This document shows positions 1-64,000 of a stretch of DNA of 64,000 nucleotides, piece by piece; within the stretch, counting starts at the first letter, position 1, and each line of letters begins with the position of its first letter. The notes beneath the pieces are model-generated. The model made no database searches and was not told where the DNA came from. It worked only from the letters and a program-made list of their open reading frames with translations. The position numbers were made by a program, and so were the translations under genes. Source of the stretch: Dehalococcoidia bacterium (GTDB lineage: Bacteria; Chloroflexota; Dehalococcoidia; UBA2979); NCBI GenBank assembly GCA_019694855.1, contig JAIBBD010000003.1, positions 33,264-97,263 of the forward strand, in the 5' to 3' direction.

Positions 1-636
1 GTGCAGCGGGATCGTCTGGCTGCCCCCGGCGACGATCGCCTTCAGCTTCTTCGAGCCCATGACCGCGCCGAGGCCCGAACGCGCGGCGGAACGCCCGATG
101 TCGTTCATAACGCCAGCCGTCAGGGACATCGTCTCGCCGGCGCGTCCGATCCAGGCGACCTCGAACTTCTTGCCGTAGCGCTCGCGAAGGACGCGCTCCG
201 GGTGGAGGTCGTCGCCCTGGTTCCAGATGTCGGCGGCGTCGTGCAGCGAAGCGACTCCGTTATCGATGAGGAGGTACACCGGGCGCTCCGAGATCCCTGT
301 GACGAAGACGCCGTCGTAGCCGGCGAACTTCAGCGACGGCCCGAAGGTGCCGCCGCAGTTGGCGTCACCCCAGGTGTTCGTCTTCGGCGACTTGCCAATC
401 GCCGTGAACCGGTTGCCGGTGACCGCGGACGTGCCCGTGAGCGGGCCCGTCACGATGCCAAACACGTTGTCCGGACCGAGCGGATCGGCGTTTGCGGGCA
501 TCCGGTCGTACAGCAGCCGGGCCGCCACCCCGTACCCGCCGACGTACTGCTCGTACATCTCGTCGGGCAGGCGCTCCTCGCGGATGTCACCGCTGGTGAG
601 GTCTACCCACAGGATCTTGCCCATGACGCCGAGCAT
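1..636 (-). CDS. Tungsten-containing aldehyde:ferredoxin oxidoreductase (AOR family) N-terminal part; gene runs off the left edge of the window
   Basis: Reverse-complement translation of 1-636 reads MLGVMGKILWVDLTSGDIREERLPDEMYEQYVGGYGVAARLLYD...GSKKLKAIVAGG, the characteristic AOR N-terminal domain (compare the second AOR at 7380-9270). No stop occurs in the window, so it is absent from the ORF track. The start was chosen at ATG 636 (alternative ATG 624). Confidence 0.7.
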   Translation of the reverse strand, partial: MLGVMGKILWVDLTSGDIREERLPDEMYEQYVGGYGVAARLLYDRMPANADPLGPDNVFGIVTGPLTGTSAVTGNRFTAIGKSPKTNTWGDANCGGTFGPSLKFAGYDGVFVTGISERPVYLLIDNGVASLHDAADIWNQGDDLHPERVLRERYGKKFEVAWIGRAGETMSLTAGVMNDIGRSAARSGLGAVMGSKKLKAIVAGGSQTIPLH

Positions 637-709
637 CTCGTCCTCCTCGTAACGTGCGTTTCACGCTCAAGGGTAGCGAGGCGTATCGAGGAGCGGAACA
701 AAGCGATCG

Positions 710-1741
710 TTATCGAGTCGTGTCGGGCAGCCAGTGCAGCCGCTCGATATCGACCGCGAGCGCCAGCATCGCCCCCGGCCGCAGTTCCCGCCCCGCGATG
801 TGGGCGGCGCCGACCTCGAAGGTCGCGGGGCCGCCGAGGTCGCACACAAGCTGGACGCGGCCTCCCGCGCCCCGGATCGAAAGCAGCGGCACGCGTGACG
901 CGCCCGGCTCGACGTCATCCGCGAGGCGGACGGCGCCCGGCGGCAGGTGCGCGAGGACGCCTCGAGCCTCGACCCTGGGGGCGAGGCAACGCACTTGCTC
1001 CGGCGTGAGCAGCGCGTGCCCGAGGAGACTCGCGACCTCTGCGGACCGCGGGTACTCGAGCACCTGGCGCGTCGGGCCATCCTGGACGAGACGACCTCCG
1101 ACGAGGACCGCGAGGCGGTCCGCCAGGAGCTCCGCCTCACCGCGGTCGTGCGTGGCGATGAGCGCCGTCACCGCCGAGGCGGCGAGCAGTTCACGCAGGT
1201 CGCCGACGAGCCGCGCCCGCGTCTCGAAGTCGAGCGATGCAAACGGCTCATCGAGGAATAGCAGCTCCGGGTCCACGGCGAAGGCCCGCGCGAGCGCGAT
1301 GCGTTGTGCCTCGCCGGCGGAGAGTGTGTGCGGCCGCGCGCCCGCGAGGTGGGCGACCCCCAGCCGCTCCAGCCAGCGCTCCGCCCTACGCCGGCGCTCG
1401 CTGCCAGACACGCCATGGATGCCCAGCGCGACTTCGACGTTCCCCCGCGCGGACATGTCGAGGAGCGTCGGGTCGGTGAAGACGCTGGCGGTGCGGCGGC
1501 GCAGGCGAGCGCGCTCGCCGCGTCCTCGTGGTCGCGCACCAAACAGCTGGACGCTGCCGGCCGCCGGCTCGATCAGCAGCGCGGCCGTCCGCAGCAGCGT
1601 GGACTTGCCCGACCCGTTCGGCCCGAGGAGCGCGACGGCCTCTCCCGCCGTTGCCACGAACTCCTCGACGACGAGGATGTCCCGCTTCCCGAGATGCACG
1701 CGCAGGCCATCGAGGCGGACAACCTCGGCCGGCGCCGTCAT
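710..1741 (-). CDS. tupC: Tungstate/molybdate ABC transporter ATP-binding protein with C-terminal TOBE-like domain
   Basis: Walker A GPNGSGKST, ABC signature LSAGEAQR, Walker B LLFLDEP. The start overlaps the tupB stop by 4 nt, and the gene sits in an operon with a permease and a TTTS-motif binding protein. Confidence 0.85.
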   Translation of the reverse strand: MTAPAEVVRLDGLRVHLGKRDILVVEEFVATAGEAVALLGPNGSGKSTLLRTAALLIEPAAGSVQLFGARPRGRGERARLRRRTASVFTDPTLLDMSARGNVEVALGIHGVSGSERRRRAERWLERLGVAHLAGARPHTLSAGEAQRIALARAFAVDPELLFLDEPFASLDFETRARLVGDLRELLAASAVTALIATHDRGEAELLADRLAVLVGGRLVQDGPTRQVLEYPRSAEVASLLGHALLTPEQVRCLAPRVEARGVLAHLPPGAVRLADDVEPGASRVPLLSIRGAGGRVQLVCDLGGPATFEVGAAHIAGRELRPGAMLALAVDIERLHWLPDTTR

Positions 1742-2436
1742 GCGCGCCGCATACGGTGCAGCGCCGCCGCCAGGACGACGGCGATCGCGAAGACGATGGC
1801 GAGCAGGATGAGCCCGAGTGCGAGCGCCGTCCCGAAGTTGCCCTTGCTCATCTCGAGTACGGAGGCCGTCGTGAGCACGCGCGTCTCGCCCGCCAGGTTG
1901 CCGCCGACCACGGTCGAAGCTCCTACCTCGGACACGACCGCGCCAAAGCCAGCCATCGTCGCCACGAGGAGCGGCAGGCGCGCCTCGCGAGCCACGAGCC
2001 AGAGGTAGCGCGCATCGCCGGCGCCCATGGCCCGGATCTGGAGGCGTAACGCGGGCGGCAGGGCCATCACGCCCGTGCTCGTCACGGCCACGATGACGGG
2101 TGTGGCGATCAACGACTGCGCGATCACCATCGCGCCGGGCGTGTAGATGAGCCCGAGTTGCCCCAGCGGGCCCGACCGCCAGAGCAGGATCGCGACCACG
2201 AGGCCGGCGACGACGGGCGGCATCCCCATCCCCGCATACGAGAACGCGACGAGGATCCGCTGCCCCGGGAACCGCCCGAGCGCGAGCAACAGTCCGATCG
2301 GCACCCCGATCAGCATTGAGATCAGAGTCGAGCTGCCGGTGATCGTGAGCGTCCGCCAGGCGATCCCGTAGACGTCGCCGTCACCGGTCCGAAGGAGCCG
2401 CCACGCCTCGCTGAACGCGTCGAAGATCAGGTCCAC
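1738..2436 (-). CDS. tupB: ABC transporter permease (tungstate/molybdate-type)
   Basis: 232-aa polytopic membrane protein with a BPD-transporter-like core, lying between the binding protein and the ATPase. Confidence 0.85.
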   Translation of the reverse strand: MDLIFDAFSEAWRLLRTGDGDVYGIAWRTLTITGSSTLISMLIGVPIGLLLALGRFPGQRILVAFSYAGMGMPPVVAGLVVAILLWRSGPLGQLGLIYTPGAMVIAQSLIATPVIVAVTSTGVMALPPALRLQIRAMGAGDARYLWLVAREARLPLLVATMAGFGAVVSEVGASTVVGGNLAGETRVLTTASVLEMSKGNFGTALALGLILLAIVFAIAVVLAAALHRMRRA

Positions 2437-2438
2437 GG

Positions 2439-3362
2439 TCAGTCAGGGTAGGGGATGAACAGCGAGACGCCGAACTTGTCCTTCCCGAACTCCCCGATCG
2501 TCTTCTGCGTGCTGCTCGCGAGGAGAAAGTCGCTGAAGCGACGGGCGGCCTTCACATGCAGCCCGTCGTGCTTCGCGGGGTTCACGACGATCACGTGGTA
2601 GACGTTGAAGAGCTTCGCGTCGCCTTCCACGAGGAGTGGCAACCGCTTCGGGTCGGCGGTCGCCAGCCACGTCGCGCGGTCGGTCAGCGTGTAGCCCTTG
2701 CGCTCCGCGGTGATCGTGAGCGTCGCCTCCATGCCCTGGCCGGTCTCGGTGTACCAGGACGCGCCCGTCGGCACCTTGAGGCCGGCCGCCGCCCACAGGT
2801 CCTTCTCGGCCGCATTCGTGCCGGAGTTGTCTCCCCGGCTGATGAACGAGGACTCAGTCCGTGCAATCGCGGCCATCGCCGCGGCGGCGTCCTTGCCCCC
2901 CTTGATGCCTGCCTTGTCCTCCGGCGTCCCGACGATGATGAAGTCGTTGTACATGACGCGTTTGCGCGACTCGCCGTTTCCGGCGGCCATGAACGTCTCT
3001 TCCGCCTTCGGCGAGTGCACGAGGAGGACGTCGGCGTCCCCGCGCTCCCCCATCTGCATCGCCGCGCCCGAGCCCACGGCGATCACCTTCACGTGGTCGC
3101 CCGTCGCGCGCTCGTACAGCGGGATCAACACGCCCAGGAGACCGGAATTGTCGGTGCTGGTGGTCGTCGCGAGGATCAGTTCCTCGCCGCCGGCCGGCGG
3201 CGTGGGGGACGCGGTGGCCGCCGCCGTCGCCGGCGCGGTACCTTGCTCCTCGGCGGCGGAGTCGTCGTCGCCGCAGGCTCCGAGGAGCAGGACCGCCAGC
3301 AGAGCGGCGGCGAGCAGACTGATGATGGACGAACGTCGCACGAGTTCCCCCTCCGAGCGCAT
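2439..3362 (-). CDS. tupA: Tungstate ABC transporter substrate-binding lipoprotein
   Basis: Lipoprotein signal LLLGAC followed by the anion-binding PBP fold. It contains the TTTS motif (ILATTTSTDNSGLL) regarded as diagnostic for TupA-type tungstate binders. The start was chosen at the MRSEGELV ATG (3362); the longer track ORF starts upstream. Confidence 0.8.
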   Translation of the reverse strand: MRSEGELVRRSSIISLLAAALLAVLLLGACGDDDSAAEEQGTAPATAAATASPTPPAGGEELILATTTSTDNSGLLGVLIPLYERATGDHVKVIAVGSGAAMQMGERGDADVLLVHSPKAEETFMAAGNGESRKRVMYNDFIIVGTPEDKAGIKGGKDAAAAMAAIARTESSFISRGDNSGTNAAEKDLWAAAGLKVPTGASWYTETGQGMEATLTITAERKGYTLTDRATWLATADPKRLPLLVEGDAKLFNVYHVIVVNPAKHDGLHVKAARRFSDFLLASSTQKTIGEFGKDKFGVSLFIPYPD

Positions 3363-3438
3363 TGCACGACGGGGCGACACGCTACCAGAGCCGGCGCCCA
3401 CGCGACAGGGGCGGCCTGGTCTGCGCATTTGTACGAAG

Positions 3439-3816
3439 GTGTGGGTGGAGCGCGACGACGGCATCGTCCTGATGAGCGAGTTCCGCGCCGACCTCCTCGA
3501 AGGCGTGGCGGCCGAGGGATCCGTGGCCGCGGCTGCGAGGACGCTCGGCCTCCCGAACCGCACCGCGTGGAAGAAGCTCGAAGAGATGGAACGGGCCGCC
3601 GGTGTGTCGCTCATCGATACGTCTTCCGGCGGAGCCCACGGCGGTGGCACGACGCTCACCGAGGCGGGCCGCGCGCTTGTGGAGGCCTACCGCCGGATCA
3701 GCGACCCGGTCTCGGCCGAGGTACAGGAACGCTTCGAAGCCGAGCGCGCGCTGTTCGAGCGGGAGACGGCGCCCTCCCCGCATCGGACGCCGGATCGCGC
3801 CGACGCGTCATCGTAA
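3439..3816 (+). CDS. ModE-like N-terminal winged-HTH molybdate/tungstate-responsive regulator (no TOBE domains)
   Basis: GSVAAAARTLGLPNRTAWKKLEEMERAAGVSLIDTSSGG matches the ModE N-terminal HTH region. The gene is divergent from tupA with a roughly 77-bp shared intergenic region. The start is uncertain (GTG 3439 or ATG 3472). Confidence 0.55.
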   Translation: MWVERDDGIVLMSEFRADLLEGVAAEGSVAAAARTLGLPNRTAWKKLEEMERAAGVSLIDTSSGGAHGGGTTLTEAGRALVEAYRRISDPVSAEVQERFEAERALFERETAPSPHRTPDRADASS

Positions 3817-3855
3817 GATCGGCTGCGTGCCGCACTCACCAGAGGCCCAGCGACG

Positions 3856-5139
3856 ATGAACGCTCACCTGCGTGACGTGCGCATGCGTGGTTTCGCCGAG
3901 CGCTCCGACGTCGAGGACGTGGAGCGATTCCTCCGCGCGCACACGGCGCCGCTCCCGGCGGAGGCCGTCGCGCTGCTCGATTGCGTCGGTCGCGTGCTCG
4001 CCGAGGACGTCGTTTCGACGGTCAATGTGCCGGGCTTCGTGCGCGCCGCGATGGACGGCTACGCCGTCCGCGGCGAGGACACGTTCGGCGCCAGCGCATA
4101 CGACACGATCGCGCTGCGCGTCCTCGGCCAATCGCTGCCCGGCAACCCGTTCCGAGGTCAGGTCGACGCTGGCGGAGCGGTACGCATCATGACCGGCGCA
4201 CCCCTGCCCGACGGTGCGGACGCGGTGATCATGGCCGAGGTCTGCCGCGAAGCCGGGGGCCTGGTCGAGGTCAGCGAGGCCGTGGCGCCTCGCCGCAACG
4301 TCGACGAGGTCGGCGAGGATGTTGCCCGCGGCCAGTTGCTGCTGCGTACCGGGCGGCGACTTCGCCCCCAGGACGCCGGCCTGCTTGCTTCGATCGGCCG
4401 GGGAGTTCTGACGTGCGTAGCGCGGCCGCGCGTGCAGCTGCTGATCACTGGAAACGAGTTGCTGCCTCCCGGAGCCGCGCCCGAGGGCCCGCACATCGTC
4501 GACAGCAACTCGGTCGTGCTGAGTGCGCTCGTCGCGCGTGATTCTGGGCACTTGCTCCCGGTATGCCGCCTCGCGGACGACCGCGAACGGATCCGGGCCG
4601 CGCTCGCCTCGTCCGAGGCAGACGTCATCCTCGTGTCCGGTGGCAGCTCCGTGGGCATGGAGGACTTCGCGCCGTCGCTGGTCGCGGAGCTCGGCACGCT
4701 CGACGTGCATGGCATCTCGATGCGGCCGTCGAGCCCGACCGGAATCGGCCGGCTCCCCGGCGACGGTGGGCGCGAGCGCCTCGTGTTCCTGCTCCCCGGC
4801 AACCCGGTGAGCTGCATGTGCGCCTACGAGTTTTTCGCCGGCCCCGCGATTCGTGCGCTCGGCGGCCGGCCCTGGAGCTGGCCGCACGCGCGCGTACGCC
4901 TGCCCCTCGCCCGCAAGATCGTCTCGCAGGTAGGCCGCACCGACTACGTTCGCGTGGCGATCGAGGGGGGTCGAGCCGTGCCGCTGGCGACCTCGGGCGC
5001 TTCGATCCTCTCGTCGACCGTCCGTGCGGACGGGGCGGTGATCGTGGAGCGCGGCCTCGAAGGGATGCCGGAGGGGGCGGAGGTCGAGGTGCTGCTGTAC
5101 GACGAGCCGGGCGAAACGCCCGCGTCCCGGGAACGCTGA
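3856..5139 (+). CDS. moeA: Molybdopterin molybdenum/tungsten-transferase MoeA
   Basis: 427-aa protein with full MoeA N, central and C-terminal domain signatures (PGFVRAAMDGYAV, GGSSVGMEDF). Confidence 0.9.
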   Translation: MNAHLRDVRMRGFAERSDVEDVERFLRAHTAPLPAEAVALLDCVGRVLAEDVVSTVNVPGFVRAAMDGYAVRGEDTFGASAYDTIALRVLGQSLPGNPFRGQVDAGGAVRIMTGAPLPDGADAVIMAEVCREAGGLVEVSEAVAPRRNVDEVGEDVARGQLLLRTGRRLRPQDAGLLASIGRGVLTCVARPRVQLLITGNELLPPGAAPEGPHIVDSNSVVLSALVARDSGHLLPVCRLADDRERIRAALASSEADVILVSGGSSVGMEDFAPSLVAELGTLDVHGISMRPSSPTGIGRLPGDGGRERLVFLLPGNPVSCMCAYEFFAGPAIRALGGRPWSWPHARVRLPLARKIVSQVGRTDYVRVAIEGGRAVPLATSGASILSSTVRADGAVIVERGLEGMPEGAEVEVLLYDEPGETPASRER

Positions 5140-7049
5140 TGGTGCAGCAGCAGTTCCTCGAGGTGCTCGACCGCGACGAGGCAGAAGCACGCTGGCACGC
5201 GGTGATCGCGCCCGCGGCCCTCGAACCCGAAGTCGTGCCGCTCGCGGACGCGCTCGGGCGTGTGCTCGCCGAAGACGTGCGCGCCGAGGTGGACGTGCCC
5301 GGGTTCGACCGCTCAAACATGGACGGCTTCGCGGTCCGCGCGCTCGATACGTATGGGGCGATGGAGGAGAAGCCCGTCCGCCTGCGCCTGAACGCCGAGG
5401 TGCTGCCCACCGGCGTCATCCCGGCCGTCGAGGTGGTCGACGGCTCTGCGACGACCATCGCCACCGGCGGCATGTTGCCTCGCGGCGCGGACGCGGTCGT
5501 CCCGGTTGAGCAGACCGACATCGAGGACGGCGGCGCGACGGTCGTCGCGCGCCGCCCGGTCGTGCCCGGGGAGAACATCTCCTTCGCCGGCACGGACATC
5601 GGCGCGGGCGAGACAGTGCTCTTCGCCGGGACGCGCCTCACCTCGAGGGACACGGGCGTCCTCGCCGCGATCGGGGCCGCCGAGGTGGCCGTCGTACGCC
5701 GGCCGCGCGTCGCCGTCATCTCCACCGGCGACGAGGTCGCGCAGCCCGGCGCCCCGATGCGCCCCGGCCTCGTGTTCGACAGCAACGGCCGGATCATCGC
5801 CGACGCCGTACGTGAGCTCGGCGGCGATCCCTGGTTCCTCGGGAGCTACCCGGACGACGAGGACGCCATCCGCGGCGCCGTCGAACGCGCCCTGGCCGAC
5901 GCCGACATGGTGCTGCTCTCAGGCGGGACCTCGAAGGGTGAGGGGGACCTCAACAGCCGCGTCGTCGGTGCGCTGACGCCCGGCATCGTCGTGCACGGGG
6001 TCGCGCTCAAGCCGGGCAAGCCGATCTGCCTCGCGGCGCAAGGCACGACGCCGGTCGTCGTGCTGCCCGGCTTCCCGACCTCGGCGGTGTTTACGTTCCA
6101 CGAGTTCGTCGCGCCCGTCATCCGGCGCATGGCGGGCGAAGGCGAGGCGCACCGCGAGTCGGTCCGCGCCCGTCTGGCGGTGAAGACCAACTCCGAGCGC
6201 GGACGGCTCGAGTACCTCCTCGTGGGCCTCGTCGAGGTGCCCGACGGCGAGCTGGCGGCGTACCCGATGGGGAAGGGCAGCGGCTCGGTCACCTCGTTCA
6301 GCCGCGCGGATGGGTTCATCCGCATCGAACGCAACGTGGAGCTACTCGATGAGGACACCGAGGTCGAGGTCCACTTGATCGGCCGTCAGCTCCCACTGGC
6401 GGACCTCGTCGTGATCGGGAGCCACTGCGTCGGGCTCGACCTCATCGCCAGCGAACTCTCACGCGAGGGCCTGCGCGTGAAGGTGCTCGCCGTGGGCAGC
6501 CAGGGTGGCCTCGCCGCCGCCCGCCGCGGCGAGTGCGACGCCGCTCCCATCCACCTGCTCGACCCGGCTACGGACACGTACAACGAGCCGTTCCTCGACC
6601 CGTCGCTGCGGCTACTCCCCGGCTACCGGCGGATGCAGGGCGTCGTCACGCGCTCCGGCGACGAGCGCGAGGTGACGGCCCTCCTCGACGACCCCGAGGT
6701 ACGCATGGTGAACCGCAATCGCGGCAGCGGGACGCGCATCCTCATCGACCAGCTCCTCGAAGGCCGACGACCTCCCGGGTACGCATACGAGCCACGCTCG
6801 CACTTCGCGGTCGCGGCGGCGGTAGCCCAGGGCCGCGCCGATTGGGGCGTGACAATCGAGACCGTCGCGCGCCAGGCGGGGCTCCGGTTCATCCCGTTGC
6901 GTCCAGAGCACTACGACCTCGCGGTGCCGGCCGGCCGCTGGGATCGGCCCGCCGTGCAGGCCTTGCGGCGCGTGCTCGATCGCCCATCGCTGCGCGCCCG
7001 CCTCGAGGCGATCGGCTTCGCCTCGCCGGACCCGCCCGAGGCGAGCTAA
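5139..7049 (+). CDS. Second MoeA paralog fused to a C-terminal PBP-like (molybdate/tungstate-binding-like) domain
   Basis: Starts at the ATG overlapping the moeA stop (TGATG). The N-terminal roughly 400 aa are MoeA-like (PGFDRSNMDGFAV...SGGTSKGEGD). The C-terminal roughly 230 aa resemble the PBP_like domain found fused to MoeA in archaea and some bacteria. Confidence 0.85.
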   Translation: MVQQQFLEVLDRDEAEARWHAVIAPAALEPEVVPLADALGRVLAEDVRAEVDVPGFDRSNMDGFAVRALDTYGAMEEKPVRLRLNAEVLPTGVIPAVEVVDGSATTIATGGMLPRGADAVVPVEQTDIEDGGATVVARRPVVPGENISFAGTDIGAGETVLFAGTRLTSRDTGVLAAIGAAEVAVVRRPRVAVISTGDEVAQPGAPMRPGLVFDSNGRIIADAVRELGGDPWFLGSYPDDEDAIRGAVERALADADMVLLSGGTSKGEGDLNSRVVGALTPGIVVHGVALKPGKPICLAAQGTTPVVVLPGFPTSAVFTFHEFVAPVIRRMAGEGEAHRESVRARLAVKTNSERGRLEYLLVGLVEVPDGELAAYPMGKGSGSVTSFSRADGFIRIERNVELLDEDTEVEVHLIGRQLPLADLVVIGSHCVGLDLIASELSREGLRVKVLAVGSQGGLAAARRGECDAAPIHLLDPATDTYNEPFLDPSLRLLPGYRRMQGVVTRSGDEREVTALLDDPEVRMVNRNRGSGTRILIDQLLEGRRPPGYAYEPRSHFAVAAAVAQGRADWGVTIETVARQAGLRFIPLRPEHYDLAVPAGRWDRPAVQALRRVLDRPSLRARLEAIGFASPDPPEAS

Positions 7050-7372
7050 CCGCCCGAGAACTGACCAAGCAGCGAGACCGTGTCCCCGGGCGCGAGGCGC
7101 GACCGGAGCGTGTGTGTGTCGCCGATCATCTTGTGGTTGACCAGCACGTGCAGGTTCTCGGTGATCGCGCCGTCGCGCTCCCAGAGCTGGGCGTGCAGCG
7201 CGGGGTGATGCTGACTGAAGCGGCGCAGCAGCGACTCCACGGAGTCGTCCGGCTCGAGGGCCTCACGAAACGCCACGCTGCCCGAGCCCGACCCTCCGAC
7301 CAGCCGGTTCACCCACGTCAGTACCTCGACGGTCACCTCGGAGCCGTCGAGGCGTGACTCGGCATCGCTCAT
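7046..7372 (-). CDS. MoaD/ThiS-like small sulfur-carrier-type protein ending in Gly-Gly
   Basis: 108-aa protein ending in ...LLGQFSGG, a beta-grasp-like length. It lies immediately downstream of the AOR gene, analogous to the MoaD-like AorE of the Aromatoleum aor operon. Confidence 0.7.
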   Translation of the reverse strand: MSDAESRLDGSEVTVEVLTWVNRLVGGSGSGSVAFREALEPDDSVESLLRRFSQHHPALHAQLWERDGAITENLHVLVNHKMIGDTHTLRSRLAPGDTVSLLGQFSGG

Positions 7373-7379
7373 GCGCGCC

Positions 7380-9270
7380 TCAGCCCCAGAGTTCCGCCTT
7401 CACCTCGGGCAGCGCGAGCCGGTCCAGGAGTTCGGGAAGGGGCCGACCGCTCTCGCGGTCGTACTCCACGAGCTCGTACCACGTGTCGAGCATGTGGTCC
7501 CAGTGCGGGGCGGTCGAGACGCCGGCGGCCGGACCGTCGACCGGCGTCGAGCCGTAACGTGCCGAGGGTCGCTCAAGTTCGGGGCCGATGCCGGAGCGAA
7601 GGTTGAAGGCACGCATGAGTGCCGCCGTCCGCCGTCCGAGGTACATCGCGTCGTCCTTGGTGTAGTTCCAGCCCGTCACGGCGCTCACCGCCTCGGCGAT
7701 CGCCGCGATCGTCGTGCTGGTCGTGAAGAAGCACGTCCCGATCGAGTCCTCGAAGTGCCGCCGCCCGAGGGTGAGCGCCACCTGCCGCGGCACGTCGTCC
7801 GGGCTCTGCACCTGCAGCGTCGCGGGCAGTCCGAGCTCCTGCGGGCGCGTCGGGCCCCCGCTCTCCAACGTCCCCGTGCTCGAGACGCACGTGTCGAGCA
7901 TCTCCGGCCACAACGCACGATGGTCGTGCCCGCGCGGGCTCGACCCCTTCATCGTGTACACGGCGCAGTCTTGTGCCGGCCCGCCGAGGTGTTCGGCGGC
8001 GCGCTTGATGCCCTCCGCCAGGACGTCCCCGAAGCCCTGCCGCGTGCAGAGCATCTGCAGCAGCTCGTACGCCGCATCAGCGTCGCCCCAGACGGCCTGG
8101 ATGCCGCCGAGGTCCTGCCTCGTCAGGTACTCCTTCTCGTAGCACTCCATGACCCAGCCGATGACCCAGCCGAATTCGTTCACGTCGACGCCGGCACGGT
8201 CGCACTGGGTGTTCATCCAGGACACCTTGGTGCGGTCGGTGCACCCCCATGCCCAGCCGGCGCCTACCCAGCCCTCGTACTCGGGCTCATCGACCACGTC
8301 ACCGGCATGGACGCCGTCGCGGATCACCTGCATGTGGCAGTGATGCATGCCGCAGGCGTTGCACTGGTGGCCGCGGTGGTCGAAGCCCTCGCGCAGCTCC
8401 ATCGGCTCCCACTTCGACATGTCCGCCTCGGCGGGCAGGATGTTCGTCGTGAGGTTCTTGATCGGCAGGCCGCCCACAGGCGCGAGGCCCGTCACGCCCC
8501 CGAGCGTGCCGATGAGGTAGAAGTTCTGCCCCGGCAGCTCAGTGCGCATCTGGTACGCGATGTCGTCGGCCGTGCGGAACACGCCTCGAGGGTCGGCCAC
8601 GTAGATGCCGCGGTTGCCACGCACGATGGCGACCGCCTTCACGCGCTTCGAGCCCATCACGGCCCCGCAGCCGTTCTTGCTCGCGACGTGGCCGTAGTCG
8701 CCCTGGATCCCCGCGAAGCGGATCAGGTTCTCGCCGGACGGGCCGATGCTGTAGACGGAGAGCTGGTGACCGCTGAGGCCGAGCTCCTCGTACAGGTGGT
8801 CCTGCGTCTCCCACGTGTCGAGGCCGAGGAGATGCGAGGCGTCGCGCAGCTCGGCGGTGCCGTTGTGGATGTACAGGTAGACCCACTGGTCGGAGCGGCC
8901 CTGGAAGACGATGCCGTCGAAGCCCGACGACTTGATGTTCGCCCCGAAGAAGCCGTTCGCCTGCGTGCTGGTCGCGCCGCCGGTAATCGCGCCCTTCGTG
9001 ACGACGCTCAGGCCGCCTGAGCCCCACGTCGGCGTGCCCGCGAGCGGGCCGGTCGCGAGGATGAGACGGTTCTCGGGGTCGTTCCACTGCACATCCGCTC
9101 CGACCTCGTCGTAGAGGATGCGGGCGCCCATGCCGGTGCCACCGACGTAGCTGCGGGCGAACTCGTCGTCGATGGGCTGTTCCCACAGGCGGCCGGTCGT
9201 GAGGTCGACGCGCAGCAGTGCGCCCGCGTACCCGGCCGGCTGATTCCGCTTCTTCTCTGTGACGAGCATT
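7380..9270 (-). CDS. Tungsten-containing aldehyde oxidoreductase, AOR family (AorB-like catalytic subunit)
   Basis: About 630 aa from ATG 9270 (MLVTEKKRNQ...). N-terminal AOR domain (LLRVDLTTG..., GSKRVKAVAIVRG), a Cys-rich FeS/pterin region and the C-terminal AOR domains. The track ORF extends 120 aa further upstream as an Arg-rich artefact. Confidence 0.9.
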
Positions 9271-9304
9271 TGATGTGCCTTTCGCTCGCTGCGCCGTGGG
9301 CGCG

Positions 9305-10684
9305 CTAGACCTCGGTCTGGGCCGCCAGTGCGGCCGCTTCCGGCGACACCCAGCGGGCCGCGTTGACCTCGTCCGCCGGCGTCGAGGGCCGGCCGAGGAC
9401 GGTCTCCTGCAGCAGCCGCCCCACGTGCCCGGTGGCGACGAATGGCCGCTTCAGCTCCCACGGGTTGTCCATCATCGCGCGTTTCCACGCGCCCATCGGC
9501 TGTCCGTCCTGCACCAGCCCCTTGAGGATGCCGACGTCGTTCGTCGCCCACAGGTGTTCGCTGATGCCGATGATGATTGCGCCGGTCATCGCCTCGCCCT
9601 GGCCGTGCCACAGCAACCGCCGGTACGCCCACTGCGAGGGCTTCTCGACAGCCACGCTCTCGGCGTCAGCGTCGTCCCATAGGCCGAAGCTCGCGATCTC
9701 GAGGTCGAGCACGTCGACGATGTTCATGAGCACGGTTCCGCGGTGCGCGCGGTCGACGCCGGCCATGTTCGCGCCCGCGATGCGGCCGTGCTCCATGGCG
9801 GCGGGTTCGATGGCGTGCAGCGCGCGCTGGCCCGTCACCCGGTCGAACGCCTCGGCCACGTCGCCGGCGGCGTACACGTTCGGGGCGCTCGTGCGCATGT
9901 GGTCGTCCACGAGGATGCCGCGCCCCATCTCGAGGCCAGCGCCCTCGAGCCAGCCGAGGTTCGGACGGATGCCCGTCGCCATGATCACGACGTCGGCGCT
10001 CAATTCGCCGCCCCCGTCGAGGACGAGCCGCTTCCGTCCGGCGACCTCCTCGATCGCGTTCAATCGCACGCCGGTTTGGACGGTGACGCCGTGCTGCTCC
10101 AGCCAGCGTGTAACGATCGCGGCGCCGTTGGGGTCGATCATCCGAGGCAGGATCGTCGGTGCGAGCTCAATCACGGTGAGCCGCACGCCGAGCTTCACCA
10201 GCGAATTGAGGATCGTGAACGAGATGAACCCCGCTCCCACCAGTACGACCTCGGAGCCAGCTTTCACCTCCGCGATGAGGCCGTCCGCCTGCTCGAGCGT
10301 CCAGAACGAATGCACGCCCGGCAGGTCGGCGCCCGGCACCGGGGCCCGCACCGCCGATGAGCCAGTCGCGATCAGCAGGTCGTCGTAGTCGACTGTCTCG
10401 CCGTTATCGAGCGTGACGCGCTGCTGCGCCGTGTCGAGGGCCGTCGCGCGCCGCCCGATCTGCGTGGTCACCCCCAGTGCGGCGAGGCGGTCCGGAGACA
10501 GCGTCCATACGTGCGACCTCGAAATGCGCTTGCCGAGGTAGTACGGCAGCACCATGCGCGAGTAGGGGCGCTCCTCGGCGACCAGGACGATGTCGGACGC
10601 GCCCTGGTCGAACTCCCGGATCGAGGTGATCGCGTTGATGGCGGCCGTGCCGCCGCCGACGATGACATGTCGCTTAGCGGCCAT
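9305..10684 (-). CDS. FAD/NAD(P)-binding pyridine-nucleotide-disulfide-family oxidoreductase (AorC-like)
   Basis: Start MAAKRHVIVGGGTAAINA (Rossmann GxGxxA), a second dinucleotide fold VVLVGAGFISF, and the FAD motif AAGDVA. Confidence 0.85.
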   Translation of the reverse strand: MAAKRHVIVGGGTAAINAITSIREFDQGASDIVLVAEERPYSRMVLPYYLGKRISRSHVWTLSPDRLAALGVTTQIGRRATALDTAQQRVTLDNGETVDYDDLLIATGSSAVRAPVPGADLPGVHSFWTLEQADGLIAEVKAGSEVVLVGAGFISFTILNSLVKLGVRLTVIELAPTILPRMIDPNGAAIVTRWLEQHGVTVQTGVRLNAIEEVAGRKRLVLDGGGELSADVVIMATGIRPNLGWLEGAGLEMGRGILVDDHMRTSAPNVYAAGDVAEAFDRVTGQRALHAIEPAAMEHGRIAGANMAGVDRAHRGTVLMNIVDVLDLEIASFGLWDDADAESVAVEKPSQWAYRRLLWHGQGEAMTGAIIIGISEHLWATNDVGILKGLVQDGQPMGAWKRAMMDNPWELKRPFVATGHVGRLLQETVLGRPSTPADEVNAARWVSPEAAALAAQTEV

Positions 10685-11162
10685 TCGTCGCCCCGATCCG
10701 CGCGAGGTCGGCGGCCGACCGTTGCGCCGCGAAGGCGCCCGTCCAGTCCTGCGTGAAGTCCTCGATCCAGGTAATCGCCTGAGTCGGGCAGGCGTGCGCA
10801 CACTGCGGGTCGCCGCCGCACAGGTTGCACTTGAACGCCTTCTCACGTTCGGGGTCGTAGAAGATCGTCCCGTACGGGCACGCGAGGGTGCACAGCTTGC
10901 ACCCTACGCACTGGTCGTCCTGCACTTCCTTCGCTCCGACCGCCGAGATGTCGATCGCCTCGACCGGGCAGGCGGTCATGCACCACCCCTCGGCGCACTG
11001 GAAGCAGGTATAGGGCGAGAAGCTCGTGTGTCCTCGCTCGAACGCGCTCACACGAATCACGGACTTCGAGGGGTTGAATTCACCGCTCTGCACGTAGGAG
11101 CAGGCCACCTCGCAGCGCAGGCAGCCGGTGCATTTCTCCGGCTCGATATGCAGGACTTTCAC
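10674..11162 (-). CDS. Poly-ferredoxin electron-transfer subunit with four [4Fe-4S] motifs (AorA-like)
   Basis: 162-aa protein with four Cys clusters (CTGCLRCEVAC, CFQCAEGWCMTACP, CVGCKLCTLACP, CNLCGGDPQCAHACP). It overlaps the downstream FAD subunit start by 11 nt. Confidence 0.85.
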   Translation of the reverse strand: MKVLHIEPEKCTGCLRCEVACSYVQSGEFNPSKSVIRVSAFERGHTSFSPYTCFQCAEGWCMTACPVEAIDISAVGAKEVQDDQCVGCKLCTLACPYGTIFYDPEREKAFKCNLCGGDPQCAHACPTQAITWIEDFTQDWTGAFAAQRSAADLARIGATNGR

Positions 11163-11410
11163 CGGCTCACCCTCTCATCTCGTGTGCAGTCCGGGCCCGA
11201 CTGCGCGCAGTCTGGCACCCCAGCCCGCGGGCCCACAAGACTGCACCCGCGTGCAATACGGTCAGTGCCTGCCGGTCGCCGGCAAACCCTGGCGAGGCAT
11301 CAGCGCGGCTCGTCCACCCCTCGCGGCCGCTCCAAGACCACAACCGGGCGCTGCGGCACAATCCCCCACGACGACATCCAATGTGCAGCGCCTGAAGGGA
11401 CCGCAGCAGC

Positions 11411-12484
11411 GTGAAGATCGAGACCGGCTTCGGGGAGACCTGGCTCGGGGAAGTGCCCGCGCGCGTGCGCGCCGCGGAAGCGGCGGGCTTCGACTCGATC
11501 AGCACGCCAGAGATGCGGCACAACTCCATCCTCGAGCTCACGCTCGCTGCCGAACACACCGAGCGGATGGAGCTCTGCACGGGCGTCACGATCGCATTCC
11601 CACGCTCCCCGATGGTCATGGCGCAGTCCGCGTGGGACCTGCAGCAGTTCAGCAAAGGGCGCATCAACATCGGCCTCGGTTCGCAGGTCAAGGGCCACAA
11701 CATCCGGCGCTTCGGCGGCACCTGGTCGCCCCCCGCGCGCCGCATGGAAGAGTACGTCACGATGATGCGGGCCATCTGGCGCTCCTGGCAGTTCGGCGAG
11801 CGCCCCGAGTTCGTTGGCGAGGACTACCGCTACCTGCTCATGACCCCCGCCTTCAACCCCGGCCCGATTGATTACCCGTTCCCGAAGATATCGATCGCCA
11901 GCGTCGGCCCGAAGATGGCCGAGGTCGCCGGCGCCGTCGGCGACGGGCTCCGGCCCCACGGCTTCATGACCGAGAAGTACATGCGGCAGACCGTCCTGCC
12001 CGCCCTCGAGAAAGGCGCGCGGCGCGCCGGGCGCTCCCTCGCCGACATCGAGGTCTCGGTCGGCGGGTTCAGCGCCTTTGGCGAGACCCAGGCCGAGGTC
12101 GAGCAGGCGATCGACGCCCTCCGCCGTCCGATCTCCTTCTACGGCTCGACCCGTACCTACCACGTCGTATTCCAGGCCCACGGGCTCGAGGCGCTCGGGA
12201 TGCGCCTGCACGAACTCTCGCTGCGAGGCGAGTGGGACAAGATGCTCGACGCCGTGACCTTCGAGCACGCCGCCGAGATGGCCAATGCCTGCACCTACGA
12301 CGATCTGCCGCAGTACGCCCGCGAGCACTTCGAGTACGCCACCCGCCTCCGGCTCCCCTTCGGCGACGATCACGCCGCCGGTCGCTACGGCGGCTCCTCG
12401 GACGCCGAAGGGTCGGCCCCGTCGATGAGCCGCGAGCGACTCGACTGGCTGATCAAAGAGCTCCACACGGTCGGAGCGGAATGA
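11411..12484 (+). CDS. LLM-class (luciferase-like) flavin/F420-dependent oxidoreductase
   Basis: 357-aa TIM-barrel LLM family protein. GTG start preceded by a GAAGGGA Shine-Dalgarno sequence. Confidence 0.8.
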   Translation: MKIETGFGETWLGEVPARVRAAEAAGFDSISTPEMRHNSILELTLAAEHTERMELCTGVTIAFPRSPMVMAQSAWDLQQFSKGRINIGLGSQVKGHNIRRFGGTWSPPARRMEEYVTMMRAIWRSWQFGERPEFVGEDYRYLLMTPAFNPGPIDYPFPKISIASVGPKMAEVAGAVGDGLRPHGFMTEKYMRQTVLPALEKGARRAGRSLADIEVSVGGFSAFGETQAEVEQAIDALRRPISFYGSTRTYHVVFQAHGLEALGMRLHELSLRGEWDKMLDAVTFEHAAEMANACTYDDLPQYAREHFEYATRLRLPFGDDHAAGRYGGSSDAEGSAPSMSRERLDWLIKELHTVGAE

Positions 12485-12875
12485 CGCCCGGAGACGGAGG
12501 AGCATTCGGCCCTTGCGAGGGCTGCCGCGCCTTCCGTCTCTGAGGTAAGATTACCGCCGTTATTGGACGGCTGCTTCCGCCGAGGCTCCCCGCGAGGCGA
12601 CTGGCCGGTCGCCGGCGAGCCTGCCGATCGAGCCAGCAACGGAGGTGCCGCACCCGTCAGGAGCCCCGCGAGGACGTTTTCGTCGAAGCGACGCACGACG
12701 ACCGCCCCGTTTCAGGCTCGACGGGTGTACAACATCTCCGATGGCGAGCGCGCCCGCTCTTCGCGGCCCGCTCGCACCGCGTCCAGTGCACAGGAGATGG
12801 CGACGTCCGGTTGGAAGGAGGCTGACTGGGAGATCACATCCTGCTCACCCGTCGACGATAGTTTGGAGAATCGAA

Positions 12876-13286
12876 TTGCCGAAACAGTCACCGATTCCTG
12901 ACGAGCTGGACAAGCCGTTCTACGACGCCTGCAACGAGGAACGCCTCGTCGTCCAGTACTGCCCCGCCTGCAGCCGGTACCAGTTCCCGCCGCGAAACGC
13001 CTGCGGTGGCTGCCTCAACCCCGGCATCCAGTGGAAGCAGGTGAGCGGGCGCGGCCGGATCCAGAGCCGCGTGGTCGTCTACGACACCCCGGTTTCCGTG
13101 CTCATCCCGGACCAGCCCTTCAACGTCGCCACCATCGCCCTGGAGGAAGAGCCCGAGATCATCATGCTCTCCCACCTTCCCGGCACTCCGGTTGAACAGG
13201 TCCCGATCGGTGCGCAGGTCGAGGTGATCTTCGAGACCACCCCCGCCACCGGCCAGAAGATCCCCGAGTGGAGGGTCGTCAGCTAG
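12876..13286 (+). CDS. DUF35 OB-fold/Zn-ribbon protein (partner of SCP-x-type thiolase-like proteins)
   Basis: Zn-ribbon CPACSRYQFPPRNACGGC followed by an OB-fold. TTG start with an upstream GGAGA. The track ORF begins further upstream in Arg-rich sequence. Confidence 0.65.
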   Translation: MPKQSPIPDELDKPFYDACNEERLVVQYCPACSRYQFPPRNACGGCLNPGIQWKQVSGRGRIQSRVVVYDTPVSVLIPDQPFNVATIALEEEPEIIMLSHLPGTPVEQVPIGAQVEVIFETTPATGQKIPEWRVVS

Positions 13287-13333
13287 CCGGCGGACGTCAC
13301 GCCGCCAGGGACACGCGAAAGGACACCTGACCC

Positions 13334-14665
13334 ATGGCATCACATCCGATGACCCCCAACAGCTGGCACCGGAACCGCGAAGGTCTCGGTATCTGGCACG
13401 GCCGCGGCAAGGTCGCCGCGACGGGTGTCGGCACCTCGCCCACCGCCCGCCGCTGGGACGAGAAGCCCGAGACCAGCATGGGCGCCCTCACCCTCATCGC
13501 CATCCGCAAGGCGATCGAGGACGCGGGCATCTCCCCCTCCGAGATCGACGGCATCGTCATCACGCCTGAGTCCACGACCGGCGTCAGCAACGACCCCAAC
13601 ACCCCGCCCCCGGAAGGCTGGGACCAGGTCTTCAAGATGGTCGACTACCCGCAGGCCGGCATCACCCGCGGCGACATCGACTGGATCCTCGTCAACATGC
13701 CTGAACTGACCAACGTGCAGTTCAAGATGGAGGGTCGCGGCTGCATGTCCGTCTCCTTCACCACGGCGGCCGAGGCCGTCGCGCGTGGGCTGACGCACAC
13801 CTGCCTCGTCATCCGCGGCTGGCACAACCTCGCCGGGCGCTACTACGTCGGCCAGGGCGCGGCTGCCGGTGACACCCTCGCCGGCCCGCAGAAGTACGCA
13901 GGCCTCTGGGGCGCCCCGGCGTGCGCTGGCACGGCGATGATCTTCGAGGAGTACTGCAACAAGTACGGCAAGAACCACGACATGATGGCCCCGTTCATCG
14001 TGGAGCAGCGCAAGAACGGCCTCATGAACCCGGACGGGTTCTACAGCCAGCACCGCCCCGAGATGATCACGGTCGAGGACTACCTCTCCGGGCGCTGGAT
14101 CGCCAAGCCGGCCAACATCTACGACAACGACCTCCCGATTCAGGCTGCCCTCGCGGTCATCATGACCACCGCCGAGCGGGCCAAGAACCACCGGCCGAAG
14201 CCGGCCTACGTCCTGACCCACGCCCAGACCCGTCCCGAGAGCCAGGGCGTCACGCCCACCCTCGAGTCGTGGGAGCGGCTCAGCGACAAGATGGGCCGCA
14301 TGCTCTTCGAGGGCGCTGGCATCGGTCCCGATGACCTCGACTTCGAGAACATGTACGACGGCTTCACGCTGTTCCACCAGTTCCACCTGGAGGGCCTGCG
14401 CTTCGGTGCCAACGGCGAAAAGGGCCGTGGCTACGCGCTCGACCTCTACCAGGAGGACATCAGCATCACGGGCCCGAACCCCGTTTCGCCGAGCGGCGGC
14501 AACAACGGCAACGGGCGCACGCGATTCTGGAACCACCGCGACAGCATCCTGCAGGTCCAGGGGCGGTCGCCGTCCCAGATCTCGAAGCCGGCCAACATCG
14601 GCGTCTCGGGCTCGCACATGCCGCACATGTGTGACTCCCTGATCTGGAGCTCCAGCCCCGACTAG
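13334..14665 (+). CDS. Thiolase-like (SCP-x/nonspecific lipid-transfer-type) protein
   Basis: 443-aa thiolase-fold protein. ATG start with an AAAGGA Shine-Dalgarno sequence, located directly downstream of the DUF35 gene (classic pair). Confidence 0.8.
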   Translation: MASHPMTPNSWHRNREGLGIWHGRGKVAATGVGTSPTARRWDEKPETSMGALTLIAIRKAIEDAGISPSEIDGIVITPESTTGVSNDPNTPPPEGWDQVFKMVDYPQAGITRGDIDWILVNMPELTNVQFKMEGRGCMSVSFTTAAEAVARGLTHTCLVIRGWHNLAGRYYVGQGAAAGDTLAGPQKYAGLWGAPACAGTAMIFEEYCNKYGKNHDMMAPFIVEQRKNGLMNPDGFYSQHRPEMITVEDYLSGRWIAKPANIYDNDLPIQAALAVIMTTAERAKNHRPKPAYVLTHAQTRPESQGVTPTLESWERLSDKMGRMLFEGAGIGPDDLDFENMYDGFTLFHQFHLEGLRFGANGEKGRGYALDLYQEDISITGPNPVSPSGGNNGNGRTRFWNHRDSILQVQGRSPSQISKPANIGVSGSHMPHMCDSLIWSSSPD

Positions 14666-14764
14666 GCGATACGCCTGATCGACCAATCCGGGCCGGGGCC
14701 CTCTCGCCATCGCGAGGAGGCCCCGGCTTCCGGCATCACCAGCTACGCATCTCTCGCGAAGGAC

Positions 14765-15121
14765 ATGAGCTTGGCTATCCTCATCAGCTTCGACATCGAC
14801 GGCACGCTCGAGTTCGGCGACCCCCCCGGCGGGATCACCCTCGAGATGGTGAAGCGCGCTCAGGACCTCGGCTTCCTCATCGGCAGCTGCTCCGACCGCT
14901 TCCCCTCCGCCCAGAAGTCACTCTGGGAGGCCCGCGACATCCAGGTCGACTTCGTCGCCGCCAAGCACATGCTTCCCGATATCCGTCAGCGCTTCGAGGC
15001 CGATATCTACGTGCACATCGGCGACCGCGACCTCGACCGCCAGCTGGCGGAGCAGGCCGGCTTCCAGTTCCTCTGGGACCACGAGGGTGAGGCCGAGCCC
15101 TGGCTCGAATGGGTCAAGTAG
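14765..15121 (+). CDS. Small HAD-superfamily hydrolase-like protein
   Basis: HAD motif I FDIDGTL near the N-terminus. 118 aa. Confidence 0.55.
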   Translation: MSLAILISFDIDGTLEFGDPPGGITLEMVKRAQDLGFLIGSCSDRFPSAQKSLWEARDIQVDFVAAKHMLPDIRQRFEADIYVHIGDRDLDRQLAEQAGFQFLWDHEGEAEPWLEWVK

Positions 15122-15161
15122 CCTCGACGCACCCAAGCTTGTAACGCCATCGGGGGCCCGC

Positions 15162-15716
15162 ATGCGCATCGGCCTGATCTCTGACACCCACATCCCGTCG
15201 AGCGGCGAGGCGCCCCCCGACGAGGTCATCGAGGCGTTTCGAGGCGTCGATCTCATCCTGCACGCCGGTCACGCCTACACAGCTCAGTGCATCGAGTGGC
15301 TCGAGCGCATCGCGCCCGTGAAGTCAGCCGAGTCCTGGCTCCAGGGCATCAGCGAGTCACCAATGCGTACCAGCACCCTCCAGGTCTTCGAGTTCGAGGG
15401 CCACAGGGTCGGTATGACCCACGAACTCATCCTGAAGAGCCTCGGTGACGAGGTGCTCCCCGGCGCCATCGACCGCTACTACCCGAAGAATGAGTCGATC
15501 GCGCAGGCGCTCGAGGTAATCTTTGGACAGCCGGTCGACATCGTCGTCTTCGGCTACACCCACCAGGCGATGCTCGAGGAGCACGACGGCGTGCTGCTCG
15601 TGAACCCCGGCAGCCCGAACCTCGTCCGTCAGGAGATCGGCCTCGGTACCGTGGCCATCCTCGAGGTGACGCCGGGCGCGCGCGCGGCTCACATCATCGA
15701 CCTCGCCACGCTCTAG
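15162..15716 (+). CDS. Metallophosphoesterase (YfcE/MJ0936-type phosphodiesterase)
   Basis: MRIGLISDTHIP...GHAY...GYTHQ...VNPGS calcineurin-like metal-binding motifs. Confidence 0.75.
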   Translation: MRIGLISDTHIPSSGEAPPDEVIEAFRGVDLILHAGHAYTAQCIEWLERIAPVKSAESWLQGISESPMRTSTLQVFEFEGHRVGMTHELILKSLGDEVLPGAIDRYYPKNESIAQALEVIFGQPVDIVVFGYTHQAMLEEHDGVLLVNPGSPNLVRQEIGLGTVAILEVTPGARAAHIIDLATL

Positions 15717-15809
15717 TCGGGCGTCTTCAAGACCGGCGACAAGCCAGCTCCCATGGCGGGCGAGGTGAACACCTCGGCCCGCCGGGTCGCTGAGCCGGCC
15801 ACCTGCCCA

Positions 15810-16025
15810 TCACGAGGCCTCGGCAGCTGCCTTCTTCCGCGCGCGGTACTTCCGCATGTAGTCGCGCATGTAGTCCGTGTACTTCTGAGGGTCGCGCGCC
15901 CGCCGCTCACTCCGGTACAGCGAGTGCGCCGCCCGGCACGGGTCGCAACGACAGCCGTAGTTCGTGTACGCGTTTGACGTGCCGTGTGAAACGAACGAGG
16001 GCAATTCGAGCTTGGGCACAGCCAC
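15810..16025 (-). CDS. Small basic protein with HGT-x3-Y-x3-GCRC-x2-C zinc-ribbon-like motif
   Basis: 71-aa protein: ...SHGTSNAYTNYGCRCDPCRAAHSLY... followed by a Lys/Arg-rich tail. GTG start. Confidence 0.45.
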   Translation of the reverse strand: MAVPKLELPSFVSHGTSNAYTNYGCRCDPCRAAHSLYRSERRARDPQKYTDYMRDYMRKYRARKKAAAEAS

Positions 16026-16157
16026 CTCTCTCTAACCATGACCGGTCGGTTCGAGGCGCGCTGAGTTTAAGCATCGACTGCTGCCCGACAGGCGGAGCCG
16101 CAGCGATCGACATGGTGCCTGAGCGGCATGGCGTCGCAGCCGTGCGAACGGGTCGAG

Positions 16158-16880
16158 TCATACGACGAGGTCCGCTCGCACGACCAGACGCTGGTCGTAG
16201 GCATGCGCGGCCGCGCTGAACGTGCCAGCGCACGTGATCAGCGTCGCCGTCGCCGAAGTTGTCGGGCCGAGGATCTCCCCGACCGGCGCGGTCGCTTCGT
16301 CGTAGGCCGCGACCCACGCCACGCGATACTCGAACGTCGTGCCGTCGTCGAGCCGCACGAGGAACGTATCGCCTGCGCGCAGCTCGCGCAGCCGGTAGAA
16401 CACCGCCGGCCCGTAGTTCGCGAAGTCCACATGCCCCGCGAGCACGAAGTTCCCGTCCTCGCCCGGCGGCGCCGCGAAGGCATACGACGCCACCTCCAGG
16501 GGCCCCGAAGGAGCGGGCATCGTTCCGTCGGCACGCAGACCCAGCGTCACGATCGGCGCATCCACCCCGATCCGAGGTACCACCAGCCGTCCGCCGCCTC
16601 TGGTGGGCGCCGCGGCGCCCACGGCCGCACTCGCGGCACTCGACGAGATCAGCGGCAGCCCGCTCGGTGTGGCGCTGGCAATCGCCGTTCCAGTCGGGGT
16701 CCCGGTGGCCGCTGCGGCCGTGGCCGCGCCGGCCACCGTCACCAGCTCGGGCGTCGAAACCACCGTCGCCACGGTCGCTGCCCTTTCGTTGCCGTCCTCG
16801 CTGGACGAACCGGACCACGACACGCTCGAGATCACGAGCATGACGAGTGCGGTGACCAGCGCGATTCTCAGGACATGCAC
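16158..16880 (-). CDS. Sortase family transpeptidase (class E/F-like)
   Basis: N-terminal TM segment, LVVPRIGVDAPIV, catalytic His in GHVDF, and catalytic Cys in TLITCAG. It follows the LPNTG protein gene. Confidence 0.8.
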   Translation of the reverse strand: MHVLRIALVTALVMLVISSVSWSGSSSEDGNERAATVATVVSTPELVTVAGAATAAAATGTPTGTAIASATPSGLPLISSSAASAAVGAAAPTRGGGRLVVPRIGVDAPIVTLGLRADGTMPAPSGPLEVASYAFAAPPGEDGNFVLAGHVDFANYGPAVFYRLRELRAGDTFLVRLDDGTTFEYRVAWVAAYDEATAPVGEILGPTTSATATLITCAGTFSAAAHAYDQRLVVRADLVV

Positions 16881-16944
16881 CTGGTGCCCCTCGGTACGAC
16901 GAGGAGTGGAGGAGCACTCACTCCCCCACTCCTTCGTCGATGAC

Positions 16945-19900
16945 CTACGACTTCCGCCGCTTTGACCGCGAGCGCATCACCAGCGTGAGCGCTACGACGA
17001 GCCCGGCGCCTGCGGCGAGCCACGAGATCGGGAGCGTCACGTTACGCTGCGCCCGCTCCTTCGCCACCTCGTAGGCCGACACGATCCGGTCCTGCGGGAC
17101 GTTGATCGAACCCGGGAAGTTCCCTCCACTGCCCGTGTTGGGCAGACGGCTCGGCACCGGCTGCGTCGGCGTGGGTGTCGGAGCCTGCACAGGTGGTGGC
17201 GAGCCCAACACCGTGGTCACGACGACCGGCTGGTACGTAATTGAGTGCGTATCACTCCCTGTCGCCGTCTTCTGATTCGGGTCAGTCACCACCGCCGTGA
17301 ACGTGTTCACGTGCGTCCCGAGGGATACCCCAGCCGGCACCGTGAACGTCGCGTCGAACGTGCAACTCGCCCCGATCGCCAGCACCGTGCCGACCTTGCA
17401 GTCGGCGTCGCCGCTCAGCGTCCCGAACTTGTCGTCGCTCAACGATGTGATCGTGACCGCGATCGGCCCCGTGTTCGTCACGGTGTACGTGTACGTCACA
17501 GGGCCGCCGGTCGCCGGCAGCGTCGTCGTCGCCGAGGTCTTGTCGACCAGGATCGAGGGCTGTGGGTTCGCTACGTAGGTAATTGTGTGCGAGTCCTTGC
17601 CCGTTGCCGTCTGCTGCTTCGGATCGGTCACGACCGCCGTGAACGTGTTCACGTGCGTCCCGAGGGCCGCGCCCGCGGGCACCGTGAACGTCGCGTCGAA
17701 CGCGCAGGACGCACCGACCGCGAGCACCGTGCCGACCTTGCAGTCCGCGTCCCCGACCAACGTGCCGAACTTGTCGTCACTCAGCGAGGTAATCGTCACC
17801 GACACCGGCCCGGTGTTTGTCACGGTGTACGTGAACTTCACAGGACCGCCGCCGACGGGCAGCGTGGTTGTGACCGAGGTCTTGTCCACCCGCACCGAGG
17901 GCTTCGGGTCGGCGAGGTACGTGATCGTGTGTGTGTCGTTGGCCGTCGCGGTCTGCTGGTTCGAGTCCGTCACCACCGCGGTAAAGCGGTTGATGTGCGT
18001 CCCGAGGTCAGCCCCGGCTGGGACTGTGAACGTCGCATCGAAGCTGCACGACGCCCCCACGCCCAGCAGGATCCCGACCTTGCAGTCCGCGTCTCCGGCC
18101 AGCGTCCCGAACTTGTCGTCGACCAGCGATGTGATCGTCACGGGCACCGGGCCCGTGTTCGTCACTGTGTAGGTGAACGTCACTGGCCCGCCGCTCGTCG
18201 GCAGTGTCGTCGTGACCGAGGTCTTGTCGACCCGGATCGCCGGCACCGGCACCTGGATATATGTGATCGTGTGCGAGTCGCTCGCCGTCGCGGTCTGCTG
18301 CTTCGCGTCCGTGACAACCGCCGTGAACGTGTTCACGAAGGTCGCGAGCACGGTCCCGCCCGGCACAGCGAACGTGGCGTCGAACGTGCACGAGGCGCCT
18401 ACGGCCAGCGGCGTCCCGACCTTGCAGTCGGCGTCACCCGCCAGGGCTCCGAACTTGTCATCGTTCAGGCTCGTGATCGTGACCGCGACCGGCCCGGTGT
18501 TCGTCACCGTGAACGTGTAGGTGACGGAACCGCCGCCCGCGGGCAATGTCGTCGTCGCCGACGTCTTGTCGACCCGCACCGAGGGCTTTGCGTCAGCGAT
18601 GTACGTGATCGTGTGATCGTCGCTGTCCGTCGCCGTCTTTCCGTTCGAGTCCTTGACGACGGCCGTGAACGTATTGATGTGCGTCGACAGCGCGCTTCCT
18701 GCGGGGACGTTGAACGTCCCGTCGAAGGTGCAGGAGGCGCCCGGCGCGAGCGCCGTCCCGACCTTGCAGTCAGCGTCTCCCGCCAGCGCCCCGAACTTGT
18801 CATCGTTCAGGCTCTGGATCGTCACCGCGACCGGCCCCGTGTTCGTCACCGTGTACGTAAACGTCACCGACCCGCCGCTCGTCGACAGCGTCGAGGTCGC
18901 CGACGTCTTGTCGACGAGCACGGACGGCTGCGGTTCCGCGATGTACGTGATGGTGTGGTCGTCCGTGTCGCTCGCCGTGTGGTCGGCGTTGTCGTGCACG
19001 ACCGCGGTGAACGTGTTCACGTGCGTCGTCTGTGCGGCGCCTGCCGGCACCGTGAACGCGGCGCTGAAGTCGCACCAGGCCCCGACCGCGAGCAGCGTCC
19101 CGACCTTGCAGTCAGCGTCTCCCGCGAGCGGCCCGAACTTGTCGTCGGTCAGGCTCTGGATGGTCACCGCGACCGGCCCCGTGTTCGTCACCGTGTACGT
19201 AAACGTCACCGACCCGCCGCTCGTCGACAGCGTCGTCGTCGCCGAGGTCTTGTCCACCAGCACCGCCGGCAACGGCGTCGCGAGGTACGTGATCGTGTGG
19301 TCGTCTGTGTCGCTCGCCGTGTGGTCGGCGTTGTCGTGCACGACGGCCGTGAACGTGTTCACGTGCGTCGTCTGCGCCGCGCCCGCCGGCACGGTGAACG
19401 CGGCGTCGAAGCTGCACGAGGCGCCCACCGCAAGTGGAGTGCCGACCTTGCAGTCCCCGTCACCGCTCAGCGTCCCGAACTTGTCATCGCTCAGGCTTTG
19501 GATGGTGACCGCCACTGGCCCTGTGTTCGTCACTGTGTAGGTGAACGTCACAGACCCACCGCTCGTCGGCAGCGTCGTGGTGACCGAGGTCTTGTCCACC
19601 AGCACCGACGGTAGCGGCGTGGCCAGGTAGGTGATCGTGTGGTCGTCCGTGTCGCTCGCCGTGTGGTCGGCGTTGTCGTGCACGATGGCCGTGAACGTGT
19701 TCACGTGCGTCGTCTGCGCGGCACCCGCCGGCACGGTGAACGCGGCGTCGAAGCTGCACGAGGCGCCCACCGCAAGTGGAGTGCCGACCTTGCAGTCCCC
19801 GTCACCGCTCAGCGCCCCGAACTTGTCGTCGCTCAGGCTCTGGATCGTCACGGGCACAGGCCCGGTGTTCGTCACCGCGTAGGTGAACGTCACGAGTCCG

Positions 19901-22566
19901 CCGCTCGTCGGCAGCGTCGTCGTCACCGAGGTCTTGTCGACCAGCACCGACGGTAGCGGCGTGACCAGGTACGTGATCGTGTGGTCGTCCGTGTCGCTCG
20001 CCGTGTGGTCAGCGTTATCGTGGACCACCGCGGTGAACGTGTTGACGTGCGTCGTCTGCGCCGCGCCCGCCGGCACGGTGAACGTCGCGTCGAAGCTGCA
20101 CGAGGCGCCCACCGCGAGCGAGGTGCCGACCTTGCAGTCCCCATCGCCCGCCAGCGTCCCGAACTTGTCATCGCTCAGGCTTTGGATGGTGACCGCCACT
20201 GGCCCTGTGTTCGTCACTGTGTAGGTGAACGTCACGGACCCACCGCTCGTCGGTAGCGTCGTCGTCGTGGATGTCTTGTCCACCAGAACGGCCGGCAACG
20301 GCGTCGCGAGGTACGTGATCGTGTGGTCGTCTGTGTCGCTCGCCGTGTGGTCGGCGTTGTCATGCACGACGGCCGTGAACGTGTTCACGTGTGTCGTCTG
20401 CGCCGCGCCCGCCGGCACGGTGAACGTCGCGTCGAAGCTGCACGAGGCGCCCACCCCGAGCAGCGTGCCGACCTTGCAGTCCCCATCGCCCGTCAGCGTC
20501 CCGAACTTGTCGTCGCCCAGGCTTTGGATGGTGACCGCCACTGGCCCGGTGTTCGTCACCGTGTACGTGAACGTCACCGACCCGCCGCTCGTCGGCAGCG
20601 TCGTTGTGGCGGAGGTCTTGTCCACCACCACCGACGGCTGCGGCGTCTCGAGGTACGTGATCGTGTGGTCGTCCGTCGCGCTGACGTCCTGCTGCGCGCC
20701 ATCGACCGCGTGCGCCGTGAACGTGTTCACGTGCTTCGCGTTTGCCGTCCCGGGAGGCACGGTGAACGTCGCGTCGAACGCACACGAGGAGCCAGCGCCG
20801 AGCAGCGTCCCCACCTTGCAGTCTGAGTCGCCGCTCAGCGTTCCGAACTTGTCGTCGCCCAGGCTCGTGATCGTGACGGCGACCGGGCCCGTATTCGAAA
20901 CCGTGAAAGTGAACGTTGCCTGACCGCCGCTCGCGGGCAACGTGGTCGTTGCCGACGTCTTCTCAACTGCCAGCTTGGGCTTCGCCAGGGTGTTCACGTA
21001 CGTGCAGGTCACGATCGACTCAGACTGGACGGTCACGTCGATCGTCCCCGTTGCGAGGTTCTTGTTCGCAGGTGGACTCCCCACCGGGGTGCCCGTGCAG
21101 GAGAGGTCGATCAGCGAAGCCCCCGACTGCTCGGTCTCGTTGAGCGTCACCACTGCGCTCGAGCCGCTCAGGATGACTTTGAACCCCAGCAGCCCGGCAA
21201 CGTTGGTGCTCCCGGATCCGGGTTGAATCGTCCCCCCCGTGATCTGCGTTGTGAAACCCCAGCCGGAGCCGTCCGTGCGGTCGTTGGTCGTCGCGACGTT
21301 GCCGTCAGCGTCCATCACCTTGTGCACTGTGATCGAGGGAGCACAAAGGTCTAGCAGGATCCCCGCGAGTGTGTCGCCGAGGTTGCCGAAGTCGCCTTCG
21401 TAGTAGGCATCGCTCGGGTTGTTGCTCGAGAGCAACTGCATGTACAGGGGGATCAGGTCGCCACCCACGCCCAGCGAGATGATCCGCGTGCCCGCGCTCT
21501 TCGCGGCATTCGCTGCCTCGATCGCCGGCGTGAGGTGAAGGTTCGGCTGATTCGTCGTCGGAGCATCGTCACTGTTGTGCCGCGTGGGGTTGCCATCGGA
21601 GCTGAACAGGATGAGGTCGTCGCGACCGTCGGCCGAGCCGAACAGCCCCTGCGCCTTGACCAGCGCATCCTGCCAGTTGGTCCAGGCCGTGTTGTTGGGG
21701 GCATACGGGCCCGAGATCACGTTTCCGTTCAGCCCGTTGATGACCGATGTGGCCTGACTCAGATCGCTAGTCAGCGTCTGCCGCACGGCCGCGTAGTTGT
21801 TGAACTCCACGACGCCGACACGTGTGGGCGTGCCCGCGAGCGCAGTCAGCAAACTGGTGAACGCGCTCTTCTGCTGCGCCAGCTCGGTGCTGCTGATGCT
21901 CGCCGACGTGTCGATCACGATCACGAGGTCGAAGCCGCACGTATTGCCCAGCGCCGGGTTGGCTACGATCGGCGCATACGTGATCGTGGCCGTGATTGTA
22001 CCGATGCGCACGCCGTTGTTGTTTGAGCTGTCCTTGACCACGCCGATCTCGAGGCTGCTCACAGCCGACTTCAGCGTGGGTTCCAGAACGATGTGCTGCG
22101 TCTTCGTATTGCAGCCGCCCGAGCTCCCCGACGCGCTCAGATCGCTCTCACCGTCGGTGTCCGCCCCGTTAAGCCGGACGAAGGTTCGGTACGTGCCGCC
22201 CGAGTTCGTGTCGCCGCGATCACCGACGGTGATCGTGACCCCCGTAATGACTGCGCCCGCAGGTACCGAAGCGGTCGGCAGCGTGAACGACTCGCGCTGG
22301 TTCGAGCTGCTGCTGCTGATGTAGTTGCTGTTCGCCGAGCCGTCACATGACGACCCGAGGTTCACATTGCTGAACCCGCCCGACCACGCCGTGTAGGTCC
22401 CTTGCCCGGTCGGCTGGACTCCACTCGTCTCAGCGGCATGCGCGTTGTGCTGGCGATTCCATTGAATGCCGCCAAGGAGCGCCGCACCCGCGATCAGCGC
22501 GAGCGCGATGAACATCCAGGGCTGCCCGATCTCACGGACGTTACTGCGAAACCCGAACCTGGCCAT
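16945..22566 (-). CDS. Giant (1873 aa) cell-surface protein: signal/TM, vWA domain, about 11 tandem DUF11-like repeats, LPNTG sorting motif
   Basis: N-terminal hydrophobic segment. vWA motif DLVIVIDTSASISS...VGVVEFNNYAAV. 114-aa repeats (KTSxTTTLPxSGGxVTFTYTVTNTGPVAVTIxSLxDDKFGxLxGDxDCKVG...). C-terminal SRLPNTG, a hydrophobic segment and a KRRKS tail. Confidence 0.9.
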   Translation of the reverse strand: MARFGFRSNVREIGQPWMFIALALIAGAALLGGIQWNRQHNAHAAETSGVQPTGQGTYTAWSGGFSNVNLGSSCDGSANSNYISSSSSNQRESFTLPTASVPAGAVITGVTITVGDRGDTNSGGTYRTFVRLNGADTDGESDLSASGSSGGCNTKTQHIVLEPTLKSAVSSLEIGVVKDSSNNNGVRIGTITATITYAPIVANPALGNTCGFDLVIVIDTSASISSTELAQQKSAFTSLLTALAGTPTRVGVVEFNNYAAVRQTLTSDLSQATSVINGLNGNVISGPYAPNNTAWTNWQDALVKAQGLFGSADGRDDLILFSSDGNPTRHNSDDAPTTNQPNLHLTPAIEAANAAKSAGTRIISLGVGGDLIPLYMQLLSSNNPSDAYYEGDFGNLGDTLAGILLDLCAPSITVHKVMDADGNVATTNDRTDGSGWGFTTQITGGTIQPGSGSTNVAGLLGFKVILSGSSAVVTLNETEQSGASLIDLSCTGTPVGSPPANKNLATGTIDVTVQSESIVTCTYVNTLAKPKLAVEKTSATTTLPASGGQATFTFTVSNTGPVAVTITSLGDDKFGTLSGDSDCKVGTLLGAGSSCAFDATFTVPPGTANAKHVNTFTAHAVDGAQQDVSATDDHTITYLETPQPSVVVDKTSATTTLPTSGGSVTFTYTVTNTGPVAVTIQSLGDDKFGTLTGDGDCKVGTLLGVGASCSFDATFTVPAGAAQTTHVNTFTAVVHDNADHTASDTDDHTITYLATPLPAVLVDKTSTTTTLPTSGGSVTFTYTVTNTGPVAVTIQSLSDDKFGTLAGDGDCKVGTSLAVGASCSFDATFTVPAGAAQTTHVNTFTAVVHDNADHTASDTDDHTITYLVTPLPSVLVDKTSVTTTLPTSGGLVTFTYAVTNTGPVPVTIQSLSDDKFGALSGDGDCKVGTPLAVGASCSFDAAFTVPAGAAQTTHVNTFTAIVHDNADHTASDTDDHTITYLATPLPSVLVDKTSVTTTLPTSGGSVTFTYTVTNTGPVAVTIQSLSDDKFGTLSGDGDCKVGTPLAVGASCSFDAAFTVPAGAAQTTHVNTFTAVVHDNADHTASDTDDHTITYLATPLPAVLVDKTSATTTLSTSGGSVTFTYTVTNTGPVAVTIQSLTDDKFGPLAGDADCKVGTLLAVGAWCDFSAAFTVPAGAAQTTHVNTFTAVVHDNADHTASDTDDHTITYIAEPQPSVLVDKTSATSTLSTSGGSVTFTYTVTNTGPVAVTIQSLNDDKFGALAGDADCKVGTALAPGASCTFDGTFNVPAGSALSTHINTFTAVVKDSNGKTATDSDDHTITYIADAKPSVRVDKTSATTTLPAGGGSVTYTFTVTNTGPVAVTITSLNDDKFGALAGDADCKVGTPLAVGASCTFDATFAVPGGTVLATFVNTFTAVVTDAKQQTATASDSHTITYIQVPVPAIRVDKTSVTTTLPTSGGPVTFTYTVTNTGPVPVTITSLVDDKFGTLAGDADCKVGILLGVGASCSFDATFTVPAGADLGTHINRFTAVVTDSNQQTATANDTHTITYLADPKPSVRVDKTSVTTTLPVGGGPVKFTYTVTNTGPVSVTITSLSDDKFGTLVGDADCKVGTVLAVGASCAFDATFTVPAGAALGTHVNTFTAVVTDPKQQTATGKDSHTITYVANPQPSILVDKTSATTTLPATGGPVTYTYTVTNTGPIAVTITSLSDDKFGTLSGDADCKVGTVLAIGASCTFDATFTVPAGVSLGTHVNTFTAVVTDPNQKTATGSDTHSITYQPVVVTTVLGSPPPVQAPTPTPTQPVPSRLPNTGSGGNFPGSINVPQDRIVSAYEVAKERAQRNVTLPISWLAAGAGLVVALTLVMRSRSKRRKS
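17190..20890 (-). repeat. About 11 tandem coding repeats, period 342 bp, inside the giant surface-protein gene; the central about 5 copies (about 18600-20600) are nearly identical at the DNA level
   Basis: Six-frame ORF fragments recur at an exact 342-bp spacing (for example starts 19639, 19981, 20323). The protein motif VHDNADHTASDTDDHTITYL(A/V)TPLP occurs 5 times. Confidence 0.85.
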
Positions 22567-22803
22567 CCGAATACCTCACGTCTGGCGCGCGACCGCTCGA
22601 AGCCGAGCAACGGTCGCGGCGCGCTGAACAACGAGGCGCGGTCAACAGAAGGCGCTGTGAGTCGCGAGGCGCATTCGTCGACGAGGCATCGACGACCGGA
22701 GGCGAGTTGTCCGTAGGCGCGCTGACTGAGGGGCGATCAGTCAGAAGGACGGTCGAGGGGCGCTATCTGCACTGTGGAGGTCCGTCCGTCGGTCGTCCAC
22801 AGC

Positions 22804-22832
22804 CCAAGGTCACAGGCGTTCGTGACCTTTGG
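22804..22832. promoter_or_regulatory. 10-bp inverted repeat CCAAGGTCAC-N8-GTGACCTT(T)GG in the long 5' region of the giant surface-protein gene
   Basis: Near-perfect palindrome seen directly. It lies about 240 bp upstream of the 22566 start codon and about 220 bp upstream of the divergent crotonase gene. Confidence 0.35.
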
Positions 22833-23051
22833 GAAACGCGGGCAATGCACTGCTGGACCGGCTGGGCTTTCCGCAGGATACGAGGCGCAGCGTGGTGAGG
22901 CAGAGCGGATGATAAATGACATTGGGCGCATAAGACAATAGCCCGCTACCCTCAGCGCCCTTTTCCGCCTGCGGAGGGTTCACAGGCCGCGCCTACAACG
23001 GGTATGGTGCACGCGACGAACCTCGAGGCTAGTACAGGAAGGCGGGCCAGC

Positions 23052-23870
23052 ATGGTCTCCAAGGTCTTCGAGCTGGTGAACTACGAGAAGCGCAACCGCG
23101 TCGCGTGGATCACCATCAACAACGCCGAGCGCATGAACGCCCTCAGCACCGGCGTCATGAACGGCCTCCACGACTCCTTCGAGGAGGCGACCAACGATGA
23201 CGACGTCCTCGTCGTCGTTGTGACCGGCGATGGCGGGCGCGCGTTCTGCGCCGGCGCCGACCTCAAGGAAATGACCGAGCGCGACCAGACCATCGGCCAG
23301 GGCGCCGCGCAGAACGCCAAGAATGGCTTCGACGCCGCCACCAACTGCAAGAAGCCCATCATCGCGGCCGTCGATGGCTACGCCCTCGCCGGCGGCATGC
23401 AGATGTCCGCTCGCTGCGACTTCCGCATCGCCACCCAGAAGTCCATGTTCGGCATGCCGGAGCCGCTCCGCAGCCTCACCCCGATCAACCTCATGGACAC
23501 CCTCGAGCTCGGTTTCGTACCGCTCGGCTGGGCCCTCTGGATCATCCTCTCCGGTGACCACATCACCGCACAGCAGGCCCACGACATCGGGTTCGTGCAG
23601 TGGCTCGTCCCCGACCGCGACGCGATGTTCGAGGAAGCCGAGAAGCGCGCCGAGATCCTCAAGAAGTGCGCTCCCCTCGCCGTGCAGGCGCTGAAGAACG
23701 GCGTCCACCTGCACATGAACCCGCCTACGCCGCCCCAGGGCACGCTGCTGCTCGACCACCTCAAGGGCGTCAACGCCGCGCTGCTCGACAAGGTCGCGAA
23801 CAGCGAGGACCGCATGGAAGGCCCCAAGGCCTTCGCCGAGAAGCGCGCCCCCAACTGGAAGGGCCGCTAA
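23052..23870 (+). CDS. Enoyl-CoA hydratase/isomerase (crotonase) family protein
   Basis: Crotonase fold with the oxyanion motif FCAGADLKE. ATG with a GGAAGG Shine-Dalgarno sequence. C-terminus ...EKRAPNWKGR, paralogous to 47172-47948. Confidence 0.85.
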   Translation: MVSKVFELVNYEKRNRVAWITINNAERMNALSTGVMNGLHDSFEEATNDDDVLVVVVTGDGGRAFCAGADLKEMTERDQTIGQGAAQNAKNGFDAATNCKKPIIAAVDGYALAGGMQMSARCDFRIATQKSMFGMPEPLRSLTPINLMDTLELGFVPLGWALWIILSGDHITAQQAHDIGFVQWLVPDRDAMFEEAEKRAEILKKCAPLAVQALKNGVHLHMNPPTPPQGTLLLDHLKGVNAALLDKVANSEDRMEGPKAFAEKRAPNWKGR

Positions 23871-23895
23871 GCCTCCAGCGTTCGCTGCCGTATGA

Positions 23896-23933
23896 AGAGA
23901 GGCCGTCGCGATCGCGACGGCCTCTCTGTTTCC
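23896..23933 (+). terminator. Intrinsic terminator: perfect 32-nt palindrome followed by GTTTCC
   Basis: AGAGAGGCCGTCGCGATCGCGACGGCCTCTCT GTTT, located immediately after the crotonase stop. Confidence 0.6.
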
Positions 23934-23987
23934 ACGCCACCCGGAGAGTCCTAACACGTTCGCCGATACCAGCGTAGAATCCGCGAC

Positions 23988-25316
23988 GTGACCACAGCTA
24001 CCACCACGACCGCAGACGAACAGCAGGCCCGCGTGTTCTACGGCTGGTGGATCGTCGCCGGCGCGATCGTCGGCTACTTCGTCTCCGTCGCCGCGGGCGC
24101 CGGCTCCGCCGGCATCTTCCTCCGCCCGATTGTCGACGACCTCGGTTGGAGCGTTGGCTCCTTCACCCTCGCCATCACCGGCACCAACGCGGTCAGCGGC
24201 CTGGCCGGCTTCTTCATCGGTCCACTGGTCGATAAGCATGGCGCCCGCCCGTTGATGTTCGTCGGTACTGGCGTCCTCTCAGGCTCATTGCTCCTCATCT
24301 CGAGGGTCCAGGCGCCCTGGCAGTTCTTCCTCCTCCAGTCAGTCGGAGTCGGGATCGGCATCTCCCTCGTCGGCGGCCTCGTCCTGAACATCACCATGTC
24401 GAAGTGGTTCGTCCTCCGCCGAGGCTGGGCCATCGCCCTCGGCTCCACAGGCATCTCCTTCGCCAGCATCCTCATCCCGCTGACGTTGACACGAGTCGTC
24501 GACAACTTCGGCTGGCGCGATGGCTATGTCGTCCTCGCTATCGGCGCCGCCATCCTCTCGGTTCCCGTCGCCCTCGTCATGCGTCGCCAGCCCGAGGACT
24601 ACGGCCTCATGCCGGATGGCCGCCGCAGCGACGGCGTCGGCACCTCGCAGGCTGACCACGACGCCATCACCCTCGACCGCCTGAACTCCTACACCCGCCG
24701 CGAGGCGGTGCGCACCCGCGCGCTCTGGCTCCTCACACTCTCCTTCGGCTGCTTCGGCGGCGGCGCCTTCGGCGTCCTCATCCACGGCATCCCCTTCGTC
24801 ACCGAGGCAGGCTTCACCCGCAGCGAGGCCGCCTTCGCCGCCTCCGTCGCGGGCATGGCAAACCTCATCGCCAAGTTCTTCTGGGGCTACACCCTCGCGA
24901 GGTTCCACGTCCGCACGCTCTGGGTCGGTAGCTTCAGCGGCATGATCGTCGGGGTCGGCCTCATGCTCCTCGCTCGCGAGACCGGCCAGCTCCCACTCAT
25001 GTTGTTTGGGTTCTTCGTCTGGGGCCTTGGCTTCGGCGGAGGCGTCCCCCTCGGCGAGTTCATCTGGGCGAAGTACTTCGGTCGCGTCCACATCGGCGCC
25101 GTGCGCAGCATCGGCATGCCCATCGGCATCGCCTTCGGCGCGGCCGGCCCACTCGCCGTCTCGACGCTCTTCGACGCGACCGGCGCCTACACCTGGGCCT
25201 GGCTCATGCTCGCCTCCGTCTACGTCGCCGGCGCCGTCGCCGTGATCGTTTCCCGCGAGCCGCCCCCCAAGGTCACCTCGCTTGCCGACCTCCCGCTCGC
25301 GGCCGCCGAGGCCTGA
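23988..25316 (+). CDS. MFS transporter
   Basis: 442-aa protein with 12 predicted TM segments in two six-helix halves. GTG start. Confidence 0.85.
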   Translation: MTTATTTTADEQQARVFYGWWIVAGAIVGYFVSVAAGAGSAGIFLRPIVDDLGWSVGSFTLAITGTNAVSGLAGFFIGPLVDKHGARPLMFVGTGVLSGSLLLISRVQAPWQFFLLQSVGVGIGISLVGGLVLNITMSKWFVLRRGWAIALGSTGISFASILIPLTLTRVVDNFGWRDGYVVLAIGAAILSVPVALVMRRQPEDYGLMPDGRRSDGVGTSQADHDAITLDRLNSYTRREAVRTRALWLLTLSFGCFGGGAFGVLIHGIPFVTEAGFTRSEAAFAASVAGMANLIAKFFWGYTLARFHVRTLWVGSFSGMIVGVGLMLLARETGQLPLMLFGFFVWGLGFGGGVPLGEFIWAKYFGRVHIGAVRSIGMPIGIAFGAAGPLAVSTLFDATGAYTWAWLMLASVYVAGAVAVIVSREPPPKVTSLADLPLAAAEA

Positions 25317-25428
25317 GCCTCGCACCAGACTTCGTCAGATTCGTAGCCTCTCCCTCGATCGGCCGGCCGTATCATGCGCGCACGCGCGAGGGGTTCTCGC
25401 GCCAACAAGTGCGCAAAGGAGTGGAACC

Positions 25429-25842
25429 ATGCTAGGCAACAAGGTGTGGGAAGGCACGGGACGCACCACCGGCAACCGCGTGCTCCCCGGTGACGACTTC
25501 CGCTACGTCAAACTCGAGATCTCCTTCGAGGGGATGGGCCAGGTGCTCGGGACGGACGCCAGCAACATGGGCACCCTCACCGTCTTCGAACGTGTCCCCG
25601 GTCAGATGTTCGCCCAGGGCCAGGGCATCCTCATGACTGCGGATGGCCAGAGCGCGATCTGGAACGGTCAGGGCGTTGGCCACCCGACCGGCGAAGGGAT
25701 GGGCGTCTCGTTCCGCTACGGAGTCGCCTTCCAGGCGGACCCGAACGGATCCCTTGCCGCCCTGAACGGCTCCTTCTTCGTCGGTGAGTACGAGTCTGCC
25801 GCGGATGGCAGCTGGACCGACGCCCTCTGGGAGTGGAAGTAG
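25429..25842 (+). CDS. Hypothetical Gly-rich 137-aa protein
   Basis: Strong Shine-Dalgarno sequence AGGAGTGG 6 nt before the ATG. Followed by a perfect 14-bp hairpin terminator. No recognisable domain. Confidence 0.55.
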   Translation: MLGNKVWEGTGRTTGNRVLPGDDFRYVKLEISFEGMGQVLGTDASNMGTLTVFERVPGQMFAQGQGILMTADGQSAIWNGQGVGHPTGEGMGVSFRYGVAFQADPNGSLAALNGSFFVGEYESAADGSWTDALWEWK

Positions 25843-25852
25843 GTAGGGCCAC

Positions 25853-25890
25853 GAGAGACCTCGATCCTGCGATCGAGGTCTCTCCTTCAA
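25853..25890 (+). terminator. Hairpin terminator GAGAGACCTCGATC-ctgc-GATCGAGGTCTCTC followed by CTTCAA
   Basis: Perfect 14-bp stem with a 4-nt loop, seen directly. Confidence 0.55.
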
Positions 25891-25946
25891 CCGGGACCAA
25901 CCGTTAGTCCCTAGGTCGAACCTTCACTACGTGTTATCAATGCACG

Positions 25947-27512
25947 ATGACAGGACACACCCCCCTCTTCTCCCAGGTATCCCGCCTTCTGAACGAGGCT
26001 GACCGCCGCAACCGTGAGGAACGAGGCCTCAGTCGCCGCCGGTTCCTCAAGCGTGGCGCACTCAGCCTCGGAGCAGCCGCCACGGTCGCGGCCCTTCCAT
26101 CCGGAGTCTTCGCCAAATCCCAGCCGAGGATCGCCATCGTCGGCGCTGGCATCGCCGGCCTGAGCGCGGCCAACGAACTGCAGCACGCCGGCCTTACGGC
26201 GACCATCTACGAAGGTTCGAACCGCATCGGCGGCCGCATGTGGAGCGGTCACGGCATCATGGGGCCGGGCCTCACCACCGAGATCGGCGGTGAGTTCATC
26301 GACTCCGGCCACCGGGAAATGCTCGCCTACGCTCGGGCGTTCAATCTCCCCCTGATCGACGTCGAGTCCCCCAGCGAGCAGGCCCTGGTCAAGGCGTTCT
26401 ACTTCGACGGCCAGGTCAAGACCGCGGAGCAGGTCATCGAGGCCTTCCGGCCGGTCGCCGATGTGATCGCACGAGACCAGCGCAAGGTGGCCTTCACCGA
26501 CTACACGAACTACAACCAGCGCGCCCTCGAACTCGACAACACCCCGCTCTCCGACTACCTCGTGCAGGTTGGGGCCACCGGCTTCCTGCGCGAACTGCTC
26601 GACGTCGCCTACCTCACCGAATACGGCGGGGAGACGAATGTGCAGTCCGCCCTCAACCTCGTCTTCCTGATTGGCACGAAGACGAACCAGGGCTTCGAGG
26701 AGTTCGGTGTCTCCGACCAGCGCTACAAGGTCGTCGGCGGCAACCAGCGGATCACGGACGCCCTCGCTTCCCAGGTCCAACAGGGGGGCTCCCCGATCCG
26801 TCTCGGCGAGCGCCTCGTTGCCGTCCGTGAGCGGCGTGGTGGCGGACGCAAGACCTTCGTCTGCACCTTCGCTTCGGCCGGCGGCACGCACGAGGTCACG
26901 ACGGACATCCTGCTGCTGACCACGCCGTTCAGCGTCCTCCGCGACATCGACCTCGACGTCCCCCTTGTCCCGCGGGTCCGTCACTACATTGATGAGTGCG
27001 GTTACGGCACCAACTCCAAACTCGTGCTCGGCTTCAACCGGCGCTACTGGCGCGACTCCGGCTTCAGCGGCCTGTTCTTTACGGACCTCGCCCTGCAGTC
27101 CGGCTGGGATAGTTCGCAACTGCAGCCCGGCGACCTCGCCAGCCTCACCATCTTCACCGGGGGCAACCAGGGTATCGCCGCGGGCGCCGGTTCCCTGCAG
27201 TCGCAGCGCAATGCCGCCCTCCCCCGGGTCGAGCAGATCTTCCCCGGCGCCAACGCGAACAAGAACGACCGCGCCTTCCGCTTCATCTGGCCCACCTACG
27301 AGTGGAGCCGCGGCAGTTACACGTCGTTCACGCCCGGTCAGTACACCGCCTTCACCGGCAGCGCCCAGCCCACGGTCATCGGTGACTACCCCGAGCCGAG
27401 CGGCCAGCTCTTCTTCGCGGGCGAGCACCTCAACTTCGACTTCCAGGGCTACATGGAAGGCGGCGCCGTCTCCGGCAAGGAAGCCGCCCGCCAGATCGCG
27501 CGAGTCGCCTGA
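25947..27512 (+). CDS. Tat-secreted flavin-containing amine oxidase family protein
   Basis: Twin-arginine signal SRRRFLKRGALSLGAAA. FAD dinucleotide fold IAIVGAGIAGLSAA...YEGSNRIGGR. C-terminal amine-oxidase region. Confidence 0.85.
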   Translation: MTGHTPLFSQVSRLLNEADRRNREERGLSRRRFLKRGALSLGAAATVAALPSGVFAKSQPRIAIVGAGIAGLSAANELQHAGLTATIYEGSNRIGGRMWSGHGIMGPGLTTEIGGEFIDSGHREMLAYARAFNLPLIDVESPSEQALVKAFYFDGQVKTAEQVIEAFRPVADVIARDQRKVAFTDYTNYNQRALELDNTPLSDYLVQVGATGFLRELLDVAYLTEYGGETNVQSALNLVFLIGTKTNQGFEEFGVSDQRYKVVGGNQRITDALASQVQQGGSPIRLGERLVAVRERRGGGRKTFVCTFASAGGTHEVTTDILLLTTPFSVLRDIDLDVPLVPRVRHYIDECGYGTNSKLVLGFNRRYWRDSGFSGLFFTDLALQSGWDSSQLQPGDLASLTIFTGGNQGIAAGAGSLQSQRNAALPRVEQIFPGANANKNDRAFRFIWPTYEWSRGSYTSFTPGQYTAFTGSAQPTVIGDYPEPSGQLFFAGEHLNFDFQGYMEGGAVSGKEAARQIARVA

Positions 27513-27523
27513 GAATTCTGCGT

Positions 27524-27552
27524 GTGGCCGGCGCGCACCTCGCGCCGGCCAC
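27524..27552 (+). terminator. GC-rich hairpin GTGGCCGGCGCG-cacct-CGCGCCGGCCAC downstream of the amine oxidase gene (no U tract)
   Basis: Perfect 12-bp stem, seen directly. Confidence 0.4.
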
Positions 27553-27829
27553 GGTGGGCGGCCCAAACAGCATGGCGAAAGGGGTGGAGAGCCCGCGAGG
27601 CGCCTCCCTCTGCCGGGCCCTCCGAGGCGCGAGCACCGGAGGCGCGTGGCGCTGTGCTCACACGTAACGTAATAGCTCAGTCAAGCATTGCCCCAGCGTA
27701 AGGTTCTGGATCGGCCCGGCGAAGACAGCGGGCGGCGTCGCCGCCGCATTGCGCCCGCTCGTCGGGAGCGGGACTGGTCGCCTCCCCTACCATCGAAGTC
27801 AGTCCCACATACCCTGATGAGGAGGCTCA

Positions 27830-29959
27830 GTGAACGAGGGGATACCGCTTCGCGTCTGGCCCGGCCGGCCCTTCCCCCTCGGCGCCTCCTTCGATGGCGC
27901 CGGCACCAACTTCGCGCTTTTTTCGGAGGTCGCCGAGCGCGTCGAGCTCTGCCTCGTTGACGATCAGGGCCGCGAGACCCGCGTCGATCTCCCCGAGGTG
28001 ACCAGCCTTTGCTGGCACGGCTACCTCCCTGACGTCTACCCCGGCCAGCGCTACGGCTTCCGCGTTCACGGCCCGTGGGACCCGGCCACTGGTCACCGCT
28101 GCAACCCCGCCAAGCTCCTGCTCGACCCCTACGCCCGCGCCATCGAGGGCTCCATCGAATGGAACCCAGCCCTCTACCCCTACAACCTGGGCGCCGAGGA
28201 CGACTCGCCGAACCTCGAGGACAGCGCCCCCTTCGTCCCGAAGGCCGTCGTCGCCAACCCCTTCTTCGACTGGGGCAACGACCGCCCCCCCTCCGTCCCG
28301 AAGCACAACACCGTCATCTACGAAGTCCACGTCAGGGGCTTCACCAGCCAGCATCCCGATCTCCCCGAAGAGATCCGCGGCACCTATGCCGCGCTCGCCA
28401 GTCCGCCGGTTGTCGCCTACCTCCAACAGCTTGGTGTGACGACCGTCGAGTTGCTCCCTGTCCACGAGTTCGTGCACGACCACGCCCTCATCGAGCGTGG
28501 ACTCCGCAACTACTGGGGCTACAACTCCATCGGCTTCTTCGCACCGCACCACGAGTACGCCCGCGGCATCGCGCCCGGCAACCAGGTCCTCGAGTTCAAG
28601 CAGATGGTGCGCGCTCTGCACGCCGCCGGCATCGAGGTCATCCTCGACGTCGTCTACAACCACACCGCCGAGGGCAACCACCTCGGCCCGATGCTTTCCT
28701 TCAAGGGCATCGACAATGCCGCCTTCTACCGCCTCGTCGCCGACGACCCGCGCTACTACATGGACTACACCGGCACCGGCAACACGCTGAACATGCGCAA
28801 CCCCTTCGTGCTCCAGCTCATCATGGACAGCCTCCGCTACTGGGTGACCGAGATGCACGTCGACGGCTTCCGCTTCGACCTCGCGGCGACCCTCGCTCGC
28901 GAGCTCCACGACGTCGACCGCCTCTCTGCCTTCTTCGACCTCGTCCAGCAGGACCCGATCGTGAGCCAGGTCAAGCTCATCGCCGAGCCATGGGATGTCG
29001 GCGACGGCGGCTACCAGGTCGGCAACTTCCCGCCCCAGTGGGCCGAATGGAACGGCAAGTACCGCGACACGGTGCGCGACTTCTGGCGAGGCGAGGACCA
29101 GACCCTCGCCGACTTCGCCAACCGCTTCACCGGCAGCTCCGACCTCTACCAGAACAGCCGCCGCTACCCCTCCGCCAGCGTCAACTTCGTCACCGCCCAC
29201 GACGGCTTCACACTCCGCGACCTCGTGTCCTACAACGAGAAACACAACGAGGCCAACGGCGAGGAGAATCGTGACGGCGAGTCGCACAACCGCTCATGGA
29301 ACTGCGGCGTCGAGGGCGATACGGACGACCCCGAGGTGCTCGACCTCCGCGCACGCCAGCAGCGCAACTTCCTCGCCACGCTCTTCCTCTCCCAGGGCAT
29401 TCCGATGCTCCTCCACGGCGACGAGGCCGGTCGCACCCAGTCCGGCAACAACAACGCCTATTGCCAGGACAACCAGACCTCGTGGTTCGACTGGTCCGCC
29501 GTCGATGAGTCCCTGCTCGAGTTCACCCGCCGCTTAATCGCCTTCCGCCGCGATCATCCCGTCTTCCACCGTCGCCGCTGGTTCCAGGGCCGTCCCATTC
29601 GAGGCGTCGGCCATGACATCGCCTGGTACAAACCTGGTGGCGGCGAGATGACCGACGAGGACTGGGACACCGGCTTCGCCAAGTCGTTGCTCGTTTACCT
29701 CAATGGCGAAGGCATCGCCGCCCCCGACGAGTGGGGCGAGCACGTCCACGACTCCAGCTTCCTCGTCTGCTTCAACGCCCACCACGAGGACATCGACTTC
29801 ACCCTCCCGGACATCGAGCCCGGCCTCCGCTGGACCGAGGCGTTGAGCACGCTGCCAGACGCCGCCGAACCCTCCCCCACGCCCGCCGCTTCGGCCGCGC
29901 CCATCTCCGTCGCCCCCCGCAGCATCCTCGTGCTCATTGGCGTCCCTGCCGAGGCCTGA
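27830..29959 (+). CDS. glgX: Glycogen debranching enzyme GlgX (GH13 isoamylase-type)
   Basis: N-terminal CBM48-like region. GH13 catalytic signatures (DVVYNHT, GFRFDLA, EPWD). GTG start with a GAGGAGG Shine-Dalgarno sequence. Confidence 0.9.
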   Translation: MNEGIPLRVWPGRPFPLGASFDGAGTNFALFSEVAERVELCLVDDQGRETRVDLPEVTSLCWHGYLPDVYPGQRYGFRVHGPWDPATGHRCNPAKLLLDPYARAIEGSIEWNPALYPYNLGAEDDSPNLEDSAPFVPKAVVANPFFDWGNDRPPSVPKHNTVIYEVHVRGFTSQHPDLPEEIRGTYAALASPPVVAYLQQLGVTTVELLPVHEFVHDHALIERGLRNYWGYNSIGFFAPHHEYARGIAPGNQVLEFKQMVRALHAAGIEVILDVVYNHTAEGNHLGPMLSFKGIDNAAFYRLVADDPRYYMDYTGTGNTLNMRNPFVLQLIMDSLRYWVTEMHVDGFRFDLAATLARELHDVDRLSAFFDLVQQDPIVSQVKLIAEPWDVGDGGYQVGNFPPQWAEWNGKYRDTVRDFWRGEDQTLADFANRFTGSSDLYQNSRRYPSASVNFVTAHDGFTLRDLVSYNEKHNEANGEENRDGESHNRSWNCGVEGDTDDPEVLDLRARQQRNFLATLFLSQGIPMLLHGDEAGRTQSGNNNAYCQDNQTSWFDWSAVDESLLEFTRRLIAFRRDHPVFHRRRWFQGRPIRGVGHDIAWYKPGGGEMTDEDWDTGFAKSLLVYLNGEGIAAPDEWGEHVHDSSFLVCFNAHHEDIDFTLPDIEPGLRWTEALSTLPDAAEPSPTPAASAAPISVAPRSILVLIGVPAEA

Positions 29960-30074
29960 GCGTCGGCGCGCTCGCCTCGCCGGCGCGGCGTCTGCAATTC
30001 CTGCGGCGGGCGCTGTTCCTCGTGCGCAACGCCTTTGCCCGTAGCCTCCGAAGCAAGCCCACGCAGGAGGAGAC

Positions 30075-30246
30075 ATGAACGACAACGACCAGCAGAAGCA
30101 GCTGAGGATGGCCGGCGGCGCCGGCCGGCATGGCGACCGGCGGCTTCCTCGGCTGGTCGATGGGCATGATGAGCGGCTCCATGATCGGATTCGTCGCCGG
30201 CCGCTGGACCGGCCTCATGATCCGCAAGAGCACGAAGCACGGGTAA
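30075..30246 (+). CDS. Probable small membrane peptide. The strong-RBS ATG at 30075 is in one frame, while a Gly-zipper hydrophobic peptide (MATGGFLGWSMGMMSGSMIGFVAGRWTGLMIRKSTKHG) is in the +1 frame from 30130 to the TAA at 30246. A possible frameshift lies in the GC repeat ggccggcggcgccggccggc
   Basis: Perfect AGGAGG-N6-ATG at 30075. The frame from 30075 gives an Arg-rich, implausible product. The +1 frame gives a plausible TM peptide ending at a stop just before the transporter gene. Confidence 0.35.
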
Positions 30247-30337
30247 CGGCCACACGATGGGCGAGCGGGTCATCGGCACTCGCTGTCTCGGGCGCGCCTC
30301 CGGTGGCACCCATGGGGGATGAACGCGCCGCGCTGAC

Positions 30338-32137
30338 GTGAGTGACTTCGTTTCTCCCGAGGCGAGACTATTCGCCATCATCGCGGTCGCGATCGCGCTG
30401 CTCGTCAGCGAGCGCATTCGCGCGGACCTTGTTGGGGTCCTCATCGTGGTCGCCCTCTGGGCCGCCCGCCTTCTCAACCCCGACGAGGCGCTCGCCGGCT
30501 TCAGCAGCGAGCCTGCCATCGCTGTCGCCGCCGTGTTCGTCCTCGGCGCGGGCCTCCTCGAGACCGGCGTCTCCGATGCCGCTGGCCGCCTGATCGCCCG
30601 CTGGTCAGGCCCCGGGTTGCTTCGCCCGCTCGCCTTGCTGATGGGCTCAGTCGGCCTCCTCTCCGCCTTTACACACCACGTCACGACTACCGCCAGCATG
30701 GTCCCCGTCGCGCTCGACCTCTCGAAGGAACGCGACATCCCGCCCTCGCGCCTGCTGATGCCGATCTCGTTCGCCGCCTCGCTCGGCACCACCATCACCA
30801 TCATCGGCGCCCCCGCCTTCCTCATCGCGAGCGACGCGCTCCAGGGCGCCGGCGAACCTCCGCTCGGTGTCTTCTCCGTCGCCCCCCTCGGCCTCGCGCT
30901 CCTCGCCGCCGGCGTGCTCTTCATGCTCCTCACCGGCCGCTGGCTGCTCCCCGACCGCCGAGGCGTCGAAGACCCGTCCGCCGGCTACCGCCTCGACGGC
31001 TACCTCACCGAGATCGAGGTCCAGCCCGGCTCGCCGCTCCTCGACAAGTCTGCCGAGGATCTCGCCACCGACCGCCGCTACGAATTCGAGGTCGTCGGCC
31101 GCATCCGAGACGGCTCGCGCGTCCCCGGCCGCTTCGCCGAGGGTGACCTCCAGGAAGGCGATGTCCTCCTCGTCCGCACGTCCCCGGAGCACATGCTCGC
31201 CGTCGGCGAGGAGCGCGGGATCGAGCTCGGCCCCACGAGCCAGTACGAGCGCGCTTCGGTCCCCAGGGACGCCGACGAAGAGGACGTCGAGGAACGCCTT
31301 GTCCAGGTCGTCGTCGCCGCCGCCTCGGACTTCGCTGGCCGCACCATCGCCCAGGTTGACTTCCGTCAGCGCTTCGGTGTCCTCGTCCTCGGTCTCTGGC
31401 GGCAGCGCGGCTGGCTCGCGGATCAGCTCGCCCACGTCCGGCTGCAGCCCGGCGATGTCCTCGTCGTCCAGGGCGACGAGGACGCCCTCGCGCGCCTCTC
31501 GGCCGACCGTGGCGTCCTGATGCTCGTTCCCTTCCAGGGCCGCGCCCGGGTGCTCCGCAAGCGCTGGCTCGCGCTCGCTATCCTGCTCGGCGCAATCGCC
31601 CTCGCCATCGCCGGCGCCCCGCTGCAGATGGCGATGCTCGTCGGAGCGGCCGCGATGGTCCTCACCCGTTGCGTGACCCCCGGCCAGGCCTACCGTGCCA
31701 TCGACCAGCGCGTCTTCGTCTTCATCGCGGGAGCGATCCCGCTCGGCGCCGCGATGGAGAAGACCGGCGCAGCCCGCACGATCGCCGAACTCCTGGAGCA
31801 GCCGCTCTCTGGCGCGACGCCCTTCATCGCGCTCCTCGCGATCTTCGTCGCCGTCGCCCTCGTCACCCAGTTCATGTCGGACGCCGCCACGACCGCGCTC
31901 TTTGCCCCCATCGCCCTGGGCCTGGCCGGCGCCATCGGCGTCTCCCCCACCGCCTGCGTCGTCACGGTCGCCGTTGGCTCCGTCGCCTCCTCGATCACGC
32001 CGCTCGGCCACCACGGCAACCTGCTCGTCTACGGCCCCGGCGGCTACCGCTTCAGCGACTTCGTCCGCGCCGGCACGCCGCTGACCCTTCTGGTCGGCAT
32101 CATCGCCGCCGCCGGCACCCCCCTCCTCTGGCCCTGA
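30338..32137 (+). CDS. DASS/SLC13-type anion transporter with two central TrkA-C domains
   Basis: 599-aa protein: N- and C-terminal polytopic halves flanking two TrkA_C-like soluble domains (...GDVLLVRTSPEHM..., ...GDVLVVQGDEDAL...). Confidence 0.85.
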   Translation: MSDFVSPEARLFAIIAVAIALLVSERIRADLVGVLIVVALWAARLLNPDEALAGFSSEPAIAVAAVFVLGAGLLETGVSDAAGRLIARWSGPGLLRPLALLMGSVGLLSAFTHHVTTTASMVPVALDLSKERDIPPSRLLMPISFAASLGTTITIIGAPAFLIASDALQGAGEPPLGVFSVAPLGLALLAAGVLFMLLTGRWLLPDRRGVEDPSAGYRLDGYLTEIEVQPGSPLLDKSAEDLATDRRYEFEVVGRIRDGSRVPGRFAEGDLQEGDVLLVRTSPEHMLAVGEERGIELGPTSQYERASVPRDADEEDVEERLVQVVVAAASDFAGRTIAQVDFRQRFGVLVLGLWRQRGWLADQLAHVRLQPGDVLVVQGDEDALARLSADRGVLMLVPFQGRARVLRKRWLALAILLGAIALAIAGAPLQMAMLVGAAAMVLTRCVTPGQAYRAIDQRVFVFIAGAIPLGAAMEKTGAARTIAELLEQPLSGATPFIALLAIFVAVALVTQFMSDAATTALFAPIALGLAGAIGVSPTACVVTVAVGSVASSITPLGHHGNLLVYGPGGYRFSDFVRAGTPLTLLVGIIAAAGTPLLWP

Positions 32138-32254
32138 CCCACCCTCATATCCGCGCCTGACCGCCCGACGAGAGGGTGTACGATGCGCTCCGGCCGCTCA
32201 GACGTCGGCTCGCCGACGAGCCGGCCCGAAGGCGCGCGAAGCGAGACACCCGCT

Positions 32255-32944
32255 ATGGCCCGGTCCGGCGACACCACCACCGATCTCGTCCACCGCGTGC
32301 CCCTGCTCGCGAGTCTCTCCGAGGAGGACATCCGCTCCCTCGCTCCCATCGCCGGCCGCCGTTCGTTCCGTCACGGCCACACGATCTTCCGCGAAGGAGA
32401 ACCGGGGGATTCCCTCTACATCCTGATCCGAGGGAGTGTCTTCATCACGATGCTCTCGAGCGACGGGGCGGAGAGCATCCTCGCGGTGCTACGCGGCGGC
32501 GATTGCCTTGGCGAACTCTCGTTACTGGACGGCTTCCCCCGCTCGGCTACCGCTCGCGCCGCCGAGGACGTCGACGCTCTCGTCGTGACCCGCGACCACT
32601 TCCAATCGTGGCTCGCCGATCACCACGCCGCCTCGCTCGCGCTGCTTCGGACGCTGAGCATGCGCATTCGCCGGACGAACGCCGCATTGGCCGATCGCAA
32701 CGCGCTCGACCTCTGGCAGCGGCTCGCCAAGCAGCTCCTCCTGCTCGCCGATGACCAGCCCCGCGCGTCAGCCTCCGACGGCACCGACCTCCGCGTGACG
32801 CAGCAGCAGCTCGCGGAGATGCTCGGCGTCACCCGCGAGGCCGTGAACAAGACGCTGCGCGAATTCGCACAGGCCGGCTGGATCGAACTCCGACGAGGGC
32901 TCGTCAGGATCTGTGACACCGCGAGCCTCGCGGAACAGTTGTAG
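32255..32944 (+). CDS. Crp/Fnr-family transcriptional regulator
   Basis: cNMP-binding-type beta-roll (GEPGDSLYILIRGSV...GELSLL) and a C-terminal HTH (TQQQLAEMLGVTREAVNKTLREF). An upstream GTG 32183 is an alternative start. Confidence 0.8.
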   Translation: MARSGDTTTDLVHRVPLLASLSEEDIRSLAPIAGRRSFRHGHTIFREGEPGDSLYILIRGSVFITMLSSDGAESILAVLRGGDCLGELSLLDGFPRSATARAAEDVDALVVTRDHFQSWLADHHAASLALLRTLSMRIRRTNAALADRNALDLWQRLAKQLLLLADDQPRASASDGTDLRVTQQQLAEMLGVTREAVNKTLREFAQAGWIELRRGLVRICDTASLAEQL

Positions 32945-33343
32945 CCGTCCATCGCACCTGGGCGGGCGCCGTCGCTAGACAAGCGGAATCAGGAAGCTGC
33001 CCCTCGCCTCCGCGGTGCGGCGCGCCGCATCGAGGGAGCGTAGGAACTGGTCCTGCCGGATCGCCCGCTCGAGCACTCCAGCGCCGTCGGCCGCGAAACG
33101 AGAGTCGTGTGTGGTTGCAGCGAGTTCCGCTCGGCTTCGGGATGCCGTCCCGCTGCCGGTCCTGACTTCGATCATGAGTGCCTCCAGCCCCGCTGGCAGC
33201 CCGAGGAGACTGCCCGTTGGCTGGAGCGTGTATCGAGCGTCGAACCGGTTCCATGAACTGGCGCACAGATCGCCGGACTCGCATCGATTCGTCCCTGCAG
33301 CCCCCGCCACTCCGGTGCGGCGACAACCCCCGGGAGGCCGTGC

Positions 33344-34227
33344 TCACACAGCGATCATCGCAGCCAGCTCGTGACCGAGGAGCTGCCTCACCAGCGCCCT
33401 CAAGTCGCCGGCAGGCGCCCAGACCTCGTCGATGTCCAGAAGCGCATTGGCCAGGGCTGCTCCCTCGGGTGTCGCCTGGTACCGCCGCCGGCGGATCGCC
33501 TCCGCGAGCTCTGCGGCGGCGTCCGCCGACGCGGGAAGCAAGCGCTCATCGATGCCCAGCAGCGAGCCGGCGACGTTCCAGCTGTGCGCGTAGTCATAGA
33601 GCGTCCGCGCGTCGACCTGGACCCCCACCCGAGGCAACCGGATCGCCGTCATCCATGAGAGCGTGAGAAGCGTGGCCGCCAGGTCCTCCTGGTTGAGGCG
33701 CGCCTCCCCCGAGGGCGATTCGGGGCGAGTGCCCGGCTCTCCACTCAGGCGCAGCGCGGCGTGTAACAGCCGCACTCGCTGGATCGCGCGACGCCCGTCC
33801 GCACCGTCGCCCAGGCCGCCGGGGCTCATCACCGAACGGACGAATTCGGCGGTGCGCCGAACTCGGCGCAGCGGATCGACGCCGAGCGTCGAATGTCGGT
33901 TTAGTTCCCGTGCCACGGCCGCGTTGCAGTACGACTCCGGAAGCGCCCCGAAGCCGAGCACCGTCATCACCGCCGCCGACTCCCGTTCGAACAACGCCTG
34001 CCCTCGTCCGACTGCGGCGACATCCGTCCAGTCGGGGAGGCGGCCCGTCGCGACGAGGTAGGAATCGATCGCCGGGTGCCTCGGAAACCGCTCGTTGAGT
34101 TCGGCGATGAGTTCGCCGACCACGGCCGGCTCCCGCCCACCGCCGAGGATGGCAAGCACGCATTCGTCGGCGACGGCATCGCCGGTCGCGCGAAGCTCAT
34201 CGAGTAACTCGTCCGAGATGTAGGTCA
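33344..34227 (-). CDS. MpaB/DUF2236-family (ER-bound oxygenase-like) protein
   Basis: DUF2236-like helical protein. ATG 34227 with a GGAGAG Shine-Dalgarno sequence. Convergent with the crp gene. Confidence 0.65.
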
Positions 34228-34321
34228 TTTGCTCTCCGTCTGAGTCCACCAGAAACGCTCAAAAGACGTGACCACTCTCCTGCACGTATAGTCGTCCGCA
34301 ACCGAGACTGACAAGGTCCCA

Positions 34322-37120
34322 ATGCCTGCTATTCGCCAGACATCGCTACTGTTTGCCGACATCGAGGATTCGACTCGAATAGCACAGCTCATTGCCGAAT
34401 CCGCCGGAGAAGTCGCCTACGCGGATTTCTCCCTCGCCTACGAATCCCTGCTCCGAGACGCCTGCTCCGCGCACCACGGAGCGGTCGGTGGGACGTGGGG
34501 TGACGACTTTTACGCAACCTTTAGCTCCCCGCGCGACGCCCTGGGAGCGGCGTTCGCCATTCAAATGGCCGCAGCCACGCACGACTGGCCGCACGGCGCT
34601 CGTCTCCGCATCCGCATTGGCCTGCACCACGGCCGTGTCATCGAGAGCTCCAACGGCCTCGTCGGCATCGAGCTCCACCGCGCGATGCGGATATGCAGCC
34701 TCGCGCTCGGCGCCGAAGTGGTCGCGTCGGCCGCCTTCGTCGAAGCCACCCGGGGAGAACTTCCAGCGAAGTACGCCGCGATCGACCTGGGACTCCGCAG
34801 TCTCAAGGGCTTCGCCTTCCCCGAGCCCCTGTTCCTCATCGCACGTGAGGGCTGGATGTCCCGGCGGGTCGGTGAACGCAACCCGCTCGGCGACTGGGAG
34901 CGCCCGCTCAACCCGATCGTGGGTCGGGAGTCCGAAATCGCCGCCTTGAGTGAACTGCTTCACAGACCAGACGTCCGGCTCGTCTCAGTCTTGGGGCCCG
35001 GAGGGGTGGGGAAGACCCGCCTCTGCGAGGAACTAACAGCGCTCGAACAGGAACGCTTTCTGGACGGGGTCTACATGGTCAACCTGAGTGCGGTCGAGGA
35101 TCCTGCCCTCGTCTCCCGCCGGACGGCCCAGGCTCTCGGCCTGACGCCCGAACAGGGACGAGGCGACGCCGACCAGATCGCTGACCTCCTTGCCGACCGC
35201 CAGGTCCTGCTCGTCTTCGACAATTTCGAGCACCTGCGGCCAGCCGCCACCTTCGTGCGCGACCTCCTCACCCGCAGCTCCCGAGTCAAAGCGCTCGTGA
35301 CGAGTCGCACTCCACTCGGCATCCGGGGCGAGCAGCGCTTCGAGCTCCTCCCCCTCGCGACGAGCCCCGAGGACCGAGGCCTCAGCGGCCAGCCCGCCCC
35401 CGCCGCCGAGCTGTTCATGCAGCGCGCCCTCGCCACGCGGCCGGCGTTGGCCCTTGACCCGGCCGACCGCTCATTCGTAGACGACATCTGCACCACGCTG
35501 GATGGTCTCCCGCTCGCGATCGAGCTCGCCGCCGCCCAGGTCGACAACATGTCGCTCGGCACGCTCGCCCGCGGCCTCCGTATTCACCCGCTCCGACTCC
35601 TGGTTGACCCGGATCAGGACTACCCGGCTCGCCAGGCCACCATGACCTCGACGGTCTCCTGGAGCTACCAGCTGATCGAGGACGAGCAGGATCGGGCGCT
35701 CCTGGATGCACTCGCGACCTTCTTCGGCAGCTTCTCCGCGCAACAGGCGGCCGACCTCCTCAGCCAGCTGGGCAGGCCATCACACCTCGACGATGTGACC
35801 TCCGCGATTGAGCGCCTGCGGCGCCGGTCGCTCGTCCAGGTCGTCCGTGAGGCTGAACCACGCCGCTACCGACTGCTCCGGGTGATCCGCGAATTCGCCA
35901 TGGCGCGCCTGGAGGATGCCGGACAGGCGGACGCGGCACGCCAGGCGCATCTGGCCGTGCACGTGCGAATCGCCCAGCAGGCCGAGTTCGCACTGCAGGG
36001 GGAATCTCAGCTCGAGGTCATGGACTCGCTCGCGCAGGACATCGAGAACATTCGCGGCGCCCTCGCCTGTGCGAGTTCTACCCCCGACCTGGCCCCGGCC
36101 GGCATTCGCCTCGCCACCTCGCTCACCGTCTACTGGTGGCATGGACATATCGAGGAGGGCTCTCACTGGCTCAGCAGCCTGCTCGCGCTGTTGCCGGCTC
36201 CATCGAAGGTCAATCCTCGCGAACTGGGACGAGTCGCGCAGGCCCATCTGACCGTCGCGCTGCTCCAGCTCTATGGCGGCTCGCTCGCCAACGCTCGCCA
36301 GCATGTGGATGACTGCCTCGCGATCAGCGATAGCAATTCCCGCACTCTCGCGATCCAGGCCCTCGCGACGGCGCTCGCCGGAATGATCGAGGCGGCCGGC
36401 GGGCAGAGCGCCCGCGGCGAACGGCTGTGCGGCGATGGCGTCGCACGGCTCGACGCCATGGCGTTGCACTGGATGCTCGCGATCGCGCTCGAATGGCGTG
36501 GCGAAGCCGCTCTTCGTGCCGGCCATGACGGCCTGGCGGAGACCTCCTGGGAACGCTCCGTATCACTCTTTCGCGAACTCGGCGATCGCTGGCTCCAGGC
36601 TGCTCCCCTCGCCCGCCTCGGCGATCTCGCCCTCGACCGCGGCGATCTCGCGCGCGCTGGAGAGCTGCTCGCCGAGAGCATCGCTCTGCTCCGCGCCGTC
36701 GGCACAGGCGCGGGCTCCGCCCAGGTGCTCGCCAGTCTCGGTCGCCTCGCGCGAGCGGAAGGACGTTCTCGCGATGCTCGCATGCTCGCCGCCGAATCCT
36801 TGCGAGCTGCCAGCGCCTCTGGCAGCTGGCTCGAGGTCGATCTGGGCCTGTCGCTCCTGGCCTCCCTTTGCTCCGACGGACCGCACCCAGCGGACGCCCT
36901 CGAGGCCTCCAGGCTGCTCGGTGCAGCCGCGCGCATCCGCACCGCCGCCGGGCCGCTGGCCTCCTCCACCATCCAGCGCGGTGACGCTCATCTGGCGGTC
37001 CTCCTCAGGACAACACTCGGTACCGCGGCCTTCGAGGCCGCGTGGGCGGAGGGCCACGCCTCGACCACCGTCGAGGCCGTGGCGCTGGCGATCGGGTTGG
37101 CCGGCAATGCAGACGAATAG
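34322..37120 (+). CDS. Class III adenylate/guanylate cyclase domain fused to NB-ARC/AAA STAND NTPase and C-terminal TPR repeats (no DNA-binding domain detected)
   Basis: N-terminus LLFADIEDSTRIAQ...GDDFYATF (CHD metal and substrate motifs). Walker A GPGGVGKTRL, Walker B LLVFDNFE. Long alpha-helical TPR-like C-terminus. 932 aa. Confidence 0.85.
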   Translation: MPAIRQTSLLFADIEDSTRIAQLIAESAGEVAYADFSLAYESLLRDACSAHHGAVGGTWGDDFYATFSSPRDALGAAFAIQMAAATHDWPHGARLRIRIGLHHGRVIESSNGLVGIELHRAMRICSLALGAEVVASAAFVEATRGELPAKYAAIDLGLRSLKGFAFPEPLFLIAREGWMSRRVGERNPLGDWERPLNPIVGRESEIAALSELLHRPDVRLVSVLGPGGVGKTRLCEELTALEQERFLDGVYMVNLSAVEDPALVSRRTAQALGLTPEQGRGDADQIADLLADRQVLLVFDNFEHLRPAATFVRDLLTRSSRVKALVTSRTPLGIRGEQRFELLPLATSPEDRGLSGQPAPAAELFMQRALATRPALALDPADRSFVDDICTTLDGLPLAIELAAAQVDNMSLGTLARGLRIHPLRLLVDPDQDYPARQATMTSTVSWSYQLIEDEQDRALLDALATFFGSFSAQQAADLLSQLGRPSHLDDVTSAIERLRRRSLVQVVREAEPRRYRLLRVIREFAMARLEDAGQADAARQAHLAVHVRIAQQAEFALQGESQLEVMDSLAQDIENIRGALACASSTPDLAPAGIRLATSLTVYWWHGHIEEGSHWLSSLLALLPAPSKVNPRELGRVAQAHLTVALLQLYGGSLANARQHVDDCLAISDSNSRTLAIQALATALAGMIEAAGGQSARGERLCGDGVARLDAMALHWMLAIALEWRGEAALRAGHDGLAETSWERSVSLFRELGDRWLQAAPLARLGDLALDRGDLARAGELLAESIALLRAVGTGAGSAQVLASLGRLARAEGRSRDARMLAAESLRAASASGSWLEVDLGLSLLASLCSDGPHPADALEASRLLGAAARIRTAAGPLASSTIQRGDAHLAVLLRTTLGTAAFEAAWAEGHASTTVEAVALAIGLAGNADE

Positions 37121-38090
37121 CGCCGCCACCTGGATACCTCGGGCGGCCGAACGCCGTGCGCGCGCGTTTGACGCCGCTTGCGCCCACGCTCGGACCCACC
37201 TCGAGGATGCACAGCAGTGCGACCTCGTCCTCTCCATTCTCCGCGCCGCCGCGGAACGCGCCGCCGCGCCGGAGGCCCCTGCGCTGTTCCCGCTCACGGT
37301 CCACGTGCCGCTCGCGGTGCACGCGGCTTTCGAGGGCCGCGACGAGCCCGCGCTTCCCATCGCCGCCGCCGGGCTCCTCGTCCTCCTGGGAGCCGACCTG
37401 CTCGACACGCTGATCGATGATGACCCCTTCAGCGGTCCGTTGACGCCCGCCGAACGGTTGCTCGCCGGTGCCGGGCTGGTCGGCCCGCTCCCGACCCTCC
37501 TGCTGTTATCGATGGACGTCCCGCCTGACATCGCTCGCGAAGCGGCTCGTAACCTGAACGATGCCGTCGTCACCATGGGTGCCGGACAGCTTGCGGACCT
37601 CCGCTCACCGGCCGCCCCGTACACGTCCCTTCCGGGTGTCGTCGAGACCGCCGTCTTCAAGAGCTCGCCTCTGGTTGCGGCACTCTGCCGGATCGCGGCC
37701 CGCCTCGCCGGCGGCACGCCGGAACAGGCTGCCGCGGCCGGCCGTCTTGGAGCGGCGCTCGGGCTCGCCGACCAGCTTCGGGGGGATTGGGCCGACCTCG
37801 GCCGCCTCGACGGCAGCAACGACCTGCGCACGGGCGCCGTGACAATTCCCGTCGCCCTCGCCTACGAGCGGCAGTCCCTGCATGGCGATGCCGCCCGCCA
37901 CGCCGATGGAGCCGCGCGCGATCGCGCCTGGTCGATGCTCGACCGGGACTCGCGAGCAGCCCTCGTCAATGCGCTGCACTTCTGCCATCAGGCCGCATCG
38001 GCCGCCATCGACGACCTCCGGCTCCCCGAGGCTTGGTCGGCCGACTTGAGCTTGCTCGCCAACGCCGTCTGCTACGAAGGAGGCGAATGA
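37109..38090 (+). CDS. Polyprenyl-synthetase (trans-isoprenyl diphosphate synthase fold) homologue with altered Asp-rich motifs
   Basis: ATG overlaps the stop of the STAND gene (stop/start coupling). Segment-by-segment similarity to GGPP/FPP synthases: ALPIAAAGLLVLLGADLLDTLIDDD (FARM region, RRG absent), GQLADL, KSSPLVAALCRIAARLAGG, LGLADQLRGDWADLG (SARM DDxxD replaced by GDWAD), GSNDLRTGAVTIPVALA. Confidence 0.6.
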
Positions 38091-38139
38091 GGAAACCCCT
38101 TCGTCCCACCCAGACAACGCATGTGAGGAGTGGCCAGTA

Positions 38140-38460
38140 ATGTCGGACTTCGCCGACCTCCGAGACCTCGCGCTGAAGCTCAGCAACGAATTGCAGTCGG
38201 GAAAGATCACCGTGGCGCAGCTGCCCTCGGTTCAGTACCAGACCGCCGGCCTGAACCCGTTCTTGACGGAGGTCGACAACCAGCTCTTTAGCGTGCACAC
38301 GCGCCATCTGACGTCTCAGGAGCGCGATCTGCTCACCTACTACTTTCACCGCAACACCCCGGTGAAGGATCCGAACGAGGTGGCGGAACGCGTGGCCTGG
38401 ATCGCCCGTGGACCCAACGCCTTCTACTGGGGCCCCTGGATGCCGTACCAGGACCCCTAA
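38140..38460 (+). CDS. Hypothetical 106-aa protein with aromatic/Pro-rich C-terminus (…GPNAFYWGPWMPYQDP)
   Basis: ATG with a GAGGAG Shine-Dalgarno sequence. No known domain recognised. Sits between the prenyl-synthase homologue and the S8 peptidase. Confidence 0.5.
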   Translation: MSDFADLRDLALKLSNELQSGKITVAQLPSVQYQTAGLNPFLTEVDNQLFSVHTRHLTSQERDLLTYYFHRNTPVKDPNEVAERVAWIARGPNAFYWGPWMPYQDP

Positions 38461-38503
38461 CCCCGTCAGCTAACCATGCACTGACCCGATGGGAGGACCC
38501 CGC

Positions 38504-39769
38504 ATGACAATCCATGCCATGATCGAATTCGACATCCGCGCGGACGACGCCGCCCTGGAAGATGCGATCCGAGAGCTAATCCGGGCGGGTCGCCGCGACG
38601 GCAGCTTCTCTCGCATCCCGCTGGGGGATCACACGATCGTCAGCGGCGCCTTCGACGAAGACCGCCTGGAGGACCTCGCCGGCGTCGAGCGCGTCGTGCG
38701 CATCTACGACGATCCCGAGCTCACACCCTTCGCACCGAACTTCGTCAACACCGTCGTTGACGAGGCGCACGGCGACATCTTCAGCATCGCCTCTGCCCTC
38801 ATGGGCCCGCTCTGGACACACGGCCACCGAGGCGAGGGGGTACGCATCGGGATCTGTGACACCGGCATCCACCACAAGGAGAAGAAGCTCGCCCTCGAGC
38901 CGACGCGGGGATGGACGCCATCTGCCGTCTTCTCGATCGGGGAGGATGTGTCACTCGTTCCACACGGCACGATGGTCGCTCATGACGCGCTCGCGATGGC
39001 CCCGCTGTCGGAGGTGCTGGACATCGGGCTGCTCAAGATGCCCCACGGCACGCTGGCCGGGGTCGCGGATTGGCGACTCTCAGTCGCAATGGACGCCTAC
39101 CGCGCCGTGATCGACGGCTTCGTCATGGATCGTCGAGAGGAGACATACGGTCTCGTCCTCTGCAACAGCTGGGGCATGCGCGACCCCGAGGTGCGCTGGA
39201 ACATCGGGCATTACTCCGACGATCCGACCCACCCCTTCACCCGGCTCGTGGTGGAGGCGATCGATCACGGGATCATCGTGGTGTTCGCCGCCGGCAACTG
39301 TGGCTCCAACGGCGGCAAGCCGTACAGCCCTCGGGGATTCTCGGGACCCGGCAACAGCATCTGGGGCGCGAACGGTCACCCGCGAGTCATCACCGTCGGC
39401 GCCGCGGACTGGAACCGGAACTGGATGGGCTACTCGAGCGAGGGGCCATCATCCCTCGCTCCAAACATGATCAAACCGGATGTCTGCGGTATCAGCCAGT
39501 TCTCGGGCTTGATCGACATCGTCGGCAAGCCCGACTTCTCCTACCCCGACGCCGGCACCTCGGCTGCCGCACCGATCGTTGCCGGCGGCCTCGCGGTACT
39601 GAAGGGCAAGTACCCGAAGATGACCCAGGACGTGGCCGCGGCAGTCCTGAGGGCGACCGCGGACCACCCGGCCTCGGTCAACGGCGCGCCCGCCGCCGAC
39701 AACCAGTACGGCTACGGGATCGTCAACTTCCAGAAGGCGGACCAGCTGCTGCACCAGATCTACCCGTAG
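38504..39769 (+). CDS. S8-family subtilisin-like serine peptidase without signal peptide, with N-terminal I9-like propeptide
   Basis: Catalytic triad motifs GICDTG (Asp), HGTMVAH (His) and GTSAAAP (Ser). No N-terminal hydrophobic signal. GGGAGG Shine-Dalgarno sequence before ATG 38504. Confidence 0.85.
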   Translation: MTIHAMIEFDIRADDAALEDAIRELIRAGRRDGSFSRIPLGDHTIVSGAFDEDRLEDLAGVERVVRIYDDPELTPFAPNFVNTVVDEAHGDIFSIASALMGPLWTHGHRGEGVRIGICDTGIHHKEKKLALEPTRGWTPSAVFSIGEDVSLVPHGTMVAHDALAMAPLSEVLDIGLLKMPHGTLAGVADWRLSVAMDAYRAVIDGFVMDRREETYGLVLCNSWGMRDPEVRWNIGHYSDDPTHPFTRLVVEAIDHGIIVVFAAGNCGSNGGKPYSPRGFSGPGNSIWGANGHPRVITVGAADWNRNWMGYSSEGPSSLAPNMIKPDVCGISQFSGLIDIVGKPDFSYPDAGTSAAAPIVAGGLAVLKGKYPKMTQDVAAAVLRATADHPASVNGAPAADNQYGYGIVNFQKADQLLHQIYP

Positions 39770-39873
39770 AGCGGAGATCGCCGCACCTGCCCGCCCGCCT
39801 CATGCTCCGCGGCTCCCGCCCCCCCTGTCGCGGAGCATGAGGCCGCCCCCTGCCGCCGAGGGCCCTTCAGCCC

Positions 39874-41358
39874 CTACGTGTCCAGCCGCACCGTCCCCGC
39901 GGAGCCGTCCACGATGACGAAGCTCCCATCCGGGATCTGCGAGGTCGCACCGGTCACCCCGACCACCGCCGGCAACCCCAGTTCCCGGGCCACGACCGCC
40001 GCGTGGGTCAGCACGCCCCCGGCCCCCGTCACCAGCGCGCCAATCACCCCGAAGTACGGCGTCCACTCTGGCGCGGTCGCCGCGCACACGAGCACATCCC
40101 CGGGCTCGAGCTGGTCCGCATCCTCGAGTGACGCGATCACACGCACGCGCCCTCGGTACACCCCGCTCGACCCCGCAATCCCGTGCCAGACGCCCGTCTC
40201 CTCATTCGGCCCGGTACCTGCCCCCAGCCGCGTCGGAGGAGCCACCGCGCGCCACCGCGCCTGCTGCGCCCGCCGCCGCCCGACGAGGTCCGCCGCGACC
40301 GCCTCCCCCGTTTCGAGGCCAGCCACCACCTCGTCGAGTGACAGGTAGAAGACGTCATCGGCCGCTTCGATCAGCCCTCGTTCCCGCATCGTTTCCCCGA
40401 CGCGCAGCCAGCGTCGCCGCGAGGCCGCGATCAGCCGCTGGTCGCAGTGCAGGTTGTGATCCTCAGAGACCGGCGCCAGCCACTGCGCCGCCTGCAGCAC
40501 GTTCCACCCCAACTCGTCGAGGCCAACGGTCGACAGCTCCCGCTCCAGCTCGATCCGCCGCGCCCGCGCACGCTCCTCCGCGGCGGCCGGATCGCGCTCC
40601 TCCCCCTCGATCGCCATCGCCGCCACCATCGCCAGCGGAATCGAGGCGTCCTCCCGCCACGTCGGCAGGTCGATCAGGTGCATCGTGGTCGTGTCCCCGC
40701 ACAGTTCGATCAGCGTTTCGAACTGCTCCCGGAACGCGGTCGTCGCCGCCGAGGTGCCCGTGGGCATGCGTCCGGCGGCCACGTCGCTTCGCACCGCCTC
40801 GTCCTCCGCCGCGATCCGCGACAGCCGCCAGAGCAACACCGTCCGTGTCGTCGAGGTGTTCGCGAACCCGGCCAGCAGCGCCAGCGCGTCGTCCCGCCGC
40901 TCCGCGCCGAAGCGCTCCGCGTGCAATTCGAGCCAACGCGAGGCCGCGGGCAGCACCACGCCCATCGTCTCCATGTGCACCCGGCCGAACGCCGAGTCGA
41001 ACCCTGCGTCGAGCGCGAGCAACCGTTCGCGCCACTGCCCCGCCGCCACCGAACCCGGCTCGAACGTATCGAACGCGACCCGCGCATCCTCGATCGCCGG
41101 GGACAGCCGCTCCTGCCACCCCTCGAGCGCGTCGAGGTCGAACGGCCCGCTTCGCGGCGGCATCTGCCACTCCCGCGAATACGAATAGCCATTGACGTAC
41201 AGCTGCCCCGGCAACCCGTCCGGCTGCCCGCGCTCGTTCAACGACCGCACGCTCCGCTCGAGCAGCGTCGCCGATCCCGGCAGGTGCTCGTTGTAGATCC
41301 AGCTGATCGCCTCGTACTCGGAGCCCGGCAACCTGAACTCGAGCCCACGTTCAGCCAC
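39874..41358 (-). CDS. PEP-utilising-enzyme mobile (swivel phosphohistidine) domain protein with N-terminal uncharacterised region
   Basis: C-terminal GGVLTHAAVVARELGLPAVVG (the conserved His of PEP synthase, PPDK and rifampicin phosphotransferase swivel domains). 494 aa. Confidence 0.8.
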   Translation of the reverse strand: MAERGLEFRLPGSEYEAISWIYNEHLPGSATLLERSVRSLNERGQPDGLPGQLYVNGYSYSREWQMPPRSGPFDLDALEGWQERLSPAIEDARVAFDTFEPGSVAAGQWRERLLALDAGFDSAFGRVHMETMGVVLPAASRWLELHAERFGAERRDDALALLAGFANTSTTRTVLLWRLSRIAAEDEAVRSDVAAGRMPTGTSAATTAFREQFETLIELCGDTTTMHLIDLPTWREDASIPLAMVAAMAIEGEERDPAAAEERARARRIELERELSTVGLDELGWNVLQAAQWLAPVSEDHNLHCDQRLIAASRRRWLRVGETMRERGLIEAADDVFYLSLDEVVAGLETGEAVAADLVGRRRAQQARWRAVAPPTRLGAGTGPNEETGVWHGIAGSSGVYRGRVRVIASLEDADQLEPGDVLVCAATAPEWTPYFGVIGALVTGAGGVLTHAAVVARELGLPAVVGVTGATSQIPDGSFVIVDGSAGTVRLDT

Positions 41359-41417
41359 GCTGCACCGCCTGTCGCCTCTTCAGGGGGATGGGTGGATCAT
41401 GTCCCCGACCGCTCCGA

Positions 41418-42275
41418 ATGACAACGAGGTGCAATCTGCACGTGCTCGCGCTCGGCGCCCCCGGCAGCGACGAAGTCGGCCTCGTTGGCGCGAAGGCCGC
41501 CAACCTCGCGCGCCTGGCCGGCGCCTGTCGGGTCCCGCCCGGCTTCGTCATCCCCGCACGCCCCGCCGCCGGACCGCTGACGGACGAGGTCTGGCACGCG
41601 GTCGTCGAGGCCTACCACGCGCTCGCGGCCGAGGTGGCAGACCCGGATGTCGCGGTCGCAGTCCGCTCCTCCGCCGTCGACGAGGACGGGGATGCAGCGT
41701 CCTTTGCTGGCCAGCACGCCACGATCCTCGGCGTGCGCGGTGAAACCGCCCTCCGTGCAGCCGTCATCGAGGTGCTCGCCTCCGCGGTCACACCGGCGGC
41801 GCAGGCCTACCGCGCGGCCCACAACCTTCCCGCCGAGGACGTCCGCATCGCCGTCCTCGTCCAGCAGCTCGTCCCCGCCGAAGTCTCGGCTGTCGCCTTC
41901 AGCCAGAACGTCGTCGCCGGCGACCCGGACGAGGTTGTCATCAATGCCAGCTGGGGGCTCGGCGAACCCATCGTCTCCGGGGAGGTCACCCCGGACACCT
42001 ACCTGGTGAGCGCCCTCGAGTTCACCATCCTGCGCCGCGATCTCGCCGACAAGACGACGATGCGCGTCCGTACCCCCGGCGGCGTCGCCACCCTCGCCGT
42101 CCCCGACCAGCTTCGCCGCACCCCCGCCCTGGCCGATGCGCAGGCGGTCGCCATCGCCCATCTCGCCTGCGACCTCGAACGCACGATGGGCTGGCCCGTC
42201 GACATCGAGTGCGCCTACGCCGGCGGCCTGCTCTACCTCCTGCAGTGCCGGCCGATCACCACGCGGGCGGCCTGA
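41418..42275 (+). CDS. PEP synthase/PPDK N-terminal ATP-grasp (nucleotide-binding) domain protein
   Basis: VGAKAANLARL resembles the PPDK_N GGKxANL motif and the 286-aa size fits the domain. Divergent from the swivel-domain gene. An upstream GTG 41388 is an alternative start. Confidence 0.7.
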   Translation: MTTRCNLHVLALGAPGSDEVGLVGAKAANLARLAGACRVPPGFVIPARPAAGPLTDEVWHAVVEAYHALAAEVADPDVAVAVRSSAVDEDGDAASFAGQHATILGVRGETALRAAVIEVLASAVTPAAQAYRAAHNLPAEDVRIAVLVQQLVPAEVSAVAFSQNVVAGDPDEVVINASWGLGEPIVSGEVTPDTYLVSALEFTILRRDLADKTTMRVRTPGGVATLAVPDQLRRTPALADAQAVAIAHLACDLERTMGWPVDIECAYAGGLLYLLQCRPITTRAA

Positions 42276-42336
42276 CCCGGAAACGAAGGGAGCCGGCGAC
42301 GCCGGCTCCCGTTCGACGACTCATCGGCCCGAGGCG

Positions 42337-43125
42337 CTAGCGGCCCAGGGCCTTGTTGATCAGCTGTCGCATCTGGTCGATGGTCTGGTTGCCCGTCGCC
42401 TTCTGCCCGTTGATGAAGAACGTCGGCGTCGAGTTCACGCCCTTGTTGTCGCCCTCGTCCACGTCCGCCTGCACGATGTCCTTCGTCGCTTCCGAGTCGA
42501 CGCAGGAGCTGTATTTCCCGACGTCGAACCCGTTCTTCACGTCGTGGATCTCTTGGCCGTACCCCTTGAGGTTGTCCTCGGAGAACGCCCCGGACGCTTG
42601 CCGCAGGAACAGCAGGTCGTGCATGTCCCAGAAGTACCCCTGCTGGTTCGCGCACTCCGCCGCCTGCGCCGCGCGTACCGAACCCGGCCCGAGGAATGCC
42701 ACGTACTTGTATTCGAGGCTCACCAGCCCCTTGTCCACGAACTCCTGCCGGAACTGGTCGTACGCCCCCTCTTGGAACTCCCGGCAGTGCGGGCAGCTGA
42801 AGTCGGCGTACTCGACGATCTTCACCGGCGCGTCGGGACTCCCCTCGATACGCCCGTTCACGATCGGCCGTTCCGCCGGTACGAACTCGCCGCTGCGAGG
42901 CGTCCCGCTCGGCTCGGAACCCCGGCCGCCCACCACGATCATCGCGACCACCACCACCGGCACGATCACGACCGCTGCCAGCACCGGCAGGCCGCCCCAC
43001 TGGTCGATCGTCTGCCGCCAGGCCGGCTTCGACGAGGGCGCGCGCTGCTGGCCGCGAGCCGCCCCCTCCTGCCGCGCCGCCGGCGCCTGCCGTCGAGTCG
43101 GCCGGTTCCGTCGTGAGCTGCTCAC
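42337..43125 (-). CDS. DsbA-family thiol:disulfide oxidoreductase, membrane-anchored
   Basis: N-terminal basic region, TM helix (LPVLAAVVIVPVVVVAMIVV), and thioredoxin fold with active site CPHC. GTG start with an AAGGAG Shine-Dalgarno sequence. The track ORF extends further upstream. Confidence 0.75.
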   Translation of the reverse strand: MSSSRRNRPTRRQAPAARQEGAARGQQRAPSSKPAWRQTIDQWGGLPVLAAVVIVPVVVVAMIVVGGRGSEPSGTPRSGEFVPAERPIVNGRIEGSPDAPVKIVEYADFSCPHCREFQEGAYDQFRQEFVDKGLVSLEYKYVAFLGPGSVRAAQAAECANQQGYFWDMHDLLFLRQASGAFSEDNLKGYGQEIHDVKNGFDVGKYSSCVDSEATKDIVQADVDEGDNKGVNSTPTFFINGQKATGNQTIDQMRQLINKALGR

Positions 43126-43286
43126 TCCGCTCGTCTCCTTTCGCCGCGGCACGCGAGCGGCCGCGTCCTCTGTCGCCTGTGCGAGAGCCGTGCGATCCTG
43201 CTGTCGCCCCCACGATCGCCATCGCCGCCGTGCACGCACGAGGCCCGCACCGTCCGCGACCAGCTCCCTACCGGAGGCACCCATCG

Positions 43287-43817
43287 ATGTCTGAGAACGC
43301 CGTCTCCTTCATCCTCTCGGTCGCCGCCCTCTGCGCCGTCGGCGGCTCGCTCGCCCTCGCGCTCGGTGTCGCCTCCCCGGGCGCCATCCAGCTGCGTGAC
43401 TTCCTTGAGCGGCGCGGCCAGGTCCTGACCCTCGCTGTTGCCGGCACCGCGATGCTCGGCTCCCTCTACTACTCCGAGGTAGCTCACTTCATTCCCTGCG
43501 AGTTCTGCTGGTACCAGCGCATCGCCATGTACCCGCTCGCCGTGTTGCTGCTCGTCGCCACAGTCACGAGGCAGCAACTGCACCCTCGATACGTCGTCAC
43601 CATGGCCGCCATCGGGATCATGCTGTCGATGTACCACTACCAGCTCGAGCTCTTCCCGGAGCAGGCGTCGAAGTGCACCGCGGGCGTCCCCTGTAGCGTC
43701 CGGTACGTCGAGGAGTTTGGCTTCATCTCCATCGCCTTCATGGCCGGCTGCGGCTTCCTCTCCATCCTCCTGCTCCACCTCGCGATGTATCGCGCCCGGC
43801 ACTACTCCGAGGCGTGA
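43287..43817 (+). CDS. DsbB/BdbC-family disulfide bond formation protein B
   Basis: 176-aa four-TM protein with Cys pairs CEFC and C...C in the loops. Divergent partner of the DsbA gene. Confidence 0.75.
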   Translation: MSENAVSFILSVAALCAVGGSLALALGVASPGAIQLRDFLERRGQVLTLAVAGTAMLGSLYYSEVAHFIPCEFCWYQRIAMYPLAVLLLVATVTRQQLHPRYVVTMAAIGIMLSMYHYQLELFPEQASKCTAGVPCSVRYVEEFGFISIAFMAGCGFLSILLLHLAMYRARHYSEA

Positions 43818-43922
43818 GCCGCTTGCTCGACATGCGCGGTGGGAGTGCACCCATCGTGGGGGCTCCGCGCGCCGCAAACAAGAAGCGAACGGCCCTTCCC
43901 GCCAGTCTCCCCGGCCGTGCCG

Positions 43923-45161
43923 TCACGGTCGCTCGATCGCGTCGTGCACCTTGCAATCGCCCAGGCGTGCGTCGGACACGAACTTCGCCGACACCCATCC
44001 GCCGCCAGCCGCGTTGCGACCGCTGATGCGATACCATCCCGATCCGGCTGTTCCACCCGGCGCGAAGCTCCCCGCCGTCGTCAGGCGGAACTCCTCCGCC
44101 CGCACCTTCGTGAGGTCCCCGAGAAACGCCACTGCCGTCGAGTTCGCGTCGGGCTCCGCGCGCACGTTGAGGCCGTCCCCGTTCGCGCACACGAGGACGT
44201 CGCCCGGCAGGTCCACCATCTGATACCCGAGCTGCTGCGTCCCGAACCAGTACTGCCAGCCGCCGTCCGCCATCCGCCCCGCGTAGACCCGCGCCGACCC
44301 GCCCTCGCCCGCGGGCGCATTGAAGCTCAGGCGCATGATGCCGAGGTCCACCGCGACGCCCGGATCGTCCGTCGTGATGCAGCCGGCGTCGGGACCGCAG
44401 TCCGGGATCGAACGCACCCCGTTCCCCATCGCCTCCGCCACTGCCGCCGCCGCGCCACGGATCTCCGGAGTGAGCACCAGTGGCCGCCGGTACGCCTCAC
44501 CGAGGCGGCCGAACGTGTTGAAGTACTCCTCGCCCGGCCGCAAGAACGCCTCACCACCCCACTGCAGCACCACCCCGATAACGACCCATCGCCCGGCATC
44601 CGCCGCCGCGCAGTCCGCATCGCAGTGCCGCAGTCGAAGCAGGAGCGCCAGTCGCCGGTAACCCGTGGCCTCGTCCAGGCTAATGTTCGTCACCACGAGG
44701 TGGGGGCGGGTCAGGTCGTACCCCACCCTCCATACCTTCGGGCCAGCCATCCCGTACGAATCACGGTCGGTCGCGCGGGTGCGCGTGAGCAGTTGCGAGA
44801 GCTCGGCGCTCGCACGCTCCAGCGGCAGGGTCGTGACGGGCTGCCCCCACTGCGAAAACTCAACCGCCGGCCCGCCTCGCAGCCGAGAGGTCACGGCGCC
44901 GATGTCCCCGCGCCCAAGCGCATCGTCGACGAGGCGCGCGAGGGCCATCACTCCCTCGGTCGTGTTCGCCTCGCCCGTCGCGGGTGTGGCCGTTGTGGTG
45001 CTCGCACCCACGGTCGGGCTGGCGAGTTCCGCCGTCGGACTGACCGTCGCCACGCGTGTCTCGACGGCGGTGGCCTCCGGCTGCCCGCCCCCGCCCGAGC
45101 ACGCGAGCATGGACAGGCCCGCGACTACCGCCAACCACCCGATAATCGAGGAAACCCGCAT
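43923..45161 (-). CDS. Lipoprotein with C-terminal SH3b-like domain
   Basis: Start MRVSSIIGWLAVVAGLSMLACSGGGG (lipobox LAC). C-terminal ...LVCANGDGLNVRAEPDANSTAVAFLGDLTKVRAEE...GWYRI, typical of SH3_3. The track ORF is extended by an Arg-rich artefact. Confidence 0.65.
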   Translation of the reverse strand: MRVSSIIGWLAVVAGLSMLACSGGGGQPEATAVETRVATVSPTAELASPTVGASTTTATPATGEANTTEGVMALARLVDDALGRGDIGAVTSRLRGGPAVEFSQWGQPVTTLPLERASAELSQLLTRTRATDRDSYGMAGPKVWRVGYDLTRPHLVVTNISLDEATGYRRLALLLRLRHCDADCAAADAGRWVVIGVVLQWGGEAFLRPGEEYFNTFGRLGEAYRRPLVLTPEIRGAAAAVAEAMGNGVRSIPDCGPDAGCITTDDPGVAVDLGIMRLSFNAPAGEGGSARVYAGRMADGGWQYWFGTQQLGYQMVDLPGDVLVCANGDGLNVRAEPDANSTAVAFLGDLTKVRAEEFRLTTAGSFAPGGTAGSGWYRISGRNAAGGGWVSAKFVSDARLGDCKVHDAIERP

Positions 45162-45291
45162 GCGTCCGTCTCTGCCGTAACCCCTGCTCGACGGCGCGAG
45201 TGTACGTGACCCGCCGCGAGTTGACCGCCTCGGTCGCTCCCGCCTACGCTCCCCGCACCCAACGGTCCTCACTCCGCGCCTCGGAGGTACC

Positions 45292-46302
45292 GTGACCCGT
45301 ACCCTCCTCCTCCGTCCGCTCGAGGATGTCCTGCCGCTCAACGCCACCCAGGCCGCTGCCCTGCGCGCGGCCGGCGTCGTGAACGTCGCCACGATGTTCG
45401 AGCGTGGCCCGCGCCGCCTCCAGCGGGTGCTGCCGGACGTCGGGCCGGCTCGCCTCGGCGACTGGTACTGCCTGGCGCTCCTCCAGCGCGTCCCCGAGGT
45501 CGAAGCCGCCTTCGCCGCCGCGCTCCTCGCCGCCGGCATACGCACCCTCGCTTCGCTGGCCGCGGCTCCCGCCGACGCGGTCGAGGCGGCACTCGCCGGC
45601 GACGCCACATCGCAGACCCCCACCCGCGACGAGGTCACCGGCTTCCAGGAGGCCGCGAACCGCCTCGCCGCTACCGGGATGGTCGCCGGCCAGGTCGTCT
45701 CGCCCTTCGGCGCGCCGATCGAGGACGCCTCGGTCCGCATCGGTGGCGAGAACACGACCACCAACGCCAGTGGCTGGTTCGCCCTGAACCGCGTCCCGGC
45801 AGGCGTTGCCCGCCTGAACATCGAACTCCCCGGCGGGACCGACCGCGTCACCGGCCGACCAATCGAGGTCGCCGCCGGCCGCTTCGCCCGCCTCGTGCAG
45901 GCCAGAGTGCCCGCCACCCCTCGTCCCCTGGCTGCCACTCGTCGCGACGAGGCAACGGGCAGTCTGGTCGTGTCCAGGGCGGGCCTGACCCGCCACCCTG
46001 TCGACCGCCCGCTGACAGAGTTCCCCGACGGCGCGCCGTTCCTCGTTCGTGAGATCGAGGCGGAGCGCGCCCGCCTGCTCAGCCTGCGCCGCGTCCAGGT
46101 CGGCCGCACCCTCTTGGTCGAACGCGCTCGCGTAGACGCCGCGCGCCTGCCGGCCGGGGCCGCCGTCGACAGCGTCGTACTCCTCCACGCCGGAGCCCTG
46201 GTGCTCGCCTCGCAGACACGAGCGGAGCTCGAGCGCGCGAAACTCGACGCCTGGCGCGCCACCCACCCCGTCACGCGTCGCCGGCGCATCGCAATCCTCT
46301 AA
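45292..46302 (+). CDS. Hypothetical protein with N-terminal helix-hairpin-helix-like (DUF4332-type) repeats and a carboxypeptidase-regulatory-like beta-sandwich
   Basis: Two repeats of the ...A/LRAAGV/IxxL/VA... type, followed by MVAGQVVSPFGAPIEDASVRIGGENTTTNASGWFALNRVPAG. Confidence 0.5.
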   Translation: MTRTLLLRPLEDVLPLNATQAAALRAAGVVNVATMFERGPRRLQRVLPDVGPARLGDWYCLALLQRVPEVEAAFAAALLAAGIRTLASLAAAPADAVEAALAGDATSQTPTRDEVTGFQEAANRLAATGMVAGQVVSPFGAPIEDASVRIGGENTTTNASGWFALNRVPAGVARLNIELPGGTDRVTGRPIEVAAGRFARLVQARVPATPRPLAATRRDEATGSLVVSRAGLTRHPVDRPLTEFPDGAPFLVREIEAERARLLSLRRVQVGRTLLVERARVDAARLPAGAAVDSVVLLHAGALVLASQTRAELERAKLDAWRATHPVTRRRRIAIL

Positions 46303-46315
46303 AGGCGGGTCATCG

Positions 46316-46972
46316 ATGTCAGAGCCCCCCGTCTACGAACTCGTCAACGGCCCCGATCCTTGCGACATCTGCGTATCCATTGCCGGCTTCTACCCCGTCC
46401 CGCCCGACGTCCCCATCCACCTCGGCTGCGAATGCACCGTGCGGACGCTCGATGCCGAGGGCGCCGAAGACGTCACCTACGAGGTGCGCAACGTCGAATG
46501 GGACGAGGAGGAATGGACAGAGGAGGTCCAGGGCGCGATCTCGAACTGCGGCAATCCACAGCAATCGATCGACTTCAGCTGGGGCGCCGAGCAGACAACC
46601 CCCCTCGAGCACTTCGACCCCGGCGTCCAGGCGGAGGCCGAGGCTGCCGGCTGGCAACGCCCCGAACCTCAGGGCATCACCGGGCACGTCGACATCGCCG
46701 CCGACTGCACGCTCGAGTTCACCTTCGTCGCCCGTCATGTCAGCTTCCTCTTCAAAGGCGAACTCTGGCGCGTCCGACTCTCCGAGGACCCCATTGCGGG
46801 CGTCGTCACCGAGGAAGAACAGGTCGACGAGGTAGGCGGCATCTTCGAAGCCATGATCGGCGGCGAACTCAGCGGCTACACCGTCGAGCCCTGCGCCGGC
46901 GAGGACGACTACTTCCAATCCCCCGAGGAATCCCCCTGGATGGAAGACGACCCCCGCGAAATCGAGGTCTGA
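46316..46972 (+). CDS. Acidic hypothetical protein with CxxC...CxC N-terminal motif
   Basis: 218-aa, highly acidic protein with Cys pairs CDIC and CEC near the N-terminus. Confidence 0.5.
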   Translation: MSEPPVYELVNGPDPCDICVSIAGFYPVPPDVPIHLGCECTVRTLDAEGAEDVTYEVRNVEWDEEEWTEEVQGAISNCGNPQQSIDFSWGAEQTTPLEHFDPGVQAEAEAAGWQRPEPQGITGHVDIAADCTLEFTFVARHVSFLFKGELWRVRLSEDPIAGVVTEEEQVDEVGGIFEAMIGGELSGYTVEPCAGEDDYFQSPEESPWMEDDPREIEV

Positions 46973-47171
46973 GAGCAGGCCCCTCACCCGAGCACCGCTC
47001 CGAGGAGCCACCCGTCGCAAGCGCTGGCCGCTCCGACCGCTACCCCGGCCCCAACCTCGCCTCTCCCCGAGGCACACGAGACGCATTGACACCCGCCCCC
47101 GCGGAACGTTAGAAACACGCAGGCGGGCAGCCGCGTGGCCGCCCTACGAGCACAGGCAAAGAGGGGAACCC

Positions 47172-47948
47172 ATGCCAGACCTGCTGTACGAAAAGAAGCA
47201 GAACTACGCGATCTTCACTTACAACCGCCCCGAGCGGCTCAACGCCCTCGGCGGTACCCTCATGGAGGAGCTGCACGTCGCCCTCCAGGACTTCATCGGC
47301 GACCCCGACATGCGCGCCGCCATCGTTACCGGCGCCGGCCGCGCCTTCTCCGCCGGCGCGGACCTCAAGGCGATGGCCGAGCGCAATGCCAGCGGCCAGC
47401 GCCAGATCGCCCTTGGCCACCGCGGCCTTGACCACAGCTTCCCCTGGGTGGACGTCCCGAAGCCCGTCATCGCGGCGGTTAACGGCCTCGCCGTCGGCGG
47501 CGGCATGGAGACCGCCATGTCCTGCGACATCCGCATCGCCTCCACCGATGCCTACTTCGGCCTCTTCGAGGTCAAGCGCGGCATCATGGCCGGCTACGGC
47601 ATCCACCACCTCATGCGGCTCATCCCCGCTTCCCACGCCTACTACACCGTCTTCACCGCGGACCGCATCTCGCCGCAGCAGGCCCTCCAGTGGGGCTTCG
47701 TCACCGAGGTCGTCGAGCCCGACCGCCTGATCCCGCGCGCCGAGGAAATCGCCGCCATGATCGCCGAGAATGCCCCGCTCGCCGAGGCCGGCTCCAAGGC
47801 CATCATGCGGTCGTGGCGCACCTACGGCATCGATGACTCCCTGCAGCTCAACACCTGGGTCAGCAAGGTCGTCATCGACTCCGAGGACGCCAAGGAGGGC
47901 CCCCTCGCCTTCACCGAGAAGCGCGCCCCCGTCTGGAAGGGCCGCTAA
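47172..47948 (+). CDS. Enoyl-CoA hydratase/isomerase family protein
   Basis: Crotonase fold with FSAGADLK. Paralogous to 23052-23870 (shared C-terminus EKRAPVWKGR). Confidence 0.85.
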   Translation: MPDLLYEKKQNYAIFTYNRPERLNALGGTLMEELHVALQDFIGDPDMRAAIVTGAGRAFSAGADLKAMAERNASGQRQIALGHRGLDHSFPWVDVPKPVIAAVNGLAVGGGMETAMSCDIRIASTDAYFGLFEVKRGIMAGYGIHHLMRLIPASHAYYTVFTADRISPQQALQWGFVTEVVEPDRLIPRAEEIAAMIAENAPLAEAGSKAIMRSWRTYGIDDSLQLNTWVSKVVIDSEDAKEGPLAFTEKRAPVWKGR

Positions 47949-47974
47949 GCTCCAACTTCCTTCGAGGTCACGCC

Positions 47975-48010
47975 GAAGCAGCCGAGGCTCACCGCCTCGG
48001 CTGCTTCGTG
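47975..48010 (+). terminator. Hairpin GAAGCAGCCGAGGC-tcacc-GCCTCGGCTGCTTC after the crotonase gene
   Basis: Perfect 14-bp stem with a 5-nt loop, seen directly. Confidence 0.5.
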
Positions 48011-48130
48011 TCCCCCGGCGCCGTTCCTCATCCCCCGTGACTGACCTTCGCCCCTTGGCGGCCTCCAGCCTGCCTGTGCACTCTCGTCGCACGCCCAGCG
48101 CGCCGGCAGCCGCTGAGATCGGAGCACCGA

Positions 48131-48438
48131 TGCCCTACACGACCATCGAGGTGATCAGCTACCACCTCGCCGTCTTTTCCCAGGGAGCCACCATCGCTCT
48201 CTGCGACGCGAAGGGCGCGACCTTCGCCACCGCCTACGTCCGCCCCGAAGCCGAGACGCTGACCGAGAACCACCAGGACGGGACGGGGATGTACCGCCTT
48301 TATTACCACCACTCATCACTGGCGGCGCTCGTCGACATGCTCCGCAACGAACGCCCGGTTTACCTGCACTACTGGTTCGAGGGCGGCGGCAACTGCCACC
48401 TCGCCACCAGCCTCGAACCCGTGGGCGAGGCCGAGTAA
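48131..48438 (+). CDS. Hypothetical 102-aa protein
   Basis: ORF with ATG start, between two crotonase genes. No domain recognised. Confidence 0.45.
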
Positions 48439-48467
48439 CCCGGTCCCGCGACGTCGGTGGGGCCCGC

Positions 48468-49274
48468 CTACCTCCCGAGGTAACGCCCCGCCCGCCGCTC
48501 CGTGAACGCCGCCATCGCCTCGAGGTGGTCCTCGCTCTTGAAGCATGCCACCTCCGCCGCGATCGAGTACGGCAGGATCTCATTCGCGATCAGGCTCAGG
48601 TACCGGTTGATCGCAGTCTTCGTCGACCGCACCGCCATCGGTGCCCCCGCCGACAGCCGCCCCGCCATCGCCACCGCCTCATCGAGGAGCGCTTCGTCCT
48701 CCACCACCCGAAACACCAGTCCGAGGCGATACGCCTCCTCCGCCGGCACCAGCTCGCCCGTCAGCAGGTAGTACCGCGCCTGCTGCAGCCCGGCCAACAG
48801 GGGCCACAACAGCGCCCCGCCATCGCCCGCCGTCACTCCCTGGTTCGACACATGCGTGTCCCCGAAACGCGCACTCGGCGCTGCCAGCACCACATCGCCG
48901 AGCAGCGCCAGCGTCGCACCGACCCCCAGCGCATACCCGCGCACCGCCGTCACCACCGGCTTGTCCAGCCCCACCCAGTCCAGCAGCAGGTTCCGCGCCT
49001 CCACGAGCATCTCGCCGAACATCGCGTCCGCCTCCAGCTCGCCCATGTCCGCTCCCGAGCAGAACGACGTCCCCGCCCCCACGATCACCGCCGCCCGCAC
49101 CTCGTCATCCGCCTGCAGTACCCGAGGCAACAGCGCGATCTCCGTGTGCATCCGTGTCGTCACCGCGTTCAACCGCTGCGGCCGGTTCAGCGTCACGACC
49201 GCGATCCCGTCCTCCCGCCGCTCGACCAGCAAATGCTCGAACTCCTCGTGCCGAAACCGCATCCTGCCAGCCAT
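48468..49274 (-). CDS. Enoyl-CoA hydratase-related (crotonase superfamily) protein
   Basis: Crotonase fold with FCSGADM. Confidence 0.8.
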   Translation of the reverse strand: MAGRMRFRHEEFEHLLVERREDGIAVVTLNRPQRLNAVTTRMHTEIALLPRVLQADDEVRAAVIVGAGTSFCSGADMGELEADAMFGEMLVEARNLLLDWVGLDKPVVTAVRGYALGVGATLALLGDVVLAAPSARFGDTHVSNQGVTAGDGGALLWPLLAGLQQARYYLLTGELVPAEEAYRLGLVFRVVEDEALLDEAVAMAGRLSAGAPMAVRSTKTAINRYLSLIANEILPYSIAAEVACFKSEDHLEAMAAFTERRAGRYLGR

Positions 49275-49451
49275 CCTGGCCTCCCTTCATCGGGTACTGC
49301 CGAGAATGTATCGGACACGCTCGCCCACCGGCCGCGACGACATCCAGGTGACCGTAAGTGGCCGCCCTCCCGTGGAATGGAGCCGGCGCGCCTTCGCCGC
49401 CCCACTCCTCGCCAACCGTTCCCAGGCAGCAACAAACACTCCGAACTCCGA

Positions 49452-49565
49452 CCGCGCGCGCAGCCTGCCGCGTTCGAGGGGGTCAAAGGGGCGAAGCCTC
49501 CTTCGAGGCGGGCGGTCGAGCCTTCCCAGGAACAACAGTCGGCTCCGCGAAGCGGCCGCCCTCAT
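49452..49565 (+). repeat. Structured intergenic repeat family, copy A (degenerate)
   Basis: Shares GTTCGAGGGGGTCAAAGGGGCGAAG...GCGGCCGCCCTC with copies B, C and D. Confidence 0.6.
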
Positions 49566-49687
49566 CGCATCGCGCGCAAAGCGGAGCATCTCCTCTTCTC
49601 CCTGAAGGAGAAGGACCGGGGGAGGAGGAGCGAACGATGCGTCACACCGGACGCCTCGCGCGAGCACACCCTCCACGCTCGGGAACT

Positions 49688-49836
49688 CCCCCGCGCAGGC
49701 GTCAGCCTGCTGCGTTCGAGGGGGTCAAAGGGGCCAAGTCCCCTTTGCGGTGGGCGGGCGGGCCCTCCGAAAAAACACCTGCCGGCAGCGCAGCGGCCGT
49801 CCTCAGCGCGCCGCGCAGCGGCGCGCGTCGGCCTCC
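49688..49836 (+). repeat. Structured intergenic repeat family, copy B (full length), abutting the argG stop codon
   Basis: CCCCGCGCAGGCGTCAGC...GTTCGAGGGGGTCAAAGGGGCCAAGTCCCCTTTG...GGGCGGGCGGGCCCTCCGAAAAAACA...CGCGCCGCgcagCGGCGCGCG. Confidence 0.65.
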
Positions 49837-51081
49837 CTAGTCCTCCCCCACCGTCCCGAGGCGCAACGGATCATCGTCCTTCGCGTCCAGCATCAGCTGC
49901 CGACGCGCCTGCACCTCCACCGGGAGCCCATGCAGCTTGATGAACCCGAGCGCCGCGGACTGATCGAACTGGTCGCCCTCGCTGTACGTCGCCAACGCGT
50001 GGCTGTACAGACTCCGCTCCGACTGCCGCCCGACCGCCGTCGCCGTCCCTCGATGCAGCCGCATCCGCACCTCGCCCGTCACATGCCGCTGCGTCGACTG
50101 CACGTACGCCGCCAGGTCCTGGTGGTGCGCCGTGAACCACAGCCCGTTGTAGATCAGGTCCGCATACTCCTGCGCCACCCGCTCCTTGAAGCGCAGCTGC
50201 AACTTCGTCAGCGTCAGCGCCTCCAGCGATCGATGCGCCTCCAGCAACGTCACGGCCGCCGGCGACTCGTAGATCTCGCGAGACTTAATCCCCACGAGGC
50301 GGTCCTCGACCATATCGATCCGCCCCACCCCGTGCTCACCCGCCAGCGCGTTCAGCCGCTCCACCAGCTCGACCGCACGCAACTCCTCCCCGTCGAGGGC
50401 CACCGGGGCCCCGTGGTCGAATCGGATCGTCACGTACGCCGGCTCCTCCGGCGTCGCCCGCACCGGCTTCGTCCAGGCATACACCTCCTCGGGCGGCTCC
50501 ATCCACGGGTCCTCGAGCATCCCCGCCTCGACCGACCTCCCCCACAGGTTCTCGTCCGTCGAGTACGGCGAAGCCACCGTCTGCTTGATCGGGATCCCGT
50601 GGCGTTCCGCGTACGCGATTGCCTCGTCGCGGTTCATCAGGTTCTCGCGCGCCGTCCCCACCACCTTCAGGTCCGGCCCCAGTGCCCGGATCGACACATC
50701 GAACCGCACCTGGTCGTTGCCCTTGCCCGTGCACCCGTGTGCCACCGCCGTCGCGCCCACCTCGCGCGCCTTGTCAACGAGCAACTTCGCGATCAACGGC
50801 CGTCCGAGGGCCGTCGCGAGCGGGTACGAGCCCTCGTACACCGCACCCGCGCCGAGCGCCGGGTACACGAAGAAACGCAGGAAATCCTCCTTGGCGTCGA
50901 CCACATCCACGGCCAGCGCCCCCGCCTTCAGCCCCCGCTCGCGCGCCGAATCCACATCCGGCAGCCGTCCGAGGTCCACCATCAGGCACACCACCTCGTA
51001 GCCGCGCGCTTCCTGCAGCCACTTCGTAGCCACCGAGGTGTCCAGCCCCCCGGAGTACGCCAGCACGATCGTCTCACCCAT
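49837..51081 (-). CDS. argG: Argininosuccinate synthase
   Basis: Start MGETIVLAYSGGLDTS (ATG 51081; the track ORF starts at GTG 51096). Full ArgG similarity across about 415 aa. Confidence 0.9.
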   Translation of the reverse strand: MGETIVLAYSGGLDTSVATKWLQEARGYEVVCLMVDLGRLPDVDSARERGLKAGALAVDVVDAKEDFLRFFVYPALGAGAVYEGSYPLATALGRPLIAKLLVDKAREVGATAVAHGCTGKGNDQVRFDVSIRALGPDLKVVGTARENLMNRDEAIAYAERHGIPIKQTVASPYSTDENLWGRSVEAGMLEDPWMEPPEEVYAWTKPVRATPEEPAYVTIRFDHGAPVALDGEELRAVELVERLNALAGEHGVGRIDMVEDRLVGIKSREIYESPAAVTLLEAHRSLEALTLTKLQLRFKERVAQEYADLIYNGLWFTAHHQDLAAYVQSTQRHVTGEVRMRLHRGTATAVGRQSERSLYSHALATYSEGDQFDQSAALGFIKLHGLPVEVQARRQLMLDAKDDDPLRLGTVGED

Positions 51082-51217
51082 GACCCGCTCCACCACTCAC
51101 CAAAGCACGAGGGAGTCGCCCGCCACACCGGTCAAACGGCGACGCGCCTGAGTATAAGAGCCCTCGCCGCTACCCTCCTCACGATGTGACCGGGACACGC
51201 CGACCGAAGCCCCCGTT

Positions 51218-51310
51218 CCAGGGCGGACGGGTGGGACCTTCCGAAAAACACTGCCGGCCCACGCAGCGGGCCGTCTCCTCCCGGCCGGCGCAGCCGGCCG
51301 CCCTCCGCCT
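51218..51310 (+). repeat. Structured intergenic repeat family, copy D (3' half only) between argD and argG
   Basis: GGGTGGGACCTTCCGAAAAACACTGCCGGCC...GGCCCacgcagcGGGCC...GGCCGGCGCAGCCGGCCGCCCTCC. Confidence 0.6.
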
Positions 51311-51498
51311 CGCCCGCAACGCGGGAGAGGGGAACTGAGGGGGCGACGGAGCACCCGACCCGGCGCCGACGCAACCGGCATCGAAGACAGACACCCCAAC
51401 GCCGGCCCCGAGCCCCGCCCCGCTTGCGGGGGAGAGTGTGGAGGATCCGAGAAACCGCTGCCGAGCGGGAACGAGGCCTCGGTCGCCCCCCCGAGGTA

Positions 51499-52689
<1,191 letters not shown>

Positions 52690-52729
52690 GGTTCGCTCCT
52701 CTGCATCTGTGCTCGCGGCTCGTTGGAGT

Positions 52730-55549
52730 CTAGCGCTGCGACTGCGCTTCGATCTGGTTCAGCAGCTGTCGCAGCCGGTCGAGGTCCTGTTGTGCGGCAT
52801 CGGAGGCCTGGCGCGCCTGGTCGATCAGCGCCCGCAGGTCGGCCGGCGTCAACGTACCCGTCGGCGTCGCCGCCGGCGTCCCGCCCGGCGTTGCCGTCCG
52901 CGTCGCGCCCGGCGTCGCCGTGGCCGTCGGCGTCCCCGGCAGCGTCGGACCTGCGGGCGCCCCCGGGAGTGTCGAGGCGCGCCGCCCCAGCACCACATCG
53001 AGCGCCTCCTGGAACGAGGGCTCCATGGCGATGTCGTTCCCGTTCGCGACGACTACCCGCTTCAGCTCCGGCAGCCGCGAGTTCTCCGCCTGCAGGTACA
53101 CCGGCTCCACGAACAGGAAGGAGTCCGCGATCGGGATCATGAACATGTTGCCGCGGATCACCTGCGACCCCGACTGGTTCCACAGCGTCAGTTGCTGCGA
53201 GATGCCCGGCGTCTGGTCGATCCGCGCCTCGATCTGCGCCGGACCGTAGACGAGCGTGTCCGTCGGGAAGCGATACGCGCGCAGCTTCCCGTAGTGCTCC
53301 GGGTCCGACCGCGCCGCCAGCCACCCCACCGTATTTGCCTTGTTCCGAGGGGTGAACGGCATCACGATGACGAACTCTTCGTCCGCCTCGCCCGGCAGCT
53401 TCATCGTCAGGTAGTACGGCTCCAGAGGCTCCTCGCGCTGCCCCGTCTTCTGCAGCGGGATGTTCCACACGTCCTCCCCGACGAAGAACACCCGGGGGTC
53501 GGTGATGTGGTACTTGAGGTAGATGTCTGACTGCGCCCGGAACAGGTCCTCCGGGTAGCGCACATGTGCGCGCAGCGCCTCGGGCATCTCCTCGGCCGGC
53601 GTGAACAGCTTCGGAAAGATCTTCGCCCACGTCGCCGCGATCGGCTCATCCGGCTCCATGAGGTAGAACTTCATGTCACCCGTCAGCGCGTTCGTCACGA
53701 CCTTGACGCTGTTCCGCATGTAGTTCGTGTCGCCCCGATGCTGCGCGTACGGGAACCGCCCCGACGAGGTGTATGCGTCCTGCACCCAGTAGATCTGCCC
53801 GTCGAGGACGACCGCGTACGGGTCCCGGTCCAGCGTCAGGAACGGCGCGACCTTCTTGATCCGTTCCGAGAGCTGTCGGTGCATCAGCACCCGCGAGTCC
53901 GATCCGAGCTGCCCCGAGATCAGCACGTTCGGGTCGCCCAGCTCCCACGCCAGCGCGATGCGGCGCACCGCCGAGGACAGACGAATGCCCCGGTCAGGCT
54001 CGTACCGCGTCTCCGAGTTCCCGTCCCCCAGCGGGTAGTCGAACTCCGCCACGTTCGTTCGCACGATCACGTAATGTGTCGTGCGCTCCCCGAAGTAGAC
54101 GCGCGACCCCTCGAGGCTGACCGGTACCTGGTCGCCGACCGGCGGAATGTCCCGCGTCAGCAGCACCGGGAGCCCCTCGTCGCGCGCCTCGTTCACCGGC
54201 GACACCACCGCGCCGAAGCCGTGCGTCAACTGCAACTGCTCGCGCGTCCAGTTCGCCTCCACCCGCCCGATGTCCAGCTCGCGCACCGCGAGCATCACCT
54301 GTTGCTCAGTGCCCCCCACCGAGTAGCGGTCCACGTCCACGTCGCTGAACACATAGAACGGCCGGATCGACTGGATCTGGTTGAACGTGTCCAGCAGCGG
54401 CCCCGGGTCCCACACTCGCACGTTTCGGATCGTGTCCTGGTTTGCGTCCACCGCGGACGCCGCCAGCGACTGCCGCGCGGGATAGTTCGTTTCCTCCACC
54501 CCGTCGAGGTCGAACGCCAGCCGCGTGAACTCAATATTCCGCGCGATGTACGGCTCTTCCTTCTCCAGCTCGTTCGGCCGCACCTGCACCGACTGCACCG
54601 CCGAGGGGTACAGGCCGCCGCCGACCAGCCCCGCCACGGCGATTCCGCCGAGCGCCACCGCCGGCACCCGATAGTGCGTCGAGAGGAATGCGCTCGCGAT
54701 GACCGTGGCCCCGGCGAACGCGGTCAGCACGATCAGTACGTACCGCACCGGCACGCGCGCGTGCACGTCCGTGTACCCCGCGCCGTCCACGAGCCCGCCG
54801 GGCTCGCTCACGAGGTCGAAGATGCCCAGCCAGATCCCCACGGCGATCAGCAGCAGCGCAACTCCCACGAGGATCGACAGGTGGATCCGCATCGGCCGCG
54901 TCACGTTCAACACGAACCGCTGCAGCGAGAACGTCAGCCCGTACACCGCCCCCGCCGCCAGGGTCGAGATCACCACGAGCGCCAGCAACCACCCCTGCAG
55001 GAGGTGATAGGCCGGCAGGTCGAACAGGTAGAACGAGACGTCGCGCCCGAACTGAGGGTCCTCGCGCCCGAACGACACGCCGTTCAGCCACGACAGCACG
55101 GTCTGCCAGGCTCCGCCCAGTGCCGACCCGAAGATCAACGCCAGGAAGATCGTGCTCGCCACCATCAGCACGGTGCCAACCCGCCGGATCGCCTGCGGGT
55201 CCACGTCCTCGATGAAGGACTCTTCCGGCGCGTCCGGGGCCAGCCGCCGCGCCAGCCACACGTTGCCCCCGATGACCGCGGCCGATACCGCCGCCCCTAC
55301 CAGGAACAACACGACCCGCCACGCGATCGCCCGCCGGTACACGCTGCCGTAGTCGACGGAGTCGAACCACAGCATGTTCACGTAGATCGACTTCAGCACG
55401 CTCAGCAGCGCGAACAGCACGAGCACCGCGGCCGCGATGCCCAGCCAGCGCACCGCCGCCGGCGGCGCCCGGAAGCGTCGGCCCTCGCGGTCGAACCGGA
55501 AGGGGTCAGGCGGAGGCCCGAGGTCGCCGCGGTCCTCGTAGAACTGCAT
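52730..55549 (-). CDS. UPF0182-family large membrane protein
   Basis: 939-aa protein: N-terminal roughly 300 aa with about 7 TM helices, a large extracytoplasmic domain, and a C-terminal Pro/Thr/Ala-rich tail with a coiled-coil. Inserted between argB and argD. Confidence 0.85.
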   Translation of the reverse strand: MQFYEDRGDLGPPPDPFRFDREGRRFRAPPAAVRWLGIAAAVLVLFALLSVLKSIYVNMLWFDSVDYGSVYRRAIAWRVVLFLVGAAVSAAVIGGNVWLARRLAPDAPEESFIEDVDPQAIRRVGTVLMVASTIFLALIFGSALGGAWQTVLSWLNGVSFGREDPQFGRDVSFYLFDLPAYHLLQGWLLALVVISTLAAGAVYGLTFSLQRFVLNVTRPMRIHLSILVGVALLLIAVGIWLGIFDLVSEPGGLVDGAGYTDVHARVPVRYVLIVLTAFAGATVIASAFLSTHYRVPAVALGGIAVAGLVGGGLYPSAVQSVQVRPNELEKEEPYIARNIEFTRLAFDLDGVEETNYPARQSLAASAVDANQDTIRNVRVWDPGPLLDTFNQIQSIRPFYVFSDVDVDRYSVGGTEQQVMLAVRELDIGRVEANWTREQLQLTHGFGAVVSPVNEARDEGLPVLLTRDIPPVGDQVPVSLEGSRVYFGERTTHYVIVRTNVAEFDYPLGDGNSETRYEPDRGIRLSSAVRRIALAWELGDPNVLISGQLGSDSRVLMHRQLSERIKKVAPFLTLDRDPYAVVLDGQIYWVQDAYTSSGRFPYAQHRGDTNYMRNSVKVVTNALTGDMKFYLMEPDEPIAATWAKIFPKLFTPAEEMPEALRAHVRYPEDLFRAQSDIYLKYHITDPRVFFVGEDVWNIPLQKTGQREEPLEPYYLTMKLPGEADEEFVIVMPFTPRNKANTVGWLAARSDPEHYGKLRAYRFPTDTLVYGPAQIEARIDQTPGISQQLTLWNQSGSQVIRGNMFMIPIADSFLFVEPVYLQAENSRLPELKRVVVANGNDIAMEPSFQEALDVVLGRRASTLPGAPAGPTLPGTPTATATPGATRTATPGGTPAATPTGTLTPADLRALIDQARQASDAAQQDLDRLRQLLNQIEAQSQR

Positions 55550-55571
55550 CAGGCGCCGGCCGAGCCAGTCA

Positions 55572-56345
55572 TCAGGCGATCCGGGTCCCGATCGCCTCGC
55601 CGCCCGCCACCCGCCGCAACGTCCCCCCCGTGCGGCCGTTCACCATGTGCGCGACCGCCCCCGCCTCGGCCGCCCGGAAGCACGCCTCCACCTTCGGGAT
55701 CATCCCGCCCGAGAGCGTCCCTGCCGCCCGCAGGGCTTCGGCGCGTTCCGCGTCGAGCGCCGGGATCAGCGCCCCGTCCCCGTCGAGGAGCCCGTCGACG
55801 TCCGTGAGGAACACCAGCTGCCGCGCGCCGACGGCCCGCGCCACCTCGCCGGCCACCGTGTCCGCGTTGATGTTCAGCGGCTGCTCCGGCGCCTCGAGGC
55901 CGACCGGAGCGATCACCGGGATCGCCCCCGCCTCCATCAGCGCCCCCAGGAACGCCCCGTCCACCGAGGTGACGCGCCCCACGTACCCCAGCCGTGGGTC
56001 GTACCGCTCCGCCCGCACCACGCCGCCGTCGACCCCGGACAGCCCGACCGCCCGGCCGCCGCGCTGCACGATCGCCGCTACGAGCTGCGTGTTGATCACC
56101 CCGCGCAGTACCGCGAGCACGACCTCCATCGCCTCCGCCGAGGTCGACCGCAGCCCGTCCACGAACTCCGAGGGCACGTCGAGCCGCGTCAGCCAGTCCG
56201 TGATCATCGCTCCGCCGCCATGGACAACGGCAACGCGCTCCCCCGCCTGGTGCAGCGCCACCACGTCATCGAGTGTCGTGTCTTCCGCGCCCAGCGTGGA
56301 ACCGCCGATCTTCACCACAATCGGCCGCTTCGGGGTCTCACTCAT
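55572..56345 (-). CDS. argB: Acetylglutamate kinase
   Basis: IVVKIGGS...VVHGGG amino-acid kinase motifs. 257 aa. Confidence 0.9.
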   Translation of the reverse strand: MSETPKRPIVVKIGGSTLGAEDTTLDDVVALHQAGERVAVVHGGGAMITDWLTRLDVPSEFVDGLRSTSAEAMEVVLAVLRGVINTQLVAAIVQRGGRAVGLSGVDGGVVRAERYDPRLGYVGRVTSVDGAFLGALMEAGAIPVIAPVGLEAPEQPLNINADTVAGEVARAVGARQLVFLTDVDGLLDGDGALIPALDAERAEALRAAGTLSGGMIPKVEACFRAAEAGAVAHMVNGRTGGTLRRVAGGEAIGTRIA

Positions 56346-56363
56346 CTCGTTCGTCTCATTCAG

Positions 56364-57605
56364 TTATGTCGTGTAGTCCGCGTTGATTCGGATGTAGTCC
56401 TCGGTCAGGTCGCAGCCCCAGGCCGTCGCCCGTTCCTCCCCCAGCCCCAGCTCCACGCGGATCTTCACTTCTTCTGCGTCCATCGCCTTCGAGAGCACCG
56501 CGTAGTCCACGTCCGTCGGCACGCCCCGCTCGAACGCGCAGTACGGCCCGATCCACACGCTCGCACGCTCCACCTCGACCCGCGCCCCCGACCGCCCGAC
56601 GGCCATCAGCACCCGCCCGAGGTTCGCGTCGCGCCCGGTCACCATCGTCTTCACCAGCGGCGACGATGTCACCGTCCGCGCCGCTTTCCGCGCGTCCTCG
56701 CGCGTCGCCGCGCCCTCGACCGTCACCTCGATCAGCGTCCGCGCCCCTTCACCGTCTCGCGCGAGGTCACGCGCCAGCGCGATCGCCAGCGCCTCGATCG
56801 CCTCGCGCAACGGCCCCGAGGCCGGATGCGTCGCGTCGATCGGCTCGCCCCCGGCCGCCCCGTTCGCGAACAGCAGCATCGTGTCGCTCGTCGAGGAATC
56901 CATGTCGACATCGATCATATTGATCGACAGGTCCCCCACCTCGCGCAGCGTCTGCTGCAGCCACCCGAGTTCACAGGGTGCATCCGTCGTCAGGAAGCAG
57001 AACACCGTGGCCATGTCCGGATGCACCATCCCGGACCCCTTCGCCGTCCCTCCGACCGTGTACGTGCGCCCGCCCGAGGTCACCCGCGCCGCCCGGTGCT
57101 TCGGCACCGTGTCTGTCGTCATGATCGCCCGGGTGAACAGTGCCCCGCCGTCCGCGGTCGGCTCAATCGAGACGATCCCGGCCTCGATCTTGTCCATCGG
57201 CATGATCCGCCCGATCACCCCCGTCGAGGCGACCAGCATCTCCTGCACCTCGATGCCAGACTGCCGCGCCGCCAGCTCGGCCATCCGCGCCGCGTCGCGG
57301 TCTCCCTGCTCGCCGGTGACCGTATTCGCATTCCCCGAGTTCGCGACGATGCCCCGCGCTCGCCCCGTCACCACCCGTGCCCGGTTGTACTTGATCGGCG
57401 CGCCGACCACGCCGTTGCGGCTGAAGATCCCCGCCACCGACGCCGGCTGCTCCGACACCAGGATCCCCACGTCGTAGCGAGGCTCCTCGCCATACGTCCG
57501 CACCCCCGCGTACGCCGCCCCCGCCCGCCATCCGAGGGGCGTCGTTACACCGCCGCCCTCAACCCACTCCAGCTCCACAGCCACGGCTCGCCCTTCCGAC
57601 ACCAT
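56364..57605 (-). CDS. argJ: Bifunctional glutamate N-acetyltransferase/amino-acid acetyltransferase
   Basis: ArgJ family with the self-cleavage site region ATMLVF-type (…DMATVFCFLTTDA). The start was chosen at MVSEGRAV (57605); the track ORF is longer. Confidence 0.85.
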   Translation of the reverse strand: MVSEGRAVAVELEWVEGGGVTTPLGWRAGAAYAGVRTYGEEPRYDVGILVSEQPASVAGIFSRNGVVGAPIKYNRARVVTGRARGIVANSGNANTVTGEQGDRDAARMAELAARQSGIEVQEMLVASTGVIGRIMPMDKIEAGIVSIEPTADGGALFTRAIMTTDTVPKHRAARVTSGGRTYTVGGTAKGSGMVHPDMATVFCFLTTDAPCELGWLQQTLREVGDLSINMIDVDMDSSTSDTMLLFANGAAGGEPIDATHPASGPLREAIEALAIALARDLARDGEGARTLIEVTVEGAATREDARKAARTVTSSPLVKTMVTGRDANLGRVLMAVGRSGARVEVERASVWIGPYCAFERGVPTDVDYAVLSKAMDAEEVKIRVELGLGEERATAWGCDLTEDYIRINADYTT

Positions 57606-57907
57606 CGAGCCGCGAGTATAGCCGAGCACGAACAACCCCGGCCCCCTGAGGCGAAGGAACTCGGTCACAGACCTTAGAGGAGCGCAGTGCAAAAGCAGCG
57701 CCGCCGCAAACCTCGGTGGAAGGTGAGGTAGGAGGCTCTAAGGAACGGCCGCGCCTCAGCACAACGTCGACCCGAGCCCACCAACACCACAATGGAAGGG
57801 GCGACCCCCAGCCGGGCGGGTGAGCGGGCTCAAACGCCAGCCGGCTCCGCCAGCCTGACGACCGTCGCTCCGCGTCGTCCCTCTACCTCGCCGCCACGTC
57901 CGTGACC

Positions 57908-58053
57908 GCCCCGCGCAGGCGTAGCTCGGTCAGGTTCGAGGGGGTTCAGGGGACGAAGGCCCCTGAGGGGTGGGCAGGCGGGCCTCCCACACAACAACAG
58001 CCGGGCCGCGCAGTGGCCCGTGCACACCCGGCCGGCCCAGCCGGCCGCCCTCC
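57908..58053 (+). repeat. Structured intergenic repeat family, copy C (full length) upstream of argJ
   Basis: CCCCGCGCAGGCGTAGC...GTTCGAGGGGGTTCAGGGGACGAAGGCCCCTGAGG...GGGCAGGCGGGCCTCCC...CCGGGCCgcgcagtGGCCCG...GGCCGGCCCAGCCGGCCGCCCTCC. Confidence 0.65.
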
Positions 58054-58113
58054 CCGAAGTGTGAGACGGAGCCGAAGGGACAGGGCACAACCGCCCGCCG
58101 AGGCGTTACGGCC

Positions 58114-58878
58114 CTACCGGCAGACAAAATCGCTGTCTACGCCGCGCGAAATGTACTGCACCAGCCATACCGGCCCGCCGGCGAAGCTCGAGCTGCAGCG
58201 CTGCGCCGCATCCCGCGCATTGAGCGCCCCCGCCACCCAGTTCGGCGTCGACGAGAACTGCCGGCCGCCCGTGATCGTCGTCCACTGGTAACGCGTCGAG
58301 TAGATCCCGACCCCGCCCGCGCCGAGGCTCCGCAGCGCCTCGAGGTACCCCAGGATCGCCTCACCGTTCGCCGCCGTCGTCCCGTTCCAGCTGTTCACGG
58401 TCTCCACGTCCAGCCACCAGTACCGCCCGGTCGCGGCCCCCGAGGTCGCGCCGTTTGCCACGGTCCACGCGTCGTTCGCCGCGTTCCAGCCGTAGTTGTA
58501 CGCACACCCCACGTCCGAATACGACGTCGCGTCGGCGCACGTCCGAGGTCCCGGCCGGTTCCAGTACTTGCTGATCGGACCCGGGTTCGCCGTATTCATG
58601 TAGAAGGACGCCCCGGAGGAGGCACCACGCGCCCACTGGTACTCCGTCGCCAGGCACGGGTTCGCCGACCACGGCAGCCCATTCGTCACGCCCACGATCC
58701 CGAACGCCCCGCCTCGAGGGAGCGTCGCGCCGCATTGCGGGTACGACACGTCGAACCCCGTGCTGCCCGCCGGATAGAACGTGCTCGCCAGGCCGCCGGC
58801 CGAAGTCACAAGCGCCAGCACCAGGGCCACGAACGCAGCCGCCACCACCAGACGCATCGAAGTCGAACGGCGCGCCAT
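58114..58878 (-). CDS. Secreted DUF1906-like (glycoside-hydrolase-like) protein
   Basis: N-terminal signal/TM. Motifs ...STGFDVSYPQCG... and ...YWWLDVE..., typical of the DUF1906 / GH25-like TIM-barrel family. Confidence 0.6.
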   Translation of the reverse strand: MARRSTSMRLVVAAAFVALVLALVTSAGGLASTFYPAGSTGFDVSYPQCGATLPRGGAFGIVGVTNGLPWSANPCLATEYQWARGASSGASFYMNTANPGPISKYWNRPGPRTCADATSYSDVGCAYNYGWNAANDAWTVANGATSGAATGRYWWLDVETVNSWNGTTAANGEAILGYLEALRSLGAGGVGIYSTRYQWTTITGGRQFSSTPNWVAGALNARDAAQRCSSSFAGGPVWLVQYISRGVDSDFVCR

Positions 58879-58959
58879 GCTTCCCTCACTCCCGGATCTG
58901 TCGAGGCTCGACAGCGCCCGCAGCATACCAGCCGCCCGTCGCACCGACTCGAAGTCCGG

Positions 58960-59667
58960 TCATCCGAGCGGCGGCAAGCCCACCCGCGGACACCGCTCGA
59001 GCAACGGGCATCGAGCACACTCCGGCCCCCGCGCATGACAGGTCCGCCGCCCGTGCTGGATCAGGTCCACGTGAAACGCATACACCTCATCCGGCGCCAG
59101 CATCCCCTCGAGGATCACGTGCGCCTGCTCCACGCTCGCCTTCGGCGGCACCAGCCCCAGTCGTCGCGACACCCGGTCCACGTGGGTGTCCACCGGCAGC
59201 GCCGGCCGCCCGAGCGCGAACAGCAGCACGCACGCCGCCGTCTTCGGTCCCACTCCCGGCAGCGCCCGCAGCCACGCCTTCGCTTCCTCGAGCGGCATCG
59301 TCTCGAGGAACCCGAGGTCGTACTCCGGCGTCAGCTCCCGCACCGCCGCCAGCAGCTCCTGCAGCCGCGGGGCCTTCGTCGGAGCAAGCCCGCCCGGCCG
59401 GATCGCCTCCTCCACGTCCGAGGTGCGCGCTGCGATCACCCCATCCCACTCCGGGAACCGCTCCAGCAGCCGGTGGAACGCCCGCCCCGAGTTGTGGTCG
59501 GACGTATGCTGCGACAGCAGCGTCAGCACCAGCTCCGCCATCGGGTCCCCCGAGGCCTGCGCCGGCGCCCGCCCGTAGTACGCATCGAGGATCGCGATCA
59601 GCTCGGATGGGGCGTACAGCCCTGTGCTCTCGCTTCCCGCCGCACTTGAATGTCGACGCCCCGCCAT
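58960..59667 (-). CDS. nth: Endonuclease III (HhH-GPD DNA glycosylase with [4Fe-4S])
   Basis: HhH-GPD motif LPGVGPKTAACVLLFALGRPALPVDTHV and the C-terminal cluster CHARGPECARCPLLERC. Confidence 0.85.
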   Translation of the reverse strand: MAGRRHSSAAGSESTGLYAPSELIAILDAYYGRAPAQASGDPMAELVLTLLSQHTSDHNSGRAFHRLLERFPEWDGVIAARTSDVEEAIRPGGLAPTKAPRLQELLAAVRELTPEYDLGFLETMPLEEAKAWLRALPGVGPKTAACVLLFALGRPALPVDTHVDRVSRRLGLVPPKASVEQAHVILEGMLAPDEVYAFHVDLIQHGRRTCHARGPECARCPLLERCPRVGLPPLG

Positions 59668-59753
59668 GCGCGCATCGTAGCCCGCGCCAGCCTCGCCGGC
59701 AGCGCTACACCGTGCCCATGCATGACAATGTGCGCAGCCGAAAGGATCGCCCC

Positions 59754-60194
59754 ATGCGCCGAATAGTCCGCTCCCTGCCTCTTGTCCTCGCCGCGTTCGC
59801 CGCCCTCGCCCTCCTGGCTGCCTGCGGCGGGGACGACAAGGACGAGGCGCCCGCGCGCGCCATGCAGGTCTCGATGCAGGACATCGCCTACTCGAACATC
59901 GCCCTCACCGCCTCAAAGGGTGAGCACATCCGCATCGAGCTCGACAACAAGGGCCAGGTCACCCACGACTTCACGGTCGACGGCATCCCGATGCAGGGCC
60001 TCCACATGATGGGCGGCGCCAGCGGCGGCGATCACCAGCACATGGCCGCCGACCACGCCATGCACCTCGCCCTCGACAAGGGCCAGTCCGGCTCCCTGGA
60101 GTTCACCCCCACCGAGGCCGGGACCTACGAGTTCTACTGCACCGTCGCCGGCCACCGCGACGCCGGAATGCACGGCACGCTCACCGTCCAGTAA
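59754..60194 (+). CDS. Cupredoxin-like (type-1 copper) lipoprotein
   Basis: Lipobox LAACGG. Candidate Cu ligands His (…VTHDF…), Cys-x-x-x-x-His (YCTVAGH) and Met (GMHG). AAAGGA Shine-Dalgarno sequence before the ATG. Confidence 0.7.
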   Translation: MRRIVRSLPLVLAAFAALALLAACGGDDKDEAPARAMQVSMQDIAYSNIALTASKGEHIRIELDNKGQVTHDFTVDGIPMQGLHMMGGASGGDHQHMAADHAMHLALDKGQSGSLEFTPTEAGTYEFYCTVAGHRDAGMHGTLTVQ

Positions 60195-60195
60195 C

Positions 60196-61254
60196 GTGCC
60201 CTCGGCGGCAGAGCGTCGTCGCGTCGCCGTCCTCTGGCACGGCGACCCGGCCGCGCCCCCGCCTCCCGGGGAAACCCGCTACGCGCGGATCTTCGAAACC
60301 CTCGAGGACGCCGGACTCGCGCCCGAACCTGTCGTCTACGCCGACTCCGCCATCGAGGCGGTTCGCGCACGCCTCCTCGCCTGTGACGCCGTCCTCGTCT
60401 GGGTGAACCCCATCATGGAGGACGGCCACGACCGCTCACGCCTCGACCCCCTCCTCCGCGAGGCCGCCGCGACCGGCGTCTGGGTTACCAGCCACCCCGA
60501 CACCATCCTCACGCTCGGCACCAAGGACGTCCTCGTCACCACCAAGGACATGGACTGGGGAGCCGACGCCCATCGCTACCGCACCCTCGCCGAGCTTCGC
60601 GCCGCCCTCCCGGCCCGCCTCGAAGCGGGCCCCCGAGTGCTCAAGCGCCATCGAGGCAACGGCGGCGGCGGCACCTGGAAAGTCGAACTCGCCCCCATGC
60701 AGGCGCCCGGCCCGATTCGAGTCCGCGTCCTGCACGCCGAGCGCGGCTCGCACCAGCTCGAACTCCCCTTCAACGAATTCCTCGACCTCATGCGCCCGTA
60801 CTTCGAGGCGGGCGGCTTCATGGTCGACCAGCCCTATGCCCCCCGCCTGGCCGACGGCATGGTTCGCGCCTACCTCGTGCGCGACCGCGTCGCGGGCTTC
60901 GGGCGGCAGCGCGTCACCGCGCTGCTCCCCCTCGAGGCCGGCGCGACCTCGAACCCGGCGCCCCCGCCCCGCGAGTACTTCGGCCCCGACCCCTCGGACC
61001 TCCAGCCCCTCCGCCTCCTCCTCGAGGGCGACTGGCTCCCCGAACTCCAGCGCCGCCTCGACCTCGACCGCGGCGCCCTCCCTGCCATCTGGGACATCGA
61101 CTTCCTCTACGGCCCGCCGGACGAGCACCGCCACGACACCTACCTCCTCTGCGAGATCAATGTCAGCTCCGTCTTCCCCTTCCCCGACGAAGCCCTCGCA
61201 CCCCTGGCCTCCGAGGTCGCCCGCACCCTCGCCGCCCGTCACCCCTCCGGCTGA
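60196..61254 (+). CDS. Hypothetical protein (Cj0069-like family; ATP-grasp-like fold suspected)
   Basis: 352-aa ORF starting at GTG directly after the cupredoxin stop. I recall a conserved Cj0069-family annotation for similar sequences; this is not verifiable here. Confidence 0.5.
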   Translation: MPSAAERRRVAVLWHGDPAAPPPPGETRYARIFETLEDAGLAPEPVVYADSAIEAVRARLLACDAVLVWVNPIMEDGHDRSRLDPLLREAAATGVWVTSHPDTILTLGTKDVLVTTKDMDWGADAHRYRTLAELRAALPARLEAGPRVLKRHRGNGGGGTWKVELAPMQAPGPIRVRVLHAERGSHQLELPFNEFLDLMRPYFEAGGFMVDQPYAPRLADGMVRAYLVRDRVAGFGRQRVTALLPLEAGATSNPAPPPREYFGPDPSDLQPLRLLLEGDWLPELQRRLDLDRGALPAIWDIDFLYGPPDEHRHDTYLLCEINVSSVFPFPDEALAPLASEVARTLAARHPSG

Positions 61255-61615
61255 CCCACCGACACCGCCGCATCGATCGCCTCGCGCACACGCTTCGGCA
61301 ACGACCCGAACACGAGCTCGTACGAGAGCTCCACCCACTCTCGCAGCTCAGCCCGGGGGCGTCCGCGCGCACCGTGTTCCAGTGCCGCTTATTGAGGTGA
61401 TACCCCGGCCGCACCAGCTCCGGAAACGCCGCCCGCAACTCCTCCGCGAGGTCCGGGTCGCACTTCAGGCTCACCTCCAGCGGCCTCGAGTCCTCCCCCA
61501 CGATCGCGAAGATCTTCCCGCCCACCTTCCACACCCGCGCCCCCGGCCCGAACGGATACCCCGCCTCCGCCCCCGCGAACCCGCCGAGGAGCGCCGTCAG
61601 CTGCCGCTCGTTCAT
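61239..61615 (-). pseudogene. MmcQ/YjbR-family DNA-binding protein gene interrupted by a -1 frameshift in a C5G3 run (about 61350-61362)
   Basis: N-terminal part MNERQLTALLGGFAGAEAGYPFGPGARVWKVGGKIFAIVG...HWNTVRADAP is MmcQ/YjbR-like. The expected C-terminus ...AELREWVELSYELVFGSLPKRVREAIDAAVSVGQPEG* is in another frame ending at 61239. The track ORF instead runs on as Arg/Cys-rich nonsense. Confidence 0.5.
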
Positions 61616-61625
61616 CCGGCCCCCC

Positions 61626-62828
61626 TCACTCGTACCGCAGCTTCGAGGCGAACGCGCGCACGTCCGCGGCGAACAGCTCCGGCTCCGCCATCGCCGCGAA
61701 ATGCCCGCCCCGAGGCTGCTGGGCGTAGTGCACGAGGTCGTACGCACGCTCCGCCCACGACCGCGGCACGCGCGGCCCGGATCCGTCGACGTCCTGCGGG
61801 TAGTCCGCGTACCCCGTCGGCACGCGCACCCGCTCGCCCGGCCCCAGGCCGGCGCTCCGCTCGATCTGCCCCGCCTTGTACACGTTGTTCGCCGACGCGA
61901 TCGTCCCCGTGAACCAGTACAACGAGGCCATCGTCACGAGCTGCTCGAGCGGCACCCGCTGTTCGAACGCCGCGCTCGACCCCGACCGCTCGAAGTCCGA
62001 CCACGCGAAGTACTTGTCCGCGATCCACGCCGCGAGGCCCGCGGGCGAGTCCGTCAGCCCGTACGCCAGCGCCATCGGCTTCGTGCTCTGGATCGCCGAA
62101 TACCCCATCCCGCCCCGGCTGCGCCGCTCCCGCCCGTCGAGGTACGCCTGCTCCTCCGCCGTCACCGGCGCTTGCACCCCGTCGTTCAGCCGAAACACCA
62201 GCGGCAGCAACGTCAGGTGGATCCCGTACAGGCTCGACGCGTAGTGCAGCCCCAGCTGCGCCGTGATGAACGCTCCGAGGTCGCCCCCGTGCGCGATGTA
62301 CCGCGGGTAGCCCAGCACCTCCCGCATCAACTGGTCCCACAGGTACGCCATCGCGCGAGGCGCGATCGGCAGCCGCGGCTGCGACGAGAACCCGAACCCC
62401 GGACACGACGGCACCACGACGTCGAACCCGTCCTCAGCGTCGCCCCCGAACCGCTCCGGGTGCGCCAGCCGCTCCGCCGCATCGAGGTACTCCACGAACG
62501 TCGAGGGCCACCCGTGCGTCAGGATGATCGGCCGCGGCCGGCTCCCCGACCCCCGCTCGAGGACGAAGTGGATCTGGTGTTCCTCCCCGTTCTCACCCGT
62601 GATCGCCGCCCGGTAATGGCTGAAGCGGTTCAGCCGACGCTCCACCGCGCGCCAGTCATACTCCTCGCGCCAGTACCCCACGAGGTGCTGCATGAACTCG
62701 AGATTCGTCCCCCACTCCCAGCCCTCGTTGCCGGCTGCCTGATGCGGCCAGCGCGTCCGTTCGAGGCGCGCCCGCAACTCCGCGATCTCCTCGTCCGGCA
62801 CATCGATGACGAACGGCTCCGCTCGCAT
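61626..62828 (-). CDS. Epoxide hydrolase (microsomal-EH-like alpha/beta hydrolase with N-terminal EH domain)
   Basis: N-terminal domain ...PFVIDVPDEEIAELRARLERTRWP...GWEWGTNLEFMQHLVGYW. HGWP oxyanion motif. Alpha/beta hydrolase core. Confidence 0.8.
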   Translation of the reverse strand: MRAEPFVIDVPDEEIAELRARLERTRWPHQAAGNEGWEWGTNLEFMQHLVGYWREEYDWRAVERRLNRFSHYRAAITGENGEEHQIHFVLERGSGSRPRPIILTHGWPSTFVEYLDAAERLAHPERFGGDAEDGFDVVVPSCPGFGFSSQPRLPIAPRAMAYLWDQLMREVLGYPRYIAHGGDLGAFITAQLGLHYASSLYGIHLTLLPLVFRLNDGVQAPVTAEEQAYLDGRERRSRGGMGYSAIQSTKPMALAYGLTDSPAGLAAWIADKYFAWSDFERSGSSAAFEQRVPLEQLVTMASLYWFTGTIASANNVYKAGQIERSAGLGPGERVRVPTGYADYPQDVDGSGPRVPRSWAERAYDLVHYAQQPRGGHFAAMAEPELFAADVRAFASKLRYE

Positions 62829-62872
62829 GCCCCACCTCCCGTCCCGCTCGCGCGGGCTGGCATCATAGCCCC

Positions 62873-63277
62873 ATGACCCGCGCCGCCTCGATCCTCCTCC
62901 ACGCCGTCCTCGGCGTCGCCGCCATCGCCGCCGGCCAGGCCTTCGCGAGGCGCCCCAGCGGCCGCGACCTCGGCATGGACCCACGCTGGCTCGAGGGCTC
63001 ACCGTTCCCCGACTTCCGCATCCCCGGTCTATTCCTGCTCCTCGTCATCGCCCCCGCCAACCTCCTGAGCGCGCTCCTCCTCCTGCGTCGCCATCGAGGC
63101 GGCCCGCCCCTCAGCCTCGCCACCGGCCTCCTGCTCGTCGTCTGGCTCGCCATCCAGACCGCCATCCTCGGCTTCCGCGACAGGAGCCAGGCGATCTGGT
63201 GGCTCCTGTTCCCCCTCGTCGCCGTCCTCGGCGCAGCCCAGCTCCGCGCCCGCCGAGGCGAAGCGGACGCTCGATGA
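62873..63277 (+). CDS. Small integral membrane protein (4 predicted TM helices)
   Basis: 134-aa hydrophobic protein. The stop overlaps the start of the next gene (ATGA). Confidence 0.5.
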   Translation: MTRAASILLHAVLGVAAIAAGQAFARRPSGRDLGMDPRWLEGSPFPDFRIPGLFLLLVIAPANLLSALLLLRRHRGGPPLSLATGLLLVVWLAIQTAILGFRDRSQAIWWLLFPLVAVLGAAQLRARRGEADAR

Positions 63278-63921
63278 AACCCGCCGCGCTGCTCAAGACC
63301 GCGCTCCTCCTCGGCGCCGCTTTCGTCGCCTACCTCCGCTTCGTGCGCCCTCGCGTTCTCGACTGGGGCGCCCGCGAGGACGAACGCCGCCGCACCCTCC
63401 CCGGCGACGACATCCTCGCGGCCCCTGCGATCCAGACCACCCGCGCCGTCACCGTCGAGGCGCCGCCGGACCGCATCTGGCCGTGGCTCGTCCAGATGGG
63501 CCCCCGCCCTCGTGCCGGCGTCTACACCTACGACTGGATCGAGCGCCGCCTCGGCATCGACATCGAGAACAGCGACCGCCTCCTCCCCGAGTTCCAGCAC
63601 CTCGAGGCCGGCACGTTCTGGGAGCTCAGCCCGGGCCAGGGCCTCCGCGTCCGCGAGGTCGAACCCGGCCGCGCCATCGTCCTCCAGTGGGAGCCCACCG
63701 AGTCCACCTGGGGCTTCGTCCTCGCCTCCGTCCCCGGCGACGAGGGCGCAACCCGTCTCATCTCCCGCAACCGCGTCCAGGGCCACGGCCTCCGCTTCTG
63801 GCTCCTCATGCGCCTCCTCATGGAGCCCGGCTCCCTCGTCATGGAGCGCAAAATGCTCCTCGGCATCCGCGACCGCGCCGAGCGCACCACAGCCGAGGAC
63901 ATCGCGGCCATCACGCACTGA
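63274..63921 (+). CDS. SRPBCC-superfamily (polyketide cyclase/dehydrase-like) protein with N-terminal TM anchor
   Basis: 215-aa protein: N-terminal hydrophobic segment then a START/Bet-v1-like fold (…TVEAPPDRIWPWLVQMG…). Confidence 0.6.
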   Translation: MKPAALLKTALLLGAAFVAYLRFVRPRVLDWGAREDERRRTLPGDDILAAPAIQTTRAVTVEAPPDRIWPWLVQMGPRPRAGVYTYDWIERRLGIDIENSDRLLPEFQHLEAGTFWELSPGQGLRVREVEPGRAIVLQWEPTESTWGFVLASVPGDEGATRLISRNRVQGHGLRFWLLMRLLMEPGSLVMERKMLLGIRDRAERTTAEDIAAITH

Positions 63922-64000
63922 TCGCCCCCCTGCAACCCAATCGCCACTCGCCCGCCATCGAGGTCACCCGGCCGTAGCGGCCCGCTCCCTAACCTCCTTC

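Follow-up and report, generated by a model that had tools for sequence, protein, structure and literature searches.

A gene block in the DNA of a Dehalococcoidia MAG, from an uncultured lineage, is probably a tungsten-supply island, with all functions assigned from homology and gene context. The stretch of DNA analyzed (the window) is 64,000 nucleotides long. ORF and domain profile searches placed every gene of the original prediction where it had been listed (Table 1), and the gene content bears out its reading of a coherent tungstate uptake and metal insertion module flanked by AOR-family clients. The claim that everything needed lies in one block did not hold. Genes for MPT synthesis and adenylylation lie outside the window, and no moaA, moaC, moaE, mogA/moaB, or mobA was found among the ORFs scanned across its 64 kb. 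The block illustrates clearly a gene arrangement that the literature already describes and does not represent a new type of system. The locus bears on how cells keep W and Mo apart when they assemble their cofactors, and it offers a compact natural example, from the little-studied Dehalococcoidia, of a predicted W-preferring importer together with two MoeA paralogs and a pair of tungsten-type enzymes.

In the proposed pathway, the TupA lipoprotein would bind tungstate outside the cell, and TupB and TupC would import it. Two co-translated MoeA paralogs would put the metal into adenylylated molybdopterin made by genes elsewhere. The PBP_like domain of MoeA2 would serve as a cytoplasmic oxyanion module with a TupA-like His/Arg/Thr pocket, most likely capturing tungstate for delivery to the active site of the enzyme; of all the steps, this is the least certain. 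Finished cofactor would then reach two AOR-family enzymes, one single subunit (probably co-transcribed with tupABC) and one AorABC type and NAD linked. A ThiS/MoaD-like gene follows each AOR gene and is thought to aid pterin maturation. Control of the divergent tup promoter probably falls to the 123-aa ModE DNA-binding domain, whose gene would come first in the moeA operon.

Table 1. Genes and control region of the putative tungsten island (window coordinates)
Feature	Position	Strand	Basis or remark
AOR-family gene, 5′ part, 212 codons	636..1	-	PF02730 AFOR_N; runs past window edge
tupC, ABC ATPase, 343 aa	710..1741	-	PF00005
tupB, permease, 232 aa	1738..2436	-	NF038017 ABC_perm1
tupA, predicted tungstate-binding lipoprotein, 300 aa	2439..3341	-	PDB 5MY5/3LR1 matches
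Divergent tupA/modE control region	3342..3444	.	Intergenic motif, weak
ModE N-terminal-domain-only regulator, 123 aa	3445..3816	+	PF00126 HTH_1
moeA1, unfused MoeA, 427 aa	3856..5139	+	MoeA_N, MoCF_biosynth, MoeA_C (Pfam)
moeA2-PBP, 636 aa	5139..7049	+	NF011068, PF12727; PBP_like part about 6450-6977
ThiS/MoaD-like small protein, 108 aa, C-terminal GG	7046..7372	-	PF02597 ThiS
aorB-like tungstopterin subunit	7380..9269	-	AFOR_N + AFOR_C; beyond the 1-7372 of the original prediction
aorC-like FAD/NAD subunit	9305..10684	-	8C0Z_E match, Pyr_redox_2
aorA-like poly-[4Fe-4S] subunit	10674..11162	-	8C0Z_C match

The gene order tupA-tupB-tupC is that of known TupABC tungstate transporters, and TupA is 45 to 47% identical to the solved proteins of D. 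alaskensis G20 (PDB 5MY5) and G. sulfurreducens (3LR1). In a structure-database sequence search, TupA matched 5MY5 at an E value of 6.5e-63 (47% identity) and 3LR1 at 3e-58. The predicted TTTS motif is encoded at 3156-3167 and aligns with that of solved TupAs. Alignment to 5MY5, 3MUQ, and 3LR1 showed that all 8 tungstate pocket residues (T9-11, S12, H59, R118, T124, and D170 in D. alaskensis numbering, as listed in PMC5517513) are kept. The loss of such residues, which the original prediction had named as grounds for rejecting it, is not seen. TupA is a predicted tungstate binder; the class is defined by pM tungstate affinity and preference over molybdate, and TupA-type proteins bind molybdate too, with nM Kd (PMC5517513). 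Unlike the solved TupAs, the window's protein is a lipoprotein (signal peptide, lipobox LLGAC) with a long Ala/Pro/Thr linker, and it has SGTN in place of the near-invariant SGTH. It is just 39 to 44% identical to the TupAs adjoining the nearest moeA-PBP relatives. Its score against the NCBIfam equivalog NF041772 (234.6 bits; cutoff, 400), a model threshold and not a biochemical criterion, makes it a divergent member. TupB likewise falls below its equivalog cutoff (NF041773, 146.7 bits; cutoff, 320), and it scores 226 bits against NF038017 (cutoff, 100). The tupC gene overlaps tupB by 4 nt; its product matches PF00005 at 5e-28 and is extended C-terminally by about 100 aa, and the last 104 aa give nothing stronger than a match to TOBE_2 below threshold (E = 0.019). 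The tupA start is a GTG at 3341 with GGAGGGGG just before it, and the 300-aa call has the same length on contig L081.

The AOR-family gene at the window edge matches PF02730 (E = 1.5e-70) over the N-terminal 212 aa, the sole part inside the window, and its best PDB match is 1AOR (1e-48). The full 624-aa protein, AOR2, is encoded on contigs L081 (99.5% identical to the window) and L082, where it has both AFOR_N and AFOR_C, and the next ORF downstream encodes 73 aa ending in GG. A 73-bp gap separates tupC from the AOR2 gene, which follows it in the same orientation behind a strong RBS, GAGGAGG. With a single large subunit and a small GG-tail ORF after it, the arrangement resembles Class I WOR plus WorX as defined in PMC13328260, and AOR2 is predicted to be a single-subunit, Class I WOR-like member of the family. 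It had been described as a second AOR paralog; an AOR-family gene is indeed present, but it shares just 31.5% identity with the AOR at 7380-9269 and so belongs to a different subfamily. The product of the 7380-9269 gene, which also has both AFOR_N and AFOR_C, matches PDB entries 9MQX_D, 1AOR, and 8C0Z_A (1.8e-80 to 2.9e-72, with 8C0Z_A third at 2.9e-72). The best PDB matches of its neighbors are 8C0Z_E for the aorC-like product (3e-78) and 8C0Z_C for the aorA-like product (1.6e-50). The presence together of large, poly-ferredoxin, and FAD subunits points to an AorABC-type (Class III WOR) operon, with tungsten as the predicted metal. As in A. aromaticum AorABC (PDB 8C0Z; PMC6365974), ferredoxin-like, tungstopterin, and FAD subunits are accompanied by a MoaD/ThiS-like gene, but the order is A-C-B-D rather than A-B-C-D-E, one MoaD-like gene stands in place of two (AorD and AorE), and identity of the AorB-like protein to known enzymes is moderate. 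The small gene at 7046-7372 matches PF02597 at 1e-4, with sub-cutoff matches to SAMP1 and moaD_arch; it is a WorX/AorD-like last gene of the aor operon and falls within the span of the original prediction. Counting against the tungsten assignment, some AOR-family members elsewhere (Class V) may use Mo (PMC13328260).

The two moeA genes meet at TGATG, where the TGA stop of moeA1 (5137-5139) and the ATG start of moeA2 (5139-5141) share 1 nt; the ATGA overlap that had been predicted is not present here. Among 80 relatives, the pair is contiguous in nearly all and has a 4-nt NTGA overlap in 60, and an AOR-family gene lies upstream of it in 52 of the 59 loci whose flanks are long enough. The two copies differ in which Pyrococcus MoeA they most resemble, and the best PDB matches of MoeA1 are the Pyrococcus structures 1XI8 and 1WU2. 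In E. coli numbering, both proteins keep D59, T100, E188, D228, D259, P298, P301, and S303. In MoeA1, K282 is replaced by Ser, S371 by Ala, and the KPGKP loop by MRPSSP, which is found in 76 of 77 orthologs. Given this loop and a score of 288 against the NCBIfam MoeA equivalogs (cutoff, 440), we filed MoeA1 as a MoeA-family paralog and not as a canonical MoeA. Its sequence is exactly that of HRC61809.1, from a Dehalococcoidia MAG. MoeA2-PBP is a MoeA-PBP fusion, carrying MoeA_N, MoCF_biosynth, MoeA_C, and PF12727 in a single chain, and it scores 751.9 bits against NF011068 (PRK14498, the archaeal "MoeA1" clade; cutoff, 534) over residues 2 to 627. It also retains K279 and K282, and its KPGKP is intact; Leu occupies the R350 position, at which Arg is missing in 30 of 33 diverse representatives of the fused clade.

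The C-terminal domain of MoeA2 was assigned to PF12727 PBP_like (E = 2e-51). An AF2 model of the domain (pLDDT, 96.4) has a class II oxyanion-binder fold, and its closest structural neighbors include proteins that bind phosphate, molybdate, or tungstate. Homology to TupA was detectable (hhalign probability, 89%), and the invariant His, Arg, and Thr of the domain (H53/R107/T113) align with TupA H59/R118/T124. The relationship to oxyanion-binding folds assumed in the original prediction was therefore upheld. The same domain, at 39 to 46% identity, is fused to a ModE-type HTH_1 in proteins of about 350 aa; TunR of Desulfovibrio is reportedly an HTH-PBP_like regulator of this kind, responsive to Mo/W. 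In VnfR-type HTH-PBP_like Mo/W-responsive regulators (PMC12327845), the PF12727 domain is the presumed oxyanion sensor, whereas in the window its fusion partner is an enzyme rather than a DNA-binding domain.

A 2025 study (Commun Biol; PMC11733289) described archaeal-type MoeA genes lying side by side in bacteria, together with the PBP fusion and its link to TupA, in agreement with the archaeal comparison made in the original prediction. The locus shares with those pairs two adjacent moeA genes, one with a C-terminal PBP-like fusion, and tupABC at the same locus, and Chloroflexota, the phylum of the host, is named there as well. Since this architecture and the TupA link were already published, the locus leaves the current picture unchanged. 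Three features were not found in the available portion of that paper: the unfused copy comes first and has MRPSSP, the fused clade lacks the R350-position Arg in 30 of 33 representatives, and the PBP_like domain shows a specific alignment to the pocket residues of TupA. The locus offers concrete residues (H53, R107, and T113 of the PBP pocket, those of the MRPSSP loop, and the lost arginine), along with a small candidate regulator whose target region is defined.

Upstream of the moeA pair, the 123-aa regulator matches PF00126 HTH_1 (7e-10, 39 bits; cutoff, 26.6) and, below cutoff, TIGR00637 ModE_repress (E = 5e-19, 68 bits; cutoff, 98.5). The gene is divergent from tupA, as predicted, but its product corresponds to the ModE N-terminal winged-helix DNA-binding domain alone. 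Profile searches found no Mop/TOBE domain in it even at E ≤ 10, and with no C-terminal di-Mop/TOBE molybdate-binding domain, it is better called ModE-N-only than ModE. Homologs of 113 to 182 aa also have only HTH_1, and the contexts examined show the ModE-N gene and tupCBA pointing away from each other in 6 of 7 cases. As the regulator lacks a sensing domain, tungstate-responsive control is conjectural. The ModE-like regulator of C. jejuni, which is tied to tup regulation, likewise has a DNA-binding domain of the ModE type and no Mop domains, and a partner is thought necessary (Taveirne et al. 2009, summarized in PMC3417520). Unlike that regulator, the window's protein has no detected coiled-coil domain, and its gene lies divergently beside tupABC as the first of the putative moeA operon, with a predicted function. 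It is possible, though rather unlikely, that the conserved Mop-less ModE-N/tupABC module senses metal via a PBP_like partner such as the domain fused to MoeA2.

Tungsten specificity of either MoeA is something we infer; residue-level comparison did not settle the preference. MoeA paralogs are metal specific in M. maripaludis (PMC10805699), and a W-specific MoeA in archaeal-type pairs is put forward as a hypothesis in PMC11733289. The only published set of W-selectivity residues, from M. extorquens MoeA1 (PMC13197769), comprises Arg for the second Lys of KPGKP and Ala for Ser303; by alignment, neither window MoeA matches it, and at these positions the fused copy retains Lys and Ser, as canonical MoeA does. 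The absence of this signature and the fully canonical KPGKP/Ser303 site of the fused MoeA, together with the nM affinity of TupA for molybdate noted above, would fit a system without metal discrimination, in which TupABC and both MoeAs take any group 6 oxyanion and the paralogs differ by client or expression. We consider this unlikely: an approximately 1,000-fold W preference is known for TupA, all of whose pocket residues are kept here, characterized members of the adjacent AOR/AorABC-type groups contain W and no Mo (PMC6365974), and MoeA-PBP is found together with TupA in 86% of cases (PMC11733289). The fused domain in PBP-fused MoeAs might be an obligatory entry and selection site for the oxyanion and not an accessory, a tentative proposal that we also doubt. 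It draws on the TupA-like pocket, the lost R350-position Arg of the fused clade, and an unfused partner without the second Lys of KPGKP. If it is true, metal choice for the W cofactor would lie on a transporter-derived domain in the cytoplasm, and the two MoeA paralogs would be mechanistically nonequivalent.

MoeA1 might not be a normal insertase but a noncatalytic or specialized partner, for example, half of a MoeA1/MoeA2-PBP heterodimer. The near fixation of MRPSSP, the Ala at Ser371, and the adjacency and overlapping ends of the genes, which favor equal stoichiometry, are in keeping with such a role. It appears quite unlikely, however, as the other catalytic-core residues of MoeA1 are all conserved and its nearest solved relatives, 1XI8 and 1WU2, are archaeal MoeAs that form homodimers and have an [RK]PGRP loop. 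Less probable still is that the PBP_like domain is a sensor, either gating MoeA allosterically or acting in trans as the metal-sensing partner of the Mop-less ModE upstream. Its occurrence in HTH_1 fusions, the lack of a sensing domain in a regulator encoded directly upstream of the moeA genes, and the C. jejuni precedent are compatible with this role. Yet ModE-N/tupCBA modules exist without an adjacent moeA-PBP, and no ModE-N gene was found near moeA-PBP in any of 80 Myxococcota loci. Moreover, in both the full-length MoeA2-PBP AF2 model (pLDDT, 91.8; pTM, 0.82) and the published dimer model (PMC11733289), the domain sits on MoeA domain IV and is turned toward the active site.

In the control region at 3342 to 3444, neither a sigma-70-like site nor an Rfam match was found. 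The modE-tupA intergenic region contains a motif, TTGCAC-N8-GACACGCTAC, at 3362-3385. Similar TTGCAC...ACGCTAC elements in the equivalent intergenic regions of contigs L084, L085, and L086 hint at conservation, and that of contig L087 has an ACGCTA-type core, ACGCTATCAC.

A map of the left end of the window (65-72% G+C), built from an ORF listing, frame translation, and third-position G+C, confirmed that the gene block listed in the original prediction is real. The two moeA genes, described there as overlapping by ATGA, instead share a single base (junction TGATG), and the same gene calls were obtained on a related contig. The ThiS/MoaD-like gene, which lies inside the span originally predicted, is part of the neighboring aor operon. 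By exact-match look-up, the MoeA1 sequence is identical to HRC61809.1 of a Dehalococcoidia MAG. The island is also present on three public contigs, of which the 50-kb contig L081 is 99.5% identical to the window across 14 kb and reaches beyond its left edge.

Features of the island at the left end of the window and of selected loci elsewhere in it
Feature	Coordinates	Strand	Remarks
AOR-family gene, cut by window edge	636..1	-	212 codons inside; PF02730, E 1.5e-70
tupC	710-1741	-	
tupB	1738-2436	-	
tupA	2439-3341	-	
tupA/ModE-like gap	3342-3444		103 bp
ModE-like gene	3445-3816	+	123 aa
moeA1	3856-5139	+	
moeA2-PBP	5139-7049	+	
ThiS/MoaD-like gene	7046-7372	-	product ends in GG
aorA-aorC-aorB-like operon	11162..7380	-	outside the span originally predicted
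Sortase gene	about 16158-16976	-	adjoins surface protein gene
Surface protein, 1876 aa	16945-22575	-	VWA, DUF11, seven DUF7507 repeats, CARDB
STAND-type NTPase, 942 aa	34292-37120	+	AAA_16/NB-ARC and TPR_12
Arginine biosynthesis cluster	49837-57737	-	argJ, argB, class-III aminotransferase, argG

The AOR-family gene cut by the window edge is complete on L081 (624 aa, AFOR_N plus AFOR_C), where a 73-aa ORF with a terminal GG and then phage-like genes come after it. Its product and the AorB-like protein of the aor operon share only 31.5% identity. The cut AOR and the 73-aa GG-tail ORF are a Class I WOR with WorX in the 2026 scheme (PMC13328260), and the aor operon with its MoaD-like gene is a Class III WOR with WorX. 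Among solved structures, AorABC of Aromatoleum aromaticum (8C0Z) is the best relative of the AorA-like and AorC-like proteins, while 8C0Z_A is the third-ranked match of the AorB-like protein, behind 9MQX_D and 1AOR. The MoaD-like gene at the tail of the operon matches AorD/E of A. aromaticum (PMC6365974). Left of the window start (L081 1-3532), TerL_nuclease, ParB_N, and DNA methyltransferase genes come after the 73-aa ORF, which is ThiS/WorX-like; they form a phage-like remnant next to the island.

The closest solved relatives of the window TupA are the Desulfovibrio alaskensis (5MY5, E 6.5e-63) and Geobacter (3LR1) proteins. The pocket residues of TupA are T9-T11, S12, H59, R118, T124, and D170, and R118 was found by experiment to be required for binding (PMC5517513). 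On alignment, all of them are kept in the window protein, in line with the predicted tungstate coordination. Characterized TupA also binds molybdate, with a nanomolar Kd (PMC5517513). The tupA gene has a GTG start at 3341 preceded by a strong ribosome-binding site, GGAGGGGG, and its product carries a signal peptide and a lipobox. TupA and TupB score under the NCBIfam equivalog cutoffs. A search of the TupC C terminus for a TOBE/Mop domain gave only a sub-threshold TOBE_2 match (E 0.019).

The regulator encoded divergently from tupCBA consists of a ModE DNA-binding domain without a Mop or TOBE part (ModE-N). Its homologs, labeled as coming from Dehalococcoidia and Chloroflexi MAGs, are 113 to 182 aa long and contain HTH_1 only. 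Since the gene is divergent from a tupCBA operon in six of seven contexts, ModE-N/tupABC is a conserved module in itself. The nearest precedent is Campylobacter jejuni ModE, which controls tup and mod despite having no metal-binding domain (PMC3417520). PMC12327845 cites a Mop-truncated E. coli ModE whose DNA binding does not depend on molybdate. A loose element resembling TTGCAC-N8-10-(G)ACGCTAC is shared by the tupA/modE-N intergenic regions of the window (3342-3444) and of three other ModE-N/tup contexts (L084 4768-4950, L085 6895-7000, and L086 6866-7000); a fourth, L087 (4888-5000), has the ACGCTA-type core only. These regions are otherwise unalignable. The element may serve as an operator or promoter and is offered as a lead only. 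No perfect inverted-repeat operator was found in 3342-3444, and scans of 1-11600 for sigma-70 promoters and intrinsic terminators gave nothing beyond shuffle expectation.

The nearest relative of each MoeA copy is a Pyrococcus MoeA, but not the same one: 1XI8 and 1WU2 for the unfused copy, 1UZ5 for the fused one. This is in keeping with the archaeal MoeA duplication of PMC11733289. In an alignment to E. coli MoeA, both copies keep D59, T100, E188, D228, D259, P298, P301, and S303 and diverge near the oxyanion site. In the unfused copy, the KPGKP of MoeA, Cnx1E, and gephyrin is replaced by MRPSSP, a change fixed in 76 of 77 orthologs, and the S371 position is Ala. The fused copy retains KPGKP, as do all of its orthologs (80/80), and has Leu at the position of E. 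coli R350; 30 of 33 diverse fused representatives have L, P, or M there. The putative role of E. coli R350 and of the entry-site residues of Cnx1E is suggested by this sequence pattern. In M. extorquens MoeA1, tungsten bias was attributed to Arg in place of the second Lys of KPGKP and Ala in place of Ser303 (PMC13197769). These residues were rejected as a means of assigning the metal, being matched by neither window copy; thus, the sequence criteria at hand do not tell which paralog handles tungsten. Tungsten specificity of the MoeA pair is putative.

The C-terminal domain of MoeA2 was assigned to PBP_like by Pfam (PF12727, E 2e-51), and the whole protein scores above the NF011068 cutoff. A plain sequence search of the domain against the PDB gave no match; only profile and fold comparisons gave relatives. 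In profile-profile comparison, the domain aligned with TupA (89% probability, E 2e-6), with H53, R107, and T113 aligned to TupA H59, R118, and T124. Among 43 aligned domain sequences, S9, S35, H53, N63, R79, R107, T113, R114, H136, D149, E171, and D174 are invariant. The AlphaFold model of the domain (pLDDT 96.4) and the TupA profile match are consistent with the predicted relation to oxyanion-binding folds. A delivery role for the domain is putative. The model of full-length MoeA2-PBP (pLDDT 91.8, pTM 0.82) is compatible with the fixed packing of the PBP domain on MoeA domain IV reported in PMC11733289. A 50%-identity protein library contains 3118 cluster representatives of PBP_like, which is also found fused to ModE-type HTH_1 in proteins of ~350 aa. 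One representative, P0131 (847 aa), is a triple fusion of MoeA, PBP_like, and a MobA-like nucleotidyltransferase (PF12804), which connects this insertase fusion with the dinucleotide-cofactor step.

Identity is 68 to 76% for the 80 nearest moeA-PBP loci of reference genomes, most of which are labeled as Myxococcota or Deltaproteobacteria MAGs. These relatives suggested a Myxococcota host, a reading rejected once the exact MoeA1 match pointed to Dehalococcoidia. Nearly all of the loci have a contiguous moeA pair, with a 4-nt overlap in 60, and tupABC lies nearby in 10. In 52 of the 59 loci with enough flank, an AOR-family gene of a third kind lies directly upstream of moeA1 on the same strand; only 25 to 30% identical to either window AOR, it may represent a third AOR clade, operonic with its own insertases. 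No ModE-N or MoaD-like gene was found near the moeA pair in the 80 loci, which shows that the gene combination in the window is lineage specific. Because the window TupA has higher identity to the classical solved TupAs (45 to 47%) than to the TupAs of the related loci (39 to 44%), the island looks, by sequence comparison, as though modules with different histories were put together.

The original prediction held that everything needed was present in one block. Pfam scans of the remaining sizeable ORFs in the window contradicted this, detecting no moaA, moaC, moaE, mogA/moaB, or mobA; the block therefore represents uptake and insertion and not the whole pathway. An Rfam scan of the whole window for a Moco/Wco riboswitch gave no family of any kind at its gathering score. 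The reading as a tungsten-cofactor island is reasonable but mostly in print already. PMC11733289 describes bacteria, Chloroflexi among them, with contiguous MoeA pairs of archaeal type, along with the PBP fusion, its 86% co-occurrence with TupA (28% sharing a locus), and the tungsten hypothesis; tupABC and moeA are also known beside WOR operons (PMC13328260). Added here are a pocket like that of TupA in the fused domain, the reciprocal oxyanion-site changes of the two MoeA paralogs, and the conserved Mop-less ModE-N/tupABC module.

Elsewhere in the window, a gene for a 969-aa UPF0182 membrane protein sits between argB and the class-III aminotransferase gene. At 39874-42275, the genes for a PEP-utilizers mobile-domain protein (- strand) and a PPDK_N ATP-binding-domain protein (+ strand) diverge, and the limits of the two ORFs overlap; the pair resembles a split PEP synthase or PPDK-like enzyme.

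Follow-up and report, generated by a model that had tools for sequence, protein, structure and literature searches.

An operon for a probable AorABC-like Class III tungsten oxidoreductase with a catalytic subunit of a separate lineage in a Dehalococcoidia bacterium

The original prediction for this locus, which lies in a window of 64,000 nucleotides (the whole stretch of DNA that was analysed) from a Dehalococcoidia bacterium, was a complete AorABC-type operon for a multi-subunit tungsten aldehyde oxidoreductase. The question is whether the genes encode such an enzyme and whether its catalytic subunit is an AorB acting on aldehydes. The four genes are a real operon for a probable NAD-linked three-subunit tungsten oxidoreductase with a build like that of Aromatoleum AorABC; the architecture is known, the clade of the catalytic subunit is uncharacterised and the substrate is uncertain.

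The S-N-L-X operon and its products

The co-directional, tightly packed genes described on the minus strand at 7046-11162 were all recovered as open reading frames, in the order S-N-L-X:

10674..11162, minus strand: S, WorS/AorA-like polyferredoxin (162 aa, GTG start, four [4Fe-4S] motifs)
9305..10684, minus strand: N, WorN/AorC-like FAD-dependent NAD(H) oxidoreductase (459 aa, ATG start)
7380..9269, minus strand: L, WorL tungstopterin catalytic subunit of a distinct clade (629 aa, AFOR_N + AFOR_C)
7046..7372, minus strand: X, WorX, MoaD/ThiS/SAMP1-like β-grasp protein (108 aa, Gly-Gly end)

The ATG of N overlaps the stop of S by 11 nt, gaps of 35 and 7 nt separate the N stop from the L start and the L stop from the X start, and no promoter- or terminator-like signals above chance were found inside the operon. 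An independent gene caller, run on two public contigs from this organism, gave the same products of 162, 459, 629 and 108 aa. Domain searches (four Fer4, Pyr_redox_2, AFOR_N plus AFOR_C, and ThiS) agreed with the gene content first described. WorL, WorS and WorN, accompanied by the accessory gene WorX, make this a Class III WOR of the AorABC type because that composition defines the class (PMC13328260); 9 of 92 WOR clades have already been catalogued as Class III (PMC13328260). Neither WorABC genes nor a Tat signal was found.

Inspection of S revealed Fer4 family domains and 16 cysteines in four CxxCxx(x)nCxxxC(P) motifs (Cys 11/14/17/21, 53/56/61/65, 85/88/91/95 and 112/115/121/125) as [4Fe-4S] ligands, all 16 being kept across the clade. 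The best solved-structure matches of S and N, each by a wide margin, are AorA and AorC, respectively, in keeping with the proposed AorABC-type subunit set: S matched 8c0z_C at 1.6e-50 with 56% identity, and N matched 8c0z_E at 3e-78 with 37% identity, the runner-up for N lying at 1.8e-43. The C-terminal segment of S, D139-W140-T-G-x-F-A-A-x-R, is homologous to the filament helix of AorA; the pattern DW[LVT]GxFAAxR is kept in 63 orthologs and aligns with that helix (DWTGLARMQAWAA), deletion of which abolishes AorA filaments (PMC10413684). Residues 142-160 of S form a helix in an AF2 model whose quality (pLDDT 44) is too poor to confirm it. For N, Pyr_redox_2 scored 184.7 bits, and the best NCBIfam match was PadH (253 bits, under the curated cut-off). 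Its motifs comprise GGGTAA (FAD), PYSRMVLPYYL, which like its AorC counterpart has no redox-active Cys, GAGFI...LTVIE for the NAD Rossmann fold, where Glu is the acidic residue after the second β strand, and AAGDVAE; the set is conserved across 64 orthologs and AorC.

The predicted MoaD-like character of X was borne out by its fold, a β-grasp in the AF2 model (pLDDT 84), with Foldseek matches to SAMP1 (3po0, E 5.5e-7, TM 0.87) and to MoaD (6jbz_B). ThiS scored 23.1 bits against a cut-off of 22.5, and the NCBIfam models SAMP1 (34.7 bits) and moaD_arch (28.8 bits) fell under theirs; the NCBI name is "MoaD/ThiS family protein". The C terminus reads ...FSGG, and a GG end is found in at least 64 of 70 orthologs. 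We take X for a putative sulfur carrier in the maturation of the pterin cofactor and do not expect it to form part of the enzyme; the window contains neither a MoeB/ThiF nor a MoaE partner.

Synteny was assessed in the best 80 species-level genomes in which L has a relative. S and N lie directly upstream of L in 61 of the 68 with enough upstream sequence, X lies downstream in 65 of 70, and the block is complete in 53 of 61 informative genomes, which are all metagenome assemblies. Any other flanking family appears at 22 or fewer of the 80 loci. The FeS-FAD-AOR-MoaD order, singled out at the outset as differing from that of Aromatoleum, is thus the norm of the L clade rather than a feature of one genome, and the arrangement is not due to chance. 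Hosts include Methylomirabilota, Tectomicrobia and Nitrospinota; the clade is commonly found in uncultured bacteria of soils and the sea, with no cultured organism among the top 80 genomes. A minority (SAR324, Lambdaproteobacteria) has L and X without S or N.

The surrounding tungsten island

The operon sits in a tungsten island containing tupABC, a ModE-like regulator, two moeA genes and a second WOR:

5139..7049, plus strand: MoeA fused to a PBP-like oxyanion-binding domain (636 aa; MoeA_N, MoCF_biosynth, MoeA_C, PBP_like)
3856..5139, plus strand: second MoeA paralog (427 aa; MoeA families, 288-335 bits)
3445..3816, plus strand: ModE N-terminal-domain-like HTH regulator (123 aa; HTH_1)
710..3341, minus strand: TupABC-type tungstate ABC transporter (TupA-like, TupB-like, ATPase)
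2439-3341, minus strand: TupA-like lipoprotein of this transporter (TTTS motif, SRGDNSGT)
1738-2436, minus strand: its TupB-like permease (TupB 146.7 bits, under the NCBIfam cut-off)
710-1741, minus strand: its ATPase
1..636, minus strand: second WOR large subunit of an unrelated clade, N-terminal 212 aa, clipped by the window edge

The MoeA-PBP fusion, a protein for metal insertion into the pterin (PRK14498, 751.9 bits against a cut-off of 534), converges on worX with a 4-nt overlap. ModE_repress scored 68 bits for the regulator, under the 98.5 cut-off. The only NCBIfam match of the lipoprotein is TupA (234.7 bits, under the 400 cut-off); the TTTS motif and Arg118, here in the context SRGDNSGT, are signature residues of TupA (PMC5517513). 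The second WOR gene lies downstream of tupABC.

Clade, active site and possible reactions of L

The domains of L are AFOR_N (217 bits) and AFOR_C (253 bits), and its [4Fe-4S] ligands, C303, C306, C311 and C513, are four conserved cysteines. Identity to every AOR sensu stricto reference (AorB, PfAOR, AmWOR1-L, CaAOR) is 29-34%, whereas the references share 45-56% among themselves. Neighbor-joining placed the L clade outside these references as a clade of its own in 100 of 100 bootstraps, and L was sister to AorB in none. The expected place in the AorB clade was therefore not found, nor did L branch among the monomeric archaeal AORs. Judged from sequence, L is not an AorB and belongs to a separate, uncharacterised lineage.

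Four second-shell residues are common to all characterised aldehyde-oxidising members (PMC12096430). The corresponding residues of L are T255, E332, H448 (at PfAOR Tyr427) and E469 (at PfAOR His448), so that only two of the four are kept. Among 120 members of the L clade, the Tyr427 position is His in all, and the His448 position is Glu in 92, Asp in 20 and Gln in 8. In PfAOR numbering, Thr243, Glu311, Tyr312 and Glu313 are retained, Tyr452 is lost, and the pterin-phosphate contacts are altered (R76 to G, R182 to H in 120 of 120 members, K450 to S/T). From the FeS motif to the D338 equivalent, the clade has no invariant additional Cys like that of BamB/YdhV.

Taken together, we favor, with a probability of about 0.7, a cytoplasmic three-subunit tungsten-pterin oxidoreductase, an AorABC-like Class III WOR, made with its cofactor-maturation protein from one operon. 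Substrate would be oxidised at the W-bis-pyranopterin of L, and electrons would pass through the [4Fe-4S] cluster of L and the four clusters of S to the FAD of N, which would reduce NAD+. An (LS)n "nanowire" capped by one N is the probable assembly because S has the C-terminal segment that makes AorA polymerise. X would act as a sulfur carrier helping to build or insert the pterin cofactor, with tungstate supply and insertion provided by the adjacent tupABC, ModE-like regulator and two moeA genes. An aldehyde is the most likely substrate, with some uncertainty because L has His for Tyr427 and Glu, Asp or Gln for His448. Of the NAD-linked aldehyde/acid enzyme predicted originally, the AorABC-like architecture thus held up; the substrate is less secure than was implied, as L lacks two of four second-shell catalytic residues.

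The same architecture and electron path might instead serve an L re-tooled for a substrate or chemistry other than simple aldehydes, in parallel with the acquisition of sulfonate oxidation by WOR5/ASOR and of ring reduction by BamB; in that case, whether NAD(H) accepts or donates electrons could depend on the substrate couple. The invariant His residues at Tyr427 and R182, the varied acidic or amide residue at His448 and the loss of Tyr452 are consistent with this reading, as changes at the same positions have been linked to new or lost activities, in ASOR (Tyr to His and Arg to Tyr) and in the inactive WOR4 (Tyr to Trp) (PMC12096430). Identity to PfAOR is also low, at 31% against 39% between FOR and PfAOR. 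However, Thr243, Glu311, Tyr312 and Glu313 are still present, the BamB/YdhV-type Cys is missing, and Tyr to His alone fits aldehyde oxidation, as in C. formicoaceticum AOR (PMC12096430). Moreover, all characterised WORs with S-type partners, BamB excepted, oxidise aldehydes, and the 80 loci contain no conserved catabolic neighbours pointing to another substrate. We regard re-tooling as unlikely.

It is improbable that the enzyme contains molybdenum, as proposed for the YdhV clade. The MoeA, ModE-like and MoaD-like genes would serve either metal, TupA and TupB score under their equivalog cut-offs, and the pterin-phosphate contacts of L are unlike those of W-AORs. Against this, the binding protein matches only TupA and carries its specific TTTS and Arg118 context, the transporter is flanked by two WOR genes, L has no YdhV/BamB-type Cys ligand, and characterised WORs are all tungsten enzymes except the YdhV clade and one recombinant GAPOR (PMC12096430). 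It is very improbable that N, as an NADH oxidase or CoA-disulfide-reductase-type enzyme, has nothing to do with its neighbours and that these form a two-subunit, ferredoxin-linked Class II WOR (L+S). N does belong to the broad Pyr_redox_2 superfamily, also matching NADH oxidases and CoADR, and some clade members lack S and N, but N lies between S and L with its start overlapping the S stop and occupies this position in 61 of 68 genomes. AorC outscores the next PDB match by 35 orders of magnitude, and the redox Cys of Nox/CoADR is Met in N, exactly as in AorC. The objection that N is a generic NADH oxidase does not apply, since the flanking genes are strongly co-conserved.

Comparison with known systems

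The FeS-to-FAD-to-NAD output module of the favored Class III enzyme resembles that of NADH-dependent phenylglyoxylate dehydrogenase (PadH/PadI; NF045765, NF045766): N matches PadH, and S aligns with the polyferredoxin portion at the N terminus of PadI, at 92 bits. These scores of 253 and 92 bits are nevertheless far under the equivalog cut-offs of 475 and 700, and the catalytic partner in Pad is a 2-oxoacid:ferredoxin-oxidoreductase-type enzyme, not a WOR. PfAOR (Pyrococcus furiosus, PDB 1AOR, Class I) shares with L the AFOR_N/AFOR_C fold, the FeS Cys ligands, the DxxGxC pterin motif and the four retained residues named above, but is a ferredoxin-linked homodimer of a single subunit type, and its Tyr427, His448, Tyr452, Arg76 and Arg182 are not conserved in the L clade.

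WOR5/ASOR (P. furiosus, PDB 6X6U, Class II), an L+S heterodimer, shares with the present system the pairing of L with S, the second-shell Tyr-to-His swap and a replaced R182-equivalent Arg. It differs in having no FAD subunit, in retaining the catalytic His (His469) and in the absence of the Thr, and its match is weaker (177 bits to L, 39% identity to S). WOR1 of Acetomicrobium mobile and Eubacterium limosum (Class IV, WorLS+WorABC, PDB 9MQX; PMC12318220) builds its protomer from L and S with five [4Fe-4S] clusters, assembles into an LS nanowire as well and, of the PDB relatives, scores best against L (34% identity, 1.8e-80). By contrast, its plug is the electron-bifurcating, HydABC-like WorABC where a single FAD subunit is found here, and S is only 40% identical to AmWorS, compared with 56% to AorA.

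The closest system is AorABC (AOR_Aa) of Aromatoleum aromaticum EbN1, with AorD/AorE (PDB 8C0Z), the only characterised Class III WOR (PMC6365974, PMC10413684). Both are cytoplasmic, without a Tat signal, and combine a polyferredoxin bearing four [4Fe-4S] clusters, a W-pterin subunit with one and an FAD/NAD subunit, encoded with a MoaD-like accessory gene; the resemblance extends to the DWxG start of the filament helix in S and the full motif set of N. They differ in gene order (S-N-L-X here, A(S)-B(L)-C(N)-D-E in Aromatoleum) and in the number of MoaD-like genes (one against two). L is 32% identical to AorB, outside the AOR sensu stricto clade, and has His and Glu for AorB Tyr443/His464 (PfAOR Tyr427/His448). 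Whereas AorABC belongs to denitrifying Betaproteobacteria, the present system is found in uncultured Dehalococcoidia, Methylomirabilota, Tectomicrobia and Nitrospinota.

Organization and class of the operon

The original prediction described four co-directional, tightly packed genes at positions 7046-11162 of the minus strand, and this layout was confirmed, with the coding regions as follows.

11162..10674, minus strand: S (worS), AorA-like polyferredoxin, 162 aa; GTG start after a GA-rich stretch
10684..9305, minus strand: N (worN), AorC-like FAD/NAD oxidoreductase, 459 aa; ATG within the last S codons, an 11-nt overlap
9269..7380, minus strand: L (worL), catalytic subunit, 629 aa; N stop 35 nt before
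7372..7046, minus strand: X (worX), 108 aa; L stop 7 nt before; C terminus ...GQFSGG

The same S, N, L, and X products were present in public gene calls on two further contigs from the same organism. A sequence scan gave no promoter- or terminator-like sites above shuffled expectation inside the four-gene block of this ∼70% G+C window, and no Moco/Wco riboswitch or any other Rfam family reached its gathering score anywhere in the window. A sub-threshold match to BjrC68, a Bradyrhizobiaceae sRNA family in Rfam (positions 10536-10619, minus strand; 25 bits, gathering score 39), falls within the N coding region and is almost certainly due to chance.

Pfam searches located both AFOR domains in L, PF02730 (AFOR_N, 217 bits) and PF01314 (AFOR_C, 253 bits), and several 4Fe-4S families in S. 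The 16 Cys residues of S form four cluster motifs (11/14/17/21, 53/56/61/65, 85/88/91/95, and 112/115/121/125) and were invariant or nearly so among 35 homologs. When S was compared with all solved structures, the top match was AorA (8c0z_C; 1.6e-50, 56% identity) from AorABC, the aldehyde oxidoreductase (AOR) of Aromatoleum aromaticum, with the runner-up at 3.8e-29. The equivalent search with N returned AorC (8c0z_E; 3e-78, 37% identity), followed by a runner-up at 1.8e-43. N matched Pyr_redox_2 (184.7 bits), carries no ThiS domain, and contains the motifs GGGTAA (FAD), GAGFI followed by ...LTVIE (NAD Rossmann), and AAGDVAE. An acidic residue such as that at the end of LTVIE favours NAD over NADP in Rossmann folds. 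In the NADH-oxidase/CoADR family a redox Cys is present where N instead has Met (PYSRMVLPYYL), and the same Met occurs in AorC.

The accessory protein X scored barely above the Pfam cut-off for ThiS (23.1 against 22.5 bits) and below the NCBIfam cut-offs for SAMP1 (34.7 against 60) and moaD_arch (28.8 against 49.5); its NCBI name is ‘MoaD/ThiS family protein’. From a shallow alignment of 11 close relatives obtained by a word-indexed search, AF2 produced a β-grasp model (pLDDT 84.3), the top Foldseek match of which was SAMP1 3po0 (E 5.5e-7, TM 0.87 normalised to the target), with further matches to mycobacterial MoaD (6jbz_B), CysO, and Urm1. The MoaD-like protein with a Gly-Gly tail that had been expected at this position is thereby corroborated, and at least 64 of 70 X orthologs end in Gly-Gly. 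A sulfur carrier of the MoaD/ThiS/SAMP group would be expected to be thiocarboxylated by a MoeB/ThiF-type E1 and to pair with MoaE; neither of these, nor MoaA, is among the annotated genes of the window, 15-64 kb included.

In the 2026 classification of tungsten oxidoreductases (WORs) by Putumbaka et al. (PMC13328260), Class III is defined by WorL, WorS, and WorN and holds 179 sequences in 9 of 92 WOR clades; the A. aromaticum enzyme (AaAOR) is its sole characterised member, and the ThiS-like accessory gene is termed WorX. Class IV was ruled out, as no HydABC-like (WorABC) genes were seen among the annotated genes round the operon or in the remaining window, and Class V was ruled out because S (N terminus MKVLHIEPEKC) lacks a twin-arginine leader. 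Judged by sequence, the operon has every attribute of Class III, including a WorN-type subunit without a ThiS domain. The predicted AorABC-like architecture, a Class III WOR with WorX, is thus borne out by the domains, by the best matches to AorA and AorC, and by the class assignment. On the basis of gene overlap, synteny, and homology to AorA and AorC, we infer that S, N, and L would form one complex that reduces NAD+.

Lineage and active site of the catalytic subunit

L scored 274 bits against the large subunit of Acetomicrobium mobile WOR1 (AmWOR1-L; PDB 9mqx), 273 against PfAOR, and 247 against AorB. The corresponding identities were 34, 31, and 32%; L shares 29% identity with C. autoethanogenum AOR and 28% with FOR. 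Mutual identities of the four AOR sensu stricto references were 45-56%, and that between PfAOR and FOR was 39%. A neighbour-joining (distance) tree was built with five references, transcribed from HMMER alignments, and was rooted on FOR and bootstrapped 100 times. L and its relatives (the window clade) were monophyletic in 100/100 bootstraps, as were the four AOR references to the exclusion of the window clade (100/100), and a sister relationship of the window clade to AorB was recovered in 0/100. The bootstraps and identities together therefore place L, at the level of these comparisons, outside both the AorB clade (WOR clade 87) and the monomeric archaeal AORs. Membership of the AorB lineage, as implied in the original prediction, was not sustained at 29-34% identity and 0/100 bootstraps, and the clustering with monomeric archaeal AORs that had been named as telling against that prediction was not seen in the tree. 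A search of the literature on Rokubacteria, Entotheonella, Nitrospinota, and Dehalococcoidia for AOR gave community-survey papers only.

Active-site residues were mapped by HMMER profile and MAFFT alignments, which were concordant; PfAOR numbering is used, with L residues in parentheses. The cluster ligands C303, C306, and C513 of L are conserved; the probable third ligand is C311, where the invariant motif HRGHQCNACGMHHCH contains an insertion of one residue. L retains Thr243 (T255), Glu311 (E330), Tyr312 (Y331), and Glu313 (E332), and the DSxGxC pterin motif is kept in the window clade. Tyr427 is replaced by His in 120/120 clade members (H448), and His448 is replaced by Glu in 92 (E469), by Asp in 20, and by Gln in 8 of the same number. 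Tyr452 is absent from the clade. The residues that contact the pterin phosphates are altered as well: Arg182 is replaced by His in 120/120 and Arg76 by Gly in 117/120, and Lys450 is Thr or Ser in most members. Two residues of the four-residue second shell of AOR sensu stricto, Thr243 and Glu313, are thus kept in the L clade, and the other two, Tyr427 and His448, are replaced.

Glu313, His448, and Tyr427 are described as universally conserved in known AORs in a review (PMC12096430), which also ties substitutions to altered function in the sulfonate-oxidising WOR5/ASOR (Tyr to His with Arg to Tyr) and in the inactive WOR4 (Tyr to Trp). Enzymes of the BamB/YdhV type combine non-aldehyde chemistry with a Cys metal ligand, and this type was ruled out for L by the lack of a conserved extra Cys, there being no invariant Cys between C311 of the FeS motif and D357, the first pterin-binding Asp, in a 13-sequence clade alignment. 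The second shell is changed, yet the BamB/YdhV-type Cys is missing, so that an aldehyde would still be the most likely substrate, although clearly less securely than for an AorB ortholog. The aldehyde/acid substrate originally proposed is retained on these terms, but with Tyr427 and His448 replaced in 120/120 members the claim had been made too confidently.

The subunits differ in their relationship to the A. aromaticum enzyme. S shares 56% identity with AorA, which in turn shares just 42% with AmWorS, the small subunit of AmWOR1; by contrast, L is 32% identical to AorB, which is itself 54% identical to AmWorL. This incongruence, drawn from few references, suggests as a lead that the S(+N) FeS/FAD module was exchanged between L lineages or that L diverged unusually fast. 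A more far-reaching reading, that the clade carries out non-aldehyde chemistry or has a differently tuned cofactor and gained a possibly nanowire-forming output module of the AorA/AorC type (FeS-FAD) by exchange, is considered rather unlikely. Were it true, different tungsten catalysts would be served by one portable polyferredoxin-FAD cassette, the ‘wire and cap’. The preferred reading is that of an enzyme acting most likely on an aldehyde.

Conservation of the four-gene block and a putative filament helix

Clade-specific peptide patterns located clade members in at least 273 species-representative genomes, and six-frame ORFs of the best 80 of the 273 were scanned with the window proteins. 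These 80 genomes, all MAGs (58-69% identity), have hosts in Methylomirabilota/Rokubacteria/NC10, Tectomicrobia/Entotheonella, Nitrospinota, Binatia, SAR324, and other groups. Within this best-80 set, S and N lay directly upstream of L at 61 of the 68 loci with enough sequence, X lay downstream of L at 65 of 70, and the complete S-N-L-X block was present at 53 of 61, with median envelope gaps of 2, 32, and 39 nt. S-N-L-X is therefore the norm for the window clade, and the gene order unlike that of AorABC, noted originally for the window, proved to be typical of the clade. The other flanking families reached at most 22 of 80 loci each. Those seen most often (EamA-type transporter, amidase, SHMT, and CoA-transferase) follow one closely related genome group; flanking genes were on these grounds dropped as a substrate clue. 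The conserved unit is the four-gene block.

At six SAR324-, Lambdaproteobacteria-type, or related loci (L020, L023, L031, L035, L040, and L042), L and X were present without upstream S or N, and the clade therefore also occurs in a Class I-like form. The upstream neighbour at four of the six, judged by its N-terminal sequence alone, resembled a MiaA-type tRNA isopentenyltransferase and was divergently oriented. Orthologs of S form several 90%-identity metagenome clusters with hundreds of sequences each. Many carry the JGI names ‘carbon-monoxide dehydrogenase iron sulfur subunit’ or ‘hydrogenase component 2’, which are probably misleading because the WOR context is conserved.

In AaAOR, AorA ends in a helix of ∼20 residues, truncation of AorA after D137 abolishes the Aor(AB)nC filaments, and conservation of the segment was described by the authors as confined to the AOR_Aa subclade (PMC10413684). 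The segment D139-W140-T-G-A-F-A-A-Q-R (to R148) of S aligns to AorA ...D-W-T-G-L-A-R-M-Q-A-W-A-A, and the motif DW[LVT]GxFAAxR is kept across 63 S orthologs. Residues 142-160 of S were helical in an AF2 model at a pLDDT of 53-66, and as the whole model was poor (pLDDT 44), the predicted helix lends weak support to a filament helix. Filament formation by the window enzyme may reasonably be inferred from the aligned segment.

Predicted tungsten supply and relation to known systems

The genes adjoining the operon on either side were as follows.

1-636, minus strand: second WOR large subunit, first 212 aa; downstream of tupABC, runs past the window edge
710-1741, minus strand: ABC ATPase (TupABC-type transporter)
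1738-2436, minus strand: TupB-like permease
2439-3341, minus strand: TupA-like lipoprotein, 300 aa; sole NCBIfam match TupA, 234.7 bits against a cut-off of 400
3445-3816, plus strand: ModE-N-domain-like HTH regulator, divergent from the TupA-like gene
3856-5139, plus strand: MoeA
5139-7049, plus strand: MoeA-PBP fusion; PRK14498, 752 bits, above cut-off
11411-14665, plus strand: F420-dependent LLM oxidoreductase, DUF35 zinc-ribbon/OB protein, and SCP-x-type thiolase-like protein; divergent from worS

The TupA-like lipoprotein contains LILATTTSTDNSG, with the TTTS motif, and FISRGDNSGT, the Arg118 context; these two elements are the signature of TupA (PMC5517513). The MoeA-PBP fusion gene is convergent with worX, and the two share 4 nt (7046-7049). 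Positions 710-7049 would thus comprise a putative tungsten-supply island that encodes a TupABC-type transporter, a ModE-like regulator, MoeA, and the MoeA-PBP fusion.

On L082, an ENA contig that carries the same island, the second WOR is full-length (624 aa; 4907-6781). It belongs to yet another clade, sharing 31% identity with L and 32-35% with the AOR references. A 73-aa ThiS-like ORF of its own, with the C terminus GIAGG, comes next (L082 4594-4815, beyond the window), an arrangement that resembles a Class I WOR with WorX. To the left of this WOR and outside the window, L082 1-4249 carries integrase (rve), D12-class methyltransferase, ParB_N, and TerL-nuclease genes, possible remnants of a prophage or mobile element. 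On the other side of the operon, beyond S, the LLM oxidoreductase matched TIGR03617 (334 bits, above cut-off), and neither it nor the DUF35 and thiolase-like neighbours are conserved in other operon-carrying lineages; unrelated genes also lie on this side. Genes for arginine biosynthesis, PPDK-like genes, and enoyl-CoA hydratases are among the contents of 15-64 kb. At 16158-22566 (minus strand) of this region, a sortase gene adjoins one for a giant (∼1645-aa) surface protein with VWA, CARDB, and CLIPPER domains.

In the proposed mechanism, a substrate, probably an aldehyde, would be oxidised at the W-bis-pyranopterin, and electrons would cross five [4Fe-4S] clusters to FAD and then to NAD+. 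The enzyme is possibly an (LS)nN filament, with the cofactor supplied by X, the two MoeA proteins, and TupABC.

AorABC has drawn interest because it can reduce acids and regenerate NADH with H2, and because of its protein-nanowire structure. The window clade would represent a second, phylogenetically separate lineage with the same wire-and-cap module and a different catalytic subunit, and its members abound in metagenomes of soil, groundwater, sponge-symbiont, and marine origin. As a natural experiment, it could reveal which second-shell residues aldehyde oxidation needs, and it would allow the AorA C-terminal helix to be tested as a filament predictor beyond the AorB clade. Many members of the Methylomirabilota, Tectomicrobia, Nitrospinota, and Dehalococcoidia are not strict anaerobes, and the clade may yield NAD-linked tungsten catalysts with greater oxygen tolerance. 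TupABC and two WORs point to tungsten use in lineages for which it is seldom considered.

The A. aromaticum operon runs aorA (FeS), aorB (W), aorC (FAD), aorD, and aorE, and both AorD and AorE are MoaD-like and missing from the purified enzyme (PMC6365974). The order here is instead S-N-L-X, with one MoaD-like gene in place of two. The architecture is already known and catalogued, and the operon is not a categorically new system; what is new relative to AorABC is the clade, the gene order, the changed residues of the second shell, and the apparent reuse of AorA/AorC as a module.

Follow-up and report, generated by a model that had tools for sequence, protein, structure and literature searches.

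Adhesins with a stalk of CLIPPER or CLIPPER_2 (DUF11/DUF7507) domains (PMC12617251) are built from a signal peptide, an adhesive head, a tandem Ig-like stalk and a C-terminal sorting signal, and this is also the order found in the protein described here. The head can be compared to that of the VWA pilus tip adhesins SpaC (6m3y), RrgA and GBS104 and of the fimbrial Mfa5, in which a MIDAS-containing VWA domain likewise occurs together with isopeptide domains of the CnaB type and an LPXTG motif. The C-terminus contains the elements of the canonical tripartite sorting signal of the S. aureus protein A type (PF00746, TIGR01167), with LPXTG, hydrophobic stretch and basic tail in that order. The enzyme encoded next to it resembles the Cutibacterium (Propionibacterium) acnes sortase of class F (Di Girolamo et al. 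2019, cited in PMC8225981 and PMC13251363) in its best-scoring class, in its His-Cys-Arg triad and in the LPXTG-type motif. What class F sortases do physiologically is still described in the literature as unknown.

The sequence suggests that the locus is a two-gene unit in which a long surface adhesin is accompanied by the enzyme that would fasten it to the cell wall. We consider it probable that it encodes a fibrillar (stalked) surface adhesin together with a class F-like sortase dedicated to it; the host is an uncultured Chloroflexota bacterium of the class Dehalococcoidia with a high GC content. In general this is an ordinary kind of system, and the unusual part is the long spacer within the sorting signal.

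Organisation of the locus

The window, i.e. the whole 64-kb stretch of DNA analysed, contains the adhesin gene at 16945..22566 on the minus strand (GC3 0.89). Its ORF translates to the predicted 1873 aa and is identical to NCBI entry MBX7110487.1, 'VWA domain-containing protein [Dehalococcoidia bacterium]', from a Dehalococcoidia MAG. The protein begins with a signal peptide, an unannotated beta domain, a VWA domain and a CnaB-like domain; 11 repeats of 114 aa come next, and the C-terminal part has LPNTG, 36 spacer residues, a hydrophobic segment and KRRKS. This layout supports the proposed surface adhesin, in which a head that includes the VWA domain is carried by a stalk of repeats. The adjacent sortase was also correctly foreseen; a Pfam Sortase ORF of 240 aa (16158..16880, minus strand) lies 64 nt downstream of the adhesin gene. 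The original prediction thus stands with respect to the ORF, the repeats, the VWA domain, the LPNTG motif and the adjoining sortase, but not in the near-identity of the central repeats or in their assignment to DUF11. The adhesin-sortase pair is adjacent in five genomes (the window, L001, L003/L083, L004 and L085) with different flanking genes. Orthologues in three other MAGs have kept the head and the sortase, and have a spacer of 61 aa and 12 repeats.

The head

The N-terminal signal sequence (aa 1-44; 22435..22566, minus strand) was read from the translation, with a basic start, a hydrophobic core and AHA|AE, and would direct export of the adhesin. After this sequence, at about aa 45-205 (21952..22434, minus strand), lies a distal all-beta domain that consists of beta strands in the AF2 model (pLDDT 42-84). 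This domain of about 155 aa has no Pfam family match, and is kept in a subset of the head homologues; many homologues align from query residue 1. The VWA domain (21373..21930, minus strand; Pfam match at aa 213-398, 2.6e-11) has a complete MIDAS motif with residues D219-x-S221-x-S223, T296 and D324, which are invariant in 12 head homologues (alignment A4). PDB profile matches include PTMP1 (3.8e-32), Mfa5 and integrin I domains, and the VWA fold was confirmed by Foldseek. The VWA domain had been placed at the very tip; it is part of the head, but the beta domain N-terminal to it would occupy the outermost position, and constitutes an additional domain of no known family when compared to the VWA pilus tip adhesins.

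The third part of the head is a CnaB/SpaA-like beta-sandwich (aa 409-530; 20977..21342, minus strand), which is all-beta in the AF2 model (pLDDT 80-93) and has an invariant K416/E477/N525 triad (columns K373/E434/N482 of alignment A4, +43 giving the protein numbering). The domain has no Pfam match by itself, and in the allele of contig L001 a SpaA_4 domain is found at the corresponding position.

The combination of VWA and CnaB-like domains is typical of tip adhesins of sortase-dependent pili. Such Gram-positive VWA tip adhesins and Mfa5 turn up as sequence and fold matches, SpaC (6m3y) among the latter, and would be consistent with a pilus subunit or tip adhesin polymerised by the sortase, as for RrgA, SpaC or GBS104. 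However, the YPK or PKN pilin motif is absent from the adhesin, there is no shaft or base pilin gene nearby and only a single sortase, and this sortase scores 24.5 bits with the class C model, for which the cut-off is 160. Moreover, the adhesin carries its shaft within its own polypeptide, and with 11 stalk domains already built in it needs no pilus shaft. A role in pilus assembly is therefore most improbable.

The stalk repeats

The stalk (17206..20967, minus strand; Pfam, TRF and alignment) is composed of CLIPPER_2 (DUF7507) units of 114 aa, or 342 nt. TRF finds the predicted array as a single one of 342-bp units at 17287..20961 (10.7 copies), while the translation shows exactly 11 units in register without any indel (aa 534-1787), where about 11 had been proposed. 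The original prediction described these as DUF11-like, and both DUF11 (1.3e-22) and CARDB (4e-9) do match, but DUF7507/CLIPPER_2 is by far the stronger (5e-74, 245 bits, 11 stretches). The profile scores therefore point to Pfam DUF7507 (PF24346), which has been renamed CLIPPER_2 and is predicted to be an Ig-like stalk domain with an isopeptide bond.

The model of the repeat is an Ig-like sandwich (pLDDT 81), and residues K3, D38, N81, C50 and C62 are conserved in 46/46 repeats from four loci. Conserved Lys, Asp and Asn positions and a Cys pair are features in common with the CLIPPER/CLIPPER_2 stalk adhesins. K3 corresponds to profile position 8, and the isopeptide lysine reported for DUF7507 is Lys72 in a domain starting at residue 65 (Costa et al. 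2025, PMC12617251). A Lys-Asn bond has been demonstrated experimentally in a related CLIPPER domain (PDB 9IFR), and disulfides occur in 42.7% of the isopeptide domains of Chloroflexota (Costa et al. 2025, Protein Sci, PMC12617251). The solved domain differs from the present repeats in that it belongs to an Acinetobacter adhesin and to the sister family PF01345, whereas the isopeptide bonds here are predicted only; 9IFR is absent from the Foldseek matches of the repeat model. Overall, a Lys3-Asn81 isopeptide bond, with Asp38 as the catalyst, and a Cys50-Cys62 disulfide probably lock each repeat.

The suggestion that about five central copies are almost identical was overstated. At the nucleotide level copies 2-5 are mutually 87-93% identical, copy 6 is 83-86% identical to those, and the remaining pairs are 68-81% identical, with longest exact runs of 63-91 nt between central copies. 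The central units are nevertheless closer to one another (83-93%) than to any orthologue unit (at most 79%), which points to duplication or gene conversion among them within this lineage.

Sorting signal and sortase

The stalk is followed by a Pro/Thr-rich linker (aa 1788-1807; 17146..17205, minus strand; translation and alignment A5) and by the LPNTG motif (aa 1808-1812; 17131..17145, minus strand), which was identified from the translation and the orthologue alignment. The 36-aa spacer behind it (17023..17130, minus strand) has a helix-prone charged middle and a conserved NVTLP(I/V)S end, and leads into the 16-aa hydrophobic segment WLAAGAGLVVALTLVM and the basic tail RSRSKRRKS (both within 16948..17022, minus strand), which ends in the predicted KRRKS. 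The abnormal length of this spacer, originally put at roughly 40 residues, is supported, as the orthologues have LPATG and then 61 aa, against 1-21 aa in the spacers of about 50 related substrates. Judged from the alignment, the long gap between LPNTG and the membrane segment is real and conserved. Such a class F-type sortase signal with a long spacer is an addition to what is seen in the CLIPPER stalk adhesins, and it also differs from the canonical signal, in which only a few residues separate motif and hydrophobic stretch and no charged, helix-prone insert is present.

A spacer of 36-61 aa, far outside the range of the related substrates, could mean that LPNTG is too far from the membrane to be used, that the C-terminal helix simply tethers the adhesin and that the neighbouring sortase serves other substrates. 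The anchor HMMs also fail on this signal; Pfam Gram_pos_anchor gives 12.8 bits (cut-off 20) and covers the hydrophobic segment and tail only, and the NCBIfam LPXTG models give no match on the adhesin. On the other hand, R-L-P-x-T-G-x-G-G and NVTLPxSWLAAG are invariant among the orthologues, although their sortases are only 51-73% identical and the spacer between has diverged in sequence and carries a 25-aa indel. The sortase gene lies directly downstream in all five genomes despite the differing flanks, and no second sortase substrate is found within the 64-kb window. Sorting reportedly requires a minimum distance between motif and charged tail, a finding attributed to Schneewind and co-workers (1993, EMBO J), but we know of no maximum, and a long sortase tether could reach the motif. 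We therefore regard a purely membrane-anchored adhesin as unlikely, and favour sortase-mediated attachment.

In the sortase, an Ala/Thr/Ser-rich tether of about 75 aa connects an N-terminal membrane anchor to the catalytic domain, whose triad H150/C217/R231 is invariant or nearly so across 25 relatives; no close solved structure was found. It had been described as class E/F-like, of which the F part is favoured (117 bits for NCBIfam class F against 39 for class E). A 99%-identical protein is named 'class F sortase' at NCBI, and our data suggest a class F-like enzyme, though one scoring below the class F cut-off of 166 bits. Apart from this score, it differs from the C. acnes enzyme in its Chloroflexota, not Actinomycetota, host, in the tether and in adjoining one large substrate instead of being a housekeeping sortase. 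Tether length and spacer length are correlated in sets of 17-27 neighbour pairs from Chloroflexota (Spearman 0.77-0.87, with no correction for phylogeny), with one locus as a counter-example (79-aa tether and only a 17-aa spacer).

From these features we propose that the exported adhesin would be held in the membrane by its hydrophobic segment and basic tail until the membrane-tethered sortase cuts LPNT|G and transfers it to a cell-wall acceptor. The motif, 36 residues (61 in the orthologues) from the membrane segment, may be reached by a catalytic domain whose tether, at about 75-80 aa, is just as long. The mature adhesin would be a rod, with the beta domain and a metal-dependent (MIDAS), putatively ligand-binding VWA domain at the tip, then the CnaB-like domain, and a shaft of 11 CLIPPER_2 domains. 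To our knowledge Dehalococcoides proper lacks peptidoglycan, so that for the present lineage a wall acceptor can only be regarded as putative; a LysM protein near one orthologue is the only hint of it.

Strain comparison

SasG/Aap, Bap and the alpha C protein are length-variable adhesins with near-perfect repeats, and serine-rich repeat adhesins have exchangeable binding regions. The present locus is similar in having a stalk encoded by tandem DNA repeats, evidence of duplication or conversion, and different heads on the same stalk and anchor. In a second MAG (contig L001), with flanks about 99% identical and also 11 repeats, unrelated sequence of 1.9 kb stands in place of a 2.2-kb segment (20626..22868, minus strand) that covers the 5' leader, the signal peptide, the entire head and the first repeat. 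The upstream junction (22869|22868) is in unique intergenic DNA and the downstream junction at the repeat 1/2 boundary, and the L001 allele has an intact frame of 1751 aa that includes a signal peptide of its own.

The array had been proposed as a substrate for expansion and contraction. This is in line with the 12 units of the more distant orthologues and with the similarity of the central copies, but not with the close strains, whose loci show no difference in copy number; the variation between them is therefore a head swap and not a copy-number change. In contrast to the near-perfect repeats of SasG/Aap-type adhesins, those here are only 68-93% identical, and slippage should thus be much rarer. 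The stalk repeats look like a homology arm for head exchange; although diverged they may still be recombinogenic, and would have been duplicated or homogenised in the lineage and also have served as the downstream arm for whole-head replacement in the sister strain.

Artefacts of short-read MAG assembly could in principle account for three features, namely the number of repeats, the mosaic pattern of the central copies and the exchange of the head. Each of the two sequences comes from a MAG contig, the central repeats contain exact common runs of up to 91 nt, the differences between the assemblies are patchy within repeats 2-6, and the swapped allele is seen on a single contig. However, the two independent assemblies (MBX7110487.1 and MFN8585645.1) agree on 11 in-register units in an open frame, with units 7-11 about 100% identical, so that the collapse or expansion named as a possible refutation is unlikely. 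The exact runs would also be shorter than usual read and k-mer lengths, the upstream junction is in non-repeated DNA in front of an intact frame, and three further genomes have full-length orthologues. An artefactual origin is accordingly very unlikely.

A candidate sigma-70-like promoter (TTGTCT-18-TATCAT; 22909..22938, minus strand), a consensus match only, is located about 40 nt upstream of the site of allele divergence, in the stretch common to L001; the scan gave 2 sites against 0.5 expected. The gap from the stop codon of the adhesin gene to the start codon of the sortase gene contains an 18-bp GC-rich hairpin (16898..16938, minus strand; MFE -42.8 kcal/mol, z -5.0), which is not followed by a U-tract and receives no call in the terminator scan. 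A hairpin of different sequence is found at the equivalent place in the orthologous loci.

The adhesin gene and its neighbouring sortase

The open reading frame at 16945-22566 on the minus strand encodes an adhesin of 1873 residues, and its third-position GC (0.89) is as in the real genes of the window, the overall G+C content of which is about 68-70%. The protein is already deposited, being identical to NCBI MBX7110487.1, and 'VWA domain-containing protein [Dehalococcoidia bacterium]' is its sole annotation. An exact look-up of the adhesin among encoding contigs gave no match, nor did word-indexed protein searches with the head and the tail as queries. An exhaustive search then found relatives of the head, including the identical protein, and the blanks of the word-indexed searches therefore reflect a failure of sensitivity and not orphan status. 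We interpret the locus as most probably encoding a wall-anchored fibrillar adhesin together with a neighbouring long-tethered class F-like sortase. The adhesin would leave the cytoplasm through Sec and be held back by its C-terminal segment, after which the sortase would cut at LPNT↓G and attach the protein to the wall; displayed in this way would be a metal-dependent VWA head and a distal domain of no known family, carried by a shaft that consists of 11 cross-linked Ig-like domains.

The sortase gene (16158-16880, minus strand, 240 residues) starts 64 nt after the adhesin stop codon. The genes flanking the pair are metabolic and lie on the plus strand, so that adhesin and sortase form a two-gene minus-strand unit. 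Species-representative genomes were scanned with an alignment of 11 sortase sequences, which gave 198 relatives, and the best 80 of the 198, nearly all from Chloroflexota MAGs, were kept. Clear orthologues of the adhesin are found in three genomes (loci L003/L083, L004 and L085), with the same head as in the window (78-80% amino acid identity in a comparison with L003 and L004) and with 12 repeats versus 11 in the window adhesin. The sortase lies directly downstream also in the orthologues (51-73% identical in L003 and L004), which bears out the dedicated downstream sortase of the original prediction. As the pair is kept together while the neighbouring genes differ among the orthologous loci, it behaves as a conserved module. 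A shared chromosomal context across the orthologues was rejected, since the window flanks are not common to L003 or L004.

Just downstream of the sortase, at 15810-16025 on the minus strand, is a very basic 71-residue ORF with a GCRCDPCR motif and without a Pfam match, which is called as a gene in L001, the contig of a second, closely similar MAG, and in another related locus (L002). Rfam and tRNA scans of the window returned no RNA genes.

Domain structure of the head and stalk

The putative signal region, as read from the translation, has a basic start, a hydrophobic core and the sequence AHA↓AE. The head (residues 44-533) has 1240 relatives in an exhaustive protein library, 182 of them below 1e-30, and many are long (up to 3869 residues). 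Both Pfam VWA and VWA_2 match the adhesin, and the PDB profile match is mussel PTMP1 (3.8e-32). The sequence and fold matches are to VWA domains with an adhesive role (PTMP1, the fimbrial tip protein Mfa5, integrin I domains, TRAP/MIC2 and the pilus tip adhesin SpaC), and Foldseek gave target-normalised TM-scores of 0.7-0.77 to VWA and I domains. The MIDAS motif DxSxS...T...D is complete, with D219, S221, S223, T296 and D324 invariant in a 12-sequence head alignment (the window and 11 relatives). Also invariant in this alignment are K416, E477 and N525 of the C-terminal beta domain, a triad which from its sequence reads as a CnaB-type isopeptide signature. AlphaFold models the head (pLDDT 77.6) as an all-beta N-terminal part, the alpha/beta VWA part and a beta-sandwich. 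The first ~155 residues of the head have no family match in Pfam, and since they precede the VWA, this is not the outermost domain; the earlier proposal of a VWA displayed at the tip is thus right in having a VWA head but not in placing the VWA itself outermost.

The stalk was detected by Tandem Repeats Finder as one 342-bp array (17287-20961, 10.7 copies, 81% matches), which at the protein level is exactly 11 units of 114 residues in perfect register and without indels (residues 534-1787, window 17206-20967). Nucleotide identity is 87-93% among copies 2-5, 83-86% between copy 6 and copies 2-5, and 68-81% for other pairs, and because of these values the original wording of almost identical central copies was too strong. 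The longest exact runs common to the central copies are 63-91 nt, which in terms of minimal pairing lengths is enough for homologous recombination.

The repeats match the Pfam family DUF7507 (PF24346) in 11 stretches (5e-74, 245 bits versus a cut-off of 27), while the matches to DUF11, CARDB and further Ig-like families are weaker. The repeats had been called DUF11-like, and a surface stalk family is indeed what they match, although DUF7507 and not DUF11 is the best one. The two families are named 'CLIPPER' (DUF11) and 'CLIPPER_2' (DUF7507) in current Pfam, and are CnaA-like stalk domains of fibrillar adhesins for which an Asp-catalysed intramolecular Lys-Asn isopeptide bond is predicted; in CLIPPER the bond was shown by crystallography (PDB 9IFR), and disulfides often occur together with it, especially in Chloroflexota (Costa et al., Protein Sci 2025, PMC12617251). 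Residues K3, D38, N81, C50 and C62 are invariant in 11/11 window repeats and in 46/46 repeats from four loci, and K3 stands at profile position 8, which is also where Lys72 of the reference domain (65-169) stands. The AlphaFold model of one repeat is a beta-sandwich (pLDDT 81) with K3, D38 and N81 in strands or at strand ends. The nearest solved folds in a Foldseek search with this model were all of a generic Ig-like kind (TRAP-beta, PapD), and 9IFR was not among the matches; PDB sequence searches with a single repeat and with the repeat profile gave nothing except a chance match to GcvH (E 0.023).

A DsbA-like thioredoxin (Thioredoxin_4 2e-35, DSBA), possibly an extracytoplasmic disulfide oxidoreductase, is encoded at 42337-43284 on the minus strand, and is of relevance because every stalk repeat has two invariant cysteines.

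Sorting signal and sortase

The C-terminus of the adhesin runs LPNTG (residues 1808-1812), a 36-residue spacer, WLAAGAGLVVALTLVM and RSRSKRRKS, that is, a hydrophobic segment and then a positive tail at the very end of the protein, in agreement with the original prediction of a long linker between LPNTG and the hydrophobic segment with its KRRKS tail. The orthologues have the motif LPATG and a spacer of 61 residues. RLPxTGxGG and the juxtamembrane NVTLP(I/V)SWLAAG are invariant across the window adhesin and the orthologues, and the charged, helix-prone middle of the spacer varies in sequence and has a 25-residue indel. Elsewhere the distances are shorter, with xPxTG 9-21 residues from the hydrophobic segment in neighbouring substrates of related Chloroflexota sortases, and spacers of 1-11 residues in those head homologues whose xPxTG anchor can be recognised. 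The length of the spacer is thus a genuine and rare feature, conserved within the orthologous group, and the sorting signal is, as had been suggested, longer than the canonical one. It is because of this spacing that the curated anchor models are not reached: Pfam Gram_pos_anchor (PF00746) gives 12.8 bits, where the cut-off is 20, with an alignment confined to the hydrophobic part, and NCBIfam LPXTG models (including TIGR01167) gave no match at E<=0.01. Schneewind and co-workers reportedly found in 1993 a minimum, and not a maximum, for the distance between motif and charged tail, and a long spacer that is functional would agree with this. Scans of metagenomes for the tail by peptide patterns and by a degenerate NVTLPISWLAAG pattern gave no matches, and nothing useful was found in the literature on long LPXTG spacers or on Dehalococcoidia sortases. 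The residue that opens the motif differs widely (L, M, V, P, G, F) among substrates beside Chloroflexota class F-like sortases.

Anchoring of the adhesin in the membrane only, by the hydrophobic segment, is unlikely, given the invariant sorting motif and the sortase gene kept directly downstream. Dehalococcoides proper is not known to have peptidoglycan, and the wall acceptor in the lineage of the window is putative; locally, only a LysM protein encoded near one orthologue hints at peptidoglycan there. If the adhesin is joined to the wall by the sortase, a peptide of 65 residues would remain in the membrane after cleavage, and this might, by analogy, have a role of its own, as is said by Hall and colleagues (2019) of the C-pep of streptococcal adhesins.

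The sortase is recognised by the Pfam Sortase domain (PF04203, 85.7 bits) and consists of an N-terminal hydrophobic anchor, an Ala/Thr/Ser-rich tether of ~75 residues and the catalytic domain. Its His-Cys-Arg triad comprises H150 and C217, which are invariant, and R231, which is nearly invariant (25 relatives). Among the NCBIfam models class F scores best by far with 117.4 bits, which is below the cut-off of 166 bits for this model (NF033748), followed by classes E (38.6), D (31.9) and C (24.5). This favours the F over the E of the class E/F-like assignment made originally, and NCBI calls a 99%-identical protein from a Dehalococcoidia MAG 'class F sortase'. The nearest PDB sequences are remote matches only (E 3e-6), and no solved structure is close. 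The adhesin as a pilus subunit is highly improbable, since YPK and PKN motifs are absent from it, the sortase scores so low with the class C model, and no second sortase substrate is present within the 64-kb window; lacking both a pilin motif and a class C sortase, the identity of a sortase-assembled pilin was rejected.

Tether length (34-110 residues) correlates with the spacer of the neighbouring substrate (9-61 residues) over 17-27 Chloroflexota pairs (Spearman 0.77-0.87, uncorrected for phylogeny), and the coefficient is 0.77 with the orthologous group of the window removed. This suggests that the motif must sit at a height within reach of the enzyme. Shared ancestry keeps the pairs from being independent, and for one sortase with a long tether the substrate spacer is only 17 residues, so that the correlation is a lead and not a result.

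The 64-nt gap between the adhesin stop and the sortase start is filled by a GC-rich hairpin of 18 bp (16898-16938, minus strand; -42.8 kcal/mol, z -5.0), and an equally strong hairpin of other sequence is found at the same position in orthologues (L083:9904-9935 and L085:9917-9965), with no U-tract after it in the window, L083 or L085. The hairpin may be an intercistronic attenuator or an mRNA-stabilising element, and it may lower read-through into the sortase gene, to give much substrate and little enzyme.

Exchange of the head between closely related strains

The contig L001 (JAXLWX010000009.1, GCA_046328275.1) is collinear with the window and typically 0-2% different on both sides of the locus. 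Its adhesin (MFN8585645.1, 1751 residues) likewise has 11 units and shares the tail of the window protein, and the sortase beside it is 99% identical. In place of the window segment between 22868 and the end of repeat 1 (~20626), L001 has unrelated sequence that encodes a different signal peptide, another head, a Pro/Thr linker and a divergent first repeat. The upstream junction of the swap lies in unique intergenic DNA, ~40 nt after a promoter-like site common to both alleles. On the other side, repeats 2-6 differ by 6.5%, in patches, and repeats 7-11, tail and sortase are ~99.9% identical. The patches fit gene conversion among units, or a recombination tract ending inside a similar stalk. 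An assembly error behind both array and swap is very unlikely, because the assemblies were made independently, the reading frames are unbroken and one of the junctions is unique, even if each allele is known from one contig.

The central units of the window resemble one another more than they do any unit in the orthologue, and the units of L003 and L004 match one-to-one, which indicates lineage-specific duplication or homogenisation in the window array. The original view of the array as a recombination substrate is therefore supported historically, by 11 versus 12 units and the homogenised centre, but not as a copy-number change between close strains, which both have 11 units. The only between-strain change seen is the head swap with the array as one homology arm. 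Two linked ideas, which we hold to be doubtful as a pair, are that the long spacer would be a distinct sorting-signal sub-type (36-61 residues, with a helix-prone middle and NVTLP(I/V)SW) ruler-matched to long-tethered class F sortases, and that the stalk repeats would be a portable homology arm letting different heads recombine onto one stalk-anchor-sortase chassis within the population.

The alternative head (L001:4681-5913) has two Asp-rich, calcium-site-like DxNGDG motifs, a SpaA_4 domain and the long Pro/Thr linker, and the NCBI annotation of the protein is only hypothetical protein. It has no relatives among the 80 related loci (the best 80 of 198). A silent donor copy was rejected, as none is present in the window or in these loci, and likewise an invertase or phase switch, as no meaningful inverted repeats flank the head.

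Relation to known systems and other features of the window

All components are of described kinds (CLIPPER_2-stalk fibrillar adhesins, VWA tip adhesins, class F sortases and tripartite sorting signals), and the locus does not overturn current understanding. The departures are a sorting signal that misses the curated anchor models and a sortase below the class F cut-off. Sortase biology is known almost wholly from Firmicutes and Actinobacteria, and what class F enzymes do is still given as unknown in recent papers. The locus is a useful natural example of head exchange and of a class F enzyme with its dedicated substrate in Chloroflexota, where such enzymes are unstudied, and the conserved one-enzyme, one-substrate pair of these uncultured bacteria would be a convenient model for class F specificity. 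The natural series of spacers (9 to 61 residues) and tethers (34 to 110 residues) bears on the working distance of sortases from the membrane, and head replacement on a constant stalk in strains ~99% identical bears on how environmental bacteria change binding specificity.

Within a thiolase-like gene, the stretch 13626-14625 has 45 mismatches per 1 kb versus L001, where elsewhere identity is 98-100%, and is a second imported or recombined patch in the population. A 932-residue STAND-type ATPase (AAA_22, AAA_16, NB-ARC and TPR) is encoded at 34322-37120 on the plus strand, with third- or second-position GC outside the coding filter used. The cluster at 710-9632 looks like a system that provides tungstate/molybdate uptake and cofactor functions for a tungsten enzyme, with ABC transporter genes including a PBP_like_2 binding protein, an aldehyde:ferredoxin oxidoreductase and two MoeA genes, of which one carries a fused PBP-like domain, and is followed by a ferredoxin and a pyridine-nucleotide disulfide oxidoreductase (9305-11162).
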